From positions 288,001 to 352,000 of the forward strand of contig JBMFRC010000001.1 of NCBI GenBank assembly GCA_049968235.1: DNA of 64,000 bases, read 5' to 3'. Origin of the DNA: Candidatus Hydrogenedens sp. (lineage in GTDB: Bacteria > Hydrogenedentota > Hydrogenedentia > Hydrogenedentales > Hydrogenedentaceae). The position numbers and the translations under genes were made by a program. A model generated the notes under the pieces. It made no database searches. It worked only from the letters and a program-made list of their open reading frames with translations, and was not told the DNA's origin. Positions 1 through 64,000 of the stretch are shown here, one piece after another. Position 1 is the stretch's first letter; the number at the start of each line of letters is the position of its first letter.

Positions 1-794
1 CATTGATTCTGATATACAAGAGGAACACACATAGCGGAAGCAATACGATGTCGAATAATACTGCCTGAAATGTTTTTAAATCGGCTATCTTCTCCTGCGT
101 TTTGAGTAATTAAAGCCTCTTTCTTCTCAAAAGCACGATTCACAATGGTAGCACTGATTGAAAATTCTTCCACTGCTGTTTTTGTATGGATAAATTCAGG
201 GACAAGCCGTTTTTTTCGTTTATCCCATAATAAAATGGCTCCATTGTGAGCGGGTAGATGAGAAAAAATCTGTTCTATAATTTTTGAAAATAAGCTCTTT
301 AAATTATTCTCACTGACGATTATTTGATTTGCGTTATAAACAGCCCGTAAACGATTTTGTATGGACTTTATTTGTTCCTGGGCGACTTTTCCCTGAGGGA
401 CTTGAAAAAGTGTTTCATGGATGAGACTTAAATCTGCACTTTCAGTGTCTTCATCTAAGGTCGCATCAAAACGCACAGGAGATTTTTCTACATCAGAAGA
501 AGTTTCTATAACTTCATAGCGAATTAATTGTGTTCCCACACGAAAAACATCTCCCGGTTTAAGCAGATACTCTGTTATTTTTTGATTTCCTACATAAGTT
601 CCATTAACACTATTTAAATCTTTTAGTAAAGGGCCATCCTCCGTAGGCTCTACTACCGCATGCTTTCTTGACACTTTTGGGTCATCAAGAGTAATAACAT
701 TTTCCTGTCCTCTACCGATGGTTAAAACCTCATCCGCAGGGAAGGAAACACCTTTTTTTGTTCCCGTTAGGACTACAATATTTGCATCTTTCAT
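1..794 (-). CDS. FHA domain-containing protein, partial (3' end runs off the window start); possible GAF-like C-terminal region
   Basis: Minus-strand translation from ATG at 794: MKDANIVVLTGTKKGVSFPADEVLTIGRGQENVITLDDPKVSRKHAVV...NSVNGTYVGNQKI is a typical FHA fold signature. The ORF stays open to position 1. Confidence 0.6.
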   Translation of the reverse strand, partial: MKDANIVVLTGTKKGVSFPADEVLTIGRGQENVITLDDPKVSRKHAVVEPTEDGPLLKDLNSVNGTYVGNQKITEYLLKPGDVFRVGTQLIRYEVIETSSDVEKSPVRFDATLDEDTESADLSLIHETLFQVPQGKVAQEQIKSIQNRLRAVYNANQIIVSENNLKSLFSKIIEQIFSHLPAHNGAILLWDKRKKRLVPEFIHTKTAVEEFSISATIVNRAFEKKEALITQNAGEDSRFKNISGSIIRHRIASAMCVPLVYQNQ

Positions 795-970
795 AAACTA
801 TCTTTCCTTACATTCAATATCATTTTACCTTATAACTCAGGTAAAAAGGAAAGAATTTATTTTGTTTTCTACATAATTTTGTAGAAATAGTAACAACAAA
901 TATAGAAAAAAAAATTCAAATTTTGGGAAGAAAAATTATAAAATAACTCGTCTTTAGTTTATAAAAAAAA

Positions 971-1047
971 TGGCGCGCCCGGCGGGATTTGAACCCACGG
1001 CCCCTTGCTCCGGAGGCAAGTGCTCTATCCAACTGAGCTACAGGCGC
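971..1047 (-). tRNA. tRNA-Arg (anticodon CCG)
   Basis: The reverse complement reads GCGCCTGTAGCTCAGTTGGATAGAGCACTTGCCTCCGGAGCAAGGGGCCGTGGGTTCAAATCCCGCCGGGCGCGCCA. It has a cloverleaf, a T-loop GTTCAAATCC, anticodon loop CT-CCG-GA and an encoded 3' CCA. Confidence 0.85.
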
Positions 1048-1123
1048 GTTGACAACGGTACTCCTATTAATAAGAATATCACATTTGCAGAATCTAATTC
1101 TAAAAAAGGATAGATTTGAGGAA

Positions 1124-2350
1124 CTAATCTTTGTTCCCAAATTCATATTTTATGCCTGCAGATAAACAATGTTCCCAGGGTTCAATATCCCTCTTTTGAT
1201 GTTCACTGTCATATTCATTGGAAAGGGTAAGTTCTACACTCATGTTTTTAGAAACGGGGGTTGATAAATTTGTCAAAGAATTAATACGGTAATAGTCAAT
1301 GCGTTCCAAACTGGGCTCAAATGTTAGGTCATGAGAAAGTTCAGAACTCATAATTTTCCGTGTATATTTACTTCCAATTTTCAAACTCGTGAAATCATTG
1401 GTTGTATTTTCTGCATTTAATGGATTTAAAACTTTTATACTTCCACCAAGAATTCCGCCTAAGTTTGCAATATCTGCTGGATTTTGAATTAATCTTTGAG
1501 AAGAAGTAATTATCTGATTTAGCCCATCCTGAATTTGTTCCTGCTTAACTTCACTTTTCTGAAATGGGACATAGGGGAGCCATTCTTCATGGGTTAACAT
1601 GAGAGCTCCTTCCATAGACCAGGTCTGACGCGGTTGGGATATAATCTCATAACCTGTTCCTCCTCCAATCTGTCCCCTCAATCCTAATTTTCTACCTTCA
1701 TCTCGTTCTGCACCCATATCTGTGTAAATATACCACTTTTCTTCTGGATAGTATTGGTAGCGAAATTTTCCGTCATATCTCCGTGTATTAATTGCATTTT
1801 CAACCTCGCCATAAGCCCCTGATAATTTCATTTCTATGAGGTCCTTTTTCCTTTTCCCGGATACGGTTATACTGCTTTCAAAATTTGTGGTATCTGTTGT
1901 TCCCTTTTGAAGTGATGCAAGGACTTTACCACTTCCCGACCATTTTCTCTTATCTTTTTGTTCTTGCGTTTCTTGTGTTGCTGAATTTTCGGGTACAGGT
2001 GTGATTTTTTGTATATTTTCCCAGGGAATAGACTGTTTCTTTCCTTTTTCTATAATAAACAGCATATCACTTGTAAAATTCATTTTACCCTGAATTACTT
2101 CTCCATTCAGGAGAGATACTTCCCAGGGACCCTCTTGCTCAATTTTCTTTATATCTACTCGCTTTATATTAATAGTTCCCAGAATATCATTATTTAATGT
2201 TAAATGGTCATTTGTTATCTTAAGGATTTGCCCAGTAAGGGTATCACCATTTGTTAATTCAATATGGTCTGAGTAACCAAATGAAACTTTTAATATAGAA
2301 AAAAGCATAATAATAAAAAATATAAATAAACTATGTTTTTTTGATTTCAT
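1124..2350 (-). CDS. secreted or outer-membrane protein with N-terminal signal peptide (DUF481-like beta-barrel is a guess)
   Basis: 408-aa ORF. The N-terminus MKSKKHSLFIFFIIMLFSILKVSFG is signal-like. It is Gly/Tyr-rich with alternating hydrophobic segments and has a C-terminal ...KYEFGNKD. Confidence 0.4.
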   Translation of the reverse strand: MKSKKHSLFIFFIIMLFSILKVSFGYSDHIELTNGDTLTGQILKITNDHLTLNNDILGTINIKRVDIKKIEQEGPWEVSLLNGEVIQGKMNFTSDMLFIIEKGKKQSIPWENIQKITPVPENSATQETQEQKDKRKWSGSGKVLASLQKGTTDTTNFESSITVSGKRKKDLIEMKLSGAYGEVENAINTRRYDGKFRYQYYPEEKWYIYTDMGAERDEGRKLGLRGQIGGGTGYEIISQPRQTWSMEGALMLTHEEWLPYVPFQKSEVKQEQIQDGLNQIITSSQRLIQNPADIANLGGILGGSIKVLNPLNAENTTNDFTSLKIGSKYTRKIMSSELSHDLTFEPSLERIDYYRINSLTNLSTPVSKNMSVELTLSNEYDSEHQKRDIEPWEHCLSAGIKYEFGNKD

Positions 2351-2552
2351 ATATTAATCCCTAAAAAGTATAATCATTTACAATATCGTAATTATTAGAC
2401 GAATGAAGAGGATTTATGTATTCAATTTTATGTGGTAAAATTTAATATTTAAATGTAATAATAGAAACGCAGAAAAAATATAATAGAAAACAATTATGAA
2501 TGTATGATATAAAATTATGATATATTCTTGAATTTCTCTTTGAGGATTTTTT

Positions 2553-3668
2553 ATGCAAATGTTATATGACACATGGCTTTTATGGTCTATCACTTTTTTA
2601 TTTCTTGCTTTACTTGTAGTTTCTTTTATCATTGGTATTTATAAGAAGAAGAAAGAAGAAAAAAAACGCATTTTAAGAGACTGGGAACGGGTCCGCTATA
2701 TTTTGAAGGAGAAGGAATTAAATGAGAAGGAAATAAAACTTTTAGAAGAAATCATACATAAATATGATGCACAAAATCCGCTGGGAGTGACAACTTTTCG
2801 TCAGCATTTTGTCCGCTGTGTATATAAATATATAATAAATGCACGAAAATATCTCGACTTTGAGGAATTGGATGAAGTCGGGGAGATACTTCGTGAAATT
2901 AGTATTCGTTTAGGACACGATTATATTCCTTATGGACAACGTATATACACCACCGTAGAACTTTATCAGAATCAACCATTATGGATGTCGCCTCAGGGAG
3001 AAAATCCATCTTTATGGAGAAAAGGGAATGTTGTTGATATAAATGGTGCTTTTTTTCGAGTTGCTCCATATACACCGCAGGATAGGCTTCCTATAAATTT
3101 AGGGCAATATATATCATTCAAGATGTGGCGGGAAGATGATGCACGGTATCAATTCTCTACTGTGTTACGAAAGATAGAATTAGACCCTGAAGTATATGTA
3201 TTTGACCATGCTTTTTCTTTAGAACGTTTCCAGTCTCGTGCCTATTTTCGTGTTCGATTGGACAAACCTATAGAGGCAGATGTTGTTACGATAGACAAAA
3301 AATATGATTTAAATCAGATTAGTGCGGAAGATGTCTCCTGTAAAATTATTTTCTCAACACGGGCTCGTATTGTTAATCTAAGTGCTGGAGGTTCTGCTAT
3401 ACTGATTGATAGAGATATTGAAGAAGGATTATTTCTTAGAATACTTCTTGATATGGAAGATGATAAGGAACCAAAGTTTATTACTTTGTATATGCGTATT
3501 ATTAATAAAGTAAATGTGGCATTGGGAAGATATATATATCGTGGAGCCTTCATGGGATTAACAGATGAAAATCGTGACCGTCTCGCTAAATATGTATTCC
3601 GCCAACAACCTCCTGTATCCTCTGCACTTCGTGAACAACAGAAAAAAGATGAAGAGAAGAAAATATAA
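2553..3668 (+). CDS. c-di-GMP-binding PilZ domain protein, YcgR-like, with N-terminal TM helix
   Basis: PilZ motifs RAYFR (RxxxR) and NLSAGGSA (D/NxSxGG) lie in the C-terminal half. The N-terminus has one TM helix followed by a Lys/Glu-rich stretch. Confidence 0.65.
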   Translation: MQMLYDTWLLWSITFLFLALLVVSFIIGIYKKKKEEKKRILRDWERVRYILKEKELNEKEIKLLEEIIHKYDAQNPLGVTTFRQHFVRCVYKYIINARKYLDFEELDEVGEILREISIRLGHDYIPYGQRIYTTVELYQNQPLWMSPQGENPSLWRKGNVVDINGAFFRVAPYTPQDRLPINLGQYISFKMWREDDARYQFSTVLRKIELDPEVYVFDHAFSLERFQSRAYFRVRLDKPIEADVVTIDKKYDLNQISAEDVSCKIIFSTRARIVNLSAGGSAILIDRDIEEGLFLRILLDMEDDKEPKFITLYMRIINKVNVALGRYIYRGAFMGLTDENRDRLAKYVFRQQPPVSSALREQQKKDEEKKI

Positions 3669-3695
3669 AGTAATACAAGGAAGGCATATTCAGGA

Positions 3696-4445
3696 ATGCA
3701 ATGGGAGCGCATAAAAAACAATCAAAGTAAAATAATTCCTTTGTCCGGAATTTATATTTTTGTTCATACTGCAACATTTTTTGTATATGAACTTTTGTCA
3801 TTAAATTTAGAACTTTCATCGGGGAATTTTCCGAATGATATCTTATTATCCCTTGTAGATGTCGTTAGAGAACTGGTGCTTTGTGCCATTTTAGGTGGGT
3901 TACAATCTATCGTTTTTGCCCGGCTTGGTGTAATCTTAGAATTTCCTATCTGGCGTTGTAAAGATGATAAAGAAGCACTAAGTCGTTTCTTCCTGCTCTG
4001 GTTTGGAATTAATGCAGGACTAATAACCATCAATCGTGTAGCCAATATATTAGCAGAAAAAGGAATTTCAGACCTTGCTTTTTTATTGGGAGGAGTAGGA
4101 CTTATTGCAAATATTATTTATTTACCCCTTACTGTTTGCTGGATGTATTCTGGCGAAAAACTCTCTGAGGATGACTCTTTTCTTCGTGTGTTTCGTCCTA
4201 TCACACGACAATGGGGAGAAACATTAGGAATGTGGGCGATTCTCAGCATTTCCCTTTTTGTTGCTCTGTTTATATTAGGACTGCCCCTATTCCAGGAATC
4301 CTCCATTTTTACAGTTGTCATAAAAACAATTATAATTATACCTCTGGCAGGAATAGACATTTTTGTATTTTGCTGGACATGGCTGTTATGTATTCAGTGT
4401 AGAATTCAAGGATTGGATGAGGATGTATCATTAGATGATTTTTAA
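3696..4445 (+). CDS. hypothetical polytopic membrane protein
   Basis: 249-aa ORF with several hydrophobic helices, 27 bp downstream of the PilZ gene. Confidence 0.4.
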   Translation: MQWERIKNNQSKIIPLSGIYIFVHTATFFVYELLSLNLELSSGNFPNDILLSLVDVVRELVLCAILGGLQSIVFARLGVILEFPIWRCKDDKEALSRFFLLWFGINAGLITINRVANILAEKGISDLAFLLGGVGLIANIIYLPLTVCWMYSGEKLSEDDSFLRVFRPITRQWGETLGMWAILSISLFVALFILGLPLFQESSIFTVVIKTIIIIPLAGIDIFVFCWTWLLCIQCRIQGLDEDVSLDDF

Positions 4446-4474
4446 CAGTACTAGAAAAGGACTAAGTTATATCC

Positions 4475-5686
4475 ATGAAAGCCATTATTCTTTGTGCGGG
4501 TAAAAGTACACGGACTTATCCGCTTACTGTAACCCGTCCAAAACCACTGCTCCCTCTATTAAATCGACCCATTATTGAATTTCAATTGGAAGGACTTTAT
4601 TCTTTTGTTGACGCGTTTATTCTTGTTGTTGGGTATCGTCAGGAAATGATACAGCAACAATTGGGTGATAACTGGAAAGGAAAAAAGATTACTTATGTTA
4701 TTCAGGAAGAACAGCGAGGAACTGGACACGCTGTATTGATGTGTGAAAAAGAAGTTCAGGGTCCGTTTATCGCGATGAATGGTGATGACCTTTTTGACCC
4801 GAATGACCTAAAAAATCTTGCCCGGCAAAGCAGGCCTTCTGCATTAGTAAAAGAAGTTTCCAATCCCAAAGATTACGGAATATATGAATTGGAGAGCAAC
4901 AATAAAGTAAAAAAACTCGTAGAAAAACCGAAGGTTATATTTTCTAACATTGCAAATATTGGTGCCTATCTATTTACACAGGACATTTTTCCTATCCTGC
5001 ATAGAACACCTTTATCTGAACGCGGAGAAATTGAAATTACTTCTGCAATACAAATAATGGCAGAACAAAAGGGATTCTGGGTAGTTCCCGCGGAGGGATA
5101 CTGGCTACCTATTGGCTACCCATGGGACTTACTTCGGGCAAACGCGTTTCTGTTAGATGGTATGAAAGACGCTACGGTCCTGGGAACAGTCATGTCCGGA
5201 GCATGGATTGAAGGAAATGTTTTTATTGACGAAGGCACAATTGTCCGTCCAGGTAGTTTTATTGAAGGTCCTGCTTACATTGGGAAAAACTGCACAATAG
5301 GACCTAACTGCTGGATAAGACCTTATACGACTATCGGGGATAACTGCCGTGTCGGTCAGGCTTCTGAAATAAAAAATTCTATTTTATTTAACCATGCTTA
5401 CGCACCTCATCAAAACTATGTAGGTGATAGCATTTTAGGTGAAGGAGTCAATCTGGGATGTGGAACGGTAACTGCAAATGTTCGACATGATGGACAAGCT
5501 CCTAAATCCGTTGTAAATGGTGTCCTGATTGAAACAGGATTAAAAAAGTTAGGGGCTGTCTTAGGCGATAATGTCCACACAGGAATCTTAACCGCAATTT
5601 ATCCCGGTCGTAAAATGTGGCCCGGCACATTTACCCGACCTGCAGAGGTAGTTGAACGAGACATCATCGGTGAAGAAAATGGCTGA
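4475..5686 (+). CDS. sugar-1-phosphate nucleotidylyltransferase with C-terminal left-handed beta-helix (GlmU-like bifunctional NTP-transferase/acyltransferase)
   Basis: N-terminus MKAIILCAGKSTRTYPLTVTRPKPLLPL is the nucleotidyltransferase G-x-G-T-R motif. The C-terminus carries hexapeptide-repeat stretches (IGKNCTIGPNCWI, IGDNCRVGQAS). Confidence 0.65.
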   Translation: MKAIILCAGKSTRTYPLTVTRPKPLLPLLNRPIIEFQLEGLYSFVDAFILVVGYRQEMIQQQLGDNWKGKKITYVIQEEQRGTGHAVLMCEKEVQGPFIAMNGDDLFDPNDLKNLARQSRPSALVKEVSNPKDYGIYELESNNKVKKLVEKPKVIFSNIANIGAYLFTQDIFPILHRTPLSERGEIEITSAIQIMAEQKGFWVVPAEGYWLPIGYPWDLLRANAFLLDGMKDATVLGTVMSGAWIEGNVFIDEGTIVRPGSFIEGPAYIGKNCTIGPNCWIRPYTTIGDNCRVGQASEIKNSILFNHAYAPHQNYVGDSILGEGVNLGCGTVTANVRHDGQAPKSVVNGVLIETGLKKLGAVLGDNVHTGILTAIYPGRKMWPGTFTRPAEVVERDIIGEENG

Positions 5687-6782
5687 TAATGAGCAAAAAA
5701 AGATGAAAATAGTATTTTTTGGAAATGCCACTGAAAAAAATGCTGCAATCCGGTATCGCGTGCAAAAATTTGCAGATATGTTTGAGGTGGAAGGATATCC
5801 GTGTATTGTTTGTTTACCTTCTTCTGTGGATTTCTACTTAAAATATTTTGAGAACCAACCAAAGTACAAGAAGGCAATTTATTGGCTTTGTGTATGGCTT
5901 CGTCGCTGGTTTCAACTACGACACATTTTTAATGCGGATGTAATATTTTTAAGAGGTCCTATATTTAAATACGGACCACCAATCTTTGAATATATAATTC
6001 ACTTGTTTAATAAAAATATGGTCTTTGATATTGATGACGCTGTCTGGGAAAAACCGGCTTTCGTAAAAAATTATTCTCTTCGTTTTATTGATTTTGACTG
6101 GGCTAAGAAAATGTGTAAAATCTGTGCGGGCGCAGTCGTCGGCAATCGTTATCTGGAAGAACATGTGAAACAATGGGGAGCAAAGAAAATTGCTATTGTT
6201 CCGACATGTATTGATATAGAGAAACACCAGCAGAAAAAAGAATACCCAAAACATAACAATCCAGTAATTATAGGTTGGACAGGAACTCATACCAATTTAG
6301 GTTACCTGGACATACTCAAAGAACCATTAAAGGAATTATCTAAAAAATATCCGATACAACTGTTTATTGCTTCTAATGGTTTGAATTACAATATGGAAGG
6401 AGTAAATGTCGTATTTGAAAATTGGAAACTCGAAAAGGAATTTGAATACTTGCAAAGGCCTGATATTGGTTTGATGCCACTTATTGACACACCACGAGCA
6501 CGAGGAAAATGTGCTTTTAAGGCATTAGAATACATGGGTGTTGGGACGCCGGTTGTCATTTCACCTGTTGGTATGAATGCGGAGGTGATAGAAAATGGTG
6601 TTCATGGTTTCCTGGCACAGACTCCTGAAGAGTGGTATGATCGATTAGAAAGATTAATAACGAACCCGGATTTACGAGAGCAAATGGGACGGAAAGCACG
6701 GCAACGCATTGTAGATTTATATTCATTTGAAGCGAACTATCCCCAACTGAAAGAATTCCTATTGGATATTGCAAAAGGATAA
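5679..6782 (+). CDS. GT-B glycosyltransferase (family 4-like)
   Basis: GWTGTHTNLGYL...EYMGVGTPVVISPVGMNAEVIENGVHGFLA matches the GT1/GT4 C-terminal domain. The start was chosen at ATG 5679 (MADNEQKK), overlapping the upstream TGA stop; the ORF track lists 5652 as an alternative start. Confidence 0.7.
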   Translation: MADNEQKKMKIVFFGNATEKNAAIRYRVQKFADMFEVEGYPCIVCLPSSVDFYLKYFENQPKYKKAIYWLCVWLRRWFQLRHIFNADVIFLRGPIFKYGPPIFEYIIHLFNKNMVFDIDDAVWEKPAFVKNYSLRFIDFDWAKKMCKICAGAVVGNRYLEEHVKQWGAKKIAIVPTCIDIEKHQQKKEYPKHNNPVIIGWTGTHTNLGYLDILKEPLKELSKKYPIQLFIASNGLNYNMEGVNVVFENWKLEKEFEYLQRPDIGLMPLIDTPRARGKCAFKALEYMGVGTPVVISPVGMNAEVIENGVHGFLAQTPEEWYDRLERLITNPDLREQMGRKARQRIVDLYSFEANYPQLKEFLLDIAKG

Positions 6783-6787
6783 ATCAA

Positions 6788-8101
6788 ATGAAAGAAACAA
6801 ATAATCCAGATGTGGCTCTGGCGTGGGAGTGGATAGAAGAACTGGATGCATGGTTGGGAAAAAATGGATTGTGTGGTTATGACCGTTTCAATGTAAAAGA
6901 CCATCCTTTATGTCGCTCCTTACAAACGATGCCTTTGCTTCGCAAATTGAGTCCCGGATATTCTGAATTATTTCCAAAATTTACACGATGGCTTTTACGT
7001 GTAAAAAAAACAGAGAATCCTAAAGCCCATGCGTTAATGGCAACCGGACATTTGCGATTGCTTTCAATTGAACCTGAAAAGGAACATTTAGAAAGGGCAG
7101 AAAGACATCTACTATGGCTCCGTTCTCAGAGGGTACCGGGTCTTGATGGCTGGGCTTGGGGATATCCTTTCGCTTACACAGGCAAAGGGGTTCATGTCCC
7201 TGCGAATACCCCCGTTAGCGTTGTTACTGCTATTGCAGGTCAAGCATTTTTATCCGCATATCAGATGACGCAGGAAGAACAATATCTCTCTGCCATACTT
7301 GAAATTGCAGAATTTTTTATTAAGGAACTCCCTCACTGGAAACTGAAAAACGGGGGACTGTGCTTCGGTTATGCTCTTAAAGGAGACCCACGAAAAGTTC
7401 ATAATGCAAATCTACTTGTAGCAGAATATCTTTATCATGTCTCCCATATCACAGGTGAGAAAAAATACCAAGAAATAGCAGAGCCTGCATTAGAGTTTTC
7501 TCTCAACGCACAAAACGAAAATGGCTCATGGTATTATGGATACTGGGAAGAGGACGACCCCTCTGAAAAAGAATTACATAAAATTATAGATAACCATCAT
7601 ACAGGGTTTGTTTTAAGGTCTTTATACGGAATTTACAAGTTAGAACCCAATGAAGTGCTTAAAGAAAAAATACTGAAAGGTTTCCAATATTATGCTACTT
7701 TATTTGAAGAATGCGGACAACCCTATTTTGCAGAAAACAAGAAATGGCCTGTGGATATACATGCGTGTGCAGAGGGAATTTTATGTCCCTCAATTTTAGC
7801 GGAAGTTATCCCTGCGGCACATGTTCTTGCAGTGTTCGTTCTACGCTGGGCATGGTTCCACATGCGAAACTTAAAAACGGGGGAACTCTATTATCGGCGT
7901 TACCCGTTCTTTATCTCTAAAATCACCTTTCCGAGGTGGGGTGTGGCGTTGATGTTCCGGGCTATCGCAGAATATCTTTCCCGCTTCTATGAAGTCAAAG
8001 AACGGGTAGAGAGATTAAAAATGCAAGCCATACGATGGATAGAACCCATTCCTAACATAGGAAATACATCAAATAGTAATACAATAGAAGAAACAAAATA
8101 A
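6788..8101 (+). CDS. hypothetical protein in polysaccharide locus (possibly heparinase II/III-like alpha/alpha-toroid; uncertain)
   Basis: 437-aa ORF, Trp/aromatic-rich. It is co-localised with GT and oxidoreductase genes, and no motif was recognised with confidence. Confidence 0.3.
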   Translation: MKETNNPDVALAWEWIEELDAWLGKNGLCGYDRFNVKDHPLCRSLQTMPLLRKLSPGYSELFPKFTRWLLRVKKTENPKAHALMATGHLRLLSIEPEKEHLERAERHLLWLRSQRVPGLDGWAWGYPFAYTGKGVHVPANTPVSVVTAIAGQAFLSAYQMTQEEQYLSAILEIAEFFIKELPHWKLKNGGLCFGYALKGDPRKVHNANLLVAEYLYHVSHITGEKKYQEIAEPALEFSLNAQNENGSWYYGYWEEDDPSEKELHKIIDNHHTGFVLRSLYGIYKLEPNEVLKEKILKGFQYYATLFEECGQPYFAENKKWPVDIHACAEGILCPSILAEVIPAAHVLAVFVLRWAWFHMRNLKTGELYYRRYPFFISKITFPRWGVALMFRAIAEYLSRFYEVKERVERLKMQAIRWIEPIPNIGNTSNSNTIEETK

Positions 8102-8102
8102 T

Positions 8103-10244
8103 TTGGAGATTTTCATGCTTCAGGGAATTATTAAAAAAGGTAAAGCATTGACTGTTAATGTTCCTGCTCCACAGGTAGGTAAAGGGATGTCGCTTATAAA
8201 AGTTATTTTTAGTTGCATTTCAGCAGTAACAGAATTGAGCGGACTTGCCCGTAGTAAAAAGCCATTAATTCAACGGGCATGGGAACAACCCGATAAGGTA
8301 AAAAAAGTGATGGATATATTGCGGGATGAAGGTTTTACAGTCGTCTATGCAAAGGTTAAGAATAAATTAGAATCCGGTACACCTATCGGTTATTCGGTTA
8401 GTGGTATTGTTATAGCAGTTGGTGAAGAGATTAGCCGATTTCAACCGGGAGATAAAGTTTCTGCATCAGGTGTAGGATATGCTCATCACGCAGAGTTCGT
8501 TTCTGTTCCAGAAAATCTTGTAGTTAAGTTTCCGGAGGAAGTATCTTTTGAAGAGGCATCTACTGTGGCATTGGGGGGAATTGCTATACAGAGTATACGA
8601 CGGGCAAACCTTCAACTGGGTGAATTTGTTGTGGTTTTTGGGCAGGAATTTTAGGCTTGCTAACAACACAAGTGCTCATCGCTTCGGGAATAAGAACAGC
8701 AGTAATTGATATTGACTCACATCGTTTAGACATTGCTAAAGAATTAGGTACGGAATTGGTTATTAATCCGCATGATGAAAATCCTATCGATAAAGTAATT
8801 AACTGGAGTGATGGCTATGGAGCCGATGCAGTTATTTTCACGGCGTCCACACAGCAAAACAAACCTCTTTCTCAATGTTTCCGTATGACTCGAAAGAAAG
8901 GAAAGGTTGTTTTGGTAGGTGTGTCGGGTCTTGAAATTAAACGCGAGGATATTTATTCCAAAGAATTGGATTTTCTTATTTCCACATCTTATGGACCCGG
9001 CAGATACGATACACAATATGAAGAAAAAGGGGTTGATTACCCGTATGCCTATGTTCGCTGGACAGAAAACAGGAACATGAAAGAATACTTGAGGTTAATC
9101 CACAGTAAGCATATAAAACTTGATAGATTAATAGAAAAAACATACCCCATTGAACAAATTGCAGATGCGTTTGATTGCCTATCTTCACAAACACCGCGTC
9201 CGTTAATTGTGCTTCTCCAATATGACACACCTGAGACAGAACCATTCCTTGCGGATATATCACAACAACTAATTCATGTGAATACGAACTATACACGAAA
9301 ATCTGTTATTAATGTTGCAATTATCGGCACAGGGGGATTTGCAACAAACATGCATTTGCCAAACCTTGCAAGGCTTAAAGATAAATATTCCATTTATGCC
9401 ACTATGAACCGTTCCGCACAACAGGCAAAATTCGTAGCAGAACAATATCAAGCCAAATACACCACGACCAACCTGGATGAAATATTGAGTGATAAACAGG
9501 TGGACCTCGTTTTTATAACCACAAGACATGATTCCCATGCGGAATATTGTTTGAAAGCATTACATGCAGGGAAACATGTTTTTGTGGAAAAACCTTTAGC
9601 CACATCTCAGGAAGAGTTGAATAAGATAAAAGATTTCTACACACAGGGGAGTGAACTTAAACCCATATTACTCGTCGGCTTTAACCGTCGGTTCAGTAGA
9701 TACCTTACAGAAAAAAAAACATACAGACAGGCGAATTAACCCTTTACTTATTCATTATCGAATGAATGCAGGACTTTTACCTTCGGACCATTGGGTTTTT
9801 GAAACAGGGGGTCGGATTATTGGCGAAGCATGTCATATTATAGACACCGTTTCCTTTCTCACAAAAAGCCCCCTGGAAACTATATCCGTAGAATCTCTAA
9901 CACCAACGACAGACCGATATAGACCTACGGATAACAAAATTGTGCTATTAAAATATAAGGACGGCTCTGTTGCTTGTTTTGAGTATTTCTCTGTAGGAAG
10001 TACAGAATTTGCTAAAGAATATATGGAGGTTCATTTTGACGGGAAAACCCTTGTAATGGACGATTATAAATCTCTAAAAGGTTATGGTCTGAAAATCAAT
10101 GAAATACAAACTCGAACCAGCCAGAAAGGCTACTTTGAAGAAATTCTGGCTCTTTATGATTCCATAACGGGTAAAAACCCAGATTTGCCTATCCCACTCC
10201 CCGAATTGTTCCAGACTACAGAAGCAACATTTATAATAAAGTAA
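8103..10244 (+). pseudogene. bi-domain oxidoreductase (Zn-dependent MDR alcohol dehydrogenase fused to Gfo/Idh/MocA), interrupted by two single-base frameshifts
   Basis: Three consecutive ORFs (8103-8654, 8657-9739, 9651-10244) encode ADH N-terminus, ADH C-terminus plus Gfo/Idh/MocA Rossmann, and Gfo/Idh/MocA C-terminus. Shifts occur at a G-run (~8634: expected VVFGAGILGLL, read VVFGQEF*) and at an A9 run (~9711). Confidence 0.7.
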
Positions 10245-10313
10245 AACTGCATTTTATTCTAATTGCTAACTTAATAACTCCATTCTACATTTCAATTCTA
10301 TAACCATAAATGT

Positions 10314-11921
10314 TTAATCTTTAGTGGGTTTCTCTACTTTGTAAATAGAATTCCATAATAACGAATGATGTTTCCATAAAGTATCTTTAGAACTATACAC
10401 AGGGACACCATTTTCAATCCGAAACAATTCGGGATTTAACAATACAGGATTTACAGATATTTTCGTAAGCACAATATCGGAAAGTATGTATTGAGAACCA
10501 ACAGAACTCGATAAATCAAATTTAAATATTCGTGAAAAGAAAGTATCTTTATAAATATGTCGATATTGGAAAGAATTTGATACGACAATATAATCGATAT
10601 CATATTGTTTAATAAATTCCTCTTCATTTTGTTCTTTTAGCAAACATGGGAAAATTTCCCCTCCCACAATACCGTCCACACTTATTAATTGGGCATTCGT
10701 ATTGAACTGAAACTGTATTTCATAAATTAATATTTTGCTTTTTTCATGGATACCCAATCTCCGAATTTCCTCTGCAAAATCATTTCCTAAGATACGGTCA
10801 AAACTGTACTTATAGTTTTCGGGTTTATTTAATTGCAAATGTTGATATATAGCAAATACAAACAGGGGCAACATAATAATAATTGCTATCTTTGAATATT
10901 TTGAAAAATGTCTTCCTATCTCCATTGCAATCCATGGAAACAATACAGGGACCAATGTTAGCAAATATCTGTTTGAGTAAAGCATAGGAGGAAAAAGAAG
11001 GTAAATAAATACCAGAAGTACACTACTAAAAAACATAATATTTTGTATTTTATCATTGGAAATAAGTTTAAAAATGTCTAGAAAGACCAGAAGAATAAAT
11101 AGAGGTAACACAAAAAGTAACGCGGGAGAAAACCGATATAAATCACCAATGGAAATTACTATTTTCTCTACATAGGAAATATCTTTATTTTCTAATGAAC
11201 GGATAAAACGCCCTAAAATAGAAGAAGGTGAAAGGATACCTGTCATCACGAATAAATATCCATAAACGACTACCGGGCTTGATAAACCTAAAATAAGATA
11301 TTTCCCAAATATTTTTCTATTCTCTGAAATTAATAAAAGTGCAGTAACAAAAAGCAGAAAATATTCTGGACGAACAAGAATAGAACATCCTGCGAAAAAG
11401 ATACCTGCTTTGTTCCATTTTATTTTCAATAAGAATAATGCAAATGTGGGGATAAAAATTATTAATGCAGTTTCGTATAATTGTGTAGAAGATATAAAGA
11501 GAGAATAAACAAACATATAGGAAAGAATTAAGAATAAAACAATAAATATTTTTTCCTTTTTTTGCATCGGGAATTGCTCATTGCCAATGCATATATAGAC
11601 ATTCAGGAGTACTCCTCCAAGGATAAAAATCTTATTTACATAAGTAGCAAATACCAGCCATTTTTCAAACCCCAAAAAATAATAAGGAATGGAATTTAAC
11701 ATGACCCAGAGAGGAGAGGTCGCTCCATGCTTTACTTCATAACCAAAGACAAAAGGTTTGGGGAAAAAATCACGAATAAAAGTAAAATATATAGAAGCAT
11801 CGCCATGAATTCGTGTTTTGTGAAGATAAAGAATAAAAAGAAGAAAGATAACAGGAAGAGTTAGCGATATACAATATATGACTTTTCCCTTTTGAAAATG
11901 TTGCGGATATAAATGATACAT
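10314..11921 (-). CDS. polytopic membrane protein, possible GT-C-type glycosyltransferase
   Basis: 535-aa ORF with more than 10 predicted TM helices and a C-terminal soluble domain. It neighbours the polysaccharide locus. Confidence 0.35.
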   Translation of the reverse strand: MYHLYPQHFQKGKVIYCISLTLPVIFLLFILYLHKTRIHGDASIYFTFIRDFFPKPFVFGYEVKHGATSPLWVMLNSIPYYFLGFEKWLVFATYVNKIFILGGVLLNVYICIGNEQFPMQKKEKIFIVLFLILSYMFVYSLFISSTQLYETALIIFIPTFALFLLKIKWNKAGIFFAGCSILVRPEYFLLFVTALLLISENRKIFGKYLILGLSSPVVVYGYLFVMTGILSPSSILGRFIRSLENKDISYVEKIVISIGDLYRFSPALLFVLPLFILLVFLDIFKLISNDKIQNIMFFSSVLLVFIYLLFPPMLYSNRYLLTLVPVLFPWIAMEIGRHFSKYSKIAIIIMLPLFVFAIYQHLQLNKPENYKYSFDRILGNDFAEEIRRLGIHEKSKILIYEIQFQFNTNAQLISVDGIVGGEIFPCLLKEQNEEEFIKQYDIDYIVVSNSFQYRHIYKDTFFSRIFKFDLSSSVGSQYILSDIVLTKISVNPVLLNPELFRIENGVPVYSSKDTLWKHHSLLWNSIYKVEKPTKD

Positions 11922-11939
11922 ACGAACTCCGAGTAAGCA

Positions 11940-13499
11940 CTATTCCGGGAATACACCAATGGGGACAGATATCGATTGGTTAATTATCGCCTGTATATCG
12001 CTTGCTCCCAAGCCATTACCATCAACATCTATATCTTTATCAATTGGTGTAATGCCCAAAATGACCTCTACTGCAAGGTCTACATCTTCATCGTTTACTT
12101 TACCATCCGAATTAATGTCACCATCACTCAGGGGAATGTCGCGACGGGTTGCCCATCCATCAACAACCTCAATTCCATTTACACGGTAAGGAATATATCC
12201 TGGTGCTGTAAAAGCAAGGTTGTATGTCCCGGGCAATAATAGCCGATGATAATTTCCTACACGCGGATGACTGAAAACAGGTTGCGTGTTGCCCTGCACT
12301 AAAACCTTTGTCCAGACAGGGTCTCCTGTATTGCGGTCATATACCAATCCACGAATTCCACGTAAAACGCACTCTAAATACGATAACATGGATTCACGGT
12401 TATTATTCCATAATGTCGGTATCCATGACCCAGCCGGGAATTTTGTGTTAAATAATTCTATCGTCATTTCAATACATCCCGTAAATCGATAATTCCAATC
12501 TTGCATTCCACCTGTAACGACATACCACTCCGCACCATTTGTTATTCCGCCGGGAAATTGAGAATTAGTGTACATGGGTGTGTTATGCATAGCATATTGC
12601 GTGGCTATCCACTTCATTAGTGCATCATCCGGTGTCGGTGCCTCAACACCACTGGGACCTCCATCATTGTCATATGGATAATTTACAACCATTGCACCTG
12701 TATGAAAATTTGCAGATAAACTAAAATTGTGTTCTAATGACCAACGCATAATATGCTGAATCTCGGGCTGCCTCGTTTCAATAGATATATTACCTCCATC
12801 ATAATAGAATGTATTGAAATCAGTAGGATAATTGGGAAAAGAACGGTTTAAATCTACGCCATTAGCATTAAACCGTGATACCGCTTCGCGTCCATCCGGA
12901 TTCATCAAAGGCACAATCCATATAGAAACCTCATCAACAACATTTTTAATCCTTGTATCTGTGGAATAGTTTTGCAGGAGATACTCCGCAAAAAACAGAC
13001 ATAACTCTGTCCCGATGGGTTCATCCCCATGTATTGTAGCAATATACTTAAACTCAGGCTCATCTTCTTCTATATCCGGATTATCCGTAATGTGAAGTGC
13101 CCACAATTCTCGTCTCTGCACAGATTGCCCCAATGACATTAAACGGGTAAGAGTCGGATATGTATCGGTAAGGTTTTGTAAAAATTGTGTTAATTCTGCG
13201 TAGTTGTGATACCCTGTAGGTGTTTTCTCTAAGTAAGGCGATGGGTCTGTCCCTATCACTTGTGGTTCAAAACCTTCATTTTGCAATTTTTTCAATGCAT
13301 ACTTCGGAATATAAACACGAGCATAATTCCCATCATACGAATCAACAGAATACCCTTGTTGCTCAAGATAATCAATGTCTGATAGGCTCTTAATTTTTAC
13401 CTGCACGATATACCATATGGGTAAGGATGCTTTCTGCGCAAAAACTTCAATATCGGAGAGAACAACAAATAACAATAGAATTAATACTAATTTTTTCAC
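11940..13499 (-). CDS. secreted M14 zinc carboxypeptidase with carboxypeptidase-regulatory-like domain and C-terminal dockerin-like module
   Basis: Signal peptide, then an M14 HxxE zinc motif (IHGDEPIGTE) and NPDGRE. The C-terminus has two dockerin repeats, DINSDGKVNDEDVDLAVEVILG and DVDGNGLGASDIQAIINQ. Confidence 0.75.
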   Translation of the reverse strand: MKKLVLILLLFVVLSDIEVFAQKASLPIWYIVQVKIKSLSDIDYLEQQGYSVDSYDGNYARVYIPKYALKKLQNEGFEPQVIGTDPSPYLEKTPTGYHNYAELTQFLQNLTDTYPTLTRLMSLGQSVQRRELWALHITDNPDIEEDEPEFKYIATIHGDEPIGTELCLFFAEYLLQNYSTDTRIKNVVDEVSIWIVPLMNPDGREAVSRFNANGVDLNRSFPNYPTDFNTFYYDGGNISIETRQPEIQHIMRWSLEHNFSLSANFHTGAMVVNYPYDNDGGPSGVEAPTPDDALMKWIATQYAMHNTPMYTNSQFPGGITNGAEWYVVTGGMQDWNYRFTGCIEMTIELFNTKFPAGSWIPTLWNNNRESMLSYLECVLRGIRGLVYDRNTGDPVWTKVLVQGNTQPVFSHPRVGNYHRLLLPGTYNLAFTAPGYIPYRVNGIEVVDGWATRRDIPLSDGDINSDGKVNDEDVDLAVEVILGITPIDKDIDVDGNGLGASDIQAIINQSISVPIGVFPE

Positions 13500-13922
13500 T
13501 TTTACATTAAGACCTTATGTCTACAGATTTCGATATAACCATTATAAAACTTTAAGTGATTGTTAACAACCTATCTATAAAAGAACTAAACATACATTGT
13601 TATTGATGCTAATACTAACAAATGGTACCTATAAATAAATCATATTATGCAAACAATATCATATTATATAATATTTGGGAAGGATAAGGGAGAAAAAATT
13701 GAAACAGAAAAATGAGGGAAGAGGTATATATTTTACGGAATCAATTGGTTAATTACCCGGTAAGGAAGAATTAAAATCAAAAAATCAACACGGTATAATA
13801 AAAAGGATGGAGCATAGAAGTTCTTAGATTATGTAGTGTTCAATCAGAAGTGGAAACGGCAGAGGGAAGTTTTGAATATCTAATAGTAATTTTCAAGGGT
13901 TTCTTTTTAGATATTTTTCAAT

Positions 13923-13951
13923 TTGTTTAAAAGATGTTTTTTTGCTATAAT
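13923..13951 (+). promoter_or_regulatory. candidate sigma70-type promoter for the rpsF operon
   Basis: TTGTTT, a 17-nt spacer, then TATAAT, about 55 nt upstream of the rpsF start codon in an AT-rich 500-bp intergenic region. Confidence 0.35.
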
Positions 13952-14006
13952 AAGAGTTTCTAAACGCCAGTAATATAAAAACCCAAACCGTAATGAGGAG
14001 TAAAAT

Positions 14007-14435
14007 ATGTCATTACGAACTTACGAAGCGCTGTTTATCGTCAGTCCGGAAGTGGAAGACGATAACATCCAGGCAATAGCCCGCGAGACCGAGAATCTGG
14101 TCATAAAGAGCGGAGGGGTTATTGTGCGCTCCGAAGTATGGGGTCGGCGGAGATTGGCTTATAAAGTCAAAAATTTTTTGGAGGGTATCTATATCCTGAT
14201 ACGTTTCCAATCCTCCCCCAACTTCATTGCGCGACTGGAAAATTATTTCCGCCTCAGTGAACAAATTATTCGCTACATCGTCGTTTATTTCGATGAAAAA
14301 ACGCTCCGATTGGAAGCAGAGCAGGCACAGCGCCGGCAGGAATTAGAATCCGGATACGAACAACAATCCGATAAAGATGAAAATCTTGCCCCCATTCCTA
14401 CAAGTGTTGCAGAGGAAGAGGAGGATGAGGAATAA
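14007..14435 (+). CDS. rpsF: 30S ribosomal protein S6
   Basis: MSLRTYEALFIVSPE...VWGRRRLAYKV with an acidic C-terminal tail. Confidence 0.9.
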   Translation: MSLRTYEALFIVSPEVEDDNIQAIARETENLVIKSGGVIVRSEVWGRRRLAYKVKNFLEGIYILIRFQSSPNFIARLENYFRLSEQIIRYIVVYFDEKTLRLEAEQAQRRQELESGYEQQSDKDENLAPIPTSVAEEEEDEE

Positions 14436-14459
14436 ACTTTAACATAGGAACAGGTAATT

Positions 14460-14969
14460 ATGTCGGATATTCGCGTTCCTGATTTAAACATTGTTCTAAT
14501 TGCCGGTAGACTTATAGGAGACCCGGAAACCCGTGCCACTCCCACTGGGAGAACAGTTACAAAATTTACTATAGCAAATAACCGCCGTTTCAAAGGTAAA
14601 GATGGAGAAGTCAGAGAGGAAAGCCTCTTTATTTCTATCGTATCCTGGGATAGTATGGCGGATTACGCCTATAAGTATCTCCGTAAAGGGGGACCGGTTC
14701 TCGTCGAAGGTCGATTGCGGATGGATAAATGGAATGACCCAACAACCAACCAGCGCAGGTCGCGGTTCGAGATTGTAGCACGAAGTATTCAACAGCTTGA
14801 TTGGGGGACAGGTTCGTCAGGGAAAGCAGGACAGGGAAGTATTCCTCCAAATGAAAAGGCAGTTCCCAATATGAACAATTACCCTAATCAGGATAAAGGA
14901 ACTTTCTATCCAGAGGAAAATTACCCGGACGATAGTTACCCTATGCCGGAAGATGATGTCCCGTTCTAA
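14460..14969 (+). CDS. ssb: single-stranded DNA-binding protein
   Basis: OB-fold N-terminus (LNIVLIAGRLIGDPETRATPTGRTVTKFTIA), a Gly/Pro/Asn-rich linker and an acidic C-terminal DDVPF tip. Confidence 0.9.
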   Translation: MSDIRVPDLNIVLIAGRLIGDPETRATPTGRTVTKFTIANNRRFKGKDGEVREESLFISIVSWDSMADYAYKYLRKGGPVLVEGRLRMDKWNDPTTNQRRSRFEIVARSIQQLDWGTGSSGKAGQGSIPPNEKAVPNMNNYPNQDKGTFYPEENYPDDSYPMPEDDVPF

Positions 14970-15057
14970 TTCCATTTCAAGAAAATCGTTTATTATTACC
15001 AACCTATAGAAACAATTAAAATTTTAACCCATATTTTAACAAAAGGAATAATGTCTT

Positions 15058-15339
15058 ATGGCACACATTTCTGCAAAAGCAAAATCAAAAATTCGGATGA
15101 AACGATTAAAGAGAAGAAAGAAGAAGAGAGTTTTCCGGAAGAAAACGAGCAGGTTAACCATAGAACGAATAGTATATATCGATTATAAGGATACGAATTT
15201 GTTACGGCATTACATAACCGAACGTGGTAAAATCATACCCCGTCGGATTACGGGTACCACAGCAAAACAACAGCATATGCTTACAAGGGCAATTAAATTA
15301 GCCCGTCAGATTGCATTGCTTCCTTTCGTAGCGGAATAG
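15058..15339 (+). CDS. rpsR: 30S ribosomal protein S18
   Basis: [33 protein letters not shown] is the S18 signature. Confidence 0.9.
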
Positions 15340-15357
15340 CCCATATTTAATTCGTAA

Positions 15358-16365
15358 TTGTTTCTTATGTCCAATGTGTTAACGAAAATATTGTTTTTAA
15401 TTTTGACCACTGCCTATTTAACAGGGGAAGGATTATTTCTGTTACTTCCCCTTGTTACAATTGTAGTTATTGGCCTGACAATAGCAAGAAATTCGTGGTT
15501 ACGTACAGCCCTTCTTTGTTTAGCCCTCATTCCGGGGTTTGTATTAGGGGCAATTATGGAATCACTACCATTAAGCACTGAAAATCTTCTAATGTGGACT
15601 GCTACCTTTCTGGCAGGTATTTTATTACCCATTTTCATAGGGTATGCATTAAGAAAATACTCGTGGTCACGCTGTCTCCTTCTAATAACCTCGCTTCTGT
15701 TCATTTGCGGAATAGCCTTTACCATGTATTTCTGGAATGATTTACGCAAAGATATAACAATCTCTATTAATGCCCGGATTGCAGAAATAAAGGAACTGGG
15801 CAAAGAACAGGCCCCTGAGAATTCAGAAGAAATCAACAAGAACTTGATTGAAGGGTTGAAATATCTCGATTATCATTGGGAAGATTTTCACATTGGGCTA
15901 TTATTTGGACAAAGTTTAATAACAGCCCTAATCATTATGGGCTGGATGATTGCACGGCTAAAAAATATGCCCACAGAAGATGGCATTCATTACTGGGAGA
16001 ACTCACAGTTAGGAACTTTTTATCAAGTTCGCCCCCCGGATTACCTGGTATGGCTGGCTATTTTAACAGCAATTATCTTGATATATGACCAGCATTATAA
16101 CGCAGGCGAGTGGCTTCGTATCATCTCGAGAAATACTGCTATTATTCTCAGTTTTATTTACTGGCTCAACGGATTGAGTATACTCACTTTGCTTATCTAT
16201 TTATCTCATTGGAACATTATGTTAACACTGGGAATTTTTCTTCTTGCGTTGGGCATGTGGACTTTTCCCCTCCTTGCGATTATTGGTTTTTTCGATACAT
16301 GGTGGGAATTTCGAAATATGCTTTTACGGTATAACAATTGGGCACGCTCGAAAACAAACGTTTAG
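15358..16365 (+). CDS. DUF2232 (YybS-like) membrane protein
   Basis: 335-aa polytopic membrane protein between rpsR and rplI, the position occupied by yybS in Firmicutes. Confidence 0.5.
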   Translation: MFLMSNVLTKILFLILTTAYLTGEGLFLLLPLVTIVVIGLTIARNSWLRTALLCLALIPGFVLGAIMESLPLSTENLLMWTATFLAGILLPIFIGYALRKYSWSRCLLLITSLLFICGIAFTMYFWNDLRKDITISINARIAEIKELGKEQAPENSEEINKNLIEGLKYLDYHWEDFHIGLLFGQSLITALIIMGWMIARLKNMPTEDGIHYWENSQLGTFYQVRPPDYLVWLAILTAIILIYDQHYNAGEWLRIISRNTAIILSFIYWLNGLSILTLLIYLSHWNIMLTLGIFLLALGMWTFPLLAIIGFFDTWWEFRNMLLRYNNWARSKTNV

Positions 16366-16425
16366 ACTCGAAATAAGAACAAAGATAAAAATATAATTAA
16401 ACAAGAAAGGTCAGGAGAATAAACG

Positions 16426-16902
16426 ATGAAAGTGATTCTATGCAAAGACATCGAAAAATTAGGTAAGGTCGGAGAAACTGTTGAGGTTTCTGACGGTTAC
16501 GCACGCAATTTTCTGATTGCCCGTAAACTTGCGGTATCCGTCCAATCTGCTTCCGCTGCGGAAATTCGTCATCACCTTGAAATTATTCAACGACGTGAAG
16601 CCAAACGAAAAGCAGAAATGGAATCGGTAGCCAGGCAACTCAATACAATCACTATTGAATTTAAAATGCGTGCTAGCGATGAAGAAAAATTATTTGGTTC
16701 GGTAACTTCCGCTATGATAGCAGAGGAACTGCAAAAGATGGATTTTGACATTGACCGCAAACAAGTTCTTCTGGAAGAGCCTATTAAGACTCTGGGCATC
16801 TTTTCAGTCCCTGTAAAATTAGGAAGTGGAGTAACTGCGGAAGTGAAAGTATGGGTCAGTCAACTTACTGATGAAAATAATCCGGTAAATTCAGATAATT
16901 AA
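16426..16902 (+). CDS. rplI: 50S ribosomal protein L9
   Basis: MKVILCKDIEKLGKVGETVEVSDGYARNFLI. Confidence 0.9.
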   Translation: MKVILCKDIEKLGKVGETVEVSDGYARNFLIARKLAVSVQSASAAEIRHHLEIIQRREAKRKAEMESVARQLNTITIEFKMRASDEEKLFGSVTSAMIAEELQKMDFDIDRKQVLLEEPIKTLGIFSVPVKLGSGVTAEVKVWVSQLTDENNPVNSDN

Positions 16903-16905
16903 TCT

Positions 16906-18354
16906 ATGGCAGATTCCCGCACGAAAGATAAGTCGAAAAGGAAATCATCTATTACGTTTTTTGACCGCGAACCGCCACAATCTATTGAATCGGAACGCGC
17001 TGTTTTAGGGGCTGTTTTTCTGGACCCGGATACATTTCCCAAAGTTCTTGAGATTTTTAATTATAACACCGACAATATCTTTTATTATGGACCGCACCAG
17101 ACTATCTTTGAAGCCATGTATGATATTTATCATACAACACAAAGCAAACCCGACCTTCAGGCAGTTGCCGGCAATCTTGAAACAAAAAAATTACTGGCAG
17201 ATGTAGGAGGTATTTCTTATCTAACAGAGTTATCCAGTTCCGTACCGACCTCCGCAAATATAACCTATTATGCGAATATTGTTATAGAAAATGCATTAAA
17301 ACGGAAACTAATTGAGATATGTGGTGATGTTATTAGCAAGACTTACGACGGACAGACACCATTTAAAGAACTTGCGGATGAAGCAGAAAGTAGCCTTTTT
17401 ACGGTTGCAATGCAAAGAAGGACAAATCCCATTTATAAATTAGGGGAATTCGCTGCATCTTTTGTTTCAGACATGGAAGAAAGAGTAGGAAGGAAAGAAA
17501 CGTTAACCGGAGTTCCCACAAACTTTCCTGAATTGGATGATAAACTGTGCGGACTTCAGTATTCCGAAATGATTGTTCTTGCAGCACGACCTTCTGTTGG
17601 AAAAACCGCTTTCGCCCTTAATATTGCTCGTAATGTGGCTAAAAGGGGGATAGGTGTGCTTATTTTTAGTTTGGAAATGTCCAAAGAATTGCTTCTTCAA
17701 AGACTTATTTGTATGGAAGGACAAATTGATGGACAAAAAATGAGAAATGCTTTTGCTGTCCAAAAAATTATGGCAGATATAGTGGAAGCCACCGGGCGAA
17801 TATGTAATCTTCCTATTTTTATTGACGATACTCCCAGCATTAATGTTATAGAACTTCGTTCAAAAGCACGAAAGCATCTATATTCAAATCCGGAAGTACA
17901 ATTAATTATTATTGACTATCTCCAATTAATGAATGTTCACCGACGTGGTGAAAATCGACAGGTAGAAATCGCAGAAATATCACGACAGATTAAAGGTCTG
18001 GCACGCGAGTTAAAAGTCCCCATTCTTACATTGTGTCAATTAAGTCGCGAGGCAGAAAAAGAATCTTCCGAGCCAAAACTTTCTCATTTGCGAGAGTCAG
18101 GAGCCATTGAACAGGATGCCGATGTTGTTCTTATGTTATATCAAGATAAAAAAGAAGAGAAAAGCAAAGATACATCTAGAGAGGAAGCTCCGGTAAGTGT
18201 ACACTTAAAGATAGCCAAACAAAGAAATGGCCCCACAGGGATTATTGATTTCTTTTTCCATCGTAGATATCAATCCTTCTTAGAGGTAGGTCATTTTATA
18301 GGAGAAGAACCTTCTTCTAAAACAAGCGAGGATGATGAGGAATCCCCCATTTAA
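16906..18354 (+). CDS. dnaB: replicative DNA helicase DnaB
   Basis: N-terminal DnaB domain (ESERAVLGAVFLDPD) and a RecA-like core with Walker A (ARPSVGKTAFALN) and DYLQLM. Confidence 0.9.
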   Translation: MADSRTKDKSKRKSSITFFDREPPQSIESERAVLGAVFLDPDTFPKVLEIFNYNTDNIFYYGPHQTIFEAMYDIYHTTQSKPDLQAVAGNLETKKLLADVGGISYLTELSSSVPTSANITYYANIVIENALKRKLIEICGDVISKTYDGQTPFKELADEAESSLFTVAMQRRTNPIYKLGEFAASFVSDMEERVGRKETLTGVPTNFPELDDKLCGLQYSEMIVLAARPSVGKTAFALNIARNVAKRGIGVLIFSLEMSKELLLQRLICMEGQIDGQKMRNAFAVQKIMADIVEATGRICNLPIFIDDTPSINVIELRSKARKHLYSNPEVQLIIIDYLQLMNVHRRGENRQVEIAEISRQIKGLARELKVPILTLCQLSREAEKESSEPKLSHLRESGAIEQDADVVLMLYQDKKEEKSKDTSREEAPVSVHLKIAKQRNGPTGIIDFFFHRRYQSFLEVGHFIGEEPSSKTSEDDEESPI

Positions 18355-18387
18355 AATAAAAAATAAGTAAAGGTAAAGGAGAAAAAT

Positions 18388-19257
18388 ATGTTCAAAGGTT
18401 CATGGGTTGCTTTGGTAACACCTTTCAAAGAAAATTATGAAGTTGATTTTGATGCGTATGGAAGATTGATAGATTTTCATATTGAACAGGGGACGCATGG
18501 TTTGGTCCCATGTGGTTGCACAGGTGAAGCGGCGACACTCTCTCACGAGGAACAAAAGGAATGTATTCGTTTTGTTGTGGAACGCGTTGCGGGTAGGCTC
18601 CCTATCATCGCTGGAACAGGCTCTAATAATACTATGGAAGCATTAGACCTTACCCGTTGTGCAAAAGAACTTGGTTGTGAAGGTGCTTTATTAATAACCC
18701 CTTACTATAATAAACCAACACAAGCAGGCTTGATAGCTCATTACAAAAAAATCGCAGAAGAAGTAGATATTCCTATCGTTCTTTATAATGTTCCCAGTAG
18801 AACCGGTATTAAATTAGAACCGGATACAATTGCAGAACTAAACAAATTCCCAAATATTGTTTGTATTAAAGAAGCCTGCGGTAGCGTTGACCAGGTATCC
18901 CAGATTCGTTCCCTTTGCGATATAACGGTATTGTCAGGTGATGATAGTTTAACCTTACCCATGATGTCCATCGGTGCTACAGGTGTTATATCCGTTGCTG
19001 CAAATATTGCTCCTGCGGATATTGCTTGTATGTGTACTCTGGCTCTGGAAGGAAATTATGCAGAAGCACAGAAAATCCATTATCGGCTTATGCCTCTTTT
19101 CAAAGCCTTGTTCTATGAAACCAATCCAATGCCTGTAAAGGCAGGTTTGGCACGTATGGGCATGATTAAGAATATCTTGCGTCTCCCTCTGGTCCCAATG
19201 AGTGAACCTCAATTCAAACGATTAGAACAAGTTCTTCAGAAATTGAATTTCATCTAA
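18388..19257 (+). CDS. dapA: 4-hydroxy-tetrahydrodipicolinate synthase
   Basis: ALVTPF...GLVPCGCTGEAATLSHEE...NKP...YNVPSRTG are DapA family motifs. Confidence 0.85.
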   Translation: MFKGSWVALVTPFKENYEVDFDAYGRLIDFHIEQGTHGLVPCGCTGEAATLSHEEQKECIRFVVERVAGRLPIIAGTGSNNTMEALDLTRCAKELGCEGALLITPYYNKPTQAGLIAHYKKIAEEVDIPIVLYNVPSRTGIKLEPDTIAELNKFPNIVCIKEACGSVDQVSQIRSLCDITVLSGDDSLTLPMMSIGATGVISVAANIAPADIACMCTLALEGNYAEAQKIHYRLMPLFKALFYETNPMPVKAGLARMGMIKNILRLPLVPMSEPQFKRLEQVLQKLNFI

Positions 19258-19365
19258 TTTATTACCGGTTCAAAGATTTTTATTTTACTCTAAAATAGTT
19301 CGTATCATTACATGCAGATAGTAGTTTTCTCCTCAAAAGTGTAAAGAAGGTCATGAGGAAGGGCA

Positions 19366-20964
19366 TCAGGATTTCCGTTGATACAGAGTAATACTCAACC
19401 CCCAATAAGAAACGACTTCTGTTCTTTGCCAGTTCTCTTCAAGATATTTTCGGAGAGGTTCGGTATGAGGCTTATATTCAAATGTTAATCCATGCGTTTC
19501 AAGAAACCATAACCGTTGATACTTTTTTGTTGCCTGTGCTATGGGGACAGGCAACACTCCATGATAAGCAAGTAACGTGGGATTTCCAAAAGTATCGATG
19601 TGAACCTGAACGTCAATGGCACTCATGCCTACTCTACATTGAGGGTATCCTCCCAAATAGTGTCTCATCGAAGGAGCCATAAAATGACTGGGATAAATTA
19701 TAATGTCCCCTTCCTGATAATGATTACGAATCCAATTTGCAGAACTACGGAAATCCACTTTATCATACACACCCAAACGATGCATCTCGTTAGGGTGCAG
19801 TTTCAAGTGATAGTAATCGTTAATGCAGATAGCCGTGAGTAAACCGAACACAATTAAAATCAGAAATCGCGTTGGATAAAATTTTATTCCGTGGATACCT
19901 TGTGCAACTGCAAATAAAGATACAACCCCTGAAAAGATAAATAGCCGATGTTCATAAAACGAGAAATGGCGTGTTCCCCAGATGAATACATTGGCAAATA
20001 TAGGCAACAGACTCATCAAAAATACATAAAGACCATTTTCAGGTTGTCTTCGATAGCACCATAGTCCCCATATAAAAAGGAGTATGGATAGAACAAATAA
20101 AGACCAATAAACACTGCTATTGGAAGTATAGCCTGCAAAGAAGTTTTTCCATGTTATTAATCCGGTCTTTATCGTCGGATTGGGATACCATACATAACGA
20201 ATATTCGATACTATCTCGTGAAAATACCATGCAAGATATAATGCCGGTAGAACTAATATTCCCGCTATAAAATTCGTCCAGAACCACTTGCGAAACAAAT
20301 CTCGCCTGCCTAAGCCCATTAGTATTAAAAGGAATATATTCGTTAGAAAAATCGACCAGACACTAAAATAGTGAGAATACATTAGCAGAACAAAACTGCC
20401 TCCTAATCCCAACCAGTTTTCCCACCGATTATTGGATAAAATGCGGAGTAGAAATAATAAACTTAAAAGATTTAATAGAACATAAAAGGAATAGATACGC
20501 AATTCTTGAGCATAATAAATCTGAAAAGGGGAAATGACAAAAAGGAGTGTGGCGACAAGAATTGTGAAAGGTCTGTCCAACATCCGTTTTGCCACCTGAT
20601 AAAAAACTATAATAGATAAAATGCTCCAGAAACAGGGCAACAATCGCCATGCAAAATCATCCCAGATAGAATACTGTTCCCAGAAACGGATACTGTTCAA
20701 TATCCTACCCCATAAAAAGGTTAGTAATGGATTTATCGGCGGTTCATTATTGAACAAAGGGGAGAGAAATGACCCTTTCCAATCTACCAGTTTACTTAAC
20801 TCTATGGAAGCACATTCATCATACCAGAGACTTAACGAACCCAGATGAAACAATCGGAGTAGAATTCCTGCAGGTAGCAAAACTCCCCAGAAAAGATACT
20901 CCATAATCCTCTTTTTAAACTTTTCAAGTTGTTCTTGCTTCTTTTCCTCTTCAGTTTGAACCAT
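19366..20964 (-). CDS. GT-C family (ArnT/PMT-like) membrane glycosyltransferase
   Basis: 532-aa polytopic membrane protein with the N-terminal motif ...SLWYDECASIEL typical of GT39/GT83-like enzymes. Confidence 0.55.
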   Translation of the reverse strand: MVQTEEEKKQEQLEKFKKRIMEYLFWGVLLPAGILLRLFHLGSLSLWYDECASIELSKLVDWKGSFLSPLFNNEPPINPLLTFLWGRILNSIRFWEQYSIWDDFAWRLLPCFWSILSIIVFYQVAKRMLDRPFTILVATLLFVISPFQIYYAQELRIYSFYVLLNLLSLLFLLRILSNNRWENWLGLGGSFVLLMYSHYFSVWSIFLTNIFLLILMGLGRRDLFRKWFWTNFIAGILVLPALYLAWYFHEIVSNIRYVWYPNPTIKTGLITWKNFFAGYTSNSSVYWSLFVLSILLFIWGLWCYRRQPENGLYVFLMSLLPIFANVFIWGTRHFSFYEHRLFIFSGVVSLFAVAQGIHGIKFYPTRFLILIVFGLLTAICINDYYHLKLHPNEMHRLGVYDKVDFRSSANWIRNHYQEGDIIIYPSHFMAPSMRHYLGGYPQCRVGMSAIDVQVHIDTFGNPTLLAYHGVLPVPIAQATKKYQRLWFLETHGLTFEYKPHTEPLRKYLEENWQRTEVVSYWGLSITLYQRKS

Positions 20965-21069
20965 ATCCTTTTACTCTAAGGGGAATTTGTTCCATTGTTC
21001 TTATTCTATTATTAGGTATAATTTACCTGTAAGAATATCCGAAAATCAAAATAATAAAGTTTATAATCT

Positions 21070-21948
21070 ATGTCCACAAACTTACCACAAATAAAACCAT
21101 GTCCCTGCTACATAGGGGTTTCGGGTTGGGCATATAAAGATTGGAAAAAGACCGTATATTCAGAGAATCAAACCCTGAATATCCATCCCATACGATACCT
21201 TGCTCAATGGATAAATTGTATAGAAGTAAATGTTACCCACTACCAGCCCATACCTGCAATACGAGTACAATCCTGGGTAGAACAGGTTATTGATAATCCC
21301 TCCTTTTTATTTACAGTTAAAATCTGGAAACGGTTTACACACGAGGATAAAAGAAATATAGATATCGAAGATGTAAAACTTTTTATAAACTCTATTGAAC
21401 CTATTGTGGAAACGAACAAATTAGGTTGCTTACTTATTCAGTTTCCTCAGCGATTTCATCGCACACCAGAAAATAGAAGATATCTTACAGAATTAACCAA
21501 TATTTTTACTCCTTTACCTCTATGTATCGAATTTCGGCATAAATCCTGGTTGCATATTCAAACCTTAGAATCGTTCCGTGAAAGAGGGCTTGCCTTTTGC
21601 AATATTGACCAACCCTTGCCAGACCCGAATTGCCTACCTCCTACGGAAGAAGTTACCGCAGATTTCGCATATATACGATTCCATGGGAGAAATATAAAAA
21701 ATTGGTTTTCGGGAAAATCCAATCGCGATGAAAGATATAACTATCTTTACTCCGAATCGGAATTAGAACCATGGGTGGAAAGTATCCAGAGAATGCGTAA
21801 CAAGGCACAACGCATTTTTGTATTAATGAATAATCATTTTGCGGGCAAAGCCCTGATTAATGCGATACAACTCCGAAAAAAACTTGGATATTCTGTGGAC
21901 ACTCCACTTCCCTATGAACTTCAGCGAGTTATAACCGAACATAAATAA
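21070..21948 (+). CDS. DUF72 (YecE-like) family protein
   Basis: YIGVSGWAYKDWKKTVY...QFPQRFHRTPENRRYL matches the DUF72 pattern. Confidence 0.65.
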   Translation: MSTNLPQIKPCPCYIGVSGWAYKDWKKTVYSENQTLNIHPIRYLAQWINCIEVNVTHYQPIPAIRVQSWVEQVIDNPSFLFTVKIWKRFTHEDKRNIDIEDVKLFINSIEPIVETNKLGCLLIQFPQRFHRTPENRRYLTELTNIFTPLPLCIEFRHKSWLHIQTLESFRERGLAFCNIDQPLPDPNCLPPTEEVTADFAYIRFHGRNIKNWFSGKSNRDERYNYLYSESELEPWVESIQRMRNKAQRIFVLMNNHFAGKALINAIQLRKKLGYSVDTPLPYELQRVITEHK

Positions 21949-22086
21949 TGAATCTTTCGAACACATCCTACTTTTTTCGTGAGATACCCCTTTTATCTAA
22001 AAGTAAATCGTTGGAAATTATATAAATTATGAATAAAGACGGTACCTATTTTTGTTTTTGATATAATAAAATAGTAAAGGATTGAT

Positions 22087-24189
22087 ATGATTGAAAGCAG
22101 GTCGTCTTTTATACCTATAGAGATAGAACGACAATTTCTTTCTTTAGTGCAACTCCTGCATAGCAACGGGATTGGTGCAGAAGGTATTGTCCAGGTCCGG
22201 AAAGCGTTTGAATTAGCGGTATGGGCACATCAAGGGCAGGAACGTGCCTCCGGAGAGCCTTATATCACTCACCCCATAGAAGTAGCCCGATTGTTAGCAG
22301 AAATCAAACTTGACTCCATGACCATTATGGCGGGGCTCCTGCACGATGTTATAGAGGATAAACAAGTGTCACGAGAACTTCTTGAAAAAGAAGTGGGGAA
22401 AGTAGTCCTCCAGATTGTTGAAGGGGTTACCAAAGTATCCAAACAACAAATGAAGGCAACTGTTAAAGAAAATGAGGATACGCGAAAATTAGAAACCCTG
22501 CGAAAACTCTTTCTAATCGCTGTAAAAGATGTCCGTGCCTTACTGGTAAAATTGGCAGACCGTCTCCATAATATGAGAACAATCAAATACCTACCGCGGG
22601 AATCTCAAGAACGAATTTCTCGTGAAACGTTAAATATATATGCACCCATAGCCCACCGTTTAGGAATTTATCGATGGAAAATGGAATTAGAAGACCTTGC
22701 TTTTAAAGTTCTACTACCCACCGAATACAAGTGTCTGGCTTCCCGTATTGCAAGGAAAAAAGATGAACGAGAAAATGAAATCAAGAACATCATTACTTAT
22801 CTGGAGAACGAACTGAAAAATATTGGTATCCCGGCACGGATTTTAGGGAGACCCAAACATTTGTATAGTATTTACCTGAAAATGCAAAGGCAACAAATCC
22901 CTCTCGAACGAATTATGGACCTGTATGCAATACGGATTGTTGTCAATACCATCGAAGAATGTTACCGTGTGCTGGATATAGCACATCGACTGGGGAATCT
23001 TATTCCGGAGCGGTTCCGTGATAATATTCGCAAACCGAGAAGTAATGGCTATCGTTCTTTGCATACTACTGTTTTTATACCTAAAAAATATCCTCTGGAA
23101 ATTCAAATTCGAACCGAAGAAATGGACCAGGAAGCGGAATTTGGAATTGCAGCTCACTGGTTCTATAAAGAAGGTGGTGGAATAGATGATTCGCTTATGC
23201 AGAAGCGGATTGAATGGCTTCGTTCTATGGTTTCAGAACTATCTGCTCCAGGCGGTTCTTCATTCACAGCACAGGATATTCAGGATGACCTGAAAATATC
23301 CGAAATTTATATATATACGCCCAAAGGGGATGTCTTCGAATTACCTTCAAATGCCACTGTGCTGGACTTCGCATATACAATTCACACCGAAATTGGTCAC
23401 CATTGCATCGGAGCCCGTGTAAATGATAAGTATGTTCCGATAACAACCCAACTTAATACAGGTGACCGTGTTGAAATCTTGACCTCGCCGAAACAGGAAC
23501 CTCATCTGGATTGGTTAAAAATTATCACTATCGGGAAAGCACGAAATAAGATTCGGCATCACCTCCGGGAAAAGGGTATTCTACCGAAAGAGGAAGAAAC
23601 GGAAATGCCCTCTCGAAAAGAGGAGAAAAACGACGAGCGTGCAGGAAATGTCCAGACAAACAATTCCTCTCTCCCTTACCTTTCCGCATTAACAAAAATA
23701 GAATATGTTGGAGATAATAAGGAATTTGAAAAAGAACGGTATCTAAGTATACGTATCGATGGACAAAAGAATATTACTGTCCATTTTAGTCGATGCTGCA
23801 ATCCTCTTCCCGGTGATGATGTGGTTGGTTATTCTACATTAAAAGGAACCATTACAGTTCACAAAAAGGACTGCAAAATATTTAACAGTGCCTATCGTGA
23901 CCCTTCACGAATACATAAAGCTCGATGGGAAATTGATAACATTACTCACATTACTGTGCAGGTACTGGCTCGCCCATCCTCTACCGTTATTCAGGAATTA
24001 ACTTCATTACTCATAGAGAATAAAGTTCCGGTTATCTCTGCTCACTACAATTTCTTGCGGAAAGGTTTGATTAAATTTGAGTTTACACAGAAATCCATTT
24101 TTTCAGGAAATCCAAAATCTTTCGATTTGCTCATGCGTTCCATCCGTTCTATTGAAGGTGTGTTAGAAGTTCATCGCAAAACAAAATAA
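22087..24189 (+). CDS. bifunctional (p)ppGpp synthetase/hydrolase (RelA/SpoT family)
   Basis: HD hydrolase motif HDVIED, a synthetase domain (YRSLHTTV), then TGS and C-terminal ACT-like regions, in 700 aa. Confidence 0.85.
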   Translation: MIESRSSFIPIEIERQFLSLVQLLHSNGIGAEGIVQVRKAFELAVWAHQGQERASGEPYITHPIEVARLLAEIKLDSMTIMAGLLHDVIEDKQVSRELLEKEVGKVVLQIVEGVTKVSKQQMKATVKENEDTRKLETLRKLFLIAVKDVRALLVKLADRLHNMRTIKYLPRESQERISRETLNIYAPIAHRLGIYRWKMELEDLAFKVLLPTEYKCLASRIARKKDERENEIKNIITYLENELKNIGIPARILGRPKHLYSIYLKMQRQQIPLERIMDLYAIRIVVNTIEECYRVLDIAHRLGNLIPERFRDNIRKPRSNGYRSLHTTVFIPKKYPLEIQIRTEEMDQEAEFGIAAHWFYKEGGGIDDSLMQKRIEWLRSMVSELSAPGGSSFTAQDIQDDLKISEIYIYTPKGDVFELPSNATVLDFAYTIHTEIGHHCIGARVNDKYVPITTQLNTGDRVEILTSPKQEPHLDWLKIITIGKARNKIRHHLREKGILPKEEETEMPSRKEEKNDERAGNVQTNNSSLPYLSALTKIEYVGDNKEFEKERYLSIRIDGQKNITVHFSRCCNPLPGDDVVGYSTLKGTITVHKKDCKIFNSAYRDPSRIHKARWEIDNITHITVQVLARPSSTVIQELTSLLIENKVPVISAHYNFLRKGLIKFEFTQKSIFSGNPKSFDLLMRSIRSIEGVLEVHRKTK

Positions 24190-24337
24190 AATTCCTGAAA
24201 GAATATCCTCTTTCTCTTCTGAATGGTAGTTCCGGCATTCAGGTAATACTCCACTCTCCACCTATATTTCTTTTTCCTGCACCTTCTCTTGTATATACTA
24301 TCCCTGATAGAAATTACGACCTTATGTATACAAGCAA

Positions 24338-24946
24338 CTAAGAAATAATTCCCTGTTGAGTAAGGTAAATAAGTAAAAAGTTGATGGCTTGTTCTACGGT
24401 ACACTGTCCCGTATCTATTATAATTTCCGGATTTTCGGGTTCTTCATACGGGGCGGATATCCCTGTAAACTCCGGAATCTCACCCTTTTTAGCTTTTTTA
24501 TAAAGACCTTTAGGGTCTCGCTGTTCACATATATCAATATCACATTTAACATAAACTTCGATAAAATTTTTTGGATTTAGTTTGCGAGCCTTTTCGCGAT
24601 CACTACGATAGGGAGAAATAAAGGCTGTCATCACAATAAGCCCTGCATCCGCAAATAATTTTGCTACCTCACCAATACGACGAATATTCTCCTCTCTGTC
24701 CTGAGGTGAAAACCCCAAATCTTTATTTAATCCATGTCGTATATTATCACCATCTAAAACATAAGTTTTGCATCCTTTCTCAAATAAGGCATTTTCAAGA
24801 GCATGAGCAAGGGTTGATTTTCCCGATGCAGAAAGCCCTGTAAACCATATTACTGCTCCCTGATGTCCATTTGCCCGTTCACGGTCTTCCCGTTTAATAT
24901 CGCCTTGATGCCATGTAATATTGGTTGCCTTTATAATTTCTTCCAC
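24338..24946 (-). CDS. cysC: adenylyl-sulfate kinase
   Basis: [19 protein letters not shown]-loop, [16 protein letters not shown] and ISPYRSDRE are APS kinase hallmarks. Confidence 0.85.
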
Positions 24947-25029
24947 AATACCTTTCCTTAATTTTTAATGTTGCGTGAACAATTATTAATAATCAGTTTT
25001 CTTTTTACAAAAGACCTGTTTGATATAGA

Positions 25030-26562
25030 TTATCTAGTTTCCTGGGGTAGAAAATACTTCTTGATAAGGTCTAAATCTATATTGGGATACACAGGATATT
25101 GTTGTAATAATTCCAATACTCTTGCCTTTTGCTTTTTCTGGATAGAAGCGTCTAATACAAAATTCTTCCTGGAAGGTTTTCCTGCATTGGGTCCTTCACT
25201 TAGAATTTCTGGTTTTGTTTCATCTAAAACATCTTTAATAATTGATGCTATTTCTTTCATTTCTACTCCACCCATGCCCAGAGTGGTTACCGCGGGAGTT
25301 CCCAATCGGAGTCCACTTGTAATTAAAGGTCCATTAGGGTCAAAGGGCAAGGAATTGAAATTAAGTGTAATACCACATGCTCGTAATGCCCCTGCGGCTT
25401 GTCTGCCCGTTAAACCGTGACTTTCCTGAACATTTAACAACATCAAATGATTATCTGTTCCTCCTGTTGCAACTACCAATCCTTCACTTTTCAGAGATTC
25501 CGCCAGCATCTGTGCATTACGAACAATCTGCCTCGCATAATCACAAAATTCAGGGCGGTTTGCTTCTGTAAAAGCAACTGCTTTGGCAGAAAGAACATGA
25601 GGTAAAGGACCTCCTAAAACTAATGGACAACCTTTATCTACAAACTCAGCAAATTCTTTCTTGCAAAGAACAATCCCACCCCGGGGACCGCGCAGAGTTT
25701 TATGCGTGGTGGATGTAACAATATGAGCATGAGCCACCGGGTCATATTCCCCTTGAAATACTTTACCCGCTACCAGCCCTGCGAAGTGAGCCATATCTAC
25801 CATCAAAACAGCACCTACTTTATCGGCAATCTCACGAAGGCATGCAAAATTAATTTTGCGAGGATAAGCACTATAACCTGCCAGTAAAATGAGCGGTTTT
25901 ATTTCTTGAGCCATTCTCTCTATCTCGGTATAATCTAATAAACCGGTATCCCGACGAACGGTATAAGAATACGCATCGAACATTTTTCCTGAAATATTTC
26001 GACGGTAACCATGTGTAAGATGACCACCGGAATAATAATCCATTCCTAATAATCGCTGGTTACCCATCTTTTCACGAATTTTTTGCCATTGTTCTTGTGT
26101 AACTTTCGATGGGTCTTTTATATCCAGTTGTTCCAATTCCGGTGTTTCAATTTTCGCAGATAAAATTGCCCAATAAGCAACTAAATTGGCATCTGCACCA
26201 CTGTGAGGCTGGACATAGGCATGCTCTGCGTCAAATAATTTCTTCGCCTGTTCGCAAGCAATTGCTTCAATTGAATCTACATTTCCACAACCTTCGTAAA
26301 ACCGTTGATACGGTATTCCTTCTGCATATTTATCAGTCAATAGATTTGCCATTGCAAACTGCGTTGACAAAGAACAATAATTTTCACTTGCAATCAATTT
26401 TAGATAACTTCGCTGATCTATCAATTCCTGCACGATCCCTGTGGACACTTGAGGAGATACTTTGGCTACTTCTGCTAAATTACATAAGTAGCCTAAAAAT
26501 CCCGAATCCAGTTTGTCCGGCGGAGTAGAACCAATATACTCAATAATAGACGGGTGTATCAT
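25030..26562 (-). CDS. glyA: serine hydroxymethyltransferase (long form with N- and C-terminal extensions)
   Basis: LIASENY...KYAEG...THKTLRGPRGG PLP-lysine motif. The 510-aa ORF is about 90 aa longer than canonical GlyA, so the real start may be internal. Confidence 0.85.
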   Translation of the reverse strand: MIHPSIIEYIGSTPPDKLDSGFLGYLCNLAEVAKVSPQVSTGIVQELIDQRSYLKLIASENYCSLSTQFAMANLLTDKYAEGIPYQRFYEGCGNVDSIEAIACEQAKKLFDAEHAYVQPHSGADANLVAYWAILSAKIETPELEQLDIKDPSKVTQEQWQKIREKMGNQRLLGMDYYSGGHLTHGYRRNISGKMFDAYSYTVRRDTGLLDYTEIERMAQEIKPLILLAGYSAYPRKINFACLREIADKVGAVLMVDMAHFAGLVAGKVFQGEYDPVAHAHIVTSTTHKTLRGPRGGIVLCKKEFAEFVDKGCPLVLGGPLPHVLSAKAVAFTEANRPEFCDYARQIVRNAQMLAESLKSEGLVVATGGTDNHLMLLNVQESHGLTGRQAAGALRACGITLNFNSLPFDPNGPLITSGLRLGTPAVTTLGMGGVEMKEIASIIKDVLDETKPEILSEGPNAGKPSRKNFVLDASIQKKQKARVLELLQQYPVYPNIDLDLIKKYFLPQETR

Positions 26563-26616
26563 GATCAGCTCCTTAAATAAAGAAATTATATGTTTATTGA
26601 AATAATATGTTCTATA

Positions 26617-28503
26617 TTATTCAAAATTCATGATGTAACTGTAAACTCCTTCATGGAGTTGTGATTCTACTTTCAGACCACTCCGTTCAAATACCGCCTG
26701 CATAGGTTTGTTCTCACGCAGAACTTCGGCTGTAAACCCTGCAATACCATTACGACGGGCTATATTTATCAAATGACGGAAAAGGAAAGAACCAATTCCC
26801 CGGTTTTGCCATTCATCCTGAACAACGAACGCTACCTCTGCACGGTTCGTTTTCGGATTTAAGTAATAACCACCCATTGCAACAATTTCTTCTCCATCTG
26901 GATCGGGAACTGTGGCTACAATGGATACTTCATTACGATGGTCAATATACACAAATTCCTGAACCTGTTTGCGAGGGACCCATTTCATACGGCTCATAAA
27001 ACGTTTATATAGGGATTCCTGCGATAGAGAATAAAACAGTTCACGTATACGCGGTTCATCGGTTGGGTGTATAGCACGAATTGTTACGGAAGTTCCATCA
27101 TCACAAATATAAGTAGTGCGGATGTCCCTCGGACCTATTACAATCTTATTCTTAAAGTCTGTAAGTTCAGGACGAATATATTTTGATTCGATTGCTTCCA
27201 TTAATAACTTTTCGCGGAATTTTGGATGTGCAATACTAATAAGAGCCAGAGCGCGTTCCTGAACATTTTTCCCATGTAAATAGGCAACACCATATTCGGT
27301 GACAACATAATGGACATCGCCTCGGGTCGTTACAACTCCGGCACCTTCACTCAAATGACAAACAATTCGCGATACCTCTCCATTATGTGCAGTAGATGGT
27401 AAAGCAATTATGGTTTTTCCTCCATTAGAGCGAGCCGCTCCACGATTAAAATCAACCTGCCCACCAATACCGGAGTAGAATTTAGATCCCATGGAATCGG
27501 CACATACCTGCCCTGTTAAATCTACTTCTAAAGCAACATTAATAGCCACCATCTTGTTTTGTTGCGAGATAACAAACGGGTCGTTTACATATTCTGTCGG
27601 ATAGAAAGAAAATTGGGGATTGTTATGCAAATACTCATAAAGTTTTTTGGTTCCCATAGCAAAACTTGCAACGATTTTACCGCGGTCCAATGTTTTCCGT
27701 TTCCCGGTAATAATCCCTTTTTCTATAGGCTCTATAATCGAATCGGTTAACATCTCGGTGTGTATTCCCAAATCCTTTTTATCTTCTAAGAATTGAATTA
27801 CAGCCTGGGGAATACGGCCTATCCCCAATTCCAGAGTGGCACCGTCCTCTATCAAACCTGCAATGTATTGCCCTATCTCACGGGTAACATCATCCGGCTC
27901 GGCTATGGGAAATTCAATTAGCGGTTCATCCACAGGAACGAGATAATCAATATCATGTACATGGATAAAACAATCGCCCATTGTTCTGGGCATCTGCGGA
28001 TTTACCTCTGCAATAACCAATCGTGAATTTTCCGCTGCACTTTTCACGATATCCACAGAAATTCCTAAACTGCACATACCATCTTCATCCGGAGGAGAGA
28101 CCTGAATAAGTGCTGCATCCAGGGGTAACTGTCCTGTTTTAAATAAACGAGGAATATCGGATAAAAATATGGGGGTATAACCGCCTAACCCTTCCTGAAT
28201 AATATGACGGACATTCTGAGCAATGAAAAAACTATTTACCGTAAAATGATTAATCAAGTCTTTCTGGGCGTAGGGAGCATCCCCTAAAGTTAGCAAGTGC
28301 ACAATTTCTATATCTGCCAGGTCTGCATGCCTTGCTACCAATGCATCTACTAACCGTTGAGGTTGGGCACAACCCGTCCCAATAAAAACGCGGAAACCCG
28401 GTTGAATGCGAATTACCGCTTCCTGAGAGCTTACTACCATATCGGAATATTTTTCTTCCCAATTCGGGTCAAAATTCATTTCTTTTTTGGATATATCACT
28501 CAT
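26617..28503 (-). CDS. acetyl-CoA hydrolase/transferase family domain fused to C-terminal GNAT N-acetyltransferase
   Basis: The N-terminal ~430 aa resemble the Cat1/Ach1 family of CoA-transferases. The C-terminal ~190 aa carry the GNAT motif QNRGIGSFLFRHLINIARRNG. Confidence 0.65.
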   Translation of the reverse strand: MSDISKKEMNFDPNWEEKYSDMVVSSQEAVIRIQPGFRVFIGTGCAQPQRLVDALVARHADLADIEIVHLLTLGDAPYAQKDLINHFTVNSFFIAQNVRHIIQEGLGGYTPIFLSDIPRLFKTGQLPLDAALIQVSPPDEDGMCSLGISVDIVKSAAENSRLVIAEVNPQMPRTMGDCFIHVHDIDYLVPVDEPLIEFPIAEPDDVTREIGQYIAGLIEDGATLELGIGRIPQAVIQFLEDKKDLGIHTEMLTDSIIEPIEKGIITGKRKTLDRGKIVASFAMGTKKLYEYLHNNPQFSFYPTEYVNDPFVISQQNKMVAINVALEVDLTGQVCADSMGSKFYSGIGGQVDFNRGAARSNGGKTIIALPSTAHNGEVSRIVCHLSEGAGVVTTRGDVHYVVTEYGVAYLHGKNVQERALALISIAHPKFREKLLMEAIESKYIRPELTDFKNKIVIGPRDIRTTYICDDGTSVTIRAIHPTDEPRIRELFYSLSQESLYKRFMSRMKWVPRKQVQEFVYIDHRNEVSIVATVPDPDGEEIVAMGGYYLNPKTNRAEVAFVVQDEWQNRGIGSFLFRHLINIARRNGIAGFTAEVLRENKPMQAVFERSGLKVESQLHEGVYSYIMNFE

Positions 28504-30604
28504 GGCTTGTTTTAAGACCTCCTAATATCATTCGTGCATCCGCCACTGTTGGTGGAGTTCCTACTTCGCCAACAATAAACGGGTTAATATCAATTTCATG
28601 AATACCGGGGAATTCTGTGGCTAATTGACTCATTTTTTGTAGAGCCTGGGCTATCGCATGGACATCCACCGCAGATTGTCCTCGGGTTCCTTTTAATAAT
28701 GCATAAGAACGAGTTCCCACAAGCATCTGTAAGGCTTCTTCCTCTGTTATTGGGGCAAGATAAAAACTAACATCTTTCATCACTTCTACAAAAATACCGC
28801 CCAGTCCAAACATCAACATAGGACCAAATTGTGGGTCGCGATGCATCCCTAAAATTACCTCTCGACCCTGTTTTGCCATCTTTTCCACATAAATACCCTG
28901 AATTTTTGCATTTGGCATTTTACGGATTACGCGGAGCATCATTAAGTCGAAGGCATCGCGCACTTGAGAAGGATTGGATAGGTTTAAACGAACACCTCCG
29001 ATATCAGACTTATGGATAATATCCGGTGAAACGATTTTCATAGCCACTGGATAGCCAATTCGGTCTGCAATGGTTACTGCCTCTTCATCTGTTCGAGCCA
29101 ATGCCCCTGGTGGGACATAAAAATCATACGCCTGCAAAATCTCTTTTGCATCTACTTCGTTGATAAAGGTTCTTCCTTCTCGCATCTGACGACGAATAAT
29201 CCGTTCTATTCTTCTGCGGTTTACCGGAAAACGCATCACAACCCGCGGAGGTCTACGCCTCCATGCGGAATAATCACACATTGCTTTCAATGCATATACT
29301 GCCCGTTCCGGGGACGGGTAATCCGGGAGATTTGCTAACACCAATTCATCCCGCGCCGGCATAACATCCGCTCCACCCATGAATGCTGCCAGAACAGGTT
29401 TATTCCCCCGCAAATTTTTAATAATGGCTCGGGCTGTTTCTGCAGGCTGAGTCATGGCTTGTGGAGTTAATATAACAATTACAGAATCAATTGTATCATC
29501 ATCCAAAGCCGCATTTAGAGCCATAGCATAGCGTTCCGGGTCGGCATCCCCCAATACATCGATTGGATTTGCAACACTCGCCGCAGGAGGCAACTTTTGT
29601 TTCAGTGCAGAGGATATTTCTGTTTGCAATGGTTTGACTTGTAAACCCGAGTTTTCTACAGCATCTGCTGCCATAATACCGGGACCACCTGCATTGGTTA
29701 TCACCGCAACACGATTTCCCTTAGGTAAAGGTTGCATCGCTAACGCAGAAGCGTAGTCAAATAAGGATTCGAAGGTCTCTGCTCGAATAACCCCTGATCT
29801 ACGAAATGCAGCTCCATATGCAATATCTTCCCCTGCAAGACTACCCGTATGCGATGATGCGGCTCGACTACCTGCCTGTGTCGTCCCTACTTTCAAAATA
29901 ACTACCGGTTTTATCGATGCTACTTGTTCCGCTATTTTTATAAATTCTTCTCCACGCACAATATTTTCCAGATAACACGCAATAACTCTTGTTTGTTCAT
30001 CTTCACCCAACATTTGTAACAAATCAATTTCGGATATATCCGCTTTATTCCCAATGCTAATCAACTTAGCCAGACCTACACCACGACCTACAGACCAGTC
30101 CAAAATGGCTGTGCATAAGGCCCCTGATTGCGATATTACAGAGATGGAACCTTTACGAGGCATCTGGGTGGCAAAGGAAGCATTCATATTGTTCTCTGTG
30201 TTAATAATCCCCAAACAGTTCGGACCTAACAATCTCATGTGATGTTCTTTACAATACTGGGCTATTTCCTTCTCCAATAAAGCACCTTCAGGTCCTACCT
30301 CCTTAAAACCCGCAGTAATAACGCAAACGGATTTTGCTCCTGCCTGAAATGATTCTTCCAATGCGGATTTCACCAATTTGTTGGGAACTACAATAATAGC
30401 AAAATCAATGGGAATACCTGCATCTTTAGGCGTCTTGTAACATTTTAAACCTAATACTTCATCTGCGGAAGGATTTACGGGAATTACTTTCCCAGCAAAA
30501 CCGGAGGAAATTAAATTGTTTAATATGGAATATCCTACTTTGCCCGGGGTCCTTGATGCCCCAATTATTGCAATACTTTTAGGTCTTATAAGTGTTTCAA
30601 GCAT
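28496..30604 (-). CDS. ADP-forming acetyl-CoA synthetase (acetate--CoA ligase, NDP-forming; fused alpha/beta)
   Basis: CoA-binding N-terminus (SIAIIGASRTPGKVGYSIL), a succinyl-CoA-synthetase-like flavodoxin domain and a C-terminal ATP-grasp. It overlaps the downstream gene by 8 nt. Confidence 0.75.
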   Translation of the reverse strand: MLETLIRPKSIAIIGASRTPGKVGYSILNNLISSGFAGKVIPVNPSADEVLGLKCYKTPKDAGIPIDFAIIVVPNKLVKSALEESFQAGAKSVCVITAGFKEVGPEGALLEKEIAQYCKEHHMRLLGPNCLGIINTENNMNASFATQMPRKGSISVISQSGALCTAILDWSVGRGVGLAKLISIGNKADISEIDLLQMLGEDEQTRVIACYLENIVRGEEFIKIAEQVASIKPVVILKVGTTQAGSRAASSHTGSLAGEDIAYGAAFRRSGVIRAETFESLFDYASALAMQPLPKGNRVAVITNAGGPGIMAADAVENSGLQVKPLQTEISSALKQKLPPAASVANPIDVLGDADPERYAMALNAALDDDTIDSVIVILTPQAMTQPAETARAIIKNLRGNKPVLAAFMGGADVMPARDELVLANLPDYPSPERAVYALKAMCDYSAWRRRPPRVVMRFPVNRRRIERIIRRQMREGRTFINEVDAKEILQAYDFYVPPGALARTDEEAVTIADRIGYPVAMKIVSPDIIHKSDIGGVRLNLSNPSQVRDAFDLMMLRVIRKMPNAKIQGIYVEKMAKQGREVILGMHRDPQFGPMLMFGLGGIFVEVMKDVSFYLAPITEEEALQMLVGTRSYALLKGTRGQSAVDVHAIAQALQKMSQLATEFPGIHEIDINPFIVGEVGTPPTVADARMILGGLKTSHE

Positions 30605-30872
30605 AAAAAATCCCTAATCTATAAAAATAATTCTTGTTATTTTGTTTGCCTTTCTGGAACAAAATTGACATTCCAATAATTTTAGAAAAATTGGAATTTT
30701 TATAATATTATATTCCTTTTCCAGACCTCATTTCCATATAACATATTGTCTTATAAAAAGTAGAAATCAAACCCATATAAAAAACTCTACATAAACTACC
30801 ACACATAAAAGACGCACAATAATTATAAGGCTTTCACTTGGGTTGAGTAACTACATAATATTCTCAGTTAAA

Positions 30873-32852
30873 TTACCCTTTCTCTCCGCGAATGATAGTA
30901 TACAGTGCGTTTACCGCATTCTTTAATTGAACCGCCTGAGCAGAAAGTTCTTCTGCTGTGGAAGCGGTTTCTTCGGAAGTTGCAGAAATATTTTGTGATA
31001 CTTGATTGATTGAGGATAGAGCCAGATTAATCTGCTCAATACCTTGTGCTTGCTCTATAGTTGTTGTTGAAATTTCAGTGATAAGGGTAACCGTTTTTTG
31101 AACGGATTCTGTAATTGTTTGTATGGCAGAGAAAACTTTTTCAGATACCTCCGCCCCTTTAGCAACATTGACTTGTGATTGCTTTAACAATTCTGCTGTT
31201 TCTTTTGCGGCAAGGGCACTACGTTGTGCCAAATTACGTACTTCCTCTGCAACTACAGCAAAACCTCGCCCGGCTTCACCTGCACGAGCCGCTTCTACTG
31301 CAGCATTAAGTGCCAGTAAATTTGTCTGAAAGGCAACCTCTTCTATCGTTTTGATAATTTTGGCTGTTTCATCAGATGATTTCTTAATCGCGGACATAGC
31401 CTGATTAAGTTCTGTTACTGCTATTGAACTCTGTTCTGTAGCATTCTGAATTTCTAATATTTTGTTTTTGGCTTCTTCTGAATTTGAGGCACTCTCCTGT
31501 ACATGAGAAGAAATTTCTTCCAGTGAAGCAGAAGTCTCTTCTAAGGAAGATACCTGATTACTTACCTGAGAAGCCATATCCTGACTACTGCTGGCTAAAT
31601 GTTCAGAAGCGCTATCTACCTGATTGGCAGATTCGTTCAATAGATTTGATAAATCCATCATATGTGAAGTCAATCGTCTTGCCATAAAGAACCAAAACAA
31701 TAATGATACTACCAGCGTTAGTACAGATAGGGTAATTACTAAAATAATCTGATTTTGGAATGCCCCTCGAATTTTAGATTCCACTTCCTGAAGTTCATCC
31801 ACATAAGCACTGCAACCGATAACCCAATCCCATGGTTCATAATACATAATCATGGCTATTTTTTTACGGGGCGTAATATCGTCTGCTTTTTTCCATGTGT
31901 AATAATGAATTGCTGTTTCTTTTCCTTTTAATGTTAATGCTTTGTTTATAATGTTCTGTATAAAATATTCTCCATTGGCATCTTTTGTTTCCCATTCATT
32001 TTTCCCATCTCGCGTTCCTTTGTATGAAATTACACAATACCCTTTATTGATACCTTTTCCATTCAGGACAAAGACATATCCCGTTTTACCTATTACAATA
32101 TCCATAATCGCTTTTCGCAAAGCAGTGGTACTCTCCTGCGGAATACCCGCATATAACATTCCAATAACTTTTCCTCCTGAATCACATATAGGGTCATACG
32201 CCGTTATATACCAGCGGTCAACAACAAAAGCAAGTCCTTTATACCTTTCTCCTTTTAATACTGTGTTTACCTCTGCATTGGGATTACCATCCGGCTCTTT
32301 TGCAGGAATATAAGTCCCTATTGCCCGGTACCCCTCTTTCGTTAACACATTGGTACATACCCTTAACATATCTCCTGCATCATTCATTCGTTGAAAAATA
32401 GTGCAAGTTACATTCTGCAAGTTTTTCACTTCATCTACAATAGGGGAAGGAATTTTAGGGTCTTTATTCGGCTCTATGATTTTGTCCCCTATCTTCATTA
32501 ATGGTAATACTACACTTTGTTTTTCCTTCGTAATTTGATTTGTCCCTTCCCATGTTGAAAGAGAATCTGTATTAATTTTTACACCTCCGGACATCTCCAC
32601 CAACTTATGAGCAACATCCAAACTCTTACCCACATAACTTTCCAAAACTTCCTGTTGACTTTCACAGAGACTATATACTCCCTCTGTAATATGCTTTAAA
32701 TCCGAATTAGCAAGTCTCTCTGTTTCAGTTAAAACGGAATCCAGAACCTTATTGTTCTGAAAATAAACACTTAAAAAAATGATTAATGCAGGCAGTACAG
32801 TAAAAACGGCACCTAAAATTAACAGCTTTAAAGTAAGAGATAAATTCATCAT
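30873..32852 (-). CDS. methyl-accepting chemotaxis protein with periplasmic Cache-type sensor domain
   Basis: N-terminal TM, a periplasmic ~300-aa domain, a second TM, HAMP, and an MCP signalling domain (LLALNAAVEAARAGEAGRGFAVVAEEVRNLA). Confidence 0.85.
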   Translation of the reverse strand: MMNLSLTLKLLILGAVFTVLPALIIFLSVYFQNNKVLDSVLTETERLANSDLKHITEGVYSLCESQQEVLESYVGKSLDVAHKLVEMSGGVKINTDSLSTWEGTNQITKEKQSVVLPLMKIGDKIIEPNKDPKIPSPIVDEVKNLQNVTCTIFQRMNDAGDMLRVCTNVLTKEGYRAIGTYIPAKEPDGNPNAEVNTVLKGERYKGLAFVVDRWYITAYDPICDSGGKVIGMLYAGIPQESTTALRKAIMDIVIGKTGYVFVLNGKGINKGYCVISYKGTRDGKNEWETKDANGEYFIQNIINKALTLKGKETAIHYYTWKKADDITPRKKIAMIMYYEPWDWVIGCSAYVDELQEVESKIRGAFQNQIILVITLSVLTLVVSLLFWFFMARRLTSHMMDLSNLLNESANQVDSASEHLASSSQDMASQVSNQVSSLEETSASLEEISSHVQESASNSEEAKNKILEIQNATEQSSIAVTELNQAMSAIKKSSDETAKIIKTIEEVAFQTNLLALNAAVEAARAGEAGRGFAVVAEEVRNLAQRSALAAKETAELLKQSQVNVAKGAEVSEKVFSAIQTITESVQKTVTLITEISTTTIEQAQGIEQINLALSSINQVSQNISATSEETASTAEELSAQAVQLKNAVNALYTIIRGEKG

Positions 32853-33180
32853 CCTCTCCCTTGTAACTCACTATTACTATTTGTTTTAATTTTATTATTA
32901 CATAACAACGAATAGAAAAGAAACTTTTCACAAAAGAAAATAAACAAATTTTATACTGGATATTTCTAAGACTATTCAGAATAGGGTTGTCTCATTTCCA
33001 AAAAGATATATTTACTAATCTATAAAGATATTGTTTTTTATTATTTTTTGAGTAATAATATATGGGCAATTTGATTTTATATATATGATAGGAGTATGCT
33101 TTTCCTCAATTGGGCTGTTTTCAGAAAGTTTGAGACTCCCCATCGAAACTCGAAAAATCACAATTTAAAGGAGACAAAAC

Positions 33181-33948
33181 ATGTCAGTTCTTAATGGTAA
33201 AATGATTCTTATAACATCTTGCTTATTGATATCCGCTCTTTTGCTTTTTATAACCCCTGTAAGAGGGCAGGATACAGCAGAGAAACCAACGTTTGAAAAT
33301 GATGTGGATAAATTATGCTATACCTTAGGTGTAAATGTGGCGAAGACTTTTCAAATGCTAAATACAAAACCTAATTTAGATGTGTTAAACAAAGCCATTA
33401 ATGATGTTCTGGAAAATAAAACTCTGGCTATGACAGACGAGGAAATGCAGAATTGCATCCGTAGTTTCCAGCAGAACCTTATGGAAGCACAGATGAAAAA
33501 GCGAGAAGAAGATGCCGTAAAAAATGAAGCAGAAGCGAAGAAATTCCTTGAAGAAAACAAAACGAAAGAAGGTGTTGTTACACTTCCCAGCGGTTTGCAA
33601 TATAAAGTATTGAAAGAAGGGAACGGTCCTAAACCGAAAGAAACGGACAGTGTAACTGTTCATTATAAAGGCACTCTTTTAGATGGAACAAAATTTGATA
33701 GTTCTTACGACCGAGGGGAACCCGTAACATTCCCATTAAATCGTGTTATTAAAGGCTGGACAGAAGCCCTACAACTCATGCCTGTTGGTTCCAAATGGCA
33801 ACTTTTCATTCCTCCCGACCTTGCCTATGGCAAAGATGGTAATCAACGCATTCCACCGAATGCTCTACTTCAGTTTGAAGTTGAATTAATTGAAATTAAA
33901 CCTCCAGAGCAAGAAAACAACAACACGGTCCAACTTCCCAATCAATAA
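33181..33948 (+). CDS. periplasmic FKBP-type peptidyl-prolyl cis-trans isomerase (FkpA-like)
   Basis: Signal peptide plus FKBP domain (VTVHYKGTLLDGTKFDSSYDRGEPVTFPLNRVIKGWTEAL). Confidence 0.85.
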   Translation: MSVLNGKMILITSCLLISALLLFITPVRGQDTAEKPTFENDVDKLCYTLGVNVAKTFQMLNTKPNLDVLNKAINDVLENKTLAMTDEEMQNCIRSFQQNLMEAQMKKREEDAVKNEAEAKKFLEENKTKEGVVTLPSGLQYKVLKEGNGPKPKETDSVTVHYKGTLLDGTKFDSSYDRGEPVTFPLNRVIKGWTEALQLMPVGSKWQLFIPPDLAYGKDGNQRIPPNALLQFEVELIEIKPPEQENNNTVQLPNQ

Positions 33949-33980
33949 ATAAAAAACATCGAAGAATAGAGAGTATATTA

Positions 33981-34014
33981 TCCCCCATACTTCTTCATAT
34001 GGGGGATTTTATTT
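33981..34014 (+). terminator. Rho-independent terminator after the FKBP gene
   Basis: TCCCCCATA, a loop, TATGGGGGA, then TTTTATTT. Confidence 0.6.
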
Positions 34015-34177
34015 GAGGTTGAGTAACAAATATTAACAAAGAGTAATTGTCTGGTATCGACAAAATGTAATTTGATGGAATAAAAGATGGTCTGTATCTA
34101 TTTCAACTTACAGAATGGGAATTAAGTAAAAACCATTCTTTCCATATTTTTTATTCGTTTGTGATTGCTTATAAATG

Positions 34178-35338
34178 TTACCCAAATACCTGTCGCATGC
34201 GGTCACAATAATAACAAATGTTATCCCATTTTGCATCAGGAGGAATGCGATGGTCTGGACAAGGGATAAAACCACCCAAATCTACCAGAGGTTTTAGTCG
34301 TTCTATCTCACGGTCAACAGCATCTTTATCGTAAAGGAATACTACTTTGTTCATTCCTCCGACGCCGCGTAAACCTTTGCCATATTTCTCTCTCCATGGA
34401 GCAATGCTTGCGTTCCATGTGCCGACCTCTATTGGAAACATGGTATTCACACCATTACGGAACCATGTTGGAATAAGGGCATCAATACAGCCATCACAAT
34501 CCAGTGAAACAATATCCAGACCATAACTGCTACATAATTCTGTAATTCTTTTATAATGAGGTCCAACCAATTCATCAAATACAGAAGGAATTACCAGCGG
34601 TCCGTTCTTAAAGCAGATGTCCTCCCAGAAATGAGCGAAATCGTATCGGGCTCCGTTCTGTAAGGCTCGTTTTGTATTCTGATAGCAAAGTTCTCCATAA
34701 GTATTAATCATCTCCTTAAACAAATCCGGGTCATCGGCATAAATATAACTTAATCCTACTACACCGGTAATATTTCGTAACGAACCTAATAAACTTCCAC
34801 AATGCAATCCATAAAGATAATCCCGTTCATTTTTTTTGAGAAATTCCTCTCCTCCTTCTCCAAAAGGTATCATTTTATCATTGACACGAACCGGCGTTTT
34901 CAGTATCCTGTCTTCATTATATTGAAGTCTTGGCAAATAATACTCTTCCCAATCCTTTCGTGCTTTCAATAGGTGGTCAAACTCTGCTGGAATAGAAACA
35001 GCCCCCGGTTTTTCAAGGACAATAACACCATCTTCGCTTTGAATCTTTCTTGAACCATCCGGCAATTCTTCAATAGTTTTTCGCTCAAATAATGGTGCTA
35101 AATGGGCATTAGGTTTAAATACTGAATAATAATTGAAATCAAAACCTAACTTTTCACTTATTACTGCATCCACAGGATTTCCATCCACCCATTCTTTCGC
35201 TTCTTCCTTTGTAATATATCCTTCTTCTGCCCATTTTGTTAATGTCTCATTCCAAAAACCAAAATGAACTATCGGTAAACGGTCATACAGTTCATATCTC
35301 AAAACCGCAAGTGTTCTTTCCCTATGTGTCATTAACAT
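34178..35338 (-). CDS. uroporphyrinogen decarboxylase (URO-D/MtaA-like) family protein
   Basis: N-terminal ...ERTLAVLRYELYDRLPIV... pattern and a length of 386 aa fit the URO-D family. Function is unknown. Confidence 0.45.
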   Translation of the reverse strand: MLMTHRERTLAVLRYELYDRLPIVHFGFWNETLTKWAEEGYITKEEAKEWVDGNPVDAVISEKLGFDFNYYSVFKPNAHLAPLFERKTIEELPDGSRKIQSEDGVIVLEKPGAVSIPAEFDHLLKARKDWEEYYLPRLQYNEDRILKTPVRVNDKMIPFGEGGEEFLKKNERDYLYGLHCGSLLGSLRNITGVVGLSYIYADDPDLFKEMINTYGELCYQNTKRALQNGARYDFAHFWEDICFKNGPLVIPSVFDELVGPHYKRITELCSSYGLDIVSLDCDGCIDALIPTWFRNGVNTMFPIEVGTWNASIAPWREKYGKGLRGVGGMNKVVFLYDKDAVDREIERLKPLVDLGGFIPCPDHRIPPDAKWDNICYYCDRMRQVFG

Positions 35339-35592
35339 GCTCCTTATTCGGTTTAATTTTTTTCTTATCCATAATTATATATTACTCCCTAAATGAAAAA
35401 TGCAAAAATGAATAGAATGATTTTGTTCTTATGCATCATGGCAAAATATCCGGATGACTTATATTTTTTTCTTGCAACGAGTGCATAATTCGTAGTAACA
35501 TTATATATGCTGAATTTATTGTTTTATGCGGTGTTTTATTAACGATTTCCTTATGTTATCCTATTTCGGTTCATAGAAAAGGTTTTCTTTTT

Positions 35593-36624
35593 TTGAAAAA
35601 AAAGTTTTTATCTGAAATAATTATTTGTTTTTGTTTTTTACTCTTATCTCTTTCTACATATGGAGATGCATTAAAGTCTGTAACTATCCGTTTTCCTGCT
35701 ATGGGAACGGAGTTTGTATTTATTATCTATCCCCCCTCCGAAGGCATGCTTGAAGAAGATATCCGCAATTTATGTGAACCTGCTATAAATGCTGTTTATA
35801 ATCTTGAGAAGCATATCAGTCATTACTTACCTGATAATGACCTTGCACGGTTAAACCAATCGGCAGGTTCAGGTATGCTTAAAGTAAACAGTGACCTTTT
35901 TGAGGTTATCCGCTGGTCTAAACGATATTGGGAACGCACAGGTGGTGCCTTTGACCCGAGTGTGGGTCCTTTGCTGGACCTATGGGGATTTTATAGAAAA
36001 AATCGAGAGGACCTTCCTTCGGATAAAGAAATTTCTGAAGCATTAAAGAAAGTAGGTATGGATAAAGTAATTATAAATGGAGACGAACAATCTGTTGGAC
36101 TAACAGTTCCCGGGATGCGTCTTGATTTTGGCGGAATAGGAAAAGGATTGGCATTAGACCGAGCAAAAACGATATTAAAAGGACAGGGAATACAATCGGG
36201 CATATTGCATTCCGGAACAAGTTCGATTGTAGCCATTGGGACACCCCCCAACCAGACAGGTTGGAAAATAGGTATCCGTTCGCCTTATAATAAAAGTGAA
36301 ACGATTGAAGAATTTATAATTAATGATGAATCACTTTCTACATCTTCCGTTTCTGAACAGTTTTTGGAACGAAAAGGCAAAAAGTTTGGTCATATATTTA
36401 ACCCGAAAACAGGTTACCCTGTAGATAATAGTATTGTGAGTGCCACAGTTATTTGCAAAACTGCAGTTGAAAGTGATGCTTTAAGCACATCGTTTTTTGT
36501 ACTTGGTATTGATAAAACACAGGAATATTGTAAAAAATTTCAGGATGTGAAAGTTTTTCTGGTATCCGAAAGTAATAAAAAATTAGATAAACAATACATA
36601 AACCTTAAACAAAGCGAGGAATAG
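35593..36624 (+). CDS. apbE: FAD:protein FMN transferase (ApbE family), secreted
   Basis: Signal peptide. GGAFDPSVGPLLDLWGF and LDFGGIGKGLALD are ApbE motifs. Confidence 0.8.
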   Translation: MKKKFLSEIIICFCFLLLSLSTYGDALKSVTIRFPAMGTEFVFIIYPPSEGMLEEDIRNLCEPAINAVYNLEKHISHYLPDNDLARLNQSAGSGMLKVNSDLFEVIRWSKRYWERTGGAFDPSVGPLLDLWGFYRKNREDLPSDKEISEALKKVGMDKVIINGDEQSVGLTVPGMRLDFGGIGKGLALDRAKTILKGQGIQSGILHSGTSSIVAIGTPPNQTGWKIGIRSPYNKSETIEEFIINDESLSTSSVSEQFLERKGKKFGHIFNPKTGYPVDNSIVSATVICKTAVESDALSTSFFVLGIDKTQEYCKKFQDVKVFLVSESNKKLDKQYINLKQSEE

Positions 36625-36626
36625 CC

Positions 36627-38084
36627 ATGAAATCCAATGTCTCTCGTAGAAATTTTATCAAAACAGCAAGCACTGCCACAGGACTTATGGTAATGGCAGG
36701 AAAAGCCCCATTCTCCTATGCACTCAACGACAAAGTAAAGGTCGGTTGTGTGGGTTGTGGAGGACAGGGAAGTTTTCATATTAAAGATGGATTGATGGGT
36801 ACTTCTGATATTGTCATCACTGCGGTATGTGATGCGTATGGTCCCCATCAACGGTTAGCGGTGCAATTAGCCCAGATTTCAAATGCAGGTATTGCCCTTG
36901 AACCCGGACAGGGTCTAACCGAAGAACAACGGCAAAAGGCTCTGGCTGCATTCAAACCGAAGAGTTATTATGATTACCGTGAAATGTTAGAAAAAGAAGA
37001 ACTGGATGCAGTTGTAATTTCCACGCCACTCCATACACACTATCAAATAACTATGGATAGTTTGAGTGCCGGTAAATATGTCTTTTGTGAAAAGACTATG
37101 TGCTATGAGATTGAACAAGCACGAGACATCGTAAAGAAATGTCACGAAACAGGTAAATGGGTTCAGGTAGGACATCAACGGAGATACAATCCTTTATATA
37201 ACAAAGCCTTGATGATGATTTGGGAGGAGGGGACTATTGGTCGTATTGTTCATATTGATGCTCAATGGCACCGCAATAATGATTGGCGACGTCCGATTAA
37301 CAAAGACCATAAACTCAACTCTCAAGAAGCACGCTTCATTAAAGATTTAGAGCGATATATGAACTGGCGATTGTATAAAGAATCCTCCCGAGGCTTATTA
37401 ACAGAATTAGCAACGCACCAATTGGACATTGTTGCATGGTTCCTCGATGCTATGCCCAAACGGGTTCATGGTTGCGGTAGTCTGGATTACTGGAGAGACG
37501 GACGCGAAATTCACGATAGCATTAATATGATTTATGAATTTGATATAACCCCTGAAAATCGTGGCTACCGTGCTATTAATGCTCGCAGTAGTTATCAGGA
37601 TAAAAAGGCAATCAATCAACCTTACACAGTTCAATTAGCCTATTCCAGTATCACTGCTAATGCAAAGAAAGGATGTAATGAATTAATACAAGGTGATGAA
37701 GGGACTATTGAATTGAGTGAAGAGGGCGGAAGTTTCTATCCGGAAGCAACATCCAAAGTTTCCTGGGGCGAGTCCGGTAGTGCAGAACAAACCGCAACAG
37801 TCATCACTTCTGGTGGAACCTTAAAACTGAGTAATAAAGCCCTTCAAGAAGGCAAACCGATTGTTGTAGATAATACGCGTTCTGTTGACCAACTTCAATT
37901 TATGCGTTTTGCAAAAGATATTAAAGAAGGTGGCATTCCAAAGGCGAATCAGATGGTCGGATTACGTGCTACAATTATGGCTCTTGCAGGTTATCAGGCC
38001 ATAGAGGAAAAACGCATGGTTGAAATAGACCCGGCTCTCTACACCTTTGACTTCCCGACTCCCGACCCATCAACGGTTAGTTAA
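36627..38084 (+). CDS. Tat-exported Gfo/Idh/MocA family NAD(P)-binding oxidoreductase (a GH109-like glycosidase is not excluded)
   Basis: Twin-arginine signal (SRRNFIKTASTATGLMVMAG), a Rossmann motif VGCVGCGGQG, then the Gfo/Idh/MocA C-terminal domain. It starts 3 bp after apbE. Confidence 0.7.
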   Translation: MKSNVSRRNFIKTASTATGLMVMAGKAPFSYALNDKVKVGCVGCGGQGSFHIKDGLMGTSDIVITAVCDAYGPHQRLAVQLAQISNAGIALEPGQGLTEEQRQKALAAFKPKSYYDYREMLEKEELDAVVISTPLHTHYQITMDSLSAGKYVFCEKTMCYEIEQARDIVKKCHETGKWVQVGHQRRYNPLYNKALMMIWEEGTIGRIVHIDAQWHRNNDWRRPINKDHKLNSQEARFIKDLERYMNWRLYKESSRGLLTELATHQLDIVAWFLDAMPKRVHGCGSLDYWRDGREIHDSINMIYEFDITPENRGYRAINARSSYQDKKAINQPYTVQLAYSSITANAKKGCNELIQGDEGTIELSEEGGSFYPEATSKVSWGESGSAEQTATVITSGGTLKLSNKALQEGKPIVVDNTRSVDQLQFMRFAKDIKEGGIPKANQMVGLRATIMALAGYQAIEEKRMVEIDPALYTFDFPTPDPSTVS

Positions 38085-38154
38085 CATTTTCAATTTTTAT
38101 AGAACAGATTCATATAATAAAATTATAAACATATAAAAAAGAGAAAGTGATGCC

Positions 38155-41100
38155 ATGAGTAAATCGTGGAGAAGATGTATTTCATTATTAGTTTTCACTT
38201 TGGGTTTTCTGCCATTCCTTTCTATTTCAGCAAAGGAGACAACAGAACCATTACAAAACATTATAGAAAATTATGATAAATATATAGGCAGAGACCTTGT
38301 AATTAATAATCGTGCTCCCAACGCAAAAGTCATTCGCACACTACCTCTCTCATGCCCTCCTTTCCATTTAAGGGATAAAAATGGGGATATTATTGACCCG
38401 ACAAAAAATGCGGATGGGACACCCATTGACCCCAACCTGCCGGTTCAACAGCAAGGAATTCCCAGAGCGGTAAGCACAAAACAGACATGTGGAGCATGTC
38501 ATCCTTATGACAGGATTACTCATGGTTATCATTTTCAGATGGGTCGTGATGAACTTTATCCAGATACAGACCCGAGTAGTGGCGTTCCTAAAGATAAAAG
38601 TCCCGGGTTTTTCGGGAAATGGCTCTCTCTATATCAACGGGAATTGGTAGGAAAACATTTTGAAAATCCTGAACAGGTAGATATGACTCCTTTTGACTGG
38701 ATTGTAAATTGTGGAGTATGTCATCCCGGTGGTGGACCTGCTGAATATGACCGTTCCGGTAAAAATTATGCAACGGTGAAAAAAACAAGTCCATTAGCAG
38801 GTTCTTTTGGGGATGGAGATTACCACGAATCCCCATGGGAAAAAACAGGGGTTATTGAAGCGGATTGTTTCATTTGTCACCTTGAAGATTATGAATATTC
38901 CCTTCGTGCTCAACAGATAAAAAAATGGAACTTCGAATATGCAGCAACTGCGGGTGCTGGCTTTGGTTTCGTTTGGGGCTCAACCATTGATGGACAAGAG
39001 CCCAAAGTTTACTATAACAAAAGCCTTTTCCGTGCAGATGGAACAGTGCACCTACACATTCGCCGTCCAACAGACCGTCAATGTATGTTCTGCCATGATA
39101 TGTCCAGTGTTCAGAAACGTGGAATTTCATGGCACTCTCCATATATGCAGGATGTTCACACAGAACAAGGTCTGAAATGTATTGATTGCCACCATGGTGA
39201 TATCCGCCACAATTTTGCAAAAGGAGATTCTTCTATACAAACAGTTCGCGATGATTTGGATAATACAATTTTATCCTGTAAAAAATGTCATTACCAACAG
39301 GAAAAAGGCGCCCCGTACCCCGAACATAAAGGATTACCTCCTTTACATCTGGAACGGATAGATTGTACAGCGTGCCATATAACGCATCGTCCATTCTTGC
39401 CTGTATCTATTATTGACCCATTAACAGGCAAAGCCATAACTTTACCGGAAATCCAGGATATGAATTATTGGGGAGCCTTTGAATTCGGCGGTTTTTGGGG
39501 TTGGTCGCGAAGTAGAGACGATGCAAATCTTATATTTCCTTATACCGAAGACCAATTAAAGCAGGCTAAGGAATATATTATTTCTAATGAAGACAATATT
39601 CGCAAAATGTTCAAAGAAGCATTTTTGACAGACCTGCCCGAAGGGAATATTAAAGTCGCCGATTTCATCCAGCAAAAACAGGGACTTGAAAATTCAGAAG
39701 CCCGTGGATTAATGCTGATTACATTATCCCAATTAGTCCGTCCTGCAAAAGAAGCATTCCCGGTTGTTGTTTTCCGAAATCAAGCATACTCCTACGATGC
39801 CGGGCAAATACGGGAATTAAAAACAACACCACAACCGAAACGACCCGGTGCTACTATTATCGAATCTTCTTTTGATTTAGGTAGAAGTAAACCTGATGGA
39901 AAAATCTATGCTCAGAATACTCAGGTTTCCGCATATTGGGTTTATACTGATGGGGAGGAGGTTCGTCCTGTATTGCTTAAAGACATGAAGAAGGCTTACG
40001 ACTGGTTAACATCACAAGAATATAGTTTCTCTCTTTATTCCGCACAGCCTCAGAATGGACAGACTTCTCCTGCACTTCCGGAAAATCCATTCAAACAGGC
40101 ACAACAGACAACTACAACCTCATCGGAAAATACCGGAGCATTACAATCGCAAACATCTCCTCCCTCAGATACAGCAGAACGTAAAAAGACAGCGGAAGAA
40201 GTTCGTCAAATAGCAGAGATGGAAGAAAACCTAAAATCTGCTATACAGAAAAAAATAAAGGTATATTCCACATCGGACACTCGACCATTAAAAATTTATG
40301 ACGATAACAATGATACCTTCCCCGAAGTAAATTCTCAGGAAGAAATCGGCTTGTTCGCATGGGCACTTAAACAGACTGTTCCATCGCTACGCGAAAAAGA
40401 TTTATATTACTTGAGAGGAACCACTGTTTTTCGTGTTAGTGTTAAAGGCGGAGAAAATCCTTATGACCGTGAGTTTTTAGATATGGACCGTATTGGTGAG
40501 AATAAACCTTTCATAGCCATTACGAGATACGAACAGAAAGAAGAATCCGGTGAATATAGTTGGGACAAACCGAAACAAGTTTGGAAACCTGTCGAAATAC
40601 GACTTTGTTCGCCGTATGAAGCAGAGATTGTGCAAGTTGACCCGAAGGCATATCCATCTATTATCGCTATGGCAAAACCATTAGAATGGACTGTCTCTCA
40701 TGGTGTAGAACCTGCAAGCCGTGCATACGGTGCTAAAGGTTGTACAGAGTGCCATTCAGAAAATTCTTCATTCTTCATGGGTAGTATGCTCGTAGACCCA
40801 TTTTCTGAAAACGGGACGCCCAAATATGTTCCCCTATGGCATATCTTGGGCTACGATATTTCCAACTTGAAAATAGGAGCATGGCGCGAAGGTGTATTGA
40901 AAAAATATGCCCCATGGATTGTGCTCATACAATTATTACTCATTCTTGTACACTATGTCCTTATCGGGAGAAAAGAAGGAACACCTGTTGGGAAACCTAA
41001 TGTCCTTCGTTTCCGTTTTTATGAACGAATAGCCCATGCGATTGCCATGATTAGTGTTACATTCCTGGCTATTACGGGTTTCTTCTTCCTTATGGGTCAA

Positions 41101-41601
41101 CATGACCCCTTAGGACCCTGGGCAAGGGTGTGGCATACATGGTTTGGTTATGTCGCATGTGCGGGTGTTGTATTTATCTTCTTATCCTGGGTAGCCTTCA
41201 TGTTCCCTGCTAAAGGGGATTTCCGTTGGTTATTGAAAGCAGGCGGTTATTTAGGTGGTGTTAAAGGACATGTTCCAGCGGGCAAATTTAATGCCGGGCA
41301 AAAAATCCTATTCTGGTTAGCAATACTTGCATCAGGGACCTGTGGAATAACAGGTGTTGTTATGGGACTTAATCGTGGTTTTCACTTCCCAAATCAAGAA
41401 ATATTCTATACGATACACGATATATCTGCACTGGTTATGATTCTGGTACTCATTGCTCATATTTATTTAGCCGCCTTTGTTGTCCCTCACAGTTTGCGGG
41501 CTATTTTCGGAGGAAAGGTAAGCGATATATGGGCAAAAGAACACCATTCACTCTGGGCTTTTACAGTAATTGATGAAAAAAACAATTCATCTGAACATTA
41601 A
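38155..41601 (+). CDS. multiheme c-type cytochrome (8 CxxCH) fused to a C-terminal FdnI/HydC-like di-heme cytochrome b membrane domain (CbcL-like domain content)
   Basis: Signal peptide, then eight CxxCH motifs (CGACH, CGVCH, CFICH, CMFCH, CIDCH, CKKCH, CTACH, CTECH). A Q/T/S/P-rich low-complexity linker follows, then four or five TM helices with conserved His (HAIAMISV, WHTWFGY, HDISALV...IAHIY). Confidence 0.8.
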   Translation: MSKSWRRCISLLVFTLGFLPFLSISAKETTEPLQNIIENYDKYIGRDLVINNRAPNAKVIRTLPLSCPPFHLRDKNGDIIDPTKNADGTPIDPNLPVQQQGIPRAVSTKQTCGACHPYDRITHGYHFQMGRDELYPDTDPSSGVPKDKSPGFFGKWLSLYQRELVGKHFENPEQVDMTPFDWIVNCGVCHPGGGPAEYDRSGKNYATVKKTSPLAGSFGDGDYHESPWEKTGVIEADCFICHLEDYEYSLRAQQIKKWNFEYAATAGAGFGFVWGSTIDGQEPKVYYNKSLFRADGTVHLHIRRPTDRQCMFCHDMSSVQKRGISWHSPYMQDVHTEQGLKCIDCHHGDIRHNFAKGDSSIQTVRDDLDNTILSCKKCHYQQEKGAPYPEHKGLPPLHLERIDCTACHITHRPFLPVSIIDPLTGKAITLPEIQDMNYWGAFEFGGFWGWSRSRDDANLIFPYTEDQLKQAKEYIISNEDNIRKMFKEAFLTDLPEGNIKVADFIQQKQGLENSEARGLMLITLSQLVRPAKEAFPVVVFRNQAYSYDAGQIRELKTTPQPKRPGATIIESSFDLGRSKPDGKIYAQNTQVSAYWVYTDGEEVRPVLLKDMKKAYDWLTSQEYSFSLYSAQPQNGQTSPALPENPFKQAQQTTTTSSENTGALQSQTSPPSDTAERKKTAEEVRQIAEMEENLKSAIQKKIKVYSTSDTRPLKIYDDNNDTFPEVNSQEEIGLFAWALKQTVPSLREKDLYYLRGTTVFRVSVKGGENPYDREFLDMDRIGENKPFIAITRYEQKEESGEYSWDKPKQVWKPVEIRLCSPYEAEIVQVDPKAYPSIIAMAKPLEWTVSHGVEPASRAYGAKGCTECHSENSSFFMGSMLVDPFSENGTPKYVPLWHILGYDISNLKIGAWREGVLKKYAPWIVLIQLLLILVHYVLIGRKEGTPVGKPNVLRFRFYERIAHAIAMISVTFLAITGFFFLMGQHDPLGPWARVWHTWFGYVACAGVVFIFLSWVAFMFPAKGDFRWLLKAGGYLGGVKGHVPAGKFNAGQKILFWLAILASGTCGITGVVMGLNRGFHFPNQEIFYTIHDISALVMILVLIAHIYLAAFVVPHSLRAIFGGKVSDIWAKEHHSLWAFTVIDEKNNSSEH

Positions 41602-41659
41602 TTTCCTTTACAATTAAACGTTATAACACATTATTTATCATTAACATTGGGAGTATCTT

Positions 41660-42226
41660 ATGAAAATCCTGTCTTTATTGGGAAGCCCTAAAAAAAATGG
41701 GAACTCCGCACATGCATTGAACTATCTCGAAGAACAACTGAAACAACAGAACCATGAAATAAAACATATCCATGTCTCTTCCTTCCTTATTGAAGGGTGT
41801 AGGGAATGTTATTGGTGTAAACAGGAGGGGAATTTTTTGTGTTGCAATAACGATGATGCAATACCTATCTTAAAAGGAATGCTTGATTCAGATGCTATTA
41901 TCTTTTCTGCACCGACCTTTTGTTGGGGTTTTCCCGCACAAATGAAAGCCCTTTTCGACCGCATGTTCTGCCTGATTTCATGGAAAGAAGGAGATAGTGA
42001 AAATAAATCTTTGCTGAAAGGGAAAACTATGGCACTCATTGTAACTGCAGGGGGTGAAGTGAAAAATAATGCAGAACTTTTAGGAATTGCCTTCAACAAT
42101 ATGGCAGAATTTATGAATTGTAAATCTGCAGGGATAGTTTATATTGCCCCCTGCGAAGGTATTCATTCTATCAATGATAAGATAAAAAAACAATTAGACA
42201 ACTTAGCCCAAAATCTGAGTATCTAA
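41660..42226 (+). CDS. flavodoxin-like fold NAD(P)H-dependent FMN reductase or iron-sulfur flavoprotein-like protein
   Basis: MKILSLLGSPKKNGNS... is an FMN-reductase-like N-terminus, with a Cys cluster CRECYWCKQEGNFLCC. Confidence 0.55.
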   Translation: MKILSLLGSPKKNGNSAHALNYLEEQLKQQNHEIKHIHVSSFLIEGCRECYWCKQEGNFLCCNNDDAIPILKGMLDSDAIIFSAPTFCWGFPAQMKALFDRMFCLISWKEGDSENKSLLKGKTMALIVTAGGEVKNNAELLGIAFNNMAEFMNCKSAGIVYIAPCEGIHSINDKIKKQLDNLAQNLSI

Positions 42227-42464
42227 TATCTTTAATTGTAAAATAGATCTGCCATTACTTTGAAAAAAAAAGAATATTGTTATCATTTCTGCTGTTAGTA
42301 TGAGGCCCACGAAACGGATGTAATTGTATCTACAACCACATTGATATTACATTGCAATTATAAATTTAATTTTTATATCTTCTCACCCCCCTATATCTAC
42401 CATTCGATTATAGATAGCACTAATGGTATTTTCTATGAATACCTATGCTCATAGCCCTTGAGTA

Positions 42465-42506
42465 TGCAAGCCCTCCAGTTTCCCAGAGGGCTTGCATAAT
42501 ATTTTT
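42465..42506 (+). terminator. intrinsic-terminator-like hairpin (perfect 11-bp stem plus T-run)
   Basis: TGCAAGCCCTC, a 10-nt loop, GAGGGCTTGCA, then TAATATTTTTTGTT. It lies between the flavodoxin gene and the convergent surface-protein gene. Confidence 0.45.
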
Positions 42507-42523
42507 TGTTCAAGCAGTGAGTA

Positions 42524-43759
42524 TTATCTTTCGTTAGAATTATTCTTCAGGATTCCCCTTACCTTGCTATTTTGTGTCAATAACAAGAAGGAAAGAATTA
42601 CTAAAACAAATATATCACTCAGATGTGAATTTGTTGAAGGTCCACCGGAACCGCAAGATACAATGAAAGTTCTCTTGGCTCCTTTACTCATTACCAGTAT
42701 AACCTCTGTCCCCTTAACAACTTCAGTTCCAACAGAGGGCTCGGTTCGGATTATGCTCCCTTTCGGTACATCTTTGCTATATTCTTCTTTAATCGTTGCG
42801 GATACCTTAAGTCCTGCAGATGTTAGTATTTGAATAGCCTCGTCTTTAGATTTTCCTTTAACATCCGGCACTTTTACTTTCTGAATAGGTTCTCCTTCAT
42901 TACTTCCTTCGGGAGTACCTTCAACTACACCTTCAGGGGTTCCTTCTGGACTACCTTCCTGATGACCTTCGACTGTTCCTTCGCCTTCTGCATTCCCTTC
43001 GACAGAACCTTCTGTGCTTCCTTCTATACTACCCTCTTGCATACCTTCAGGAATGCCTTCTGTTGAACCTTCTTGTGCTCCTTCTCCTTCGAGAGTGCCT
43101 TCTATTATACCTTCTTGCTGTCCTTCGGTGATTCCTTCAACATTTCCTTCGCCTTCTGCAGGCGGTTCTAATGGAAGTATTTTAGGTGCTTTCGGGTCAT
43201 CAAACATGGGAACATAAGCAAATATATCGTTGATTTGGACTTGAGCCAAATTTATTTGTGCATCCCCGGTTTGTTTCATACGGAACAATACTTTGAGCAA
43301 TTCAAGACTTCCCTTAGCACCGATATTTTCAGAACTGCTTCCTGCAATTTTCAGACTACCTGTAGCATTTGCATTAGAGTTATAACTTAACTTCATATTG
43401 CTAACTGCATCACCTAATACGACCTCCATTACCTCCGCATATTCTTTATCGAAATTAATTACAAGAGAGAAGCCCGCTATATTGGATACATTGTTCATTA
43501 CCACAGATACCCACTTTTCAGAGCCTGCTGTTCCAGATAAGTAATCTGTTAATTGGGCATAAACAGTTGCATCCTCTTTTTCTACTCGTGCAAGGGTAGA
43601 CTCCGCAGACAAAGAACCTGCATCTGCCAGCCATTTTAAGTCGCTTATATAGTCTTCATAACTCTTTGCGTCTATTTTCTTTCCTGTTGGCATTACATCT
43701 TTACCTGTTAACCAGCGTTGTAGCATGCTGGAGTCAGCACTATCCACCATTCCATCCAT
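42524..43759 (-). CDS. surface protein segment A: cohesin-like domain, xxEG tetrapeptide-repeat linker, PASTA domain and a C-terminal Cys/Gly-motif + TM + basic anchor (probably the 3' part of a disrupted giant gene)
   Basis: Cohesin-like IAGFSLVINFDKEYAEVMEV...GSLELLKVLFRMKQTGDAQI, about 25 xxEG repeats, and PASTA VPDVKGKSKDEAIQILTSAGLKV. The C-terminus is SCGSGGPS...IFVLVILSFLLL...KVRG. The frame is open upstream to 43855 and encodes a dockerin repeat (SGDFNMDGMVDSADSSMLQRWL). Confidence 0.6.
   Translation of the reverse strand: MDGMVDSADSSMLQRWLTGKDVMPTGKKIDAKSYEDYISDLKWLADAGSLSAESTLARVEKEDATVYAQLTDYLSGTAGSEKWVSVVMNNVSNIAGFSLVINFDKEYAEVMEVVLGDAVSNMKLSYNSNANATGSLKIAGSSSENIGAKGSLELLKVLFRMKQTGDAQINLAQVQINDIFAYVPMFDDPKAPKILPLEPPAEGEGNVEGITEGQQEGIIEGTLEGEGAQEGSTEGIPEGMQEGSIEGSTEGSVEGNAEGEGTVEGHQEGSPEGTPEGVVEGTPEGSNEGEPIQKVKVPDVKGKSKDEAIQILTSAGLKVSATIKEEYSKDVPKGSIIRTEPSVGTEVVKGTEVILVMSKGAKRTFIVSCGSGGPSTNSHLSDIFVLVILSFLLLTQNSKVRGILKNNSNER
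42900..43170 (-). repeat. coding tandem repeat: about 25 units of 12 nt encoding xxEG tetrapeptides
   Basis: Periodic ...ccttc... on the plus strand, which is GAAGG(N) on the coding strand. Similar arrays lie at about 44950-45135, 45545-45715 (including a perfect 21-nt duplication encoding MSEGEG twice), 52330-52440 and 54650-54690. Confidence 0.7.
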
Positions 43760-43845
43760 ATTAAAGTCACCGGATTTCTGAATACAGGGATTTCCTCCTG
43801 TGTTATTTGTCCAATAATCCAGGATATATTGTGTGTCTAAATCGT

Positions 43846-46179
43846 TTACTTCATATTATTATCCGCATCACCAAAGACACATCCGTCTGTAACACACAAT
43901 TGTCCATCTTCTAATATAAGTTCTAACGGTTGTGTAAATGAGGAGATCACATCGTATAGGCGAACTCCATTGCCGGCTCCATCATCCGGAATAAGGTGTA
44001 ACTGTCCACATAAAGGACCTAAAACAGATAAATTGGGTTTAGCAATAATATTAAACAGAGTCCCAGCACCATACAAACTTTCTGCTTTTATTCCTGCTGC
44101 AGCAATTCGAACATTAATTGTCTCACCTTGAGGTATAGCTAATGATGCTATCATCATCCCACTAGTAATACCTGATGGTAATACGGTGATAGTCTCGGGG
44201 TCTGATATTAAGGCAGATGGCAATTCCGAATCAATCTGTATGGATGTTGCTGAAACATCATAAACTGATTTTGAGTTCACGGGAATACGAATAAGTATTT
44301 CATCAAGATTTTGTGGATTCGGTTGTAGCCAATAAAGACTGGTATCTGTTATATTAACCTGTTCAGGGAAGAATACGGTTAAGTATTGTCCACGAACCGT
44401 CTCCGAAGCATCTGATAACACAGTATAACGGTCCACATCACTTACAGCCTGTATGGCATATTGGTAGTAAATCCCTAATTCTACCGCATTATCTATATAT
44501 TCTAATGTTGTTAGATAACCTTCATAAGGCAACCTGTCCGGATTATTCAATCGTTGCCAATCTGTCAATGAATTCCCATCTCTATCTACTGTCCTGCGAT
44601 ACACATTATAGCCAGCAATATTATACTCAGGATTTGTATCCCATGCTACGCGAACACTATGCGGTCCACTATAAGGACGTGGACGGAATGATTTTTGAAT
44701 ATTTCCGGGGTCTAATTCAACAAGCAATTCAGCATTGGTATCCACAGGTTGTATCGTTTTGGGCTTATATTTCCGCTTTGTAAAGTCCAAACGATATGGC
44801 GGTTGCAATGTACCTAAATCTGGAAAGGCAAAACGTCCATTATTATCTGTTAGCACAGGTTCATTCCCTTTACTATCTGCAACGCTAATTTGGACTAATA
44901 CACCGGGAATCGGGCTTTTGCTTATACTATTTATCACCTGACCACGAACACCTGCATATTCGCCTTCGAATGTCCCTTCCGTAGTTCCTTCAATAGTTCC
45001 CTCCGGAATTCCTTCAATTACTCCTTCAGGTATTCCTTCAACATTACCATCCATAGGACCTTCGGGAATCCCTTCGATAACACCTTCAATTGTTCCTTCC
45101 GTTACACCTTCAGGTGTCCCTTCTTCACAGGGTCCTGTGGAAACCCAGATATCCACAGGTATTTCTATTGTATTCTCATAATTACAAGTGCCTTCTACAG
45201 CCATAGGTTCTTGCAAAGCGATGTATCCAGCGGGATAATTATTATCACATACCTCAACAATCTGTCCTAATAATAATCCATAATCTACAATTAATTGTTG
45301 TGCCTCTTCCAATGACATACCTATAACATTAGGAACTATGGTACAGGGTCCACAAGAGATAATCAGGTCAACGATTGTTCCAATCTCTACTGTATTTCCA
45401 CCACCGGGTATTTGTTCAACGACTGTGCCTGCCGGGTATTGGTCATTGCACATCTCAATAATAGCACCAATATTTAGGTTGGCATTACTAATTTCTCCCG
45501 TTGCTTCCTGTTGCGGAAGTCCTATCATATATGGAACTATAGTTGTTTCAATAGCACCTTCGCCTTCAGACATCCCTTCGCCTTCAGACATCCCTTCGCC
45601 TTCGAATAGCCCTTCTGAACTGCCTTCAATACTACCTTCGGTAGTTCCTTCAAATGAACCTTCTCCTTCTACAATACCTTCAACTACACCGGGTTCAGGC
45701 TCTCCAATAACAGGATTGAGTGGGTCTTCAAATCTTGGGGTATGTCCATATTTATCGTGTATCTGAACCTGAACAAATTTAATATCGCCTTTTCCATCTC
45801 GCTTAATCTTAAACTTTACTTTTACCAATTCAACTTCTCCAGAGGTTCCCAACTCTTCTTCACCTCCCGCACTTATCCGCAAACTGCTACTGGAACCAGA
45901 ATTTACTACTTCATAATTCCATCGCCATATATTTGCTGCATTCACAGGTTTTACCTGCTTTACTTCAGCAAAATCACTATCATAATTCAAGACAAATTCA
46001 AATCCTGCCACATTTGTTACTTCATCAGCCACAATGGCAATCCATTTATCACTGCCTGCAGACCCTTCTAATGTGCCACGGAACCACACCTTTACTCCCA
46101 CATTATTCTTTTCTAATTTGGCTAACTTTGCTTGTGCGGATAGGGAACCATGGGAAGCTAACCATTTCAATTCATCCAC
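43846..46179 (-). CDS. surface protein segment B: cohesin-like, EG linkers, 2 PASTA, CarboxypepD_reg-like, Fn3-like, cohesin-like, then dockerin repeat 1 (interrupted). No signal peptide of its own, so it is probably the middle part of a disrupted giant gene.
   Basis: The domains can be read off the translation. The frame is open upstream to an in-frame TGA at 46270-46272, and the upstream region encodes dockerin repeats GDVNNDSVIDSTDEQFVLDYW and GDINLDG*VDSADSSLIQRWL. At the 3' end a -1 shift inside dockerin repeat 1 (GDADNNMK* versus in-frame VNDLDTQYILDYW) leads into segment A. Confidence 0.6.
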   Translation of the reverse strand: MDELKWLASHGSLSAQAKLAKLEKNNVGVKVWFRGTLEGSAGSDKWIAIVADEVTNVAGFEFVLNYDSDFAEVKQVKPVNAANIWRWNYEVVNSGSSSSLRISAGGEEELGTSGEVELVKVKFKIKRDGKGDIKFVQVQIHDKYGHTPRFEDPLNPVIGEPEPGVVEGIVEGEGSFEGTTEGSIEGSSEGLFEGEGMSEGEGMSEGEGAIETTIVPYMIGLPQQEATGEISNANLNIGAIIEMCNDQYPAGTVVEQIPGGGNTVEIGTIVDLIISCGPCTIVPNVIGMSLEEAQQLIVDYGLLLGQIVEVCDNNYPAGYIALQEPMAVEGTCNYENTIEIPVDIWVSTGPCEEGTPEGVTEGTIEGVIEGIPEGPMDGNVEGIPEGVIEGIPEGTIEGTTEGTFEGEYAGVRGQVINSISKSPIPGVLVQISVADSKGNEPVLTDNNGRFAFPDLGTLQPPYRLDFTKRKYKPKTIQPVDTNAELLVELDPGNIQKSFRPRPYSGPHSVRVAWDTNPEYNIAGYNVYRRTVDRDGNSLTDWQRLNNPDRLPYEGYLTTLEYIDNAVELGIYYQYAIQAVSDVDRYTVLSDASETVRGQYLTVFFPEQVNITDTSLYWLQPNPQNLDEILIRIPVNSKSVYDVSATSIQIDSELPSALISDPETITVLPSGITSGMMIASLAIPQGETINVRIAAAGIKAESLYGAGTLFNIIAKPNLSVLGPLCGQLHLIPDDGAGNGVRLYDVISSFTQPLELILEDGQLCVTDGCVFGDADNNMK

Positions 46180-46269
46180 ATATCCTTTGCCCGCTGTTGA
46201 GATTTTTGGAGGTGTAATACTTTTTCTTGCTAACCAACGCTGAATTAAACTGGAATCCGCACTATCTAC

Positions 46270-47574
46270 TCACCCATCGAGATTAATATCTCCTGATTTT
46301 AAGATGCATGAATGTGCACCTACTTTCCTAACCCAATAATCCAGAACAAATTGCTCATCTGTACTATCAATTACACTATCATTATTTACATCTCCATGAA
46401 TACATCCCCCTGAAACGCATAATCGTCCATCCACAAGAAGCACAGGTAAGGTTCTGTCTGATTTTGAATTACATTATATAACCGAACACCATTTCCCACA
46501 CCATCATCAGGAACTAAATGTAATAAACCACACTCATTCAAAAGATTTAAGCGAGGTTTTGCAAGAATATTAAATAATACTCCAGAACCATATAAACTCT
46601 CTGCTATCCCACCAGCAGATGATATACGAACATTAATTTTATCTCCATTTCTAACGGCATTGGCACTTATATTCATACCTGCGGTAATACCTGAGGGCTC
46701 CACCGTAATTGTGTCGGGATTGAGCAATAAACTTCTGGGCAATTCCGCATCGATTTGTATGGAAGTAGTGGAAACATCATATACAGCCTCTGAATTAACA
46801 GGTATTCTTACTAATTGTTGTTATGGATTTTGAGGGTCTCTTTCCCAGAGAAACATACCGCTATCTTTATAATTTACTTGTTCCGGGAAGAAAATAGTTA
46901 AAAATTGCCCTACTACATCTTCCGAAGCATCCGAAAGATTGGAATAACGGTCGACATCACTAACTGCCTGTATTGCATATTGATAGCGAATACCCGGTTG
47001 TATTGCGGTATCTGTATATTCTAATCCTCCAATATATCCTTCATAAGGAGGTAATCCCGGATTATTCAATTTTGCCCAAATAGAACTTCCTACTGTCCGA
47101 CGATATACATTATAGCCAGCAATGTTATATTCAGGATTTGTATCCCATCCAATACGGACACTATTGGTTCCTCCATAAACACGAGGAATGGTGGGTCTCT
47201 GAATATTTCCCGGCTCTATTTCCGCAAAAAGTTCTGCACCCGAATCAACAGGTTGAACCGTTTTCGGTTTAAATTTATTCTTTGTAAAATCCAGACGATA
47301 GGGAGGTAATAAACTCCCTAAATCGGAAAATTCAAATAGCCCATTTTTCATCTGTTAAAACAGGCTCTGTACTCTGTTTATCTGCAATACTTATTCCAAC
47401 AAGTACTCCCTCTACAGGTTTTTTGCTAATACTGTTAATAACCTGTCCCTTAACACTAAAGACTTTTTCTGCTACTGCTTGATTAGTAATAGCACATGCT
47501 ATTACTAATAGTGATATGCTCAAAAATATATTATTTTTTACAAAAATTGACTTTGCCCTACTTTTTGCATTCAT
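46270..47574 (-). pseudogene. surface protein segment C: signal peptide, CarboxypepD_reg-like, Fn3-like, cohesin-like, dockerin; disrupted by one frameshift at ~47340, an in-frame TAA at 46812-46814, a frameshift at ~46420 and a TGA at 46270
   Basis: Three ORF fragments (47332-47574, 46821-47351, 46386-46742) plus a dockerin-encoding stretch align residue-by-residue with the C-terminal half of segment B. The disruptions are a +1 in an A5 run, a CAA-like codon replaced by TAA, a -1 in a TT/TTT run, and TGA where the paralog has ATG. Confidence 0.6.
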
Positions 47575-47745
47575 TTTAGGTCTCCTTTGATTTATTCGCT
47601 CCAGTAGTTGGTTATTTTTTTATCCTTATTAAATAGCATTTAATAACAAAATTTGCCTGTTTTTTTGATAATCGTTGCCTCAAATAAGAACTATGATTCT
47701 TATGTGATTAGTGGTGAATAGAAGAAAATAATACTATTTTTAGAC

Positions 47746-48843
47746 TCACTTCCCATCAACTTCACGAATAGTAAACTTCATATTTAAAATTTTCCCTTCC
47801 CGAAAAACCTTCATTTCCACAGAGTCACCGATAAATAAATCCCAATTTATAAAATCCACATCTGAAGGGTCTTCGACAGGTTGGCGGTTAATCTCTATGA
47901 TTACATCACCAGGACGCAATCCTGCCTGATACGCTGGACTTTCTTTTAATATTCGTGTTACGAAAACTCCTTTATCTACCCGAATACCTAATTCTCGTAG
48001 AAGTCGGGAGTCTATTGAATCAAGAGATTCCGTTTTAAATCCAAACCATGGGTCGCGACGTTTCCCAAATTTAATCAGTTCTTCCGCTACACGACGGACA
48101 CGATTGATGGGTATAGCAAAACTTAATCCCTGATACCCACCCGTTTTAGAAAAAATCATGGTATTAATCCCAATAACTTTACCCTGGCTGTTAACCAGAG
48201 GTCCTCCGCTATTGCCCGGATTTATTGCCGCATCGGTTTGAATAAGGTCCTGATATAATCGAGTATCTCCGGAAACATTTCGACTCACTTTACGATGAAC
48301 GGCAGATACAACACCTACACTGACCGTAGGACGAGGATCTTTCATTAGTGAACCAAAGGGATTTCCTATGGCGATAACCCATTCTCCAATATATAAATTA
48401 TCTGAGTCACCTAAAGGAATATAGGGGAAGTTCTTTCCACTCGCTTTCAGCACTGCAATATCTGTCCGCGGGTCCGCACCAATAAATTCTACATCCAGTT
48501 TTTCACCACTTGAAAGAGTTACAGAATTAATTTTACTGGCATTTTCCAGTACATGGTAGTTTGTTAAAATATACCCCGCCTCATCAAAAATAAATCCGCT
48601 ACCGATGGAAGAAATTTGCTGACGACGAATGGGAAAACCGAACAACTCAAAGAACGGGTCTAAATCGTCTGATTGATACTCTACCACATTGATAGTTACC
48701 ACTGCGGGTGATGCTTTTTCTACCGCTGTTACTATCGCATTGCGTCGTGAATCTGATATACTGTCCTGCGAAATCGCAGGGGGTGTGTAAAATATCAAAA
48801 TAAAAAGCAGTGTTATAATACTAATGAAGATATTTTTCTGCAT
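47746..48843 (-). CDS. HtrA/DegP-family periplasmic serine protease with one PDZ domain
   Basis: Signal peptide, then the catalytic triad context (TNYHVL, ...D..., NPGNSGGPLVN) and a C-terminal PDZ. Confidence 0.85.
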   Translation of the reverse strand: MQKNIFISIITLLFILIFYTPPAISQDSISDSRRNAIVTAVEKASPAVVTINVVEYQSDDLDPFFELFGFPIRRQQISSIGSGFIFDEAGYILTNYHVLENASKINSVTLSSGEKLDVEFIGADPRTDIAVLKASGKNFPYIPLGDSDNLYIGEWVIAIGNPFGSLMKDPRPTVSVGVVSAVHRKVSRNVSGDTRLYQDLIQTDAAINPGNSGGPLVNSQGKVIGINTMIFSKTGGYQGLSFAIPINRVRRVAEELIKFGKRRDPWFGFKTESLDSIDSRLLRELGIRVDKGVFVTRILKESPAYQAGLRPGDVIIEINRQPVEDPSDVDFINWDLFIGDSVEMKVFREGKILNMKFTIREVDGK

Positions 48844-48933
48844 AAGTGAATCCTTTTGCTTTAATTAAAATATAACTAATATTTTACTATAATTAAGAAA
48901 TAAGTTGCTCTGATACATGAGGAGATACGGTTT

Positions 48934-49137
48934 ATGATTAAGATTATTGTAAATGATGAAGAAAAATTGCTTTTAGATAATTCTTCCATTGAATTTTTAT
49001 TAAAAGAAATGAACTTGGATGGGAAAACGATGGTCGTTGTCGTAAACGATGAGATTATAGAACATACACAATATGCAGAAACGATTTTGCATGATGGTGA
49101 CCGTATAGAATTGGTTCGTATTGTTGGAGGAGGATAA
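48934..49137 (+). CDS. thiS: sulfur carrier protein ThiS
   Basis: 67 aa with a beta-grasp and a C-terminal GG (…VRIVGGG). Confidence 0.7.
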   Translation: MIKIIVNDEEKLLLDNSSIEFLLKEMNLDGKTMVVVVNDEIIEHTQYAETILHDGDRIELVRIVGGG

Positions 49138-49139
49138 TT

Positions 49140-49811
49140 ATGACTCATGATGAACGTATTAAGATGTTTCAGGGAACAGATTTGTATGTAGTTATCACAG
49201 AAAAAATGTGTAAAGGGAGATCTTCGGAATTTGTCCTTGAAGAATGTCTGAAAGCAGGTGTGCGCCTGGTTCAGTTCCGTGAAAAAAATAGTGACGATAG
49301 AACGAAATATCACAAAGCGATGGAATTCCGTAAAATTACCAATAACTATAATGCCTTGCTCATCATTGATGACCGTATCGACCTTGCTTTAATGGTAAAT
49401 GCAGATGGAGTTCATTTGGGACAGAATGATTTACCTATATATGAGGCGAGAAAAATAGCACCGAACCTGATTATCGGTGCTTCCACTCATAATTTAGAAC
49501 AGGCTTTGAAAGCACAGGAAGACGGGGCAAGTTATGTAAATATAGGTCCTATTTTCTCCACCCAGACAAAGGCAACTTCGGTTTCCCCTTTAGGTGTAGC
49601 GTCATTGGAAAAAATACCGCATCACTTAAATATCCCCTTCACCTGTATGGGCGGAATTAAATTGGAAAATATTGATGAGGTCCTAACACGCGGGGCTAAG
49701 CATATTGCTGTGGTAACCGCAGTAACTGAGGCGGATAATATCCAACAATCCGTGAAACAGTTAAGGGAAAAAATTCTGATGTACACGGAAAAAGTCTATA
49801 AAAAAATGTGA
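49140..49811 (+). CDS. thiE: thiamine-phosphate synthase
   Basis: LYVVITEK...VQFREK...LIIDDRIDLA...GADGVHLGQ.D...IGAS.H are ThiE motifs. Confidence 0.85.
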   Translation: MTHDERIKMFQGTDLYVVITEKMCKGRSSEFVLEECLKAGVRLVQFREKNSDDRTKYHKAMEFRKITNNYNALLIIDDRIDLALMVNADGVHLGQNDLPIYEARKIAPNLIIGASTHNLEQALKAQEDGASYVNIGPIFSTQTKATSVSPLGVASLEKIPHHLNIPFTCMGGIKLENIDEVLTRGAKHIAVVTAVTEADNIQQSVKQLREKILMYTEKVYKKM

Positions 49812-49925
49812 AAAGAGAACTAACAATCAATAAAAACCATTTTTGATTATCTTTATGGCTCTGCAAACCATATCTTGATTTTTCCTTATCTTCTTTGTTC
49901 TTATATGGAAGAAGGATAATACTCT

Positions 49926-52184
49926 ATGCATTTCTGGCTGATTAATGACAATGTTTTATTAAAATCTTCCCGTGCAGACATCGGTGGAAAAGGCTGGGGG
50001 CTGGTTCGATTAAAATTACAGGGATTAAATGTGCCACCTTTCGGAATAATCAGCACAGAAGGTGTGAAATATAAACTCTGGAAAACCGATACAGATTTTC
50101 AAAATGCAATAATGGCATGGTGTAAAGAGATATGGGATTGTTCCATAAGTAAGAAAGTAATCGTCCGCTCATCTGCATGTGAGGAAGACCATCAACATCA
50201 TTCTTTTGCAGGAAAGTTTTTAACAGAGGTTATAACAAAGCCAGAAGAACTTGTTCCAACACTGGACAGGATAGCCAAACATTATGCTTTAACTATAAAA
50301 ATGGATACGGGGAATTTTTCTGAAGGTCCCCATGGACTTGCAATTATTCTCCAGGAGTTTGTCAGTGGTGAAATCTCCGGCGTATGCTTTTCGACCCGAC
50401 CTATGAATGCAAATCCTCAACAAGTATATTGTGAAGTAGTAAATGGTGAAAATAAGTTGTTGGTTGATGGGGAAATACAACCCACTCGGATACTTTTTTA
50501 TCCCTCCACCGCAGAATTGATAGATTTTCAGGAAGGTTCTAATGGACCTGAATCAATACCTGAAGAATTATTAATAGAATTATCTCATGGGCTAATGAAG
50601 ATGGAATGGGATTACCGCACTGCAGTGGATATGGAATGGACATGGAATGGTAACAAGGTATGGTTTTTACAGATTCGCCCAATTACAAAGGTAACTCCTT
50701 CCCATAATTTATATCCAAAGGAATGTGCTACTTGCTGGTTTTTTGACCAACGTTTTATTGAACCGATTACAACTATTACCCAAACCACACTTATTCCGTT
50801 AATCCTGAGAAAGGCAATCACAGAGGGACTTAACATGCGACGAAAAAATACCCCCATTGAACCGTATTACTTTGGGGGTCAGGTGTATATCCCCCATCGG
50901 GCTTACTTCGATTTACTGGAGGGTTGTCCTAAATGGTGGCTTTCCTCCGATTTAAAACTGTTATTCCCTAATAACTGTGGTTGCCCGCATAAAAAAAAGA
51001 ACTTCCTGGGAATAGAATTCTGGCTGGATGCTTTTCGTTCATTGTTAAAACACTGGCGTGATGCTATTTTTGTGTTATGTCGCTGGGGACAATGGAAGAA
51101 GGATTTATCAAAGAAATTAAGTCTGTGGAATAAGGAGGATTTGTCAGAGATTACAACAGATGAATGGGTAACGCAATGGGAGCAATGCCAGAGATTATCC
51201 GAAGAATTTTTAGAAATACATCGCTGGGCAATACTCTGGTCCAGTTATGTATATCGTTTAGGGGGAAAGTATATCGTTCGTGGTAAGGAAAGACAGTATC
51301 CCTCTATTACGACACGGGCAAATCACATATTGACATCTTATTTATTCACCCGTGACATAAAATTATTAGCCCTCCTTCGCACTGAATATTCACACCGCAC
51401 AGAAAGTCTCGATTTTATATCTCCTCGATGGGGAGAATGGCTTTCCGGTGAGGAACAAAATGAATTGTTTAAAACGCAATTATTAGAGGAGAGGAAAGAT
51501 ATTCCATTAACATCACTGCAAACAAGGGAAAAAGCAGGTATTCTGTATCGTATTTTCGCAAAGTTTATACATCTGCGTGAGGAACAACGATTTGAATGGG
51601 AAAAAATATTAAATGTACAGAAAAAATTATTAAAGGAAGCAGGTAAACGATTGGTAGAAAAAGGTATCTTGATGGAGATAAATCAGGTCTGGTTTATAAG
51701 CGGGCTGGAATTAATGGAAGCACTTATAAAGGATAAGCCAATTAATCTAAAAGAAGTTTTGCTACGCCAACATCAATGGTGCGTTGAACATATATTTACA
51801 AAACCATTATTTATCAACGAAGGTGGTTTCATACTATCTACTTCCGAAAAAGATAAAGATACATGGTCAGGCTGGGGTGTGTCCGAAGGAAGAGTAAAAG
51901 GGACTGCCTATGTGAGCAGTAATCCGACTTCACTCCCATCCAATATCGCACATCCTCGTATTCTTGTAACACCTTGTTTAAATCCCGGACAGACATGGTG
52001 TCTGCAATACTGGGACGGTGTTCTATTGGAACGAGGCAGTGAACTGTCTCATCCTGCTATCATTGCACGGGAGATGAATATCCCCATGATTGCGAATTTA
52101 CCTGAGATTACACATAAACTAAACACGGGCGATTTAATTTATATAGATGCAACTTATGGTAAAGTTAGCCGTTTAAAATCTTAA
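49926..52184 (+). CDS. PEP-utilising enzyme family protein: N-terminal PPDK-type ATP-grasp (PEP/pyruvate-binding) domain plus C-terminal phosphohistidine mobile domain (rifampicin-phosphotransferase-like architecture)
   Basis: N-terminus ADIGGKGWGLVRL. The C-terminus has GRVKGTAYV... and ...ILVTPCLNPGQTW...ERGSELSHPAIIAREMNIPMIA (swivel His). There is no PEP-utilising TIM-barrel domain. Confidence 0.65.
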   Translation: MHFWLINDNVLLKSSRADIGGKGWGLVRLKLQGLNVPPFGIISTEGVKYKLWKTDTDFQNAIMAWCKEIWDCSISKKVIVRSSACEEDHQHHSFAGKFLTEVITKPEELVPTLDRIAKHYALTIKMDTGNFSEGPHGLAIILQEFVSGEISGVCFSTRPMNANPQQVYCEVVNGENKLLVDGEIQPTRILFYPSTAELIDFQEGSNGPESIPEELLIELSHGLMKMEWDYRTAVDMEWTWNGNKVWFLQIRPITKVTPSHNLYPKECATCWFFDQRFIEPITTITQTTLIPLILRKAITEGLNMRRKNTPIEPYYFGGQVYIPHRAYFDLLEGCPKWWLSSDLKLLFPNNCGCPHKKKNFLGIEFWLDAFRSLLKHWRDAIFVLCRWGQWKKDLSKKLSLWNKEDLSEITTDEWVTQWEQCQRLSEEFLEIHRWAILWSSYVYRLGGKYIVRGKERQYPSITTRANHILTSYLFTRDIKLLALLRTEYSHRTESLDFISPRWGEWLSGEEQNELFKTQLLEERKDIPLTSLQTREKAGILYRIFAKFIHLREEQRFEWEKILNVQKKLLKEAGKRLVEKGILMEINQVWFISGLELMEALIKDKPINLKEVLLRQHQWCVEHIFTKPLFINEGGFILSTSEKDKDTWSGWGVSEGRVKGTAYVSSNPTSLPSNIAHPRILVTPCLNPGQTWCLQYWDGVLLERGSELSHPAIIAREMNIPMIANLPEITHKLNTGDLIYIDATYGKVSRLKS

Positions 52185-55100
52185 GTTCGAAAGGTCTGAC
52201 TTGTCCAACGGGTGTTCTCTCCTTCGCATACCACTCATAGCAAGTAATAACATGCCCATCAACACAAAATCCAATAGATATTTTAACCAATTGTCTCCAT
52301 CCCTGGATTTATGATTACACCCACAAATTCCAGTATTTTGCCCCTCTCCTTCCCCTTCTCGAGTGCCCTCAACATTCCCTTCCACTATTCCTTCCGGATT
52401 ACCTTCTTGAGTTCCTTCCAGAGTTCCTTCACTAACTACTATACCTGCTTCTGCTTTATCAATATATCCATCCTTATTGGTATCAGCACTATCAAAAGTA
52501 TCTCGGGACAGGGTGGAATATCGTGCCACTGCTTCTTCATAGGAAACTTTCCCATCCTTATTCGTATCCACCAAATCAAAATTTGTTTTTAGGTCATTTA
52601 TGAATTGCTCTACCCCGGTTATGGTAATAGAAGCACCTTTTGCATTAATTACTCCATACCAACTCAGGTCATCTCCAAATTCCCCCTTTATTTTTACTTC
52701 GCGTATTTGAATGTTTATTTTCTTTGATGTCATCGTTGTGGGTTTAAACTTTATTTGTATAATTCGTCCTTTTTCTTTTGTTGTAATGGGTTTTTCGCTA
52801 CTTATTGAAACTTTCAAATAACCCTCACCGACTTCTGTATCCTTCTTAAAGTTGCTGGCAATATCTGCCATGTTTAATCCGTAGAAATTTATACCTTCAT
52901 CATAGGTTAAGAGCAAATCCATTCCCGCAACACCTAATAATGAACTTAATTCTATACCTGTGCGATATTCATTGTTTGAGTCCGGTGTTAGGTTATCTAC
53001 AACAATTTCCACCGTACGATTATTTTCCGTTTCTAACAAGGCTTTTTCCCCAATCACGGTTGAACTCGGATTGATTGGAAGCCCTGCCAATTTACGCAGT
53101 AGTAACGACACATCCGCACAATCTAAAATTCCATCTCCATTAAAATCACCTCTCCGTTTATCACATTCCAAATCAACAATACCTGCTTTGCGAACAATCT
53201 TGCGCAGGAACACAATCGTATCAGACATACCAATGTAACCATCAGTATCCATATCTCCATAGATGCAACGACTACTAATACAATTCGTATCTGGGTTTTC
53301 TTCCAATACATTGAGTTGTCCATGAACCAATTCTACTGGCAATTCCTTCTGCTGGGTATCTTTAATAATAACCTTCTGCAATTTCAGGTCTGTATCCTGA
53401 GCACAACTTCCTGCCACTGTATTCTGTCGCACACGAAAAACCATATCAAAGAGGTGTCCTTCTCCATAAAGCACTTTCTTCTCATTATCAACTCTGGGTC
53501 CCGCATGGAATTTTATAACACCCTGTGTACGGGTATCCGAAACAACCTCAAGATTTCGTGTTACAACCGTTTTTTGAACCTCTACAAGTTCAAGCACTGT
53601 GTTGTTGTAACTCACATTAATATCAATCGTATAGGGTTCCAATCCCCGTACACTGTTTATATTTATCGGTATCTGAATTGTATCCCCACTTCCTTCTGGT
53701 ATCCAATCGATTGTAGGTATCCATACACGTAGCTTACCCGGTTCTGCTTTGACAGGCTCTGTAGGGTCGCTTTGTTGTTGATTGGTAGCAATAGCAATCA
53801 AACGATAATACCATGCCCGAGAGGTATCCACTTCGTTATCTGTGTAATTTGTACCTGTAATAATATTTGAGGAAACAGTAATCCACGGTCCGTTTCGTGT
53901 TTCGCTTCGTTCTAATTGGTATCCTGCAAGATTTCGCTCCACATTAGGCTCCCAGATAAGATAAACATGGTCTATCCCTGAAAAAACCTGCAATCCATGA
54001 GGGGTTGAAATCTTTGTCCCAGCAGGGTCAGGACCATTACTTACAATTAACTCAACCGTTGTTCCGTTCAATACGGAACTTCCTCCAACAGGAGATTGTC
54101 CCATTACAACATTTTGTGAAACGGTATCGCTATACTGCATTACTGTACGGGTCAGCAAACCCGTAGATTGGATTTGCCCTATTGCAGAAGTTATATTCTG
54201 CCCAATAACATCCGGTACCGTGATATATGTGTTTCCAGAACATTGTCCTGTTGAAACCCAAATTGTAACTTCCGCACCTCGATTTACTCCACTATAAGCA
54301 ATTGGTGATTGGCGTATTACCTGCCCCATGGCAACATAATTGTTACATTCCCGTTCCACCTTAACATGCAAATCCGCTATCTGTATTGCCTCATTCGCCT
54401 GCTGTTCGCTTCTCCCTACAACATCTGGAACCAATACACCCGGACATAATCCACTGGATACAGTTAACTGAATATAGGTTCGTGATGAAATTACATCTCC
54501 CGATGATGGGATTTGACTCAGGACATTTCCCTGTGCCACTGTGTTACTACAGTTATAAGTCGTACGGATTCTATTCAGTCCTACACCTTCAAGAGTGTTT
54601 TTTGCTTGTTGTTCTGTCATACCGACCACCCCCGGAATAGTTACGAAGATTTCTCCTTCTCCTGTTCCTTCGCCCTCTCCCTCTCCTATAAGGTCTACAA
54701 TCCATTTAAGTAATGGATAATCTGTCCCTTCATTTGCAACCCATATATTAACAAAATCCCAATCGTTGTATGTTGCTTGCTTATACATTTCTATTGTGGT
54801 TTTTCCTGTTCCACCATCGGAAAACGATGTCCCGGCAGATTGCACATCCCAATAACTGGACACTACTGTTCCTCCATCGTTATACCCAACAAGCCCACCA
54901 ACATATAGTTTCCCCGTAACATTGGCACTGCTATAACAATTACGAATATTTGTTTCAAAAGAATTCTCAGTATTCATTTGGTACCCAACCAATCCACCGA
55001 TAAACGAATTTCCGCCAACAAAGGAATCATAAACAAAACTATCTGTTATATTGCCACCATAATTTATCCCTACAAAACCACCCACTCCATAATCAGCTGT

Positions 55101-57416
55101 TTCGCCATTCACAAGTATTTCACCGGCAACACATCTTAATATTTTCCCCTTATTTCCACCGACGAATCCACCAATACTATCATCTTGGCTTATTCCCGAA
55201 ATATAACTTGCCAGGACACCACATTCCACAATTTCACACTCACTATCAACAACAACACCCGCTATAGCACCCACAAAATAATACCCTGTAAAACTACTTT
55301 CAACAATTATTAAATTTTGAATCTTTCCCGGAGAGGTTACAATCCCAAACAGAGCTGTATAATCCGCCTCAGAATTATCAATATAAAGGTTAGAAATAAT
55401 ATGGTTTTGCCCATTAAAATTACCTCTAAATGGTTTTTCCCATGTTCCTATGGGTCTAAACCCTTTCCCATTATTCCAGTTGACTGTATCACTTGCATCT
55501 ATATCTTGAGTCAAAATATATGAACCAAAAGGTGGATAATCCGGGTCATTCCCTATCTTTTGCAACTCCTCAATACTATCTATTTCAATAGTTGGACAGG
55601 GACCTTTGAAAACGAACAAATATACTTCGCTGTTCTGTATAACTTGTGCTCCACCTTCGGGTGATTGACCTATAACAGTACCCACCGGAGTAATTTCTTC
55701 ACCGCACCCATAATCGACAATTACATGGAAACCCATTTCTTGTAGAGTAGTAACAGCATTTGCTTCTGTCATTCCCATTACATCCGGCATGTTAACATAA
55801 ACACAGCGTCCTGTTGAAACAACAATATATACAGTGCTATCTATTTGCACAACATTTCCTGCAATGGGTTCCTGCTCTATAACAACCCCTTCAGGAATAT
55901 TGTCATCACAACGGTATAGGACATTGGCAGAGAGATTTTGTACCTGAACTGTATTTATAGCGGTAGTTTCATCCATCCCGATAACATCAGGTATTGTTAT
56001 AGAACAGGGTCCTCGTGAAATAAGCAAAGAAATCTCCACATCAGGTAATTCATTTGTGCCCGGTACGGGGTTTTGAGTTATCACTGCCCCAGAAGGAACT
56101 CCATCATGGCAATCATAATATGTAGTGATTGTACCCGTAAACCCGGAGGAACGAAGTAAATTTATAGCTTCTGTCCCATTCATTCCTACAACATTAGGTA
56201 GGGGGATGAAACACGGACCTGTGGACACAATAATGGAAACAGTACCATTAAGCTCAACCGATGCCCCTGCTCCGGGCTGTTGGTCCATAACTACCCCCGC
56301 AGGATATATATTGCTACAACTATAAGACACATCAGCAATCAATCCCAATCCATTTAACATATTAACTGCATTTTCTTCCATCATTCCTAACAAACTTGGA
56401 ACTTCCACCGTATGTTGTATATTTATAACCCATCTCAAATAGGGATAGTCTGTTCCCTCTTCTATACCCCATACATTCGTGAAATCCCAGCCTGCATAAG
56501 TCGCCTGTTGTTTCATTTCTCCCGTAGTTTTCCCTGTTCCACCATCAGAAAAGAACATTTGGGACACAGTCGTATCCCAATAACTGGATGTTACAGTCCC
56601 CCCATCATTAAATCCGATAAGTCCACCTATATACATGGTTCCTGCTACAGCCGAACTACTATAACAATTTGTAACTGTGCCAGTGCTTTTCTTTGAATTT
56701 TCGAGTATTCCAACCAGACCACCGACACCGTATGCTCCTGCTATTGAGGTGATATATGAAGATGAATACACACAACTATTTATAATAACTCCACCTGTAT
56801 TACGACCCACCAATCCACCCACTCCATATTGAGCATAACTATCATAAATTGTCGAATTAGAAACTACACATCTATCTATAACTCCATAATTTCCTCCTAC
56901 CAATCCACCAACACTATTATATATGCTTCCCATCCCTTCAATATCTGAAGAGGCAACTCCACATTCTCTGATTTCTCCCGCCATATTTAATCCAACCAAT
57001 CCCCCGATAAATAAAGAACCTGCGATATTGGAATTAAATAAAATAACATTGTGAACATTCCCGCCGGATATATTTCCAAACAAACCTGCAAATTCAGATT
57101 GTCTATTAATATAAAGATAGTAAATACCATAATTCTGACCATCAAAACTCCCTGTAAATGGATTATTCGTATCCCCTATCGGTTTAAATCCTCTGCCACT
57201 ATCCCAATTAATTGTATCGCTGGCATCTATATCCCGTGTTAATACATAATTCCCGTTAAGTGGATATTCAGGCTCATTCCCTATTCTCTGCAAATCTACA
57301 ATATTGCTTATAGGAATACCTTGTGCGGAAACCAAAATACACATGCAAAAAACAAAAATGGTCAATAGTGATAAAATATAGGTAGATTCTCTCGTAGACA
57401 TTTTACAATACCTCAA
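52173..57416 (-). CDS. giant (1747-aa) secreted surface protein: signal peptide, GLUG-like beta-helix module, 4 PASTA, second GLUG-like module, EG linker, 3 PASTA, Fn3-like, cohesin-like, dockerin, cohesin-like, EF-hand pair, xxEG linker, C-terminal Cys/Gly-motif + TM + basic anchor
   Basis: An intact ORF. Repeated GGLVG motifs occur in two ~300-aa modules that are about 50% identical to each other. There are seven PASTA units (…PDV[IV]GM…). The dockerin is GDMDTDGYIGMSDTIVFLRK…GDFNGDGILDCADVSLLLRKL and the EF-hand pair DTNKDGKVSYEE / DTNKDGYIDKAE. The C-terminus is GICGCNHKS…LLDFVLMGMLLLAMSGMRRRE. Confidence 0.8.
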   Translation of the reverse strand: MRYCKMSTRESTYILSLLTIFVFCMCILVSAQGIPISNIVDLQRIGNEPEYPLNGNYVLTRDIDASDTINWDSGRGFKPIGDTNNPFTGSFDGQNYGIYYLYINRQSEFAGLFGNISGGNVHNVILFNSNIAGSLFIGGLVGLNMAGEIRECGVASSDIEGMGSIYNSVGGLVGGNYGVIDRCVVSNSTIYDSYAQYGVGGLVGRNTGGVIINSCVYSSSYITSIAGAYGVGGLVGILENSKKSTGTVTNCYSSSAVAGTMYIGGLIGFNDGGTVTSSYWDTTVSQMFFSDGGTGKTTGEMKQQATYAGWDFTNVWGIEEGTDYPYLRWVINIQHTVEVPSLLGMMEENAVNMLNGLGLIADVSYSCSNIYPAGVVMDQQPGAGASVELNGTVSIIVSTGPCFIPLPNVVGMNGTEAINLLRSSGFTGTITTYYDCHDGVPSGAVITQNPVPGTNELPDVEISLLISRGPCSITIPDVIGMDETTAINTVQVQNLSANVLYRCDDNIPEGVVIEQEPIAGNVVQIDSTVYIVVSTGRCVYVNMPDVMGMTEANAVTTLQEMGFHVIVDYGCGEEITPVGTVIGQSPEGGAQVIQNSEVYLFVFKGPCPTIEIDSIEELQKIGNDPDYPPFGSYILTQDIDASDTVNWNNGKGFRPIGTWEKPFRGNFNGQNHIISNLYIDNSEADYTALFGIVTSPGKIQNLIIVESSFTGYYFVGAIAGVVVDSECEIVECGVLASYISGISQDDSIGGFVGGNKGKILRCVAGEILVNGETADYGVGGFVGINYGGNITDSFVYDSFVGGNSFIGGLVGYQMNTENSFETNIRNCYSSANVTGKLYVGGLVGYNDGGTVVSSYWDVQSAGTSFSDGGTGKTTIEMYKQATYNDWDFVNIWVANEGTDYPLLKWIVDLIGEGEGEGTGEGEIFVTIPGVVGMTEQQAKNTLEGVGLNRIRTTYNCSNTVAQGNVLSQIPSSGDVISSRTYIQLTVSSGLCPGVLVPDVVGRSEQQANEAIQIADLHVKVERECNNYVAMGQVIRQSPIAYSGVNRGAEVTIWVSTGQCSGNTYITVPDVIGQNITSAIGQIQSTGLLTRTVMQYSDTVSQNVVMGQSPVGGSSVLNGTTVELIVSNGPDPAGTKISTPHGLQVFSGIDHVYLIWEPNVERNLAGYQLERSETRNGPWITVSSNIITGTNYTDNEVDTSRAWYYRLIAIATNQQQSDPTEPVKAEPGKLRVWIPTIDWIPEGSGDTIQIPININSVRGLEPYTIDINVSYNNTVLELVEVQKTVVTRNLEVVSDTRTQGVIKFHAGPRVDNEKKVLYGEGHLFDMVFRVRQNTVAGSCAQDTDLKLQKVIIKDTQQKELPVELVHGQLNVLEENPDTNCISSRCIYGDMDTDGYIGMSDTIVFLRKIVRKAGIVDLECDKRRGDFNGDGILDCADVSLLLRKLAGLPINPSSTVIGEKALLETENNRTVEIVVDNLTPDSNNEYRTGIELSSLLGVAGMDLLLTYDEGINFYGLNMADIASNFKKDTEVGEGYLKVSISSEKPITTKEKGRIIQIKFKPTTMTSKKINIQIREVKIKGEFGDDLSWYGVINAKGASITITGVEQFINDLKTNFDLVDTNKDGKVSYEEAVARYSTLSRDTFDSADTNKDGYIDKAEAGIVVSEGTLEGTQEGNPEGIVEGNVEGTREGEGEGQNTGICGCNHKSRDGDNWLKYLLDFVLMGMLLLAMSGMRRREHPLDKSDLSNLRF

Positions 57417-57649
57417 ACCAATGGAGTGAATATTAATTTTTCTAAAATATATGATAACACATTTCTAAAATATATAATAATACATTAGAAAAAAAATAAA
57501 AAGGATGTCTTACTTATTATTTTTGAGTAGTACAAAATTATTCCCCTGCATCATGTAAGTCATAGAGGCCAAAAACTGACTTTTAAAATATTAATTAATA
57601 AAGAGTATACTAAATCCAAAATTATTATGGACAGGATGTTGTAAGTATT

Positions 57650-58135
57650 ATGTATCACATTCGCAAACCAAAATTATCAGAAGTTATACAATTAAAAACA
57701 TTAATAGATAATGCAGTTAGTAAAGACCTCGTTCTTCCGAGAACTTTAGAGGAACTGTACGAAAATGTTCGTGATTTCTATGTGTATGCAGATGAAAATG
57801 GTCTTGCTGGTTGCGTGTCTCTGCATATTGACATGGAAGACCTTGCAGAGGTAAGAACACTGATTGTTCGTGATGACCTACAGCGGAAAGGTATCGGAAG
57901 AATGTTATTGCACGCTGTTTTGAATGAAGCACGCGAATTGGGTATTCCCAGAGTCTATGTTCTAACACGGTGTCCCGAATTTTTTGAAAAACAGGGTTTT
58001 AAAAAAACCTTATTAGAACAACTTCCTTACAAAATACGAAAAGATTGTGTCCGTTGCCCCAAATATGGAATATCATGCGATGAAGTCCCCATGATTTTGC
58101 ATTTAAATGATAAGAAAAAAGAAAGTTCTCTATGA
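57650..58135 (+). CDS. GNAT family N-acetyltransferase (short ArgA-like amino-acid N-acetyltransferase)
   Basis: GNAT motif A is RKGIGRMLLHAVLNEARELG. The gene overlaps the proC start by 4 nt. Confidence 0.6.
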   Translation: MYHIRKPKLSEVIQLKTLIDNAVSKDLVLPRTLEELYENVRDFYVYADENGLAGCVSLHIDMEDLAEVRTLIVRDDLQRKGIGRMLLHAVLNEARELGIPRVYVLTRCPEFFEKQGFKKTLLEQLPYKIRKDCVRCPKYGISCDEVPMILHLNDKKKESSL

Positions 58136-58971
58136 AAGGAGTATTTATGTCCTCCGATGAAATAAAAAATACTCATTTATCTCTTTTAGGTTTTGGAAAT
58201 ATGGGACAGGCAATTGTAAAAGGGTTATTGCGAAAAAATATCTTTTTACCTTCCCAGATATTTGTGTTCGACCCAGCAGATGATAAACAACAGGATGCAA
58301 AAAACATCCATCTTCAACTGGTTACCCATATAGAAGATTTGCTGAATAATTCAAAAATATTACTTGTTGCGGTAAAACCACAAATGATACAGTCAGCACT
58401 TCAACCATTGATAGCCTCAATAGGAAAAGAGGTATTAATCATTTCTATTGCTGCGGGCATATCTATCCACTATTACAAAAATCTATTGGGGAAATCAGAC
58501 CTCCGGATAGTCCGAACCATGCCAAATACACCTGCCCTGGTCGGAGAAGGAATTACCGCAATTAGTTTTAGCGAACAATGTTCGGAACAGGATAAAATCC
58601 TTGCTCAACGAATATTCCAATCTGTTGGGAAAACTGTTCTCGTTTCAGAGGAACAAATTGATATCGTTACCGCTGTAAGTGGAAGTGGACCTGCCTATTT
58701 CTTTTATTTGTGTGAATGTATGATAGAAGCAGGCAAATCTTTGGGGTTATCCGAAGAAATAGCACTATCTCTGGTTCGACAGACTTTTTATGGTTCTGCA
58801 TCACTTCTCATGAGTGGAGATGATTTGCCAGAGGTTCTCCGTGCTCGTGTAACTTCAAAAGGTGGAACTACAGAATCAGCCATAAAAACGATGGAAGGAA
58901 AAAATCTTAAATCTATTGTTATAGAAGCAATTCATTCCGCATACCATCGTGCCCGGGAACTTGGAAAATAA
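58132..58971 (+). CDS. proC: pyrroline-5-carboxylate reductase
   Basis: LGFGNMGQAI Rossmann fold, then RTMPNTPALVGEG and TSKGGTTESAI, all ProC motifs. Confidence 0.85.
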   Translation: MKGVFMSSDEIKNTHLSLLGFGNMGQAIVKGLLRKNIFLPSQIFVFDPADDKQQDAKNIHLQLVTHIEDLLNNSKILLVAVKPQMIQSALQPLIASIGKEVLIISIAAGISIHYYKNLLGKSDLRIVRTMPNTPALVGEGITAISFSEQCSEQDKILAQRIFQSVGKTVLVSEEQIDIVTAVSGSGPAYFFYLCECMIEAGKSLGLSEEIALSLVRQTFYGSASLLMSGDDLPEVLRARVTSKGGTTESAIKTMEGKNLKSIVIEAIHSAYHRARELGK

Positions 58972-59043
58972 TGTAGAGATAATAAGAAACGAGACGCTCA
59001 AGAATGATACAATTTATACAATAATCGTATTTGAGGTCAATCC

Positions 59044-59652
59044 ATGAGAAGAGACAAAGTCATATCGGAAGTATTGGGTGCCGAAACCATACTAACGCCC
59101 AGTGAGATTTACGCACAACGTTTCCCGAAAAGTTTTGTTGGAGGTTACTCGGTAGAATCAGTAGACGAATTCCTCCATCGTATAGCAGATACCATAGAAT
59201 TACTTCTGGACCGTATCCAGGAATTGAAAGAGAAAATTGATGAACAAACAAAACTGGTTGAATTTTATCGTCAGGAAGAGTCCGTTTTACGAAGTGCCTT
59301 AAATTCAGCCCAGAAATTAAATGAAGATATTATAGAAAGTGCTCAAAGACAAGCTGAATCTATCATAACAGAGGCTCAAACAAGGGCACAACAAATACCT
59401 CTTCGTCTGGAACAGGAAATACAACACCTGATACATCTACGGGATAGATTCCATCAAGAGGTTAAAACCGTCTTGCTCTCATTTCAATCTATGCTTTCCG
59501 AATATGAAGCCACAAAAATAAAAAATATATCCCCGGAAAATCGCGAAGTAATATTGGGCGAACTTCGCAAATCCCTTGACCAGGCACTATCGGTAGATTT
59601 TAACCTGGATTCATTAACCGAAGAAGAAGAACAAAATGACAACGCCGAATAA
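59044..59652 (+). CDS. DivIVA domain-containing protein
   Basis: N-terminal DivIVA motif (FPKSFVGGYSVESVDEFLHRIADTIE) followed by coiled coil. Confidence 0.7.
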   Translation: MRRDKVISEVLGAETILTPSEIYAQRFPKSFVGGYSVESVDEFLHRIADTIELLLDRIQELKEKIDEQTKLVEFYRQEESVLRSALNSAQKLNEDIIESAQRQAESIITEAQTRAQQIPLRLEQEIQHLIHLRDRFHQEVKTVLLSFQSMLSEYEATKIKNISPENREVILGELRKSLDQALSVDFNLDSLTEEEEQNDNAE

Positions 59653-60505
59653 ATTATATATATTTTGTCTTTGCCTATCTTTATTTCTTGTCCTCTACCC
59701 ACGAACACTATACTGCCAGAACTCAGAAGAAGATAAGGAATTGGACGCATTCTTCAAAAAATATACAGAATCACGTGAAAAGATAGATGTTCTCGTTGCA
59801 ACTTTTCAACAGAAAAATATTTATCCCGACGAAATCTATACAACTGACGGCTCTCTCGTTTTTGTAAAACCCCAGAGAATGGTTTTTACTACAGATGAAC
59901 CGCAAAAATACACCGTGGTAGAAGAAAAACGAATCTACGAATATGAACCGGATATTAAACAAGTAACTATTTATGATTTGAAAGATTCCGCTGAAACCGA
60001 ATTGTTTTTCTTCGCATTTGCAGAAGACCTGAATACACTCCGCAAAAAATATCACGTCCTGCCAATTCGTCTATCGGATGAACGAGGAAAACATGGCATA
60101 TCTATCCGACCTTTTACAGATAAGGAAGAAGACAACCCATTTGAAGAAATTGTTTTATATCTGCAAGATGATACCTTTTTACCTTATCGTTTGCGGATTG
60201 TTAACGAAGGTAATGTCCAGACTATTGTCGATTTCGAACATATAAAGATTAATGAAAAAATTCGACTGGAAGAGACACAAATATACTTGCCCCCAGGAAC
60301 AAATATAATTGAAAATGACAAATTTAAAGAAACCGTTGCAGGTGAAGGCAAAAAAATTCCTGACCCCGCAAAATTAGACCCTAAATACATTGATACATCT
60401 CCCCCACCAACCGCAATTAAAAAAGAAGAAAATAAAATTCAGAATACTCCAGAAGAAATAAATAAAATAGAAATAAGAGACCTTGAACCTATAAAAAAAC
60501 AGTAA
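59636..60505 (+). CDS. secreted LolA-like (outer-membrane lipoprotein carrier-like) protein
   Basis: Signal peptide, a ~200-aa domain with LolA-like beta-strand periodicity, and a K/E/P-rich C-terminal tail. Weak call. Confidence 0.35.
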   Translation: MTTPNKLYIFCLCLSLFLVLYPRTLYCQNSEEDKELDAFFKKYTESREKIDVLVATFQQKNIYPDEIYTTDGSLVFVKPQRMVFTTDEPQKYTVVEEKRIYEYEPDIKQVTIYDLKDSAETELFFFAFAEDLNTLRKKYHVLPIRLSDERGKHGISIRPFTDKEEDNPFEEIVLYLQDDTFLPYRLRIVNEGNVQTIVDFEHIKINEKIRLEETQIYLPPGTNIIENDKFKETVAGEGKKIPDPAKLDPKYIDTSPPPTAIKKEENKIQNTPEEINKIEIRDLEPIKKQ

Positions 60506-60522
60506 AATAGGGAACTGTTACT

Positions 60523-61143
60523 ATGGAAGATTGTAAACTCCCTCTTGTTCTTGCATCTGCATCACCTCGCCGTCATTCATTATTATCATCCATAGGTATT
60601 GATTTTGAAGTAATTGTTAGTTATGCAAAAGAAGTAGATGCGGGAGCGTCTCCTACCACATTGGTCGAGGAAAATGCCTGTGCCAAATGTGAGGAAGTTG
60701 CATCTCGCATAGCATATCCTGCAGTAATTATCTCTGCAGATACTCTTGTGTTTTGCGATGGTGAGGTCCTGAGTAAACCACAGGATATCAACGAAGCAAG
60801 AAATATGCTACATCGCCTTTCAGGAAACACACACCAGGTAATTACAGGAATTGCAGTGGCAAATACCGCCGATGGAAGAAAAGCGAGAGGCTCTGAAACA
60901 ACAGATGTTACCTTCCGTAATTTGAGTAATGAAGAAATAGAAACATTTATTCGCATCGTGAACCCTATTGACCGCGCAGGTGCTTATACCGTAGATGGTC
61001 CGGGAAGTTTACTCGTCTCTCGGTATGATGGCTGCTACTACAATGTATTAGGTTTACCTATTGTCCGTTTAGATAAACTACTTCGCAAAGTAGGGGTTGT
61101 ACTATTTCAACGAATTAATGCAGGAAAAGCAAAATTTTTATAA
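60523..61143 (+). CDS. maf: Maf-like nucleoside triphosphate pyrophosphatase (septum formation protein)
   Basis: LVLASASPRRHSLL...SADT.V...G...KP......A...L..LSG..H.V.TG.... are Maf motifs. Confidence 0.85.
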   Translation: MEDCKLPLVLASASPRRHSLLSSIGIDFEVIVSYAKEVDAGASPTTLVEENACAKCEEVASRIAYPAVIISADTLVFCDGEVLSKPQDINEARNMLHRLSGNTHQVITGIAVANTADGRKARGSETTDVTFRNLSNEEIETFIRIVNPIDRAGAYTVDGPGSLLVSRYDGCYYNVLGLPIVRLDKLLRKVGVVLFQRINAGKAKFL

Positions 61144-61713
61144 ACTTAAACCTGCCACACCTCCACAATTCAGTGTAATGAAAAACGAATTGAGAACCTA
61201 ACATGGGTGTTCCATCTATGTAAAACTACGATTCCATACTTATTTCCATCTCATATCATTCATTACTAAAAAAAACAAAAGCAAGAGATACCTGTAAATG
61301 TAAAAATACAGTAGAAGTGTTGATATAAGAAGTAACACAGGCAGTTCTTTCTGTCTGTATCATCACCGCATAGATTATCCACATGCAGAACTGTCCATAT
61401 TACATTCGTGCAAAAAATATCTCACCCCTGCATTAACCCGCCTACATGGCAAATGCATCTCTTCGTAGGGGCGGATAATTATTTGTCATGATATTTATTG
61501 CGGAATTTATGCATAAATATAAGATATTTGCAAGTGAGTTTATAATTTTTTACTCTATTATTTTTTGCACCTTCATAGTATTCTGGTATTTGAATAATAT
61601 TTAATTGTAGAGATACATTTCTTTTCTACTTTTTTACTATCTTTTTCTTTATGCCATCTCTTAATGCTTCATTTTATCATAAAATCTTTGTACATCCTTT
61701 AGATATTGAACAT

Positions 61714-64000
61714 CTATTTTAGGGGAAGAGGGGTGAAAGTATCGGGGAGTGAGTCGAGGAATGTTTTGATTCGGATGGATTGGAAGTTTTTAATGGGGAA
61801 TTTGTTTTTAAGGAGGTATTCTCGTAGTGTTTTGGGTTTGAAAAATTTGCCTTTAATTATAGGGGTCTGCCATTGTAATAAGATGGAATTATTTTCGGTT
61901 CTTATTTCAACTGGGAATGGATTTAATGCGGATGTTTTTCCTTGTGCAATTTCTTCCAATTGTGAATGGATAAATATTTTTAGTTCTTCCATATCCTCTA
62001 TATTGTTTGATTTTTCTGTTTGAATAATAACTGCGTAGTGTAGTCCTGCTACACGCTCCATGATAGAAGGACTTGATATAGGAATAGATTCTACGGTATA
62101 TAAAAGGAAGCCCGTGGGTAGAGCGGATTGAATCCGTTTTTGAAGTTCGTCTGTATCTTTTTCTGTCTGAAGCCATATCTCGATATATTCTTCCAGTAAT
62201 ATCTCACCGACAGGAGCAGGTAAGGCTATGCTAATTCGTGCATGGGCATGATAACCCTGTGTGTATGCTAATGGCAGTTGTGTACGTCGCAGGGCACGAA
62301 TCCATGCGGTTTGGAATTCTAGATGGCTCAGGAAGCGAGATAATCCTACTTTACCCACTTTTAATAACAATCTCTGAATGGGATGATGTGAAGTAGATAC
62401 TGGTGGTAAATGAGAAGAAGACGTTTCAATTTCTATAATTGACTCTTTTTTTTCCTTTTTCCAATGGATACAATGAAAACCTTCTCGTTGTTGTATTCCA
62501 CATTGCAAGCAACCCTTTTCTCTGCAATCAGATGTAATTTTGTATTGATGAGCGTTCTGCCACTCTTTGTATAACCAATCTTTTTTAATTCCTGTGTCGA
62601 TGAAGTCCCAGGGGAAAGCCTCGTCCTCATTTCGTTCTCGGAGAAAATTTTCTCCCATCAGGTTATGTTTTTCAAGGGCATGTAACCAATGTTGAATTGA
62701 AATTTTATCTGTGGAGGTTTCTAATTTAGCACCTTCCTGCCATGCAGAGAGGATAACGGGACTTATTCTACGGTCTGCACGGCTAAGAAGCCCTTCGATA
62801 AAAGAGGCATCGGGGGTATGGAAATTTATTTTTATGGCTTTGTATTTTTTGAGTCCGCTTAATATTTTTTTCTGTTTTTCTGTGGTTTCTTCCAATGATA
62901 TTTGGTTTGCCCATTGGAAGGGTGTCCATGGTTTAGGAACAAAGGTAGATATGCCTAAATGGATATGTGCGGAATGCCGAATTTTTTTGGCGATGTTTAA
63001 ACATTGGATTGATAAATTGATTAATGCGTTCAAATCTTCTTCCGTTTCTGTAGGTAAACCAATCATGAAATATAATTTTACATGTGTCCATCCTTTTTGA
63101 AAGGCAATACGAATTATCTCCATTAAATCTTCATCTGTTACAGATTTATTTATCATCTTTCGTAATCTTTCTGAGCCTGCTTCCGGTGCGAAGGTTAGTC
63201 CACTCCGCCGAATAGCGGAAATAGAATCCGCTAATTTTACCGAGAAGGAGTCAAGCCGAAGCGATGGAAGGGATATACCGGTCATAGAAGGTTGAGTAAT
63301 TTGTCGGGTCTGATGTAAAAGGTCTTGAATTTGAGAATGGTCACAGGTGGAAAGGGATACAAGAGTAACTGTTTCTAATCCTGTATCAGGTAAGAACGAA
63401 GCGAGTAAGGTAGAGACTTCTTCGGGAGAACGTTCCCGAACTGGTCGAAAGGTACAGCCTGCAAGACAAAAACGACAGCCTCGAGTGCAACCCCGCATTA
63501 CTTCGATGGATAATCCGTCATGTATTAATGAAGCGAAAGGGACAATATATTTTCCTACAAAATTTTTTGTAGTTAATTCTTTCGTTATTGCACGACGAAC
63601 TTTCCTCGTTGAAGCATCGGGTATTGGGACACCATGTTGGTTGGAAGTAAGGGGAATAGTGTCAGGGACATAAATACCATCTATTCTGGAAAGCAATGCT
63701 AATTTTTTATCACGGCTTGCATCTTTATTTGTGAGAAGTATTTCTGCTATTTCTAAAATGATGTCTTCACCTTCGCCGATAACGAAAAAATCCATAAAAG
63801 GTGCCATAGGTTCGGGGTTAAAACAGCAAGGACCTCCGGCGCAAATTAATGGGTCTTCATTGGTACGGTCTTTTGCATATAAAGGTATATGAGCAAGGTC
63901 TAAAATATTCAGCACGGTGGTATAAGTCAATTCTGATTGAAGTGTTATGCCGACCCAATCACTTTGTTTAATGGGGTCTTTGGATTCCCAGAGAAATAGG
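61714..64000 (-). CDS. B12-binding-domain radical SAM protein fused to a DUF2344-like C-terminal domain (TIGR03960/TIGR03936-type), 5'-partial: the frame is open to the window end
   Basis: The radical SAM cluster is MRGCTRGCRFC. The ORF-track start at 63930 is a TTG, and the same frame stays open upstream to 64000 (…SGNPKTPLNKVIGSGITLQSE-LTYTT…). Confidence 0.7.
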   Translation of the reverse strand, partial: LFLWESKDPIKQSDWVGITLQSELTYTTVLNILDLAHIPLYAKDRTNEDPLICAGGPCCFNPEPMAPFMDFFVIGEGEDIILEIAEILLTNKDASRDKKLALLSRIDGIYVPDTIPLTSNQHGVPIPDASTRKVRRAITKELTTKNFVGKYIVPFASLIHDGLSIEVMRGCTRGCRFCLAGCTFRPVRERSPEEVSTLLASFLPDTGLETVTLVSLSTCDHSQIQDLLHQTRQITQPSMTGISLPSLRLDSFSVKLADSISAIRRSGLTFAPEAGSERLRKMINKSVTDEDLMEIIRIAFQKGWTHVKLYFMIGLPTETEEDLNALINLSIQCLNIAKKIRHSAHIHLGISTFVPKPWTPFQWANQISLEETTEKQKKILSGLKKYKAIKINFHTPDASFIEGLLSRADRRISPVILSAWQEGAKLETSTDKISIQHWLHALEKHNLMGENFLRERNEDEAFPWDFIDTGIKKDWLYKEWQNAHQYKITSDCREKGCLQCGIQQREGFHCIHWKKEKKESIIEIETSSSHLPPVSTSHHPIQRLLLKVGKVGLSRFLSHLEFQTAWIRALRRTQLPLAYTQGYHAHARISIALPAPVGEILLEEYIEIWLQTEKDTDELQKRIQSALPTGFLLYTVESIPISSPSIMERVAGLHYAVIIQTEKSNNIEDMEELKIFIHSQLEEIAQGKTSALNPFPVEIRTENNSILLQWQTPIIKGKFFKPKTLREYLLKNKFPIKNFQSIRIKTFLDSLPDTFTPLPLK

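What the first reader, a model, noticed from the sequence alone, without database searches (positions are those of the whole stretch)
11940..13499. Dockerin-tagged M14 carboxypeptidase: candidate client enzyme for the cohesin-bearing giant proteins
A secreted M14 zinc carboxypeptidase carries the HxxE motif (IHGDEPIGTE), a CarboxypepD_reg-like domain and a C-terminal two-repeat dockerin. It sits 29 kb from the cohesin-like proteins. M14 includes gamma-D-glutamyl-diamino-acid peptidases that act on peptidoglycan stem peptides. With the PASTA arrays, which sense peptidoglycan, this suggests a surface complex directed at peptidoglycan, either the organism's own or a host's or prey's. That role is inferred.
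Basis: inference. Interest (0 to 1): 0.6.

Follow-up and report, generated by a model that had tools for sequence, protein, structure and literature searches.

The report
Dockerin-tagged CPD-like carboxypeptidase, Hydrogenedens
This gene encodes a secreted zinc carboxypeptidase of the animal carboxypeptidase-D type that ends in a small calcium-binding docking tag; it is a well-conserved, fairly ordinary enzyme of the phylum Hydrogenedentota, and nothing yet shows that it docks onto the nearby cohesin-bearing surface proteins or acts on peptidoglycan.

Summary
Window 11940-13499(-) encodes a 519-aa protein with a signal peptide, a pro-segment-like N-domain, an M14 catalytic domain, a transthyretin-like domain and a C-terminal two-segment dockerin. 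It is 100% identical to a Candidatus Hydrogenedens MAG protein.

The enzyme is M14B-like (CPD/CPM/CPN type), not a peptidoglycan-type M14. All catalytic residues are present, and the S1' residues predict removal of C-terminal Lys/Arg.

The window's own dockerin scores below the Pfam threshold. It is homologous to 44 of 50 ortholog tails that match Dockerin_1, and it is as conserved as the catalytic domain among close relatives.

Cohesin proteins with PASTA arrays do exist in the window. One is an intact 1747-aa gene. The other is a locus broken by in-frame stops and frameshifts.

Nothing ties them specifically to this enzyme. The gap of 29-39 kb is filled with housekeeping genes. No window-type cohesin lies within 10 kb of the ortholog in any of 80 species. 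The tag is phylum-wide, whereas named close relatives of the scaffold are all from the genus.

Orthologs often sit beside a NagZ-like GH3 gene, and a nearby M4 endopeptidase carries the same tag. A similar peptidase-docking complex (the 'planctosome') has already been hypothesised. Verdict: new member of a known kind, modest interest.

The parts
11940..13499 (-). Whole gene: pre-pro-like M14B-type carboxypeptidase with transthyretin-like domain and dockerin (519 aa, GTG start; stop codon 11940-11942)
   Evidence: ORF list. 100% identical to NCBI 'M14 family zinc carboxypeptidase [Candidatus Hydrogenedens sp.]'. AlphaFold model mean pLDDT 94.9, pTM 0.91.
13437..13499 (-). Signal peptide, residues 1-21 (MKKLVLILLLFVVLSDIEVFA|QK)
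   Evidence: Read from the sequence: basic n-region, hydrophobic core, V-F-A before the predicted cut. Modelled as one helix, residues 2-23. No dedicated signal-peptide predictor was available. Poorly conserved among orthologs, as signal peptides usually are.
13245..13415 (-). N-terminal beta-alpha-beta-beta-alpha-beta unit, residues 29-85, resembling an M14A activation (pro) segment
   Evidence: Secondary structure from the models. Modelled alone, its two best PDB matches are pro-CPA 1jqg (E=0.016) and the human pro-CPA2 activation domain 1o6x (E=0.045, TM 0.56/0.53), but no match reaches E<=1e-3. No sequence-level match in Pfam or PDB. Zymogen structures align over about 410 columns against about 315 for mature CPA.
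12363..13214 (-). M14 catalytic domain, residues 96-379. Zinc ligands H157, E160, H266. Catalytic R209, N218, R219, Y326, E348. S1' residues D277 and Q333.
   Evidence: Pfam E=1.5e-65. PDB CPD-II 1h8l E=7e-79. Residues invariant or nearly invariant in 108 orthologs. Mapping to CPA numbering.
12129..12359 (-). Transthyretin-like (CarboxypepD_reg) beta-sandwich, residues 381-457
   Evidence: Pfam 26.6 bits, below the 32.3 cutoff. PDB 5aq0 E=1.2e-8. All-beta in the model. Aligned with the same domain of CPN, CPD and CPM.
11964..12119 (-). Dockerin, residues 461-512: loop 1 D461-D472 with helix 470-480, loop 2 D491-D501 (one residue short) with helix 499-509. Followed by a clade-specific extension PIGVFPE (513-519).
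   Evidence: 77-92% identical among orthologs that are at least 77% identical overall, similar to the catalytic domain.
52173..57416 (-). Candidate docking partner, not shown to bind. Intact 1747-aa protein: signal peptide, GLUG blocks, 7 PASTA, cohesin A (about 53298-53735), internal dockerin (about 53067-53267), cohesin B (about 52614-53021), EF-hand pair, Cys-rich motif plus C-terminal transmembrane helix.
   Evidence: Pfam PASTA 3.3e-85, Glug 1.1e-20, Cohesin 3.9e-12 (47 bits, 2 stretches), EF-hand. Translation. Coordinates.
42524..47574 (-). Second cohesin/PASTA locus, disrupted. One modular frame of about 1680 codons, broken by 2 in-frame stops and 3 frameshifts. Cohesins at 45775-46071 and 43247-43537.
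   Evidence: Pfam Cohesin 24.4 and 29.7 bits; Dockerin_1 24.0 bits truncated at an ORF end. Junction reading in three frames.

Best explanation
The gene encodes a Sec-exported metallocarboxypeptidase of the M14B (carboxypeptidase D/E/M/N) type. A zinc site (H157, E160, H266) and the standard catalytic residues remove one C-terminal residue at a time. The S1' pocket carries Asp277 and Gln333, the M14B arrangement, so the preferred substrates should be peptides ending in Lys or Arg.

A transthyretin-like domain follows the catalytic domain, as in all M14B enzymes. Unlike animal M14B enzymes, a small N-terminal unit with the fold of an M14A pro-segment precedes it. This unit may act as a folding or inhibitory pro-domain (inferred).

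The C-terminal 52 residues are a calcium-binding dockerin. It most likely tethers the enzyme to a cohesin-bearing envelope protein, placing it beside other dockerin-tagged peptidases; an M4 endopeptidase carries the same tag in relatives. The endopeptidase would cut proteins and the carboxypeptidase would trim the fragments for uptake.

In this genus the only cohesin carriers seen are the PASTA/GLUG/cohesin proteins of the same window. They are the obvious candidate partners, but the pairing is not shown.

Shown: gene, domains, catalytic residues, subfamily, homology and conservation of the dockerin, presence of cohesins. Inferred: substrate preference, pro-domain role, tethering, identity of the partner.
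For: Subfamily. PDB sequence hits are CPD-II 7e-79, CPM 4e-70 and CPN 9e-70, against CPT 4e-28 and CPA about 1e-7. Foldseek top hits are CPN, CPD and CPM with target TM-score 0.82-0.88 at 36-40% identity. The transthyretin-like domain defines M14B, and active M14B members cleave C-terminal basic residues (PMC7698808).

Catalytic and S1' residues are invariant or nearly invariant in 108 orthologs.

Dockerin. 44 of 50 ortholog tails hit Pfam Dockerin_1. The profile hits solved dockerins. The tail is confidently folded and as conserved as the catalytic domain in close relatives.

Shared tag. A 1299-aa M4 peptidase with Dockerin_1 (42 bits) lies within 10 kb of the M14 ortholog in L052, with a same-length ORF carrying the same tail in L063. 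The tails are 42-44% identical to the M14 tails of the same genomes.

Cohesins in the same window, and in named Hydrogenedens MAGs.

Precedent: dockerin-bearing peptidases, including a carboxypeptidase, in R. flavefaciens (PMC2930009), and the planctosome hypothesis (PMC6461901).
Against: No binding data, and no co-folding could be run.

The window's own tail is below the Pfam threshold (12.2 against 22.9 bits), and its second calcium loop is one residue short.

There is no conserved linkage. No window-type cohesin lies within 10 kb of the ortholog in any of 80 species.

The tag is phylum-wide (60 of 80), while close relatives of the scaffold cohesin are few (8 at E<=1e-30, 95 at <=1e-10).

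The M14 tail resembles the dockerins embedded in the scaffolds only weakly.

The pro-segment reading rests on weak structural matches (E=0.016-0.045) with no sequence support.

Substrate preference is read from residues, not measured. If the cell is diderm, a Sec signal alone places the enzyme in the periplasm, not on the surface.
Confidence: 0.6

Rival explanations
1. Orphan dockerin. The tail is a calcium-binding stabilising or attachment module whose partner is not the window's PASTA/cohesin proteins. The partner could be a different cohesin elsewhere in the genome, a non-cohesin ligand, or nothing. The enzyme then acts as a free or otherwise-anchored peptide-trimming carboxypeptidase.
For: The tag is present in 60 of 80 species-level orthologs across Hydrogenedentota, whereas named close relatives of the scaffold are all from the genus Hydrogenedens. 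No synteny with cohesins in 1.16 Mb of flanks. Only weak similarity to the scaffold's own dockerins. Non-cellulosomal dockerins without matching scaffoldins are widely reported (Peer et al. 2009, as cited in PMC9012536).
Against: The cohesin type of the window has 737 representatives at E<=1e-3, so diverged partners could exist across the phylum. The genus-specific tail is strongly conserved, which implies a constrained function. Cohesins are present in the same genome.
Confidence: 0.3
2. First reader's model. The enzyme is a client of a PASTA-array surface complex aimed at peptidoglycan, the organism's own or that of prey or necromass, and trims stem peptides.
For: The cohesin proteins carry 7, 2 and 1 PASTA domains. 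In 16 of 80 orthologous loci, including all five of the closest relatives that have upstream sequence, the M14 gene sits beside a GH3 whose closest solved relatives are NagZ/YbbD/LpqI-type beta-N-acetylglucosaminidases, which are muropeptide-recycling enzymes. An acidic S1' residue (D277) could in principle accept the side-chain amine of Lys or mDAP (inference).
Against: The enzyme is M14B-like. The MpaA model scores 22.6 bits against a cutoff of 157, over 30 residues. It has HxxE, not the QxxE of Csd4, and M14C enzymes are a different subfamily (PMC4220969). Stem peptides place gamma-D-Glu or D-Ala next to the scissile bond, which no characterised M14B enzyme is known to accept (my own knowledge). 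The GH3 neighbour lacks the NagZ KH-FPG-H-G...D-S/T-H motif in all 18 copies aligned and is absent from this window. The co-tagged enzyme in relatives is a general M4 endopeptidase.
Confidence: 0.1

Closest known systems
Metazoan M14B (N/E subfamily) carboxypeptidases: CPD domain II (1h8l/1qmu), CPM (1uwy), CPN (2nsm)
   Same: Catalytic domain followed directly by a transthyretin-like domain. 36-40% identity over about 390 columns, target TM-score 0.82-0.88. Same zinc, catalytic and S1' (Asp207/Gln255-equivalent) residues.
   Different: Bacterial. Carries an N-terminal pro-segment-like unit, which animal M14B enzymes lack, and a C-terminal dockerin in place of a membrane anchor or GPI signal.
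'Planctosome' hypothesis in freshwater Planctomycetes (Andrei et al. 2019, PMC6461901)
   Same: Non-cellulosomal cohesin-dockerin system proposed to tether a zinc endopeptidase plus an M14 carboxypeptidase for polypeptide degradation. Here an M14 carries a dockerin, and an M4 endopeptidase carries the same tag in relatives.
   Different: Different phylum. M14B-like rather than M14A. M4 rather than M12B. Candidate scaffolds carry PASTA and GLUG arrays plus an internal dockerin and an EF-hand pair, rather than lamin-tail, P-domain or hyalin-repeat modules. Both systems are untested hypotheses.
Dockerin-bearing peptidases of the Ruminococcus flavefaciens FD-1 cellulosome (PMC2930009)
   Same: 16 peptidase modules, including one carboxypeptidase, carry dockerins, so peptidases as cohesin clients are established by genome analysis.
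   Different: That system is a true cellulosome dominated by carbohydrate-active enzymes. No dockerin-bearing glycoside hydrolase was seen in this window.
Type I dockerins of Clostridium (Acetivibrio) thermocellum enzymes (1ohz, 2ccl, 4fl4)
   Same: Two tandem calcium-loop plus helix segments. The family profile matches them at E=4e-7 to 2e-6.
   Different: The window copy scores below the Pfam threshold. Its second loop is one residue shorter. Residues 10-11 of segment 1 are Asp-Glu rather than the Ser-Thr typical of C. thermocellum (the latter from my own knowledge).
Peptidoglycan-acting M14 enzymes: MpaA, M14C gamma-D-Glu-mDAP peptidase, H. pylori Csd4
   Same: Same M14 fold and zinc-dependent mechanism.
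   Different: No specific sequence similarity (MpaA model 22.6 of 157 bits). Csd4 uses QxxE and different accessory domains. None of them has the transthyretin-like domain.

Membership tests
Peptidase family M14, subfamily M14B (N/E) | Zinc ligands H-x-x-E ... H | tested here: met
   H157, E160, H266; invariant in 108 orthologs.
Peptidase family M14, subfamily M14B (N/E) | Catalytic residues equivalent to CPA R127, N144, R145, Y248, E270 | tested here: met
   R209, N218, R219, Y326, E348. The R127 equivalence rests on the match to CPD-II spacing.
Peptidase family M14, subfamily M14B (N/E) | Transthyretin-like domain directly after the catalytic domain (PMC7698808) | tested here: met
   Pfam is sub-threshold at 26.6 of 32.3 bits, but 5aq0 matches at E=1.2e-8 and the structural alignment with CPN, CPD and CPM includes it.
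Peptidase family M14, subfamily M14B (N/E) | Closer to M14B than to M14A, C or D members | tested here: met
   1h8l 7e-79 against CPT 4e-28, CPA about 1e-7 and the bacterial cytosolic-carboxypeptidase-like enzyme 4a37 at 8e-5. MpaA model far below cutoff.
Peptidase family M14, subfamily M14B (N/E) | S1' Asp at CPA position 207 and Gln at 255; cleavage of C-terminal Lys/Arg | tested here: inconclusive
   The residues are present: D277 is invariant and Q333 is conserved in at least 90% of orthologs. Activity was not measured.
Peptidase family M14, subfamily M14B (N/E) | No M14A-type pro-segment | tested here: inconclusive
   A pro-segment-like N-terminal unit is present by fold, but the matches are weak and there is no sequence support.
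Dockerin type I (PF00404) | Score above the Pfam gathering threshold | tested here: not met
   12.2 bits against 22.9 for the window's tail. However, 44 of 50 homologous tails match at E<=0.01.
Dockerin type I (PF00404) | Two tandem segments, each a 12-residue calcium loop followed by a helix | tested here: inconclusive
   Segment 1 is canonical. Segment 2's loop is one residue short. Two helices are predicted at high confidence.
Dockerin type I (PF00404) | Calcium-dependent binding to a cohesin | not testable with these tools
   Needs binding assays or multimer modelling.
Cohesin-dockerin multi-enzyme complex (cellulosome-like or planctosome-like) | Cohesin-bearing scaffold encoded in the same genome | tested here: met
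   Cohesin 47, 24.4 and 29.7 bits on three ORFs. Only the 1747-aa gene is intact.
Cohesin-dockerin multi-enzyme complex (cellulosome-like or planctosome-like) | Several different dockerin-tagged enzymes | tested here: inconclusive
   In the window only this M14 carries an enzyme-borne dockerin. An M4 peptidase carries one in two related species. A genome-wide count was not possible.
Cohesin-dockerin multi-enzyme complex (cellulosome-like or planctosome-like) | Matching specificity between enzyme dockerin and scaffold cohesin | not testable with these tools
   No binding or co-folding test was available.
Peptidoglycan-acting M14 (MpaA / M14C / Csd4) | Sequence membership in MpaA or M14C models; QxxE in Csd4 | tested here: not met
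   MpaA NF007897 scores 22.6 bits against a cutoff of 157. The motif here is HxxE, while Csd4 uses QxxE.

The most novel reading that the evidence does not exclude
Candidatus Hydrogenedens builds a peptidase-based, cellulosome-like assembly on membrane-anchored scaffolds. The PASTA arrays of the scaffolds grip peptidoglycan, either the cell's own sacculus or cell-wall debris or prey. Their cohesins recruit dockerin-tagged peptidases (this M14B-like carboxypeptidase, and M4 endopeptidases) and possibly NagZ-like GH3 proteins. That would make it a cell-wall-directed 'proteolysome'.
Probability: 0.12. Interest if true: 0.65.

Novelty: new member of a known kind. Interest (0 to 1): 0.33.

Why it matters
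If the tag does dock this enzyme onto the PASTA/cohesin proteins, Hydrogenedentota would provide a second, independent example of cohesin-dockerin assemblies built around peptidases rather than carbohydrate-active enzymes. The first is the untested planctosome proposal. It would also link PASTA domains to an extracytoplasmic enzyme scaffold.

On its own the gene shows that M14B-type carboxypeptidases, best known from animal peptide-hormone processing, form a large bacterial clade: at least 565 relatives among the species-representative genome contigs. That clade has its own accessory modules, a pro-like N-domain and a dockerin. This helps peptidase classification and the interpretation of protein scavenging in an uncultured phylum common in anaerobic digesters, but it will not surprise specialists.

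Tried and rejected
1. Homology search with the tail alone found no candidates at the word-index stage.
The single scan went to the M14 family instead.
3. Sequence tests of the N-terminal unit against Pfam and PDB gave only spurious DARPin and low-complexity hits.
4. The promoter and terminator scan of 10200-14050 was at chance level: 16 promoter-like sites against 18.0 +/- 4.6 expected, and 2 terminator-like sites against 2.1 expected. No claim is made about transcription. The 18-nt gap to the downstream gene suggests co-transcription, but that neighbour is not conserved: in the 80% ortholog (L003) the next gene is on the opposite strand.
5. An operon with the downstream 535-aa membrane protein (10314-11921) was considered. 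It has no Pfam hit, only a weak NCBIfam hit to a putative glycosyltransferase family (28.8 of 200 bits). Rejected as a conserved partner.
6. An inactive pseudo-peptidase was rejected because every catalytic residue is conserved.
7. A decaying, functionless tail was rejected because the tail is 77-92% identical among close orthologs, similar to the catalytic domain.
8. My first GH3 count (10 loci) was too strict. A re-count with a looser position rule gives 16 of 80.
9. In-silico cohesin-dockerin docking was not attempted.
Full report
1. WHAT IS AT THE COORDINATES

It is 100% identical to an NCBI protein named 'M14 family zinc carboxypeptidase [Candidatus Hydrogenedens sp.]', found on three MAG contigs, the longest 421 kb. 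The window therefore comes from a Hydrogenedentota genome. The closest named species is Ca. Hydrogenedens terephthalaticus, whose ortholog is 86% identical.

2. DOMAIN CLAIMS

Catalytic domain. Pfam gives Peptidase_M14 at E=1.5e-65 for residues 104-369.

Transthyretin-like domain. CarboxypepD_reg scores 26.6 bits, under its curated cutoff of 32.3. The domain is nevertheless real. The isolated transthyretin-like domain of CPD (5aq0) matches at E=1.2e-8. The AlphaFold model (mean pLDDT 94.9, pTM 0.91) aligns with CPN, CPD and CPM over about 390 columns that include it.

Dockerin.
- No dockerin model hit in the full-length scan.
- The isolated tail scored 12.2 bits (E=0.21, cutoff 22.9), though it covers profile positions 2-53 of 57. 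On its own sequence the tail would not be called a dockerin.
- The tail is conserved in register across the ortholog family.
- 44 of 50 orthologous tails match Dockerin_1 individually, best E=5.7e-14.
- A profile of the tails finds solved type I dockerins (4fl4, 2ccl, 1ohz) at E=4e-7 to 2e-6.
- The model shows two loop-helix units, with helices at 470-480 and 499-509.
- Segment 1 is a textbook calcium loop (D461, N463, D465, N469, D472).
- Segment 2 (D491, D493, N495 ... D501) is one residue shorter than in the orthologs that keep a canonical loop.
- Among orthologs at least 77% identical overall, the tail is 77-92% identical. That is comparable to the catalytic domain (82-94%) and better than the N-terminal unit, so the tail is under constraint.

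3. WHICH M14

All the best solved relatives are M14B enzymes: duck CPD-II 7e-79, CPM 4e-70, CPN 9e-70 and fly CPD 1e-65. These compare with carboxypeptidase T at 4e-28 and CPA/CPB at about 1e-7. Structure search agrees, with target TM-scores of 0.82-0.88 at 36-40% identity.

The curated MpaA (murein tripeptide amidase) model scores 22.6 bits against a cutoff of 157, over 30 residues.

The transthyretin-like domain is the defining accessory domain of M14B. All active M14B members cleave C-terminal basic residues (PMC7698808). Peptidoglycan-acting M14 enzymes belong to M14C or to the Csd4 group, which uses QxxE (PMC4220969).

Zinc ligands (H157, E160, H266), catalytic residues (R209, N218, R219, Y326, E348) and the S1' positions equivalent to CPA 207 and 255 (D277, Q333) are invariant or nearly invariant in 108 orthologs. 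Reading Asp207/Gln255 as the basic-specificity pattern of M14B rests on my own knowledge of the CPD-II structure papers.

I therefore predict a CPB-like enzyme that trims C-terminal Lys or Arg. This is inferred, not measured.

4. AN EXTRA N-TERMINAL UNIT

Residues 29-85 form a beta-alpha-beta-beta-alpha-beta unit.
- Zymogen structures (pro-CPB 1kwm, pro-CPA2 1aye) align with the full model over about 410 columns, against about 315 for mature CPA.
- Modelled alone (core pLDDT about 93), its two best matches among 350,542 PDB chains are the Helicoverpa pro-CPA and the human pro-CPA2 activation domain.
- The E-values are only 0.016 and 0.045, and the fold is a common ferredoxin-like one.
- Sequence profiles find nothing.

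I call it pro-segment-like and treat a zymogen or folding role as inference.

5. SURROUNDINGS

Upstream lie about 500 bp of intergenic DNA, then rpsF-ssb on the other strand. The same-species loci also show rpsR, rplI and dnaB beyond them. Downstream, 18 nt away, is a 535-aa polytopic membrane protein with only a weak glycosyltransferase-family hit. That neighbour is not conserved in the 80% ortholog.

Between this gene and the cohesin genes lie genes for RelA/SpoT, acetyl-CoA metabolism, a chemoreceptor and a multihaem cytochrome. There is no island-like continuity.

6. THE COHESIN PROTEINS

They are real.

The 1747-aa protein (52173-57416, minus strand) has a signal peptide, two GLUG blocks, seven PASTA domains, two cohesins (47 bits), a dockerin between them, an EF-hand pair and a Cys-rich motif followed by a C-terminal transmembrane helix.

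The second locus (47574-42524) reads as one modular frame of about 1680 codons with the same module order. It is interrupted by an in-frame TAA, an in-frame TGA inside a dockerin calcium loop, and three frameshifts, one at an A5 run. It is either a pseudogene or poorly assembled.

An exhaustive profile search finds 737 representatives with this cohesin type at E<=1e-3, but only 8 at E<=1e-30. The closest ones share the PASTA/GLUG/cohesin architecture. Every one that carries a name is from Candidatus Hydrogenedens.

7. IS THE ENZYME A CLIENT OF THESE PROTEINS?

For: enzyme and scaffolds co-occur in one genome and one genus, and the tag is conserved.

Against, or neutral:
- In 80 species-level loci (1.16 Mb), 60 orthologs keep the tag, plus one where a frameshift splits it off. 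None has a window-type cohesin within 10 kb.
- The tag is far more widespread than close relatives of this scaffold.
- The M14 tail resembles the scaffold-borne dockerins only weakly.

The Hydrogenedens clade has a distinctive tail (DVDLAVEVILG against the phylum consensus DVQLVVNAxLG). This coincides with the genus-restricted scaffold and might reflect co-evolution, but that is speculation. No binding or co-folding test was possible.

8. TWO NEW LEADS FROM RELATIVES

(a) The only other ORFs carrying this dockerin type in the flanks are two 1299-aa ORFs, in L052 and L063. The L052 one was scanned and is an M4 thermolysin-like endopeptidase with Dockerin_1 at 42 bits. Their tails are 42-44% identical to the M14 tails of the same genomes. 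This points to a shared tag on cooperating proteolytic enzymes.

(b) In 16 of 80 loci, including all five of the closest relatives that have upstream sequence, the M14 gene is next to a roughly 670-aa GH3+PKD gene. Its best solved relatives are NagZ/YbbD/LpqI-type beta-N-acetylglucosaminidases, with 6k5j at E=4e-24. All 18 copies aligned lack the NagZ His/Asp motif. The gene has no dockerin and is absent from this window. This is the only evidence that leans towards a cell-wall or amino-sugar theme, and it is indirect.

9. COMPARISON WITH WHAT IS KNOWN

- Dockerin-bearing peptidases, including a carboxypeptidase, are catalogued in R. flavefaciens (PMC2930009).
- Non-cellulosomal cohesin/dockerin modules are widespread (Peer et al. 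2009, cited in PMC9012536).
- A cohesin-dockerin complex tethering an M12B endopeptidase and an M14A carboxypeptidase for polypeptide degradation has been proposed for Planctomycetes as the 'planctosome' (PMC6461901).
- JGI's automatic annotation already lists 'Zinc carboxypeptidase/Carboxypeptidase regulatory-like domain/Dockerin type I domain' for orthologs.
- My literature searches found nothing specific on Hydrogenedentota cohesin/dockerin systems or peptidases.

10. VERDICT

- The enzyme is a dockerin-tagged secreted carboxypeptidase in a genome that encodes cohesin/PASTA proteins.
- It is an M14B-type enzyme that probably trims basic C-terminal residues, not a peptidoglycan-type M14.
- Its pairing with these particular scaffolds is untested and has no support from gene linkage.
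- It is a new member of a known kind. Interest is modest (0.33).
- The more interesting object is the PASTA/GLUG/cohesin scaffold family, not this enzyme.

Noticed in passing
window 42524-47574 (-): One modular giant frame of about 1680 codons (signal peptide, CarboxypepD_reg, FN3, cohesin-like, dockerin, cohesin, 2 PASTA, then the series again, ending in a transmembrane helix). It is broken by an in-frame TAA (~46822), an in-frame TGA inside a dockerin calcium loop (~46272) and three frameshifts (~47340 at an A5 run, ~46440, ~43850). It is a pseudogene or an assembly problem. NCBI lists a 679-aa close relative of this cohesin (P0126) as 'partial'; its accession prefix matches one of the M14 protein's accessions, suggesting the same assembly.
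   Followed up: partly
window 52173-52330 (-); also the C-terminus of 42524-43759 (-), and P0121, P0122: The scaffold proteins end in a Gly/Glu-rich linker, a Cys-rich motif (GICGCN; GCGCGG in relatives), a hydrophobic helix and an Arg cluster. This looks like a C-terminal sorting or lipidation signal. No curated NCBIfam model matched it.
   Followed up: partly
L003 7956-9971, L004 7698-9716, L005 7544-9601 and 15 further loci: A divergent GH3+PKD gene lies next to the M14 ortholog in 16 of the 80 scanned loci. It is closest to NagZ/YbbD beta-N-acetylglucosaminidases, but the KHFPGHG...DSH motif is replaced by FPGG(G/Q/A)xNR, and the nucleophile region reads GV(I/V)xAGP(L/M)D. It may be a new GH3 subgroup or a non-catalytic binder.
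   Followed up: partly
L052 954-4850 (-), L063 175-4071 (-): Two 1299-aa ORFs carrying the same dockerin type lie about 5 kb from the M14 ortholog. The L052 one was scanned and is an M4 thermolysin-like peptidase with an FTP propeptide motif, He_PIG and TIG domains and a clear C-terminal Dockerin_1.
   Followed up: partly
window 38155-41601 (+): A 1148-aa protein combining multihaem cytochrome c domains (Cytochrome_C7, NapC/NirT-like, MtrC-like) with a C-terminal cytochrome b561 membrane domain. This fusion suggests electron transfer across the membrane.
   Followed up: no
window 11940-11963 (-), residues 513-519: A clade-specific C-terminal extension 'PIG(V/I)FPE' follows the dockerin. It is 57-100% conserved in the Hydrogenedens clade and absent from distant orthologs. 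Function unknown.
   Followed up: no
L062 6008-18139, L078 5750-15460, L067 3-8297: In MAGs labelled Pirellulales, Planctomycetaceae and Nealsonbacteria, the same M14 domain sits inside open reading frames of 2765-4044 codons without the dockerin tail.
   Followed up: no
window 10314-11921 (-) and 19366-20964 (-): Two polytopic membrane proteins of about 530 aa. One is annotated PMT_2 in the same-species locus. The other has only a weak hit to the LA_3751/LA_3752 putative glycosyltransferase family and lies 18 nt downstream of the M14 gene.
   Followed up: no

What the first reader, a model, noticed from the sequence alone, without database searches (positions are those of the whole stretch)
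26617..30604. Translationally coupled ADP-forming acetyl-CoA synthetase plus CoA-transferase::GNAT fusion
The 702-aa NDP-forming ACS overlaps by 8 nt a 628-aa protein whose N-terminal ~430 aa are an acetyl-CoA hydrolase/transferase (Cat1/Ach1-like). Its C-terminal ~190 aa are a GNAT acetyltransferase. Known protein lysine acetyltransferases of the Pat/PatZ type fuse an NDP-forming ACS-like domain to GNAT. Here the ACS is separate and a CoA-transferase is fused instead. That suggests a variant acetyl-CoA-sensing acetylation module or an acetate and acyl-CoA balancing unit.
Basis: partly seen in the sequence, partly recalled or inferred. Interest (0 to 1): 0.5.

Follow-up and report, generated by a model that had tools for sequence, protein, structure and literature searches.

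The report
ACD plus CoA-transferase–acetyltransferase gene pair
Two overlapping genes encode an ATP-yielding acetyl-CoA synthetase and a CoA-transferase fused to a Pat-type protein acetyltransferase; the pair is widespread in bacteria but apparently unstudied, and probably links short-chain acid/acyl-CoA metabolism to an acetyl-CoA-driven protein-acetylation switch.

Summary
A 702-aa ADP-forming acyl-CoA synthetase (ACD, 28496-30604, minus strand) overlaps by 8 nt (ATGAGTGA) a 628-aa fusion protein (26617-28503, minus strand). The fusion joins a family-I CoA-transferase to a GNAT.

One correction: the transferase is of the 4-hydroxybutyrate-CoA-transferase/AbfT/TtCoAT type (55% identical to PDB 9vag). 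It is not Cat1/Ach1-like.

The GNAT belongs to the Pat clade of lysine acetyltransferases. All three catalytic centres are intact: ACD His252, transferase Glu250 plus GIGGQVD, and GNAT Glu556, Arg501 and QNRGIG.

The fusion is not rare. All 120 best database hits and all 80 best genome loci carry it, across at least seven phyla. In 74 of 75 informative loci an ACD gene lies directly upstream, often with a 4- or 8-nt overlap. In about a quarter of the loci an HDAC-family deacetylase and a CBS protein join the operon, and in a few an AMP-forming Acs does.

In some lineages the ACD or the transferase has lost catalytic residues. The GNAT never has.

I found no paper describing this architecture, and it is absent from the type I-V classification of these acetyltransferases. 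The best reading is an acetate/short-chain-acid and acyl-CoA node with a built-in reversible acetylation switch. The acetylation target is unknown.

The parts
28496..30604 (-). Gene for a 702-aa ADP-forming acyl/acetyl-CoA synthetase (ACD, fused alpha-beta type)
   Evidence: ORF. Pfam finds CoA_binding_2, Succ_CoA_lig, Ligase_CoA_2 and ATP-grasp_5. TIGR02717 scores 575.6 against a cut-off of 567.15. Best PDB matches are ADP-forming 4-hydroxybutyrate-CoA ligase 8wzu (4.4e-170) and the ACD alpha and beta subunits of 4xyl.
29831..29869 (-). ACD phospho-histidine loop SRAASSHTGSLAG; the catalytic His252 codon is at 29849-29851
   Evidence: The core RAASSHTGSLAG is identical to P. horikoshii ACD 2csu. 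E. coli PatZ has a 4-residue deletion and no His at this loop. His is conserved in 66 of 67 ACD partners. Coordinates verified.
30533..30562 (-). ACD CoA-binding glycine loop GASRTPGKVG (residues 15-24)
   Evidence: Intact in the window. Degenerate in the pseudo-ACD partners of L045, L028 and L077.
28523..29185 (-). ACD ATP-grasp (beta) domain, residues 474-694
   Evidence: Pfam ATP-grasp_5, 1e-82. Matches the ACD beta subunit 4xyl_B at 1.3e-55.
28496..28503 (-). 8-nt stop/start overlap ATGAGTGA between the ACD gene and the fusion gene
   Evidence: The same overlap occurs in the closest relative, L091. Among 63 related loci the overlap is 4 nt in 18 and 8 nt in 7.
28518..28522 (-). GGAGG Shine-Dalgarno-like element inside the ACD 3' end, 14 nt upstream of the fusion ATG
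   Evidence: Read directly from the sequence. Its function is inferred.
26617..28503 (-). Gene for the 628-aa CoA-transferase::GNAT fusion protein
   Evidence: ORF; Pfam. The AlphaFold2 model has mean pLDDT 90.0 and pTM 0.84, with the linker at pLDDT ~78-87.
27187..28464 (-). Family-I CoA-transferase domain (residues 14-439), 4-hydroxybutyrate-CoA-transferase/AbfT/TtCoAT subfamily
   Evidence: PDB sequence matches: 9vag at 2e-147 and 55% identity, plus 3eh7, 2oas and 3gk7. Foldseek: 2oas TMt 0.97 and 3gk7 TMt 0.93.
27754..27756 (-). Codon of Glu250, the predicted catalytic glutamate of the CoA-transferase
   Evidence: Aligns with the catalytic Glu238 of C. aminobutyricum AbfT, 3gk7. Conserved in 64 of 64 related loci and 120 of 120 database hits.
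27451..27471 (-). GIGGQVD (residues 345-351), the GXGGXXD CoA-transferase motif
   Evidence: G345 and G347 conserved 64/64, D351 63/64.
26620..27108 (-). Pat-clade GNAT lysine-acetyltransferase domain (residues 466-628)
   Evidence: PDB sequence matches: SlPatA GNAT 4nxy at 5.3e-18, MtPat 4ava at 1.1e-15, PatZ 9isq/9it0 at 2.5e-13. Foldseek: 4u5y TMt 0.93, rmsd 1.7 A. NCBIfam's best GNAT model is mycobacterial Pat, NF058543.
26836..26838 (-). Codon of Glu556, the predicted catalytic base of the GNAT
   Evidence: Aligns to MtPat E235 and PatZ E809 (mutagenesis of E809 in PMC12184503). Conserved 64/64. Glu or Asp in 60/60 across divergent branches.
26791..26808 (-). QNRGIG (residues 566-571), the acetyl-CoA pyrophosphate-binding loop (Q/R-x-x-G-x-G/A)
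   Evidence: Aligns to the PatZ P-loop G822-G824. Q566 and G571 conserved 64/64.
27001..27003 (-). Codon of Arg501 in the LYKRF motif
   Evidence: Aligns to PatZ R754, which is required for activity. Invariant 60/60.
30605..30872 (-). 268-nt AT-rich intergenic region upstream of the ACD gene; contains a promoter-like site TGGAAA-18-TATAAT at 30736..30707
   Evidence: 10 of 12 matches. Promoter-like sites are not enriched over shuffles, so this is only a candidate. No Rfam family was found here.
25030..26562 (-). Downstream 510-aa serine hydroxymethyltransferase gene, 54 nt after the fusion, possibly co-transcribed; not part of the conserved module
   Evidence: Pfam SHMT at 4.7e-113. No terminator-like site lies between the two genes. 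Present downstream only in the closest relative, L091, and absent from all 80 other loci.

Best explanation
The two overlapping genes form a conserved module at the acetate/short-chain-acid and acyl-CoA node.

Gene 1 encodes an active ADP-forming acyl-CoA synthetase (ACD): acetyl-CoA + ADP + Pi <-> acetate + ATP + CoA.

Gene 2 encodes a bifunctional protein. Its N-terminal 4HB-CoAT/TtCoAT-type CoA-transferase moves CoA between acetyl-CoA and other short-chain acids. With ACD, acetate then acts as a catalytic carrier. Any suitable acyl-CoA can be cashed in for one ATP, or, in reverse, a short-chain acid can be activated at a cost of ATP to ADP only.

Its C-terminal Pat-clade GNAT uses acetyl-CoA, the metabolite shared by both enzymes, to acetylate a lysine. 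Flux through the node is thereby tuned to the acetyl-CoA level. In many relatives an HDAC-family deacetylase encoded in the same operon would reverse the mark.

The likeliest targets are the module's own proteins: the transferase, as in Thermus TtCoAT, or the ACD. AMP-forming Acs is another candidate.

Shown here: domain identities, intact catalytic residues, conservation of the gene pair, and the recurring neighbours.

Inferred: the enzymatic directions, acetyltransferase activity on protein, the target, and physical association of the two proteins.
For: 1. All three active sites are intact and under selection.
- ACD His252 sits in a loop whose core RAASSHTGSLAG is identical to a bona fide archaeal ACD. 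It is conserved in 66/67 partners, and TIGR02717 is above its cut-off.
- Transferase Glu250 aligns to AbfT Glu238. It and GXGGXXD are invariant in 64/64 loci.
- GNAT Glu556, Arg501 and the P-loop align to PatZ E809, R754 and G822-824. Those PatZ residues are functionally validated.

2. Pairing. In 74 of 75 loci with enough upstream DNA, a full-length ACD lies immediately upstream on the same strand, across at least seven phyla. Overlaps of 4 or 8 nt occur in 25 of 63 loci.

3. Acetylation context.
- An HDAC-family gene is present in 24/80 loci and a CBS-pair gene in 21/80. The typical order is [HDAC][CBS][ACD][CoAT-GNAT].
- In Limisphaera (L016) the order is ACD, fusion, HDAC (4-nt overlap), then a bona fide AMP-forming Acs (TIGR02188, 1027 bits).

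4. Precedent. In T. thermophilus, a stand-alone transferase of this subfamily (TtCoAT) uses acetyl-CoA as donor for many short-chain acids. A GNAT acetylates it and a Zn-dependent deacetylase removes the mark (bioRxiv 10.1101/2025.10.31.685773). PDB 9vag is probably this enzyme and is the window domain's best PDB match at 55% identity.

5. The GNAT is the invariant core.
- Divergent branches lose the transferase Glu or GXGGXXD, or the ACD motifs (L045, L028, L074/77, L006). They keep the GNAT catalytic residues (E/D 60/60).
- An intact transferase site goes with ACD pairing. Four of the five degenerate-transferase members whose upstream gene could be read have no ACD neighbour.

6. The AF2 model is confident as a single unit (pTM 0.84, ordered linker), which is consistent with coupled domains.
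Against: - No biochemical data exist for any member, as far as the searchable literature shows.
- The window itself has no HDAC, CBS or Acs gene within 64 kb.
- Neither protein has the PX4GK motif that Pat enzymes recognise in Acs.
- The Thermus acetylation site Lys5 aligns to Asp21 here and is not conserved.
- PF00850 also covers acetylpolyamine amidohydrolases, so the HDAC neighbour does not prove protein deacetylation.
- HDAC and CBS neighbours are concentrated in Desulfobacterota, so the 24/80 figure overstates independent events. The labelled lineages are Desulfobacterota, Verrucomicrobiota L016, Trueperaceae L044 and one oddly labelled MAG, L013.
- Substrate specificity of ACD and the transferase is unassigned. 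All equivalog models score below their cut-offs: TIGR03948 at 320 against 674.8, and NF045493 at 679.5 against 1300.
Confidence: 0.6

Rival explanations
1. Split Pat. The main product of the module is a regulatory lysine acetyltransferase. The ACD protein acts in trans as Pat's NDP-forming-ACS-like regulatory domain does in cis: it senses acetyl-CoA, provides the oligomeric scaffold and helps build the substrate pocket. The transferase domain is a second acyl-CoA sensor. The targets are AMP-forming Acs and other proteins elsewhere in the genome, and catalysis by ACD and the transferase is secondary.
For: - The gene order ACD then ...GNAT mirrors the N-to-C order of PatZ. PatZ needs its ACS-like domain for activity and pocket formation (PMC12184503).
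- Full-length but catalytically decayed ACD genes are retained, still overlapping an intact fusion gene, in L045, L028, L074/77 and L006.
- P0126 has a dead transferase site but keeps an ACD 3 nt upstream.
- The closest GNAT relatives include GNAT-ACD-like type II architectures (P0163, P0248).
- A bona fide Acs lies in the cluster in L016.
Against: - In the window and in 66/67 partners the ACD keeps its catalytic His. In the window the glycine loop, SQSGA and the ATP-grasp motifs are also intact.
- The ACD scores far higher against real ACDs (571 bits for 8wzu) than against PatZ (346 bits).
- The transferase Glu250 is invariant in this subfamily. Purifying selection on both active sites argues that catalysis matters.
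- No Acs is encoded in the window.
Confidence: 0.2
2. Purely metabolic pair. ACD and the CoA-transferase make up a fermentative or assimilatory acetate/short-chain-acid module. The GNAT is not a protein acetyltransferase: it is a structural or oligomerisation appendage, an extra acyl-CoA-binding site, or a small-molecule N-acyltransferase that uses the acyl-CoA made next door.
For: - Both metabolic enzymes look fully active.
- An intact transferase site correlates with ACD adjacency.
- In the window the module stands alone with no deacetylase.
- HDAC-family neighbours could be small-molecule amidohydrolases (general knowledge of PF00850).
Against: - The GNAT's nearest characterised relatives by sequence and by fold are all protein lysine acetyltransferases: SlPatA, MtPat, MsPat, PatZ and Sulfolobus Pat.
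- It keeps residues that PatZ mutagenesis shows are needed for protein acetylation, R754 and E809.
- The GNAT catalytic residues are retained even in branches where the transferase is dead. That is hard to explain if the GNAT were only an appendage of the transferase.
Confidence: 0.15
3. The adjacency and overlap are incidental: two unrelated genes that happen to abut in this genome.
For: None beyond the fact that 4- and 8-nt overlaps are common in compact bacterial genomes.
Against: ACD lies directly upstream in 74 of 75 informative loci from many phyla, at 44-74% identity. The other neighbours (SHMT, MCP) are not conserved.
Confidence: 0.02

Closest known systems
Type I protein acetyltransferases Pat/PatZ (S. 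enterica Pat, E. coli PatZ; PDB 9isq/9it0)
   Same: The GNAT is of the same clade, with the catalytic Glu (E809 = Glu556), Arg754 = Arg501 and the P-loop conserved. It is associated with an NDP-forming acyl-CoA-synthetase-type protein placed N-terminal (upstream) of the GNAT. An acetyl-CoA-linked regulatory logic is plausible.
   Different: Here the ACS-type protein is a separate polypeptide and keeps its catalytic His, whereas PatZ has a deletion at that loop. A complete, apparently active CoA-transferase lies between it and the GNAT. No solved structure covers the fused architecture.
Type II Pat (Streptomyces lividans PatA; GNAT domain structures 4nxy and 4u5y)
   Same: This is the best sequence and fold match for the GNAT (5.3e-18; TMt 0.93, rmsd 1.7 A, 32% identity). 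The catalytic-water ligands are the same, including Glu593, which aligns to SlPatA E160.
   Different: SlPatA carries its GNAT at the N-terminus of an inactive ACS-like domain. It has no CoA-transferase.
Thermus thermophilus TtCoAT (TT_C1083) with KAT TT_C1711 and Zn-deacetylase TT_C0104 (bioRxiv 10.1101/2025.10.31.685773; probably PDB 9vag/9wns/9wnu)
   Same: The CoA-transferase subfamily is the same (55% identity). A GNAT acetylates the transferase and a metal-dependent deacetylase reverses the mark, which parallels the HDAC genes found in the module's operon in other genomes.
   Different: In Thermus the KAT is a separate protein, the partner is an NAD+-sensing alanine-dehydrogenase-like protein, and there is no ACD. 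The acetylated Lys5 is not conserved here (it aligns to Asp21). Whether TT_C1711 belongs to the same GNAT clade could not be tested.
Bacillus subtilis acsA-acuABC (AcuA GNAT, AcuB CBS-ACT protein, AcuC HDAC-type deacetylase)
   Same: In about a quarter of related loci the same cast recurs in one operon: acetyltransferase, CBS protein and HDAC-family deacetylase next to an acetate-activating enzyme.
   Different: The GNAT is Pat-clade; no AcuA chain appeared among the PDB sequence matches. The acetate enzyme is ADP-forming, not AMP-forming. An ACT domain was not detected in the CBS protein, and no AcuB/AcuC-specific model matched. None of these extra genes is in the window.
ADP-forming acetyl-CoA synthetases (ACD; Pyrococcus, Ca. 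Korarchaeum 4xyl, Nitrosopumilus 4-hydroxybutyrate-CoA ligase 8wzu)
   Same: Same five-subdomain architecture and phospho-His loop. TIGR02717 is above its cut-off.
   Different: Those enzymes are not known to be encoded with a CoA-transferase::GNAT partner. The substrate range of this ACD is unknown.
CoA-transferase plus NDP-forming synthetase cycles (acetate:succinate CoA-transferase with succinyl-CoA synthetase in hydrogenosomes and trypanosomatids; butyryl-CoA:acetate CoA-transferase routes in gut anaerobes)
   Same: The metabolic logic is the same (established knowledge): a CoA-transferase hands the thioester to a carrier acid, and an ADP-forming synthetase then converts that carrier's CoA ester into ATP.
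   Different: Here the carrier would be acetate/acetyl-CoA, the enzymes come from different subfamilies, and an acetyltransferase domain is built in.

Membership tests
Type I Pat/PatZ lysine acetyltransferase | C-terminal GNAT of the Pat clade with a catalytic Glu and a Q/R-x-x-G-x-G/A loop | tested here: met
   Glu556 aligns to PatZ E809 and MtPat E235. QNRGIG aligns to the PatZ P-loop. Arg501 aligns to R754. Foldseek to 4u5y gives TMt 0.93.
Type I Pat/PatZ lysine acetyltransferase | NDP-forming acyl-CoA-synthetase-like domain (~700 aa) fused N-terminally in the same polypeptide | tested here: not met
   The ACS-type protein is a separate ORF with its own stop codon. The domain fused to the GNAT is a CoA-transferase.
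Type I Pat/PatZ lysine acetyltransferase | The ACS-like domain is catalytically inactive (no phospho-histidine) | tested here: not met
   His252 is present in a canonical SSHTGSLAG loop. PatZ has a 4-residue deletion there.
Type I Pat/PatZ lysine acetyltransferase | Acetylates the active-site lysine of AMP-forming acyl-CoA synthetases | not testable with these tools
   Needs biochemistry. No Acs gene lies in the window. A bona fide Acs lies in the cluster in L016.
Family-I CoA-transferase, 4-hydroxybutyrate-CoA-transferase/AbfT/TtCoAT subfamily | PF02550 plus PF13336 two-domain fold with full-length similarity to AbfT-type enzymes | tested here: met
   Pfam. PDB 9vag at 2e-147 over residues 19-439, and 3gk7 at 4.6e-117. 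Foldseek TMt 0.93-0.97.
Family-I CoA-transferase, 4-hydroxybutyrate-CoA-transferase/AbfT/TtCoAT subfamily | Catalytic glutamate (AbfT Glu238) and the GXGGXXD motif | tested here: met
   Glu250 aligns to AbfT E238. GIGGQVD is at 345-351. Both are invariant in 64 loci.
Family-I CoA-transferase, 4-hydroxybutyrate-CoA-transferase/AbfT/TtCoAT subfamily | A defined substrate class (curated equivalog score) | tested here: not met
   TIGR03948 butyryl-CoA:acetate CoA-transferase scores 320.1 against a cut-off of 674.8. Specificity is therefore unassigned.
   Only residues ~220-434 match, at E 5e-11 to 6e-10 (8dh7, 4eu3). TIGR03458 scores 115.8 against 658.7. Foldseek TMt is about 0.7 at 21% identity, against 0.93-0.97 for AbfT-type enzymes.
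ADP-forming acetyl-CoA synthetase (ACD, NDP-forming acyl-CoA synthetase) | CoA-binding, CoA-ligase and ATP-grasp subdomains, with the curated model above its cut-off | tested here: met
   Pfam. TIGR02717 scores 575.6 against 567.15.
ADP-forming acetyl-CoA synthetase (ACD, NDP-forming acyl-CoA synthetase) | Phospho-histidine in the swinging loop | tested here: met
   His252; the loop core RAASSHTGSLAG is identical to 2csu. Conserved 66/67.
ADP-forming acetyl-CoA synthetase (ACD, NDP-forming acyl-CoA synthetase) | Acetate/acetyl-CoA as the physiological substrate | not testable with these tools
   The best full-length equivalog is 4-hydroxybutyrate-CoA ligase NF045493, at 679.5 against a cut-off of 1300. 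Specificity is unresolved.
AcuABC-type reversible acetylation operon | HDAC-type deacetylase and CBS protein encoded with the acetyltransferase | tested here: not met
   Not in this window: tblastn with 6 representatives of each family found no hits. The feature is met in relatives, with HDAC in 24/80 loci and CBS in 21/80.
AcuABC-type reversible acetylation operon | AcuA-type GNAT | tested here: not met
   At E <= 0.01 the PDB sequence search with the GNAT returned Pat-type chains, one phosphinothricin-acetyltransferase-like chain and one generic acetyltransferase, and no AcuA chain.

The most novel reading that the evidence does not exclude
The ACD + CoA-transferase::GNAT pair represents a sixth, undescribed class of bacterial lysine-acetyltransferase system. 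In it the acetyltransferase is fused to one of its own substrate or sensor enzymes and works in a complex with an active ACD, forming a self-contained acetyl-CoA homeostat. It would also be the still-enzymatic ancestral state from which the pseudo-enzyme regulatory domains of Pat-type acetyltransferases arose. This is suggested by lineages in which the ACD or the transferase has already decayed while the GNAT persists.
Probability: 0.3. Interest if true: 0.7.

Novelty: new variant of a known kind. Interest (0 to 1): 0.55.

Why it matters
Reversible lysine acetylation of acetate-activating enzymes is the textbook example of metabolic control by post-translational modification in bacteria. The known acetyltransferases fall into five architectural types, and none of them contains a CoA-transferase (PMC8556138; PMC12184503).

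This module would add a widespread class. It is found in Hydrogenedentota, Verrucomicrobiota, Planctomycetota, Desulfobacterota, Myxococcota, Actinomycetota and others, which are mostly uncultured anaerobes important in carbon turnover.

It would also extend acetylation control to two enzyme types whose regulation is barely explored: ADP-forming synthetases and CoA-transferases.

Finally, it offers a natural series that could explain how Pat acquired its inactive ACS-like domain: all enzymes active, then a dead ACD or a dead transferase, then a stand-alone sensor-GNAT.

For genome annotation, it means these genes should not be read simply as '4-hydroxybutyrate CoA-transferase' or 'GNAT family N-acetyltransferase'.

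Tried and rejected
- A first regex for the ACD His loop matched the SQSGA motif instead, and I mis-indexed His as 253. This was corrected by alignment: the residue is His252.
- Junction distances from naive longest-ORF starts were inflated. I redid them with homology-guided start codons.
- A look-up of the exact window protein found nothing on record.
- No HDAC, CBS, Acs or Ack-Pta relative lies in the window. Neither protein has a PX4GK motif, and the window has no Acs A10 motif.
- No Rfam family lies in 24000-33200. Promoter- and terminator-like sites are not enriched over shuffles, so the operon boundaries are only suggested.
- The afdb50 fold library was unavailable.
- NCBIfam gave no AcuB- or AcuC-specific match for the neighbours, so I call them only 'HDAC-family' and 'CBS-pair'.
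- Eight literature searches for the fusion, for ACD acetylation and for TT_C1711 found no description of this architecture (one further query was rejected for syntax). The GNAT clade of Thermus TT_C1711 could not be determined.
- The idea that Thermus Lys5 marks a conserved acetylation site was rejected, because it aligns to Asp21. An N-terminal-tail lysine is present in 99/120 homologs, but that is too weak to count as evidence.
- The figure of 591 genome hits is an upper bound. The search patterns lie in the transferase C-terminus, so only the best 80 loci were verified as fusions.

Full report
**1. Observation**

The ORF list shows a 702-aa ORF at 28496..30604 and a 628-aa ORF at 26617..28503, both on the minus strand. 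They share 8 nt, 28496-28503, which read ATGAGTGA on the coding strand. A GGAGG lies 14 nt upstream of the second ATG.

Pfam assigns the following domains:
- 702-aa protein: CoA_binding_2, Succ_CoA_lig, Ligase_CoA_2 and ATP-grasp_5. This is the fused alpha-beta form of an ADP-forming acyl-CoA synthetase (ACD).
- 628-aa protein: AcetylCoA_hydro (residues 32-193), AcetylCoA_hyd_C (284-437) and a GNAT (Acetyltransf_1, 519-609).

The fusion is not an assembly artefact. All 120 best hits in the large protein database have the same ~625-aa architecture at 68-91% identity. The closest relative shows the same 8-nt overlap and the same downstream gene.

**2. What each part is**

*ACD*
- It passes the curated TIGR02717 cut-off (575.6 against 567.15).
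- It is closest to solved ADP-forming ligases: 8wzu at 4.4e-170, and the ACD alpha and beta subunits of 4xyl. E. coli PatZ is a weaker match at 346 bits.
- The core of the phospho-histidine loop (RAASSHTGSLAG, within SRAASSHTGSLAG, His252) is identical to that of Pyrococcus horikoshii ACD. PatZ has a 4-residue deletion and no His there.

*CoA-transferase domain*
- Full-length matches are to 4-hydroxybutyrate CoA-transferases: 9vag at 2e-147 and 55% identity, plus 3eh7, 2oas and AbfT 3gk7.
- Ach1 and AarC match only the C-terminal half, at about 1e-10.
- Glu250 aligns with the catalytic Glu238 of AbfT, and GIGGQVD (345-351) is the GXGGXXD motif.

*GNAT (residues ~466-628)*
- It aligns end to end with Pat-type lysine acetyltransferases: S. 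lividans PatA at 5.3e-18, M. tuberculosis Pat at 1.1e-15, and E. coli PatZ at 2.5e-13.
- By that alignment, Glu556 = PatZ E809 = MtPat E235, Arg501 = PatZ R754, and G569-G571 = the PatZ P-loop G822-G824. PatZ E809 and R754 were shown by mutagenesis to be needed for activity (PMC12184503).

*Whole-protein model*
- The AlphaFold2 model built with a 60-sequence alignment is confident: mean pLDDT 90.0, pTM 0.84, and linker pLDDT about 78-87. Only residues 1-6 are disordered.
- Foldseek against the PDB finds no chain covering both halves (best TMq 0.66).
- The transferase half superposes on 2oas and 3gk7 (TMt 0.97 and 0.93).
- The GNAT half superposes on the SlPatA GNAT solved with its Acs substrate (4u5y, TMt 0.93, rmsd 1.7 A).

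**3. Distribution and synteny**

A scan of one genome per GTDB species used the C-terminal 229 residues as an alignment. The best 80 loci were kept.

The search patterns lie in the transferase C-terminus, so 591 is an upper bound. I verified the 80:
- All 80 carry the transferase fused to the GNAT.
- In 74 of the 75 loci with enough upstream DNA, a full-length ACD homologue (44-74% identity) lies immediately upstream on the same strand. The exception is L042.

By submitters' labels, the loci come from Hydrogenedentota, Verrucomicrobiota (including Kiritimatiellae and Lentisphaerae), Planctomycetota, Desulfobacterota (many Desulfobulbaceae), Myxococcota, Actinomycetota and Trueperaceae.

With homology-guided start codons over 63 loci, the ACD stop and fusion start overlap by 4 nt in 18 loci and by 8 nt in 7. 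In total 33 loci overlap, and 12 more lie within 0-30 nt.

The window's other neighbours are not conserved partners. These are SHMT and APS kinase downstream, and a Cache-type chemoreceptor upstream. The exception is that SHMT follows the fusion in the closest relative.

**4. Recurrent extra neighbours**

I clustered all ORFs of the 80 loci and scanned representatives with Pfam.
- A Hist_deacetyl (PF00850) protein occurs in 24 loci, and a ~218-aa CBS-pair protein in 21.
- The typical same-strand order is [HDAC][CBS][ACD][CoAT-GNAT].
- This arrangement dominates in Desulfobacterota. HDAC genes also flank the pair in a Limisphaera (L016), a Trueperaceae (L044) and another MAG (L013).
- In L016 the cluster reads ACD, fusion, HDAC (4-nt overlap), then a bona fide AMP-forming acetate-CoA ligase (TIGR02188, 1026.8 against 724.95).
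- In Myxococcota loci an acetate/butyrate-kinase::phosphotransacylase fusion and a degenerate Acs-like gene precede the ACD.

The cast resembles B. subtilis acsA-acuABC. However, no AcuB- or AcuC-specific model matched, and the GNAT is Pat-clade, not AcuA-like. None of these extra genes is present in the 64-kb window.

**5. Which parts are indispensable**

Within the window's subfamily every catalytic residue is invariant over 64 loci:
- Glu250, Glu556, Q566 and G571: 64/64
- G345 and G347: 64/64; D351: 63/64
- ACD His: 66/67

An exhaustive search with the GNAT alone shows that its nearest relatives fall into three groups:
- further CoAT-GNAT fusions, down to about 35% identity
- short GNATs or fragments
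- a few GNAT-ACD-like (type II Pat) proteins

No type I Pat appears in the top 150.

In the divergent fusion branches the transferase active site is often lost while the GNAT is kept:
- Glu250 is replaced in 8 of 60 sequences, and the GXGGXXD motif is frequently degenerate or deleted.
- The GNAT keeps Glu or Asp at 556 (60/60), Arg501 (60/60) and the P-loop.

Of the degenerate-transferase members whose upstream gene could be read, four have no ACD neighbour (P0171, P0162, P0197, P0224). One, P0126, keeps an ACD with an intact His 3 nt upstream.

Conversely, some ACD partners have decayed: Desulfonatronovibrio L045 and Myxococcota L006, L028 and L074/L077. They have lost the glycine loop, SQSGA or the His loop, yet remain full-length and directly upstream of, mostly overlapping, an intact fusion gene.

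Two conclusions follow:
- The GNAT is the constant element.
- Either partner can become a pseudo-enzyme. That is the route Pat is thought to have taken with its inactive ACS-like domain (PMC8556138).

**6. Literature**

The five-type classification of bacterial GNAT lysine acetyltransferases lists:
- NDP-forming-ACS-like regulatory domains (types I and II)
- cAMP, ACT or NADP sensors (type III)
- GNAT-only proteins (type IV)
- tandem GNATs (type V)

It contains no CoA-transferase type (PMC8556138). The 2025 PatZ structural paper surveyed only those known types (PMC12184503). Eight full-text searches found no description of the fusion, of its operon, or of ACD acetylation.

The closest experimental precedent is a 2025 preprint (10.1101/2025.10.31.685773):
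- T. thermophilus TtCoAT is annotated as a 4-hydroxybutyrate CoA-transferase.
- It transfers CoA from acetyl-CoA to many short-chain acids and is needed for growth on butyrate.
- It is the major protein acetylated by the stand-alone GNAT TT_C1711, mainly at Lys5.
- The Zn-dependent deacetylase TT_C0104 removes the mark.

PDB 9vag starts ...Y3-R4-K5-K6, which fits that paper's Lys5 and Lys6, so it is probably TtCoAT. That is my inference. It is the best solved match of the window's transferase domain.

**7. Most likely mechanism**

*Shown*
- Three intact catalytic modules.
- A deeply conserved and often translationally coupled gene pair.
- Recurrent deacetylase, CBS and Acs neighbours.
- A GNAT that is never lost.

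*Inferred*
- ACD and the transferase share acetyl-CoA and acetate. Together they convert other acyl-CoAs to free acids with one ATP gained. Run in reverse, they activate short-chain acids at ATP-to-ADP cost.
- This logic is established for CoA-transferase/synthetase cycles such as ASCT/SCS.
- The GNAT reads the acetyl-CoA level and acetylates a lysine on the transferase, the ACD or AMP-Acs. Where a deacetylase is present, it resets the system.

I put about 0.6 on this combined metabolic-plus-regulatory reading.

*Rivals*
- The split-Pat variant, in which ACD is chiefly a trans-acting regulatory subunit, is the main rival (0.2). It may well hold in the lineages with decayed ACDs. It fits the window less well, because every ACD motif is intact here.
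- A purely metabolic reading with a non-protein-acetylating GNAT gets 0.15.
- Chance adjacency is excluded.

**8. Caveats**
- No activity has been measured for any member.
- The window lacks a deacetylase and an Acs.
- Neither protein has the PX4GK motif of classical Pat substrates.
- Thermus Lys5 is not conserved, since it aligns to Asp21.
- PF00850 also includes small-molecule amidohydrolases.
- The HDAC and CBS association is phylogenetically concentrated.
- Substrate specificities are unassigned, because all equivalog scores are below their cut-offs.

**9. Verdict**
- The finding is real and correctly described, apart from the transferase subfamily.
- It is not peculiar to this genome. It is one member of a large and widely distributed family that, as far as I could find, has not been characterised.
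- It is best filed as a new architectural variant of Pat-type lysine-acetyltransferase systems. It is not a member of type I Pat, because it fails the fused and inactive ACS-domain criteria.
- Interest is moderate to good (0.55): specialists in bacterial acetylation and anaerobe metabolism would find it useful and testable, but it is not categorically new.

Noticed in passing
window 25030-26562 (-): The serine hydroxymethyltransferase directly downstream (54-nt gap, own AAGGAG ribosome-binding site) is 510 aa, about 90 aa longer than typical SHMTs. Pfam matches it in two stretches. The same 510-aa SHMT follows the fusion in the closest relative (L091) but in none of the other 80 loci.
   Followed up: partly
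window 30873-32852 (-): A methyl-accepting chemotaxis protein with a Cache_3-Cache_2 sensor domain lies 268 nt upstream on the same strand as the ACD gene. Cache domains often bind small carboxylates, so a functional link to an acetate/short-chain-acid module is conceivable. The neighbour is not conserved elsewhere.
   Followed up: no
L006, L024, L074, L077 (Myxococcota loci), roughly 1-5800: The order is [acetate/butyrate-kinase::phosphotransacylase fusion, ~623 aa] [degenerate AMP-forming Acs-like protein that keeps a C-terminal ...SGK] [ACD-like protein with decayed Gly loop, SQSGA and His loop] [intact CoAT-GNAT]. This is a cluster of acetate-activation look-alikes, several apparently pseudo-enzymes, around an intact acetyltransferase.
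   Followed up: partly
L045:3712-5820 (Desulfonatronovibrio MAG): A full-length 702-aa ACD homologue lacks the catalytic His (loop ARVSSMPDTGPAA) and has altered Gly-loop and SQSGA motifs. It still overlaps the intact fusion gene by 8 nt, and an HDAC-family gene is nearby.
   Followed up: partly
P0213 (960 aa, from the representative search): A variant carries an N-terminal 4Fe-4S dicluster region in front of the CoA-transferase::GNAT, which suggests a redox-sensing version of the same architecture.
   Followed up: no
L066, L067, L071 (upstream of the HDAC gene); also L003, L029, L078: A 2-isopropylmalate-synthase-like gene (cluster c8; identified by eye, not Pfam-checked) recurs near the module in six loci. 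From memory, the Thermus KAT TT_C1711 was first reported to acetylate isopropylmalate synthase (Yoshida et al. 2019). I did not verify that here, and the recurrence may be coincidence.
   Followed up: no
L042:~5800-14600 (Verrucomicrobiae MAG): This is the only locus without an upstream ACD. It has two CoAT-GNAT-like ORFs flanking a longer ACD-like gene of 42% identity, so the order is fusion, ACD, ..., fusion.
   Followed up: no
window 52173-57416 (-) and 38155-41601 (+): Very long ORFs (1747 aa and 1148 aa) elsewhere in the window. Not examined.
   Followed up: no
L010, L015, L018, L020, L021, L030, L051, L052, L058, L062: In high-GC loci a ~700-aa antisense ORF (cluster c5) spans the fusion gene and displaced it in my simple ORF filter. 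This is an ORF-calling artefact, not a gene. tblastn confirms that the fusion is present in these loci.
   Followed up: yes

What the first reader, a model, noticed from the sequence alone, without database searches (positions are those of the whole stretch)
35593..42226. Periplasmic redox module: ApbE, Tat-exported Gfo/Idh/MocA, an 8-heme cytochrome c fused to a cytochrome b anchor, and a flavodoxin-like protein
Four co-directional genes with 3-60 bp gaps. The 1148-aa protein carries eight CxxCH motifs in its first ~420 residues. A ~450-aa region without heme motifs follows, including a Q/T/S/P-rich linker at ~40015-40230. It ends in a four- to five-helix FdnI/HydC-type b-cytochrome domain (40855-41601) with conserved His pairs. 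Established knowledge: Geobacter CbcL joins the same two domain types and acts as an inner-membrane quinol oxidoreductase for extracellular electron transfer. ApbE flavinylates periplasmic redox proteins. The Tat Gfo/Idh/MocA protein could be the catalytic dehydrogenase or a GH109-like enzyme. I did not see a canonical flavinylation motif (D-x-x-[ST]-G-A-[TS]) in the neighbours, so the ApbE target is unknown.
Basis: partly seen in the sequence, partly recalled or inferred. Interest (0 to 1): 0.75.

Follow-up and report, generated by a model that had tools for sequence, protein, structure and literature searches.

The report
Periplasmic dehydrogenase wired to quinone pool
A conserved three-gene unit in Hydrogenedentota bacteria appears to couple a secreted sugar-type dehydrogenase, through a probably enzyme-attached flavin and a chain of ten hemes, to the membrane quinone pool, which would answer how exported NAD-containing dehydrogenases get rid of their electrons.

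Summary
The four co-directional genes exist as described: ApbE, a Tat-exported Gfo/Idh/MocA, a 1148-aa multiheme c / FdnI-type cytochrome b fusion, and an FMN_red protein. One detail is wrong. Seven CxxCH motifs lie in the first 408 residues, and the eighth (aa 863) sits just before the membrane domain.

All four FdnI heme-b histidines and the quinone-site motif are present.

ApbE–Gfo–cytochrome is strictly syntenic in 28 of 28 informative genome loci, down to 35–39% identity. The FMN_red gene is clade-specific and cytoplasmic. Shorter relatives of the cytochrome lack ApbE and Gfo.

The ApbE target is probably the Gfo enzyme. It carries a relaxed flavinylation motif (T-S-G-G-T, aa 394–398; exactly SGAT in one ortholog) on a low-confidence loop. 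The wider Tat-Gfo family sits directly behind apbE in 78 of 103 loci from several phyla, with variable downstream partners (this cytochrome, YceI, or none).

Best reading: a respiratory periplasmic dehydrogenase:quinone oxidoreductase, running NAD(H) → tethered FMN → 8 c hemes → 2 b hemes → menaquinone at the cytoplasmic face.

A CbcL-like extracellular-electron-transfer role is not supported by the context. Flavinylation, substrate and direction of electron flow are all inferred, not shown.

The parts
35593..36624 (+). ApbE-family FAD:protein FMN transferase (343 aa) with an N-terminal hydrophobic signal or anchor
   Evidence: Pfam PF02424, 4.7e-75. The best solved relative is Listeria FmnB 7esa, 6.9e-42, and the catalytic His267, Ser251 and Asp295 align. 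It lies immediately upstream of the Gfo gene in all informative loci.
36627..38084 (+). Tat-exported Gfo/Idh/MocA NAD(P)-dependent oxidoreductase (485 aa)
   Evidence: Pfam PF01408, PF22725 and PF02894. AF2 model pLDDT 88.9. The top Foldseek hit is periplasmic Zymomonas GFOR 1evj, 7.8e-21. Sequence features present: GCGGQG Rossmann motif, invariant D69, K156 in E-K-T, and E260/H264.
36642..36662 (+). Twin-arginine motif SRRNFIK of the Gfo protein
   Evidence: TIGR01409 scores 20.2 against a cut-off of 16.7. The RR motif is invariant in 72 homologs.
37806..37820 (+). Candidate ApbE flavinylation site T-S-G-G-T (aa 394-398; acceptor T398)
   Evidence: It is the only [ST]G[AGS][ST] match in the four proteins. 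It is conserved as T-[ST]-G-[GAS]-[TS] in 25 of 26 triad orthologs, with TSGAT in L028. It lies in a loop with pLDDT ~64. G396 is one of only four positions that separate ApbE-linked members from the ApbE-less clade. This is an inference; no biochemical evidence exists.
38155..41601 (+). 1148-aa fusion protein: Sec signal peptide, 7-heme c module, heme-free middle region, 8th heme c, extra TM helix, FdnI-type di-heme cytochrome b
38233..39390 (+). N-terminal periplasmic heptaheme module (CxxCH at aa 112, 186, 238, 310, 342, 375, 404)
   Evidence: The motifs are conserved in orthologs; heme 2 cysteines are lost in three of them. There is a weak relation to the TIGR04314 methanogenesis multiheme cytochrome (4.6e-12, below cut-off). 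No close solved relative was found.
39391..40692 (+). Heme-free middle region (aa 413-846): two folded subdomains joined by a disordered Q/T/S/P-rich linker (about 40102-40176)
40741..40755 (+). Eighth heme c motif CTECH (aa 863-867), inside the invariant block SHGVEP...C..CH just before the membrane
   Evidence: It is also conserved in short forms. It is inferred to be the heme that hands electrons to heme bP.
40891..40974 (+). Extra transmembrane helix (aa 913-940, invariant H933) that brings the chain from the periplasm to the cytoplasm
   Evidence: Hydropathy analysis, invariance of H933, and the topology argument from the FdnI alignment.
41002..41556 (+). FdnI/HydC-type four-helix cytochrome b domain (aa 950-1134), with heme ligands H961, H994, H1088, H1102 and the motif F-N-A-G-Q-K (aa 1045-1050)
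   Evidence: phmmer against 1kqf_C, 2.5e-22, with all four His aligned. TIGR01583 128.5 bits against a cut-off of 115.85. Pfam PF01292 68.7 against 30.1.
41660..42226 (+). FMN_red / iron-sulfur-flavoprotein-like protein (188 aa). Cytoplasmic and clade-specific; probably peripheral to the module
   Evidence: PF03358 5e-24. No signal peptide, and C47-x2-C50-x2-C53-x7-C61. Present only next to cytochromes of >=75% identity.

Best explanation
The conserved unit is ApbE + Tat-exported Gfo/Idh/MocA + multiheme-c/cytochrome-b fusion. I read it as a periplasmic dehydrogenase:quinone oxidoreductase that works in five steps.

1. The Gfo enzyme folds around NAD(H) in the cytoplasm and is exported by Tat, as Zymomonas GFOR is.
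2. In the periplasm, ApbE attaches FMN by a phosphoester bond to T398, on a flexible loop of the Gfo enzyme.
3. The enzyme oxidises a periplasmic sugar, polyol or glycoside. The tethered FMN takes the hydride from the bound NAD(P)H and converts a two-electron step into one-electron steps.
4. Electrons pass along seven c hemes, across or past the family-specific middle region (possibly the docking platform for the dehydrogenase), to the eighth c heme next to the membrane.
5. They continue to heme bP (H994/H1088) and heme bC (H961/H1102), and reduce menaquinone at a cytoplasm-facing site, as in E. coli Fdn-N. This charge separation would contribute to the proton-motive force.

Shown here: the gene content, the synteny, the domain identities, the heme and quinone-site residues, the topology logic, and catalytically competent ApbE residues. 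Inferred: flavinylation of Gfo and its site, the substrate, physical docking, and the direction of electron flow.
For: Synteny. ApbE-Gfo-cytochrome are co-directional in 28 of 28 genome loci that have upstream DNA, down to 35-39% identity, and in 12 further metagenome loci.

The wider Tat-Gfo family.
- The gene lies directly behind apbE in 78 of 103 cases and in 18 of 21 clusters at 60% identity. These include Acidobacteriota, Armatimonadota and Chlorobiota.
- The downstream partner varies: this cytochrome, a membrane-anchored YceI protein, or nothing.
- Gfo is therefore the constant partner of ApbE.

The candidate site.
- The relaxed motif is conserved on a loop with pLDDT ~64.
- G396 is one of four positions that discriminate ApbE-linked from ApbE-less members.
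- The motif tolerates such substitutions experimentally (PMC12052999).
- The same 'orphan apbE + conserved neighbour + motif' logic found DUF2271 and DUF3570, which were then verified. That survey also states that further substrates remain unidentified (PMC8238504).

Other support.
- The ApbE catalytic His, Ser and Asp are conserved.
- The Gfo fold is closest to periplasmic GFOR.
- The FdnI alignment shows all four His ligands and the FNAGQK motif.
- YceI partners in paralogous units point to quinone as the sink (YceI as an isoprenoid/quinone binder is from my own knowledge).
- The electron acceptor of Tat-exported Gfo-type dehydrogenases is an acknowledged unknown (PMC8121099).
Against: - There is no biochemical evidence for flavinylation.
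- The motif lacks the canonical Asp and has Gly or other residues (K, E, S) where Ala is usual.
- Several ApbE-linked clades have only T/S-A-T, G-A-T or G-G-A-S variants at the site.
- When sequences are collapsed to 60% identity clusters, the strict [ST]Gx[ST] pattern is not significantly associated with ApbE (7 vs 11 clusters; Fisher p = 1). The ApbE-less set is essentially one clade, and it also keeps the Thr.
- A few family members lack an adjacent apbE (L081, L073, L094, L077).
- No flavin-binding pocket has been identified.
- The substrate is unknown.
- For a secondary alcohol/ketone couple, the driving force to menaquinone against the membrane potential would be marginal (my estimate).
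- The nearest named organism, Ca. Hydrogenedens terephthalaticus, comes from a methanogenic reactor, where the fate of menaquinol is unclear.
Confidence: 0.5

Rival explanations
1. The three proteins do form an electron-transfer unit between Gfo and the quinone pool, but ApbE does not modify T398 of Gfo. Its target would be another residue of Gfo, a non-canonical site in the cytochrome or YceI partner, or a protein encoded elsewhere. Alternatively, ApbE could act here as a periplasmic FAD/FMN-handling protein.
For: The motif is non-canonical and variable. The cluster-level association is not significant. The acceptor Thr is also present in the ApbE-less clade. T157 (E-K-T instead of E-K-A/P) is another position specific to ApbE-linked members.
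Against: No other [ST]G[AGS][ST] match exists in ApbE, the cytochrome, FMN_red or the YceI partners. The invariant 'W-A-A-T265' of the cytochrome is also conserved in ApbE-less short forms. 'RPGAT' at aa 563-567 is not conserved in the P0037 clade, which keeps ApbE. The partner protein varies whereas Gfo is constant. T157 lies in the catalytic strand and is unlikely to be reachable in a folded, Tat-exported protein (inference).
Confidence: 0.2
2. The wiring is the same but it runs the other way. Menaquinol is oxidised at the cytoplasmic-face site, electrons are driven outward by the membrane potential through the b and c hemes and FMN, and the Gfo enzyme reduces a periplasmic carbonyl compound such as a keto-sugar. 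The unit would then be a periplasmic reductase or electron sink.
For: Gfo/Idh/MocA members include reductases such as 1,5-anhydro-D-fructose reductase, which appears among the fold hits. CbcL, with the same architecture, is proposed to oxidise quinol (PMC6295460). Nothing in the sequence fixes the direction.
Against: Reducing bound NAD(P)+ (about -320 mV) from menaquinol (about -74 mV) needs most of the membrane potential (established redox values; my estimate). Paralogous units use YceI, which fits quinone as the acceptor. The catalytic residues are those of dehydrogenases.
Confidence: 0.15
3. One reading: the fusion protein is a CbcL-type inner-membrane quinol oxidase that feeds extracellular electron transfer, and the neighbouring genes are accessory.
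For: It has the same domain order as CbcL: N-terminal multiheme c and a C-terminal HydC/FdnI-like b domain.
Against: It is the only CxxCH ORF in the 64 kb window, and no outer-membrane cytochrome or porin genes lie nearby. It has 8 hemes rather than 9, and 5 predicted helices rather than 6. It has a 454-residue insertion not reported for CbcL. The long form is always coupled to ApbE and Gfo, whereas the short forms, which are more CbcL-like in size, are not. Orthology to GSU0274 was not tested.
Confidence: 0.1
4. There is no net electron transfer between the proteins. The Gfo protein would be a GH109-like NAD-dependent glycoside hydrolase or a GFOR-like ping-pong enzyme that recycles its own cofactor, and the synteny would reflect co-regulation only.
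For: GH109 (2ixa) and NAD-dependent glycoside hydrolases (8qc2, 8qc8) are among the sequence and fold hits. Liu et al. proposed a second sugar as the acceptor for BT2158.
Against: Strict gene order with 2-bp or overlapping junctions persists across 35-98% identity and several phyla, always with a flavin transferase. Hits to dehydrogenases are stronger than hits to GH109.
Confidence: 0.05

Closest known systems
E. coli formate dehydrogenase-N gamma subunit FdnI (PDB 1kqf chain C) and the HydC/FdnI cytochrome b family (PF01292, TIGR01583)
   Same: The four-helix core, all four heme-b His ligands (18/57/155/169 = 961/994/1088/1102), the N-A-G-Q loop motif, and a cytoplasm-facing quinone site implied by the alignment. 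The extra helix before the core plays the topological role of the FdnH C-terminal anchor (inference).
   Different: It is fused to a periplasmic 8-heme c-type domain rather than docking an Fe-S subunit. No FdhA or FdhB genes are nearby, so the public annotation 'formate dehydrogenase subunit gamma' is misleading.
Geobacter sulfurreducens CbcL and the CbcL/MtoC/MtrH group (PMC6295460)
   Same: A single polypeptide with N-terminal CxxCH hemes and a C-terminal HydC/FdnI-like membrane domain. The published group spans 416-1034 aa and 3-23 hemes.
   Different: It is 1148 aa, with 8 hemes split 7+1 by a 454-residue heme-free region of no known fold, and 5 predicted helices. It is obligatorily linked to ApbE and a Tat-Gfo dehydrogenase. 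There is no extracellular-electron-transfer context. Sequence orthology to CbcL was not tested.
Zymomonas mobilis glucose-fructose oxidoreductase (GFOR)
   Same: It is the best structural match to the Gfo protein. It is exported by Tat and holds non-dissociable NADP (PMC8121099).
   Different: GFOR re-oxidises its cofactor with a second sugar. Here the gene is flanked by a flavin transferase and a heme/quinone module, and the protein has about 100 extra residues, including the motif-bearing loop.
ApbE/FmnB flavinylation systems (NqrC, RnfG, PplA, DUF2271, DUF3570, FMN_red extensions)
   Same: A periplasmic FMN transferase is encoded next to its extracytosolic redox substrate, which carries a [S/T]GA[S/T]-like motif on an exposed segment.
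   Different: The proposed substrate is an NAD(P)-dependent Rossmann dehydrogenase, a class not listed among known substrates in the papers searched. The motif lacks the Asp and usually the Ala.
Membrane-linked periplasmic sugar dehydrogenases with cytochrome c subunits (glucoside 3-dehydrogenase LacABC/ThuAB type)
   Same: It is the functional analogue: periplasmic sugar oxidation feeds the respiratory chain via c-type hemes (mentioned in PMC8121099).
   Different: Liu et al. describe those enzymes only as cytochrome c-dependent periplasmic 3-ketoglycoside dehydrogenases. That they are FAD enzymes with separate small cytochrome subunits is my recollection and was not checked here. The present unit would use NAD plus tethered FMN and a fused 8c+2b cytochrome.

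Membership tests
FdnI/HydC cytochrome b (PF01292 / TIGR01583) | Profile score above the curated cut-off | tested here: met
   PF01292 68.7 bits against 30.1. TIGR01583 128.5 against 115.85.
FdnI/HydC cytochrome b (PF01292 / TIGR01583) | Four His ligands for two b hemes: one in helix 1, one in helix 2, and two in helix 4 spaced 14 residues apart | tested here: met
   H961, H994, H1088 and H1102 align with FdnI H18, H57, H155 and H169. They are invariant or >=90% conserved.
FdnI/HydC cytochrome b (PF01292 / TIGR01583) | Partner is a formate dehydrogenase or hydrogenase Fe-S subunit | tested here: not met
   No such genes occur in the window or in the related loci. The electron-input module is a fused multiheme c domain.
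CbcL/MtoC/MtrH-type fused cytochromes | N-terminal CxxCH hemes plus a C-terminal HydC/FdnI-like membrane domain in one polypeptide | tested here: met
CbcL/MtoC/MtrH-type fused cytochromes | CbcL proper: nine hemes and six helices | tested here: not met
   Eight CxxCH motifs and five predicted helices. The hydropathy method used is crude.
CbcL/MtoC/MtrH-type fused cytochromes | Sequence orthology to GSU0274 | not tested
CbcL/MtoC/MtrH-type fused cytochromes | Function in extracellular electron transfer, or genomic link to outer-membrane conduits | tested here: not met
   No other cytochrome or porin-like conduit genes occur in the 64 kb window or in the flanks of related loci. The function itself cannot be tested with these tools.
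ApbE FMN transferase | PF02424 domain and the catalytic His/Ser/Asp | tested here: met
   4.7e-75. H267, S251 and D295 align with the FmnB triad.
ApbE FMN transferase | Extracytosolic location | tested here: met
   N-terminal K-rich segment followed by a hydrophobic segment. No formal signal-peptide predictor was available.
ApbE substrate | Canonical D-x-x-[S/T]-G-A-[S/T] motif | tested here: not met
   None occurs in any frame of the window.
ApbE substrate | Relaxed [S/T]GA[S/T]-like motif on an exposed segment of an extracytosolic protein encoded next to apbE | tested here: met
   Gfo T-S-G-G-T at aa 394-398, loop pLDDT ~64, Tat-exported, conserved in orthologs.
ApbE substrate | Covalent FMN demonstrated | not testable with these tools
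   This needs co-expression, UV fluorescence on gels, and mass spectrometry.
Gfo/Idh/MocA oxidoreductase | Rossmann GxGxxG, the catalytic Lys of the E-K-P-type motif, the C-terminal alpha/beta domain, and the overall fold | tested here: met
   GCGGQG (aa 43-48), E-K-T with K156, and Pfam N- and C-terminal domains. Foldseek hits to GFOR and many family members at about 1e-20.
GH109-like NAD-dependent glycosidase | Closer relation to GH109 than to dehydrogenases | tested here: inconclusive
   2ixa scores 7.7e-6, against DgpA at 1.6e-14 and inositol dehydrogenases at about 1e-12. Only the Rossmann half aligns by sequence.
Iron-sulfur flavoprotein / FMN_red | FMN_red fold plus a compact CX2CX2CX4-7C motif | tested here: met
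   PF03358 5e-24. C47, C50, C53 and C61 are present. The motif definition is from my own knowledge.
ApbE-substrate class of FMN_red proteins (PMC11334425) | Extracytosolic location and a C-terminal extension carrying a flavinylation motif | tested here: not met
   No signal peptide, no motif, no extension.

The most novel reading that the evidence does not exclude
Tat-exported NAD-containing Gfo/Idh/MocA dehydrogenases are an unrecognised, multi-phylum class of ApbE substrates. A covalently tethered FMN on a swinging loop re-oxidises the non-dissociable NAD(P)H and hands single electrons to interchangeable sinks. Those sinks are an 8c+2b fused cytochrome in Hydrogenedentota, YceI-bound quinone in paralogous units, or unlinked acceptors elsewhere. 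This would explain how periplasmic Gfo-type sugar dehydrogenases achieve net oxidation, and it would define a new respiratory entry point for sugars.
Probability: 0.45. Interest if true: 0.85.

Novelty: new variant of a known kind. Interest (0 to 1): 0.72.

Why it matters
Exported Gfo/Idh/MocA dehydrogenases are very common in polysaccharide-degrading bacteria. How their tightly bound NAD(P)H is re-oxidised in the periplasm is an admitted gap: for Bacteroides BT2158 the authors could only propose 'an as yet unidentified sugar' (PMC8121099). This locus offers a concrete, testable wiring diagram from flavin transferase to dehydrogenase to heme chain to quinone.

It also points to a candidate new substrate class for ApbE. 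The largest survey of flavinylation states that some substrates remain unidentified (PMC8238504).

Two practical consequences follow. The misleading public annotation 'formate dehydrogenase subunit gamma' can be corrected. And CbcL-like architecture alone is shown not to be evidence for extracellular electron transfer.

Tried and rejected
- A strict six-frame search of the whole window for D-x-x-[ST]-G-A-[TS] found nothing.
- FMN_red as the ApbE target: rejected. It has no signal peptide, no motif and no extension, and it is not conserved outside the close clade.
- 'RPGAT' (aa 563-567) in the middle region: rejected, because the Thr is lost in the P0037 clade, which keeps ApbE.
- Invariant 'W-A-A-T265' in the heme domain: rejected as ApbE-specific, because ApbE-less short forms keep it.
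- A motif/ApbE contingency test collapsed to 60% identity clusters was not significant. Only the gene-level count (p ~ 9e-7) and the discriminating-position analysis give support, and both depend on a single ApbE-less clade.
- The promoter/terminator scan was uninformative.
- The N-terminal heme module has no close solved relative.
- The afdb50 fold library was unavailable.
- Model coordinates could not be accessed, so the distance from T398 to the NAD site was not measured.
- Literature searches combining ApbE with Gfo/Idh/MocA, and looking for Hydrogenedentes cytochromes, returned nothing relevant.

Full report
**1. Observation**

The region holds four co-directional ORFs. They are 35593-36624 (343 aa), 36627-38084 (485 aa), 38155-41601 (1148 aa) and 41660-42226 (188 aa). 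The gaps between them are 2, 70 and 58 bp.

Pfam assigns ApbE (4.7e-75) to the first ORF. The second has the GFO_IDH_MocA N- and C-terminal domains plus a weak TAT signal. The third has Ni_hydr_CYTB at aa 953-1120 (7e-19) plus several multiheme families. The fourth is FMN_red/Flavodoxin_2.

The 1148-aa protein has eight CxxCH motifs, but they are split. Seven lie at aa 112, 186, 238, 310, 342, 375 and 404. The eighth is at aa 863. The 454-residue heme-free stretch sits between heme 7 and heme 8.

This protein is the only CxxCH-containing ORF in the whole window. No canonical D-x-x-[ST]-G-A-[TS] occurs in any reading frame of the window.

**2. Organism and family**

Homologs of the 1148-aa protein are nearly all from Candidatus Hydrogenedentes/Hydrogenedentota. 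The closest named genome is Ca. Hydrogenedens terephthalaticus, at 92% identity. Public records call the protein 'formate dehydrogenase subunit gamma'. That name follows from TIGR01583 scoring above its cut-off on the C-terminal 185 residues. No formate dehydrogenase catalytic genes are nearby.

**3. The cytochrome b domain is genuine**

The C-terminal 248 residues align with E. coli FdnI (1kqf_C) at E = 2.5e-22. Counting along that alignment gives these equivalences:

| FdnI residue | This protein |
|---|---|
| His18 | H961 |
| His57 | H994 |
| His155 | H1088 |
| His169 | H1102 |

The last two histidines are 14 residues apart in both proteins. These residues are invariant or at least 90% conserved in 23 orthologs. 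The exceptions are two orthologs that have a different C-terminal domain.

The loop motif K-F-N-A-G-Q-K (aa 1044-1050) matches FdnI K-Y-N-A-G-Q-K. From my memory of the 1kqg HQNO complex, this loop lines the cytoplasm-facing menaquinone site.

Hydropathy analysis gives five helices. The first (aa 913-940, with invariant H933) precedes the FdnI-like four. It is needed to carry the chain from the periplasm to the cytoplasm, so that the core adopts FdnI's N-in topology. That topology places H994/H1088 near the periplasm (heme bP) and H961/H1102 near the cytoplasm (heme bC).

**4. The rest of the cytochrome**

- The N-terminal heptaheme module has only weak profile matches: TIGR04314 'methanogenesis multiheme cytochrome' at 4.6e-12 (below cut-off) and NrfA-type heme-packing fragments.
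- The eighth heme lies in an invariant block, W-T-x-S-H-G-V-E-P...G-C-T-x-C-H, directly before the membrane. It is the obvious donor to heme bP, though this is an inference.
- The middle region (aa 413-846) has no Pfam or NCBIfam match.
- An AF2 model built from 12 orthologs has pLDDT 70 overall. It shows two confident alpha/beta subdomains (aa ~460-645 and ~675-835).
- A full HMMER scan of 1.84 billion representative proteins finds only 15 hits. Nearly all are long-form relatives or fragments of them.
- Shorter relatives of 720-930 aa come from Abyssobacteria, Desulfobacterales and others. They align with aa 177-412 and aa 847-1144, and only weakly with aa 697-760. The first middle subdomain is therefore specific to the long form.

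**5. Synteny**

In every genome locus with a long-form cytochrome and enough upstream DNA (28 of 28), the order is apbE, gfo, cytochrome, all on one strand. This holds down to 35-39% identity and includes one 'FCB group' bin. Twelve further metagenome loci show the same order, and one (L081) lacks the apbE.

The FMN_red gene follows only in the clade with at least 75% identity. That protein has no signal peptide. It carries C47-x2-C50-x2-C53-x7-C61, which resembles an iron-sulfur flavoprotein. I treat it as peripheral to the module.

Short-form cytochrome loci have neither ApbE nor Gfo within 8 kb.

**6. The ApbE target**

A relaxed search for [ST]G[AGS][ST] hits once in the four proteins: Gfo T-S-G-G-T at aa 394-398. 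Among 26 distinct triad orthologs, the segment reads T-[ST]-G-[GAS]-[TS] in 25. One of these (L028) has the canonical TSGAT, and the P0037 clade has S-E-G-K-T. Among 120 database homologs of 47-88% identity, all carrying Tat signals, the pattern [ST]-G-x-[ST] predominates.

Four paralogs chosen for long contigs all have apbE immediately upstream. In one of them ApbE is fused to Nramp. Downstream they have a membrane-anchored YceI-like protein in place of the cytochrome.

A metagenome scan with the family's signature peptides gave 80 more loci. Over all loci, apbE lies directly upstream on the same strand in 78 of 103 informative cases. It does so in 18 of 21 clusters at 60% identity.

Members of the distant ApbE-linked clusters are annotated from Acidobacteriota (Blastocatellia), Armatimonadota (Chthonomonadetes) and Chlorobiota. 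These are often two-gene units with no obvious third partner.

Gfo is thus the constant partner of ApbE, while the electron sink varies.

**7. How strong is the site assignment?**

- At gene level, [ST]Gx[ST] at the aligned site occurs in 57 of 79 ApbE-linked genes and 4 of 25 unlinked genes (Fisher p ~ 9e-7).
- The unlinked set is essentially one clade, with I-E-P-T-P-T-R-R at the site. At cluster level the test is not significant.
- Several ApbE-linked clades carry variants at the site: V-T-A-T, A-S-A-T, A-G-A-T, G-G-A-S.
- An unbiased comparison gives some independent support. Only four of 485 positions are at least 85% conserved in ApbE-linked members and different in the ApbE-less clade: T157, R186, G396 and G445. 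G396 is the motif glycine.
- In the AF2 model (pLDDT 88.9), the motif lies in the only internal low-confidence stretch, aa 371-410, with pLDDT about 64. That fits an exposed, mobile segment.
- Experimental work shows the motif tolerates loss of the Asp and partial changes at the Gly and Ala positions (PMC12052999).
- The window's ApbE keeps the catalytic His, Ser and Asp of Listeria FmnB.
- The same reasoning (orphan apbE, conserved neighbour, motif) led to DUF2271 and DUF3570, which were then confirmed. That survey states that further substrates remain unidentified (PMC8238504).
- None of the flavinylation papers searched mentions Gfo/Idh/MocA as a substrate.

I rate 'Gfo is the ApbE substrate' at about 0.65. 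I rate T398 as the site somewhat lower.

**8. The dehydrogenase**

The best fold match is periplasmic Zymomonas GFOR (7.8e-21). It is followed by many sugar, inositol and glycoside 3-dehydrogenases. Sequence matches cover mainly the Rossmann half: DgpA, inositol dehydrogenases, and weakly the BT_2158 glycoside 3-dehydrogenase family.

The GxGxxG motif, the invariant D69 (which suggests NAD rather than NADP; this is my inference), K156, and E260/H264 are all present. The substrate cannot be named.

**9. Mechanism**

The proposed sequence is:
1. Tat export of the NAD-loaded enzyme.
2. Periplasmic flavinylation by ApbE.
3. Substrate oxidation.
4. Hydride transfer from NAD(P)H to the tethered FMN.
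5. One-electron transfers into the c-heme chain.
6. Heme 8 to heme bP to heme bC.
7. Menaquinone reduction at the cytoplasmic face, as in Fdn-N, which would be electrogenic.

The long-form-specific middle region is a candidate docking surface for the dehydrogenase, because it co-occurs with ApbE and Gfo. The YceI-containing paralogous units suggest the same dehydrogenase chemistry delivering electrons to protein-bound quinone.

The direction of flow is not fixed by sequence. A membrane-potential-driven reductase mode remains possible.

**10. Comparison with known systems**

The fusion shares CbcL's domain order (PMC6295460). It differs in heme number, in the large insertion, in helix count, in its obligatory partners, and in lacking any extracellular-electron-transfer context. 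It is a bona fide FdnI-family cytochrome b, but not a formate dehydrogenase subunit.

The acceptor problem for Tat-exported Gfo-type dehydrogenases is explicitly open in the literature (PMC8121099).

**11. Verdict**

The most valuable outcome is a specific, testable hypothesis: a flavinylated periplasmic NAD-dependent dehydrogenase wired to the quinone pool.

I class this as a new variant of known kinds of parts. If the flavinylation is real, it would also be a new class of ApbE substrate.

Noticed in passing
L033, L034, L039-L045, L047-L052 (e.g. L033:8235-8237; L039:8181-8183): All 15 short-form relatives of the cytochrome have a conserved in-frame TGA directly after the invariant G-K-W motif (window protein: G154-K155-W156, followed by L157). 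The flanks are conserved on both sides. A hairpin, GCCAGUUGGC, lies 22-32 nt downstream; it is invariant at nucleotide level and has two covarying outer pairs. This looks like a selenocysteine codon with a SECIS element inside a multiheme domain. Public annotations start the protein after the TGA.
   Followed up: partly
L053-L056, L065-L070, L072, L073, L076, L084: Paralogous ApbE-Tat-Gfo units in Hydrogenedentota are followed by a membrane-anchored YceI-like protein with a long A/E/P-rich linker, instead of the cytochrome. A DeoC-family aldolase gene is divergently upstream in three of the four loci inspected.
   Followed up: partly
L054:5587-8004: ApbE is fused to an Nramp metal-transporter domain (805 aa), directly upstream of a Tat-Gfo gene.
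   Followed up: no
Alignment A1, window cytochrome aa 186-190 (38710-38724): Three orthologs (P0048, P0055, P0063) have lost both cysteines of the second CxxCH (N-E-G-V-F-H / N-S-G-I-L-H). They keep the His and the invariant H-P-G-G-G-P. That heme may be bound non-covalently in these proteins, or lost.
   Followed up: no
Alignment A1, P0060 and P0067: Two long-form orthologs keep the heme and middle regions but have a different C-terminal membrane domain, with a different His pattern that is not FdnI-like. This suggests the membrane anchor has been swapped.
   Followed up: no
window 34178-35338 (-): A 386-aa protein with a sub-threshold URO-D match is divergently adjacent to apbE. Its orthologs keep this position in the close clade. 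A different URO-D-family gene sits just downstream of the cytochrome in the 45% identity P0037 clade.
   Followed up: partly
window 42524-43759 (-), 43846-46179 (-), 52173-57416 (-): Three large predicted secreted proteins combine PASTA repeats with a cohesin domain. The 1747-aa protein also has GLUG motifs and EF-hand/dockerin-like repeats. This is an unusual domain combination.
   Followed up: no
window 38155-41601 and its public homologs: Public records name these 1100-1200-aa multiheme fusion proteins 'formate dehydrogenase subunit gamma', because TIGR01583 passes its cut-off on the last 185 residues. No formate dehydrogenase genes are adjacent.
   Followed up: yes
window 8657-9739 (+): One ORF combines ADH_zinc_N and GFO_IDH_MocA Rossmann domains. 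It is a second, apparently cytoplasmic, Gfo-type protein in a polysaccharide-synthesis neighbourhood.
   Followed up: no
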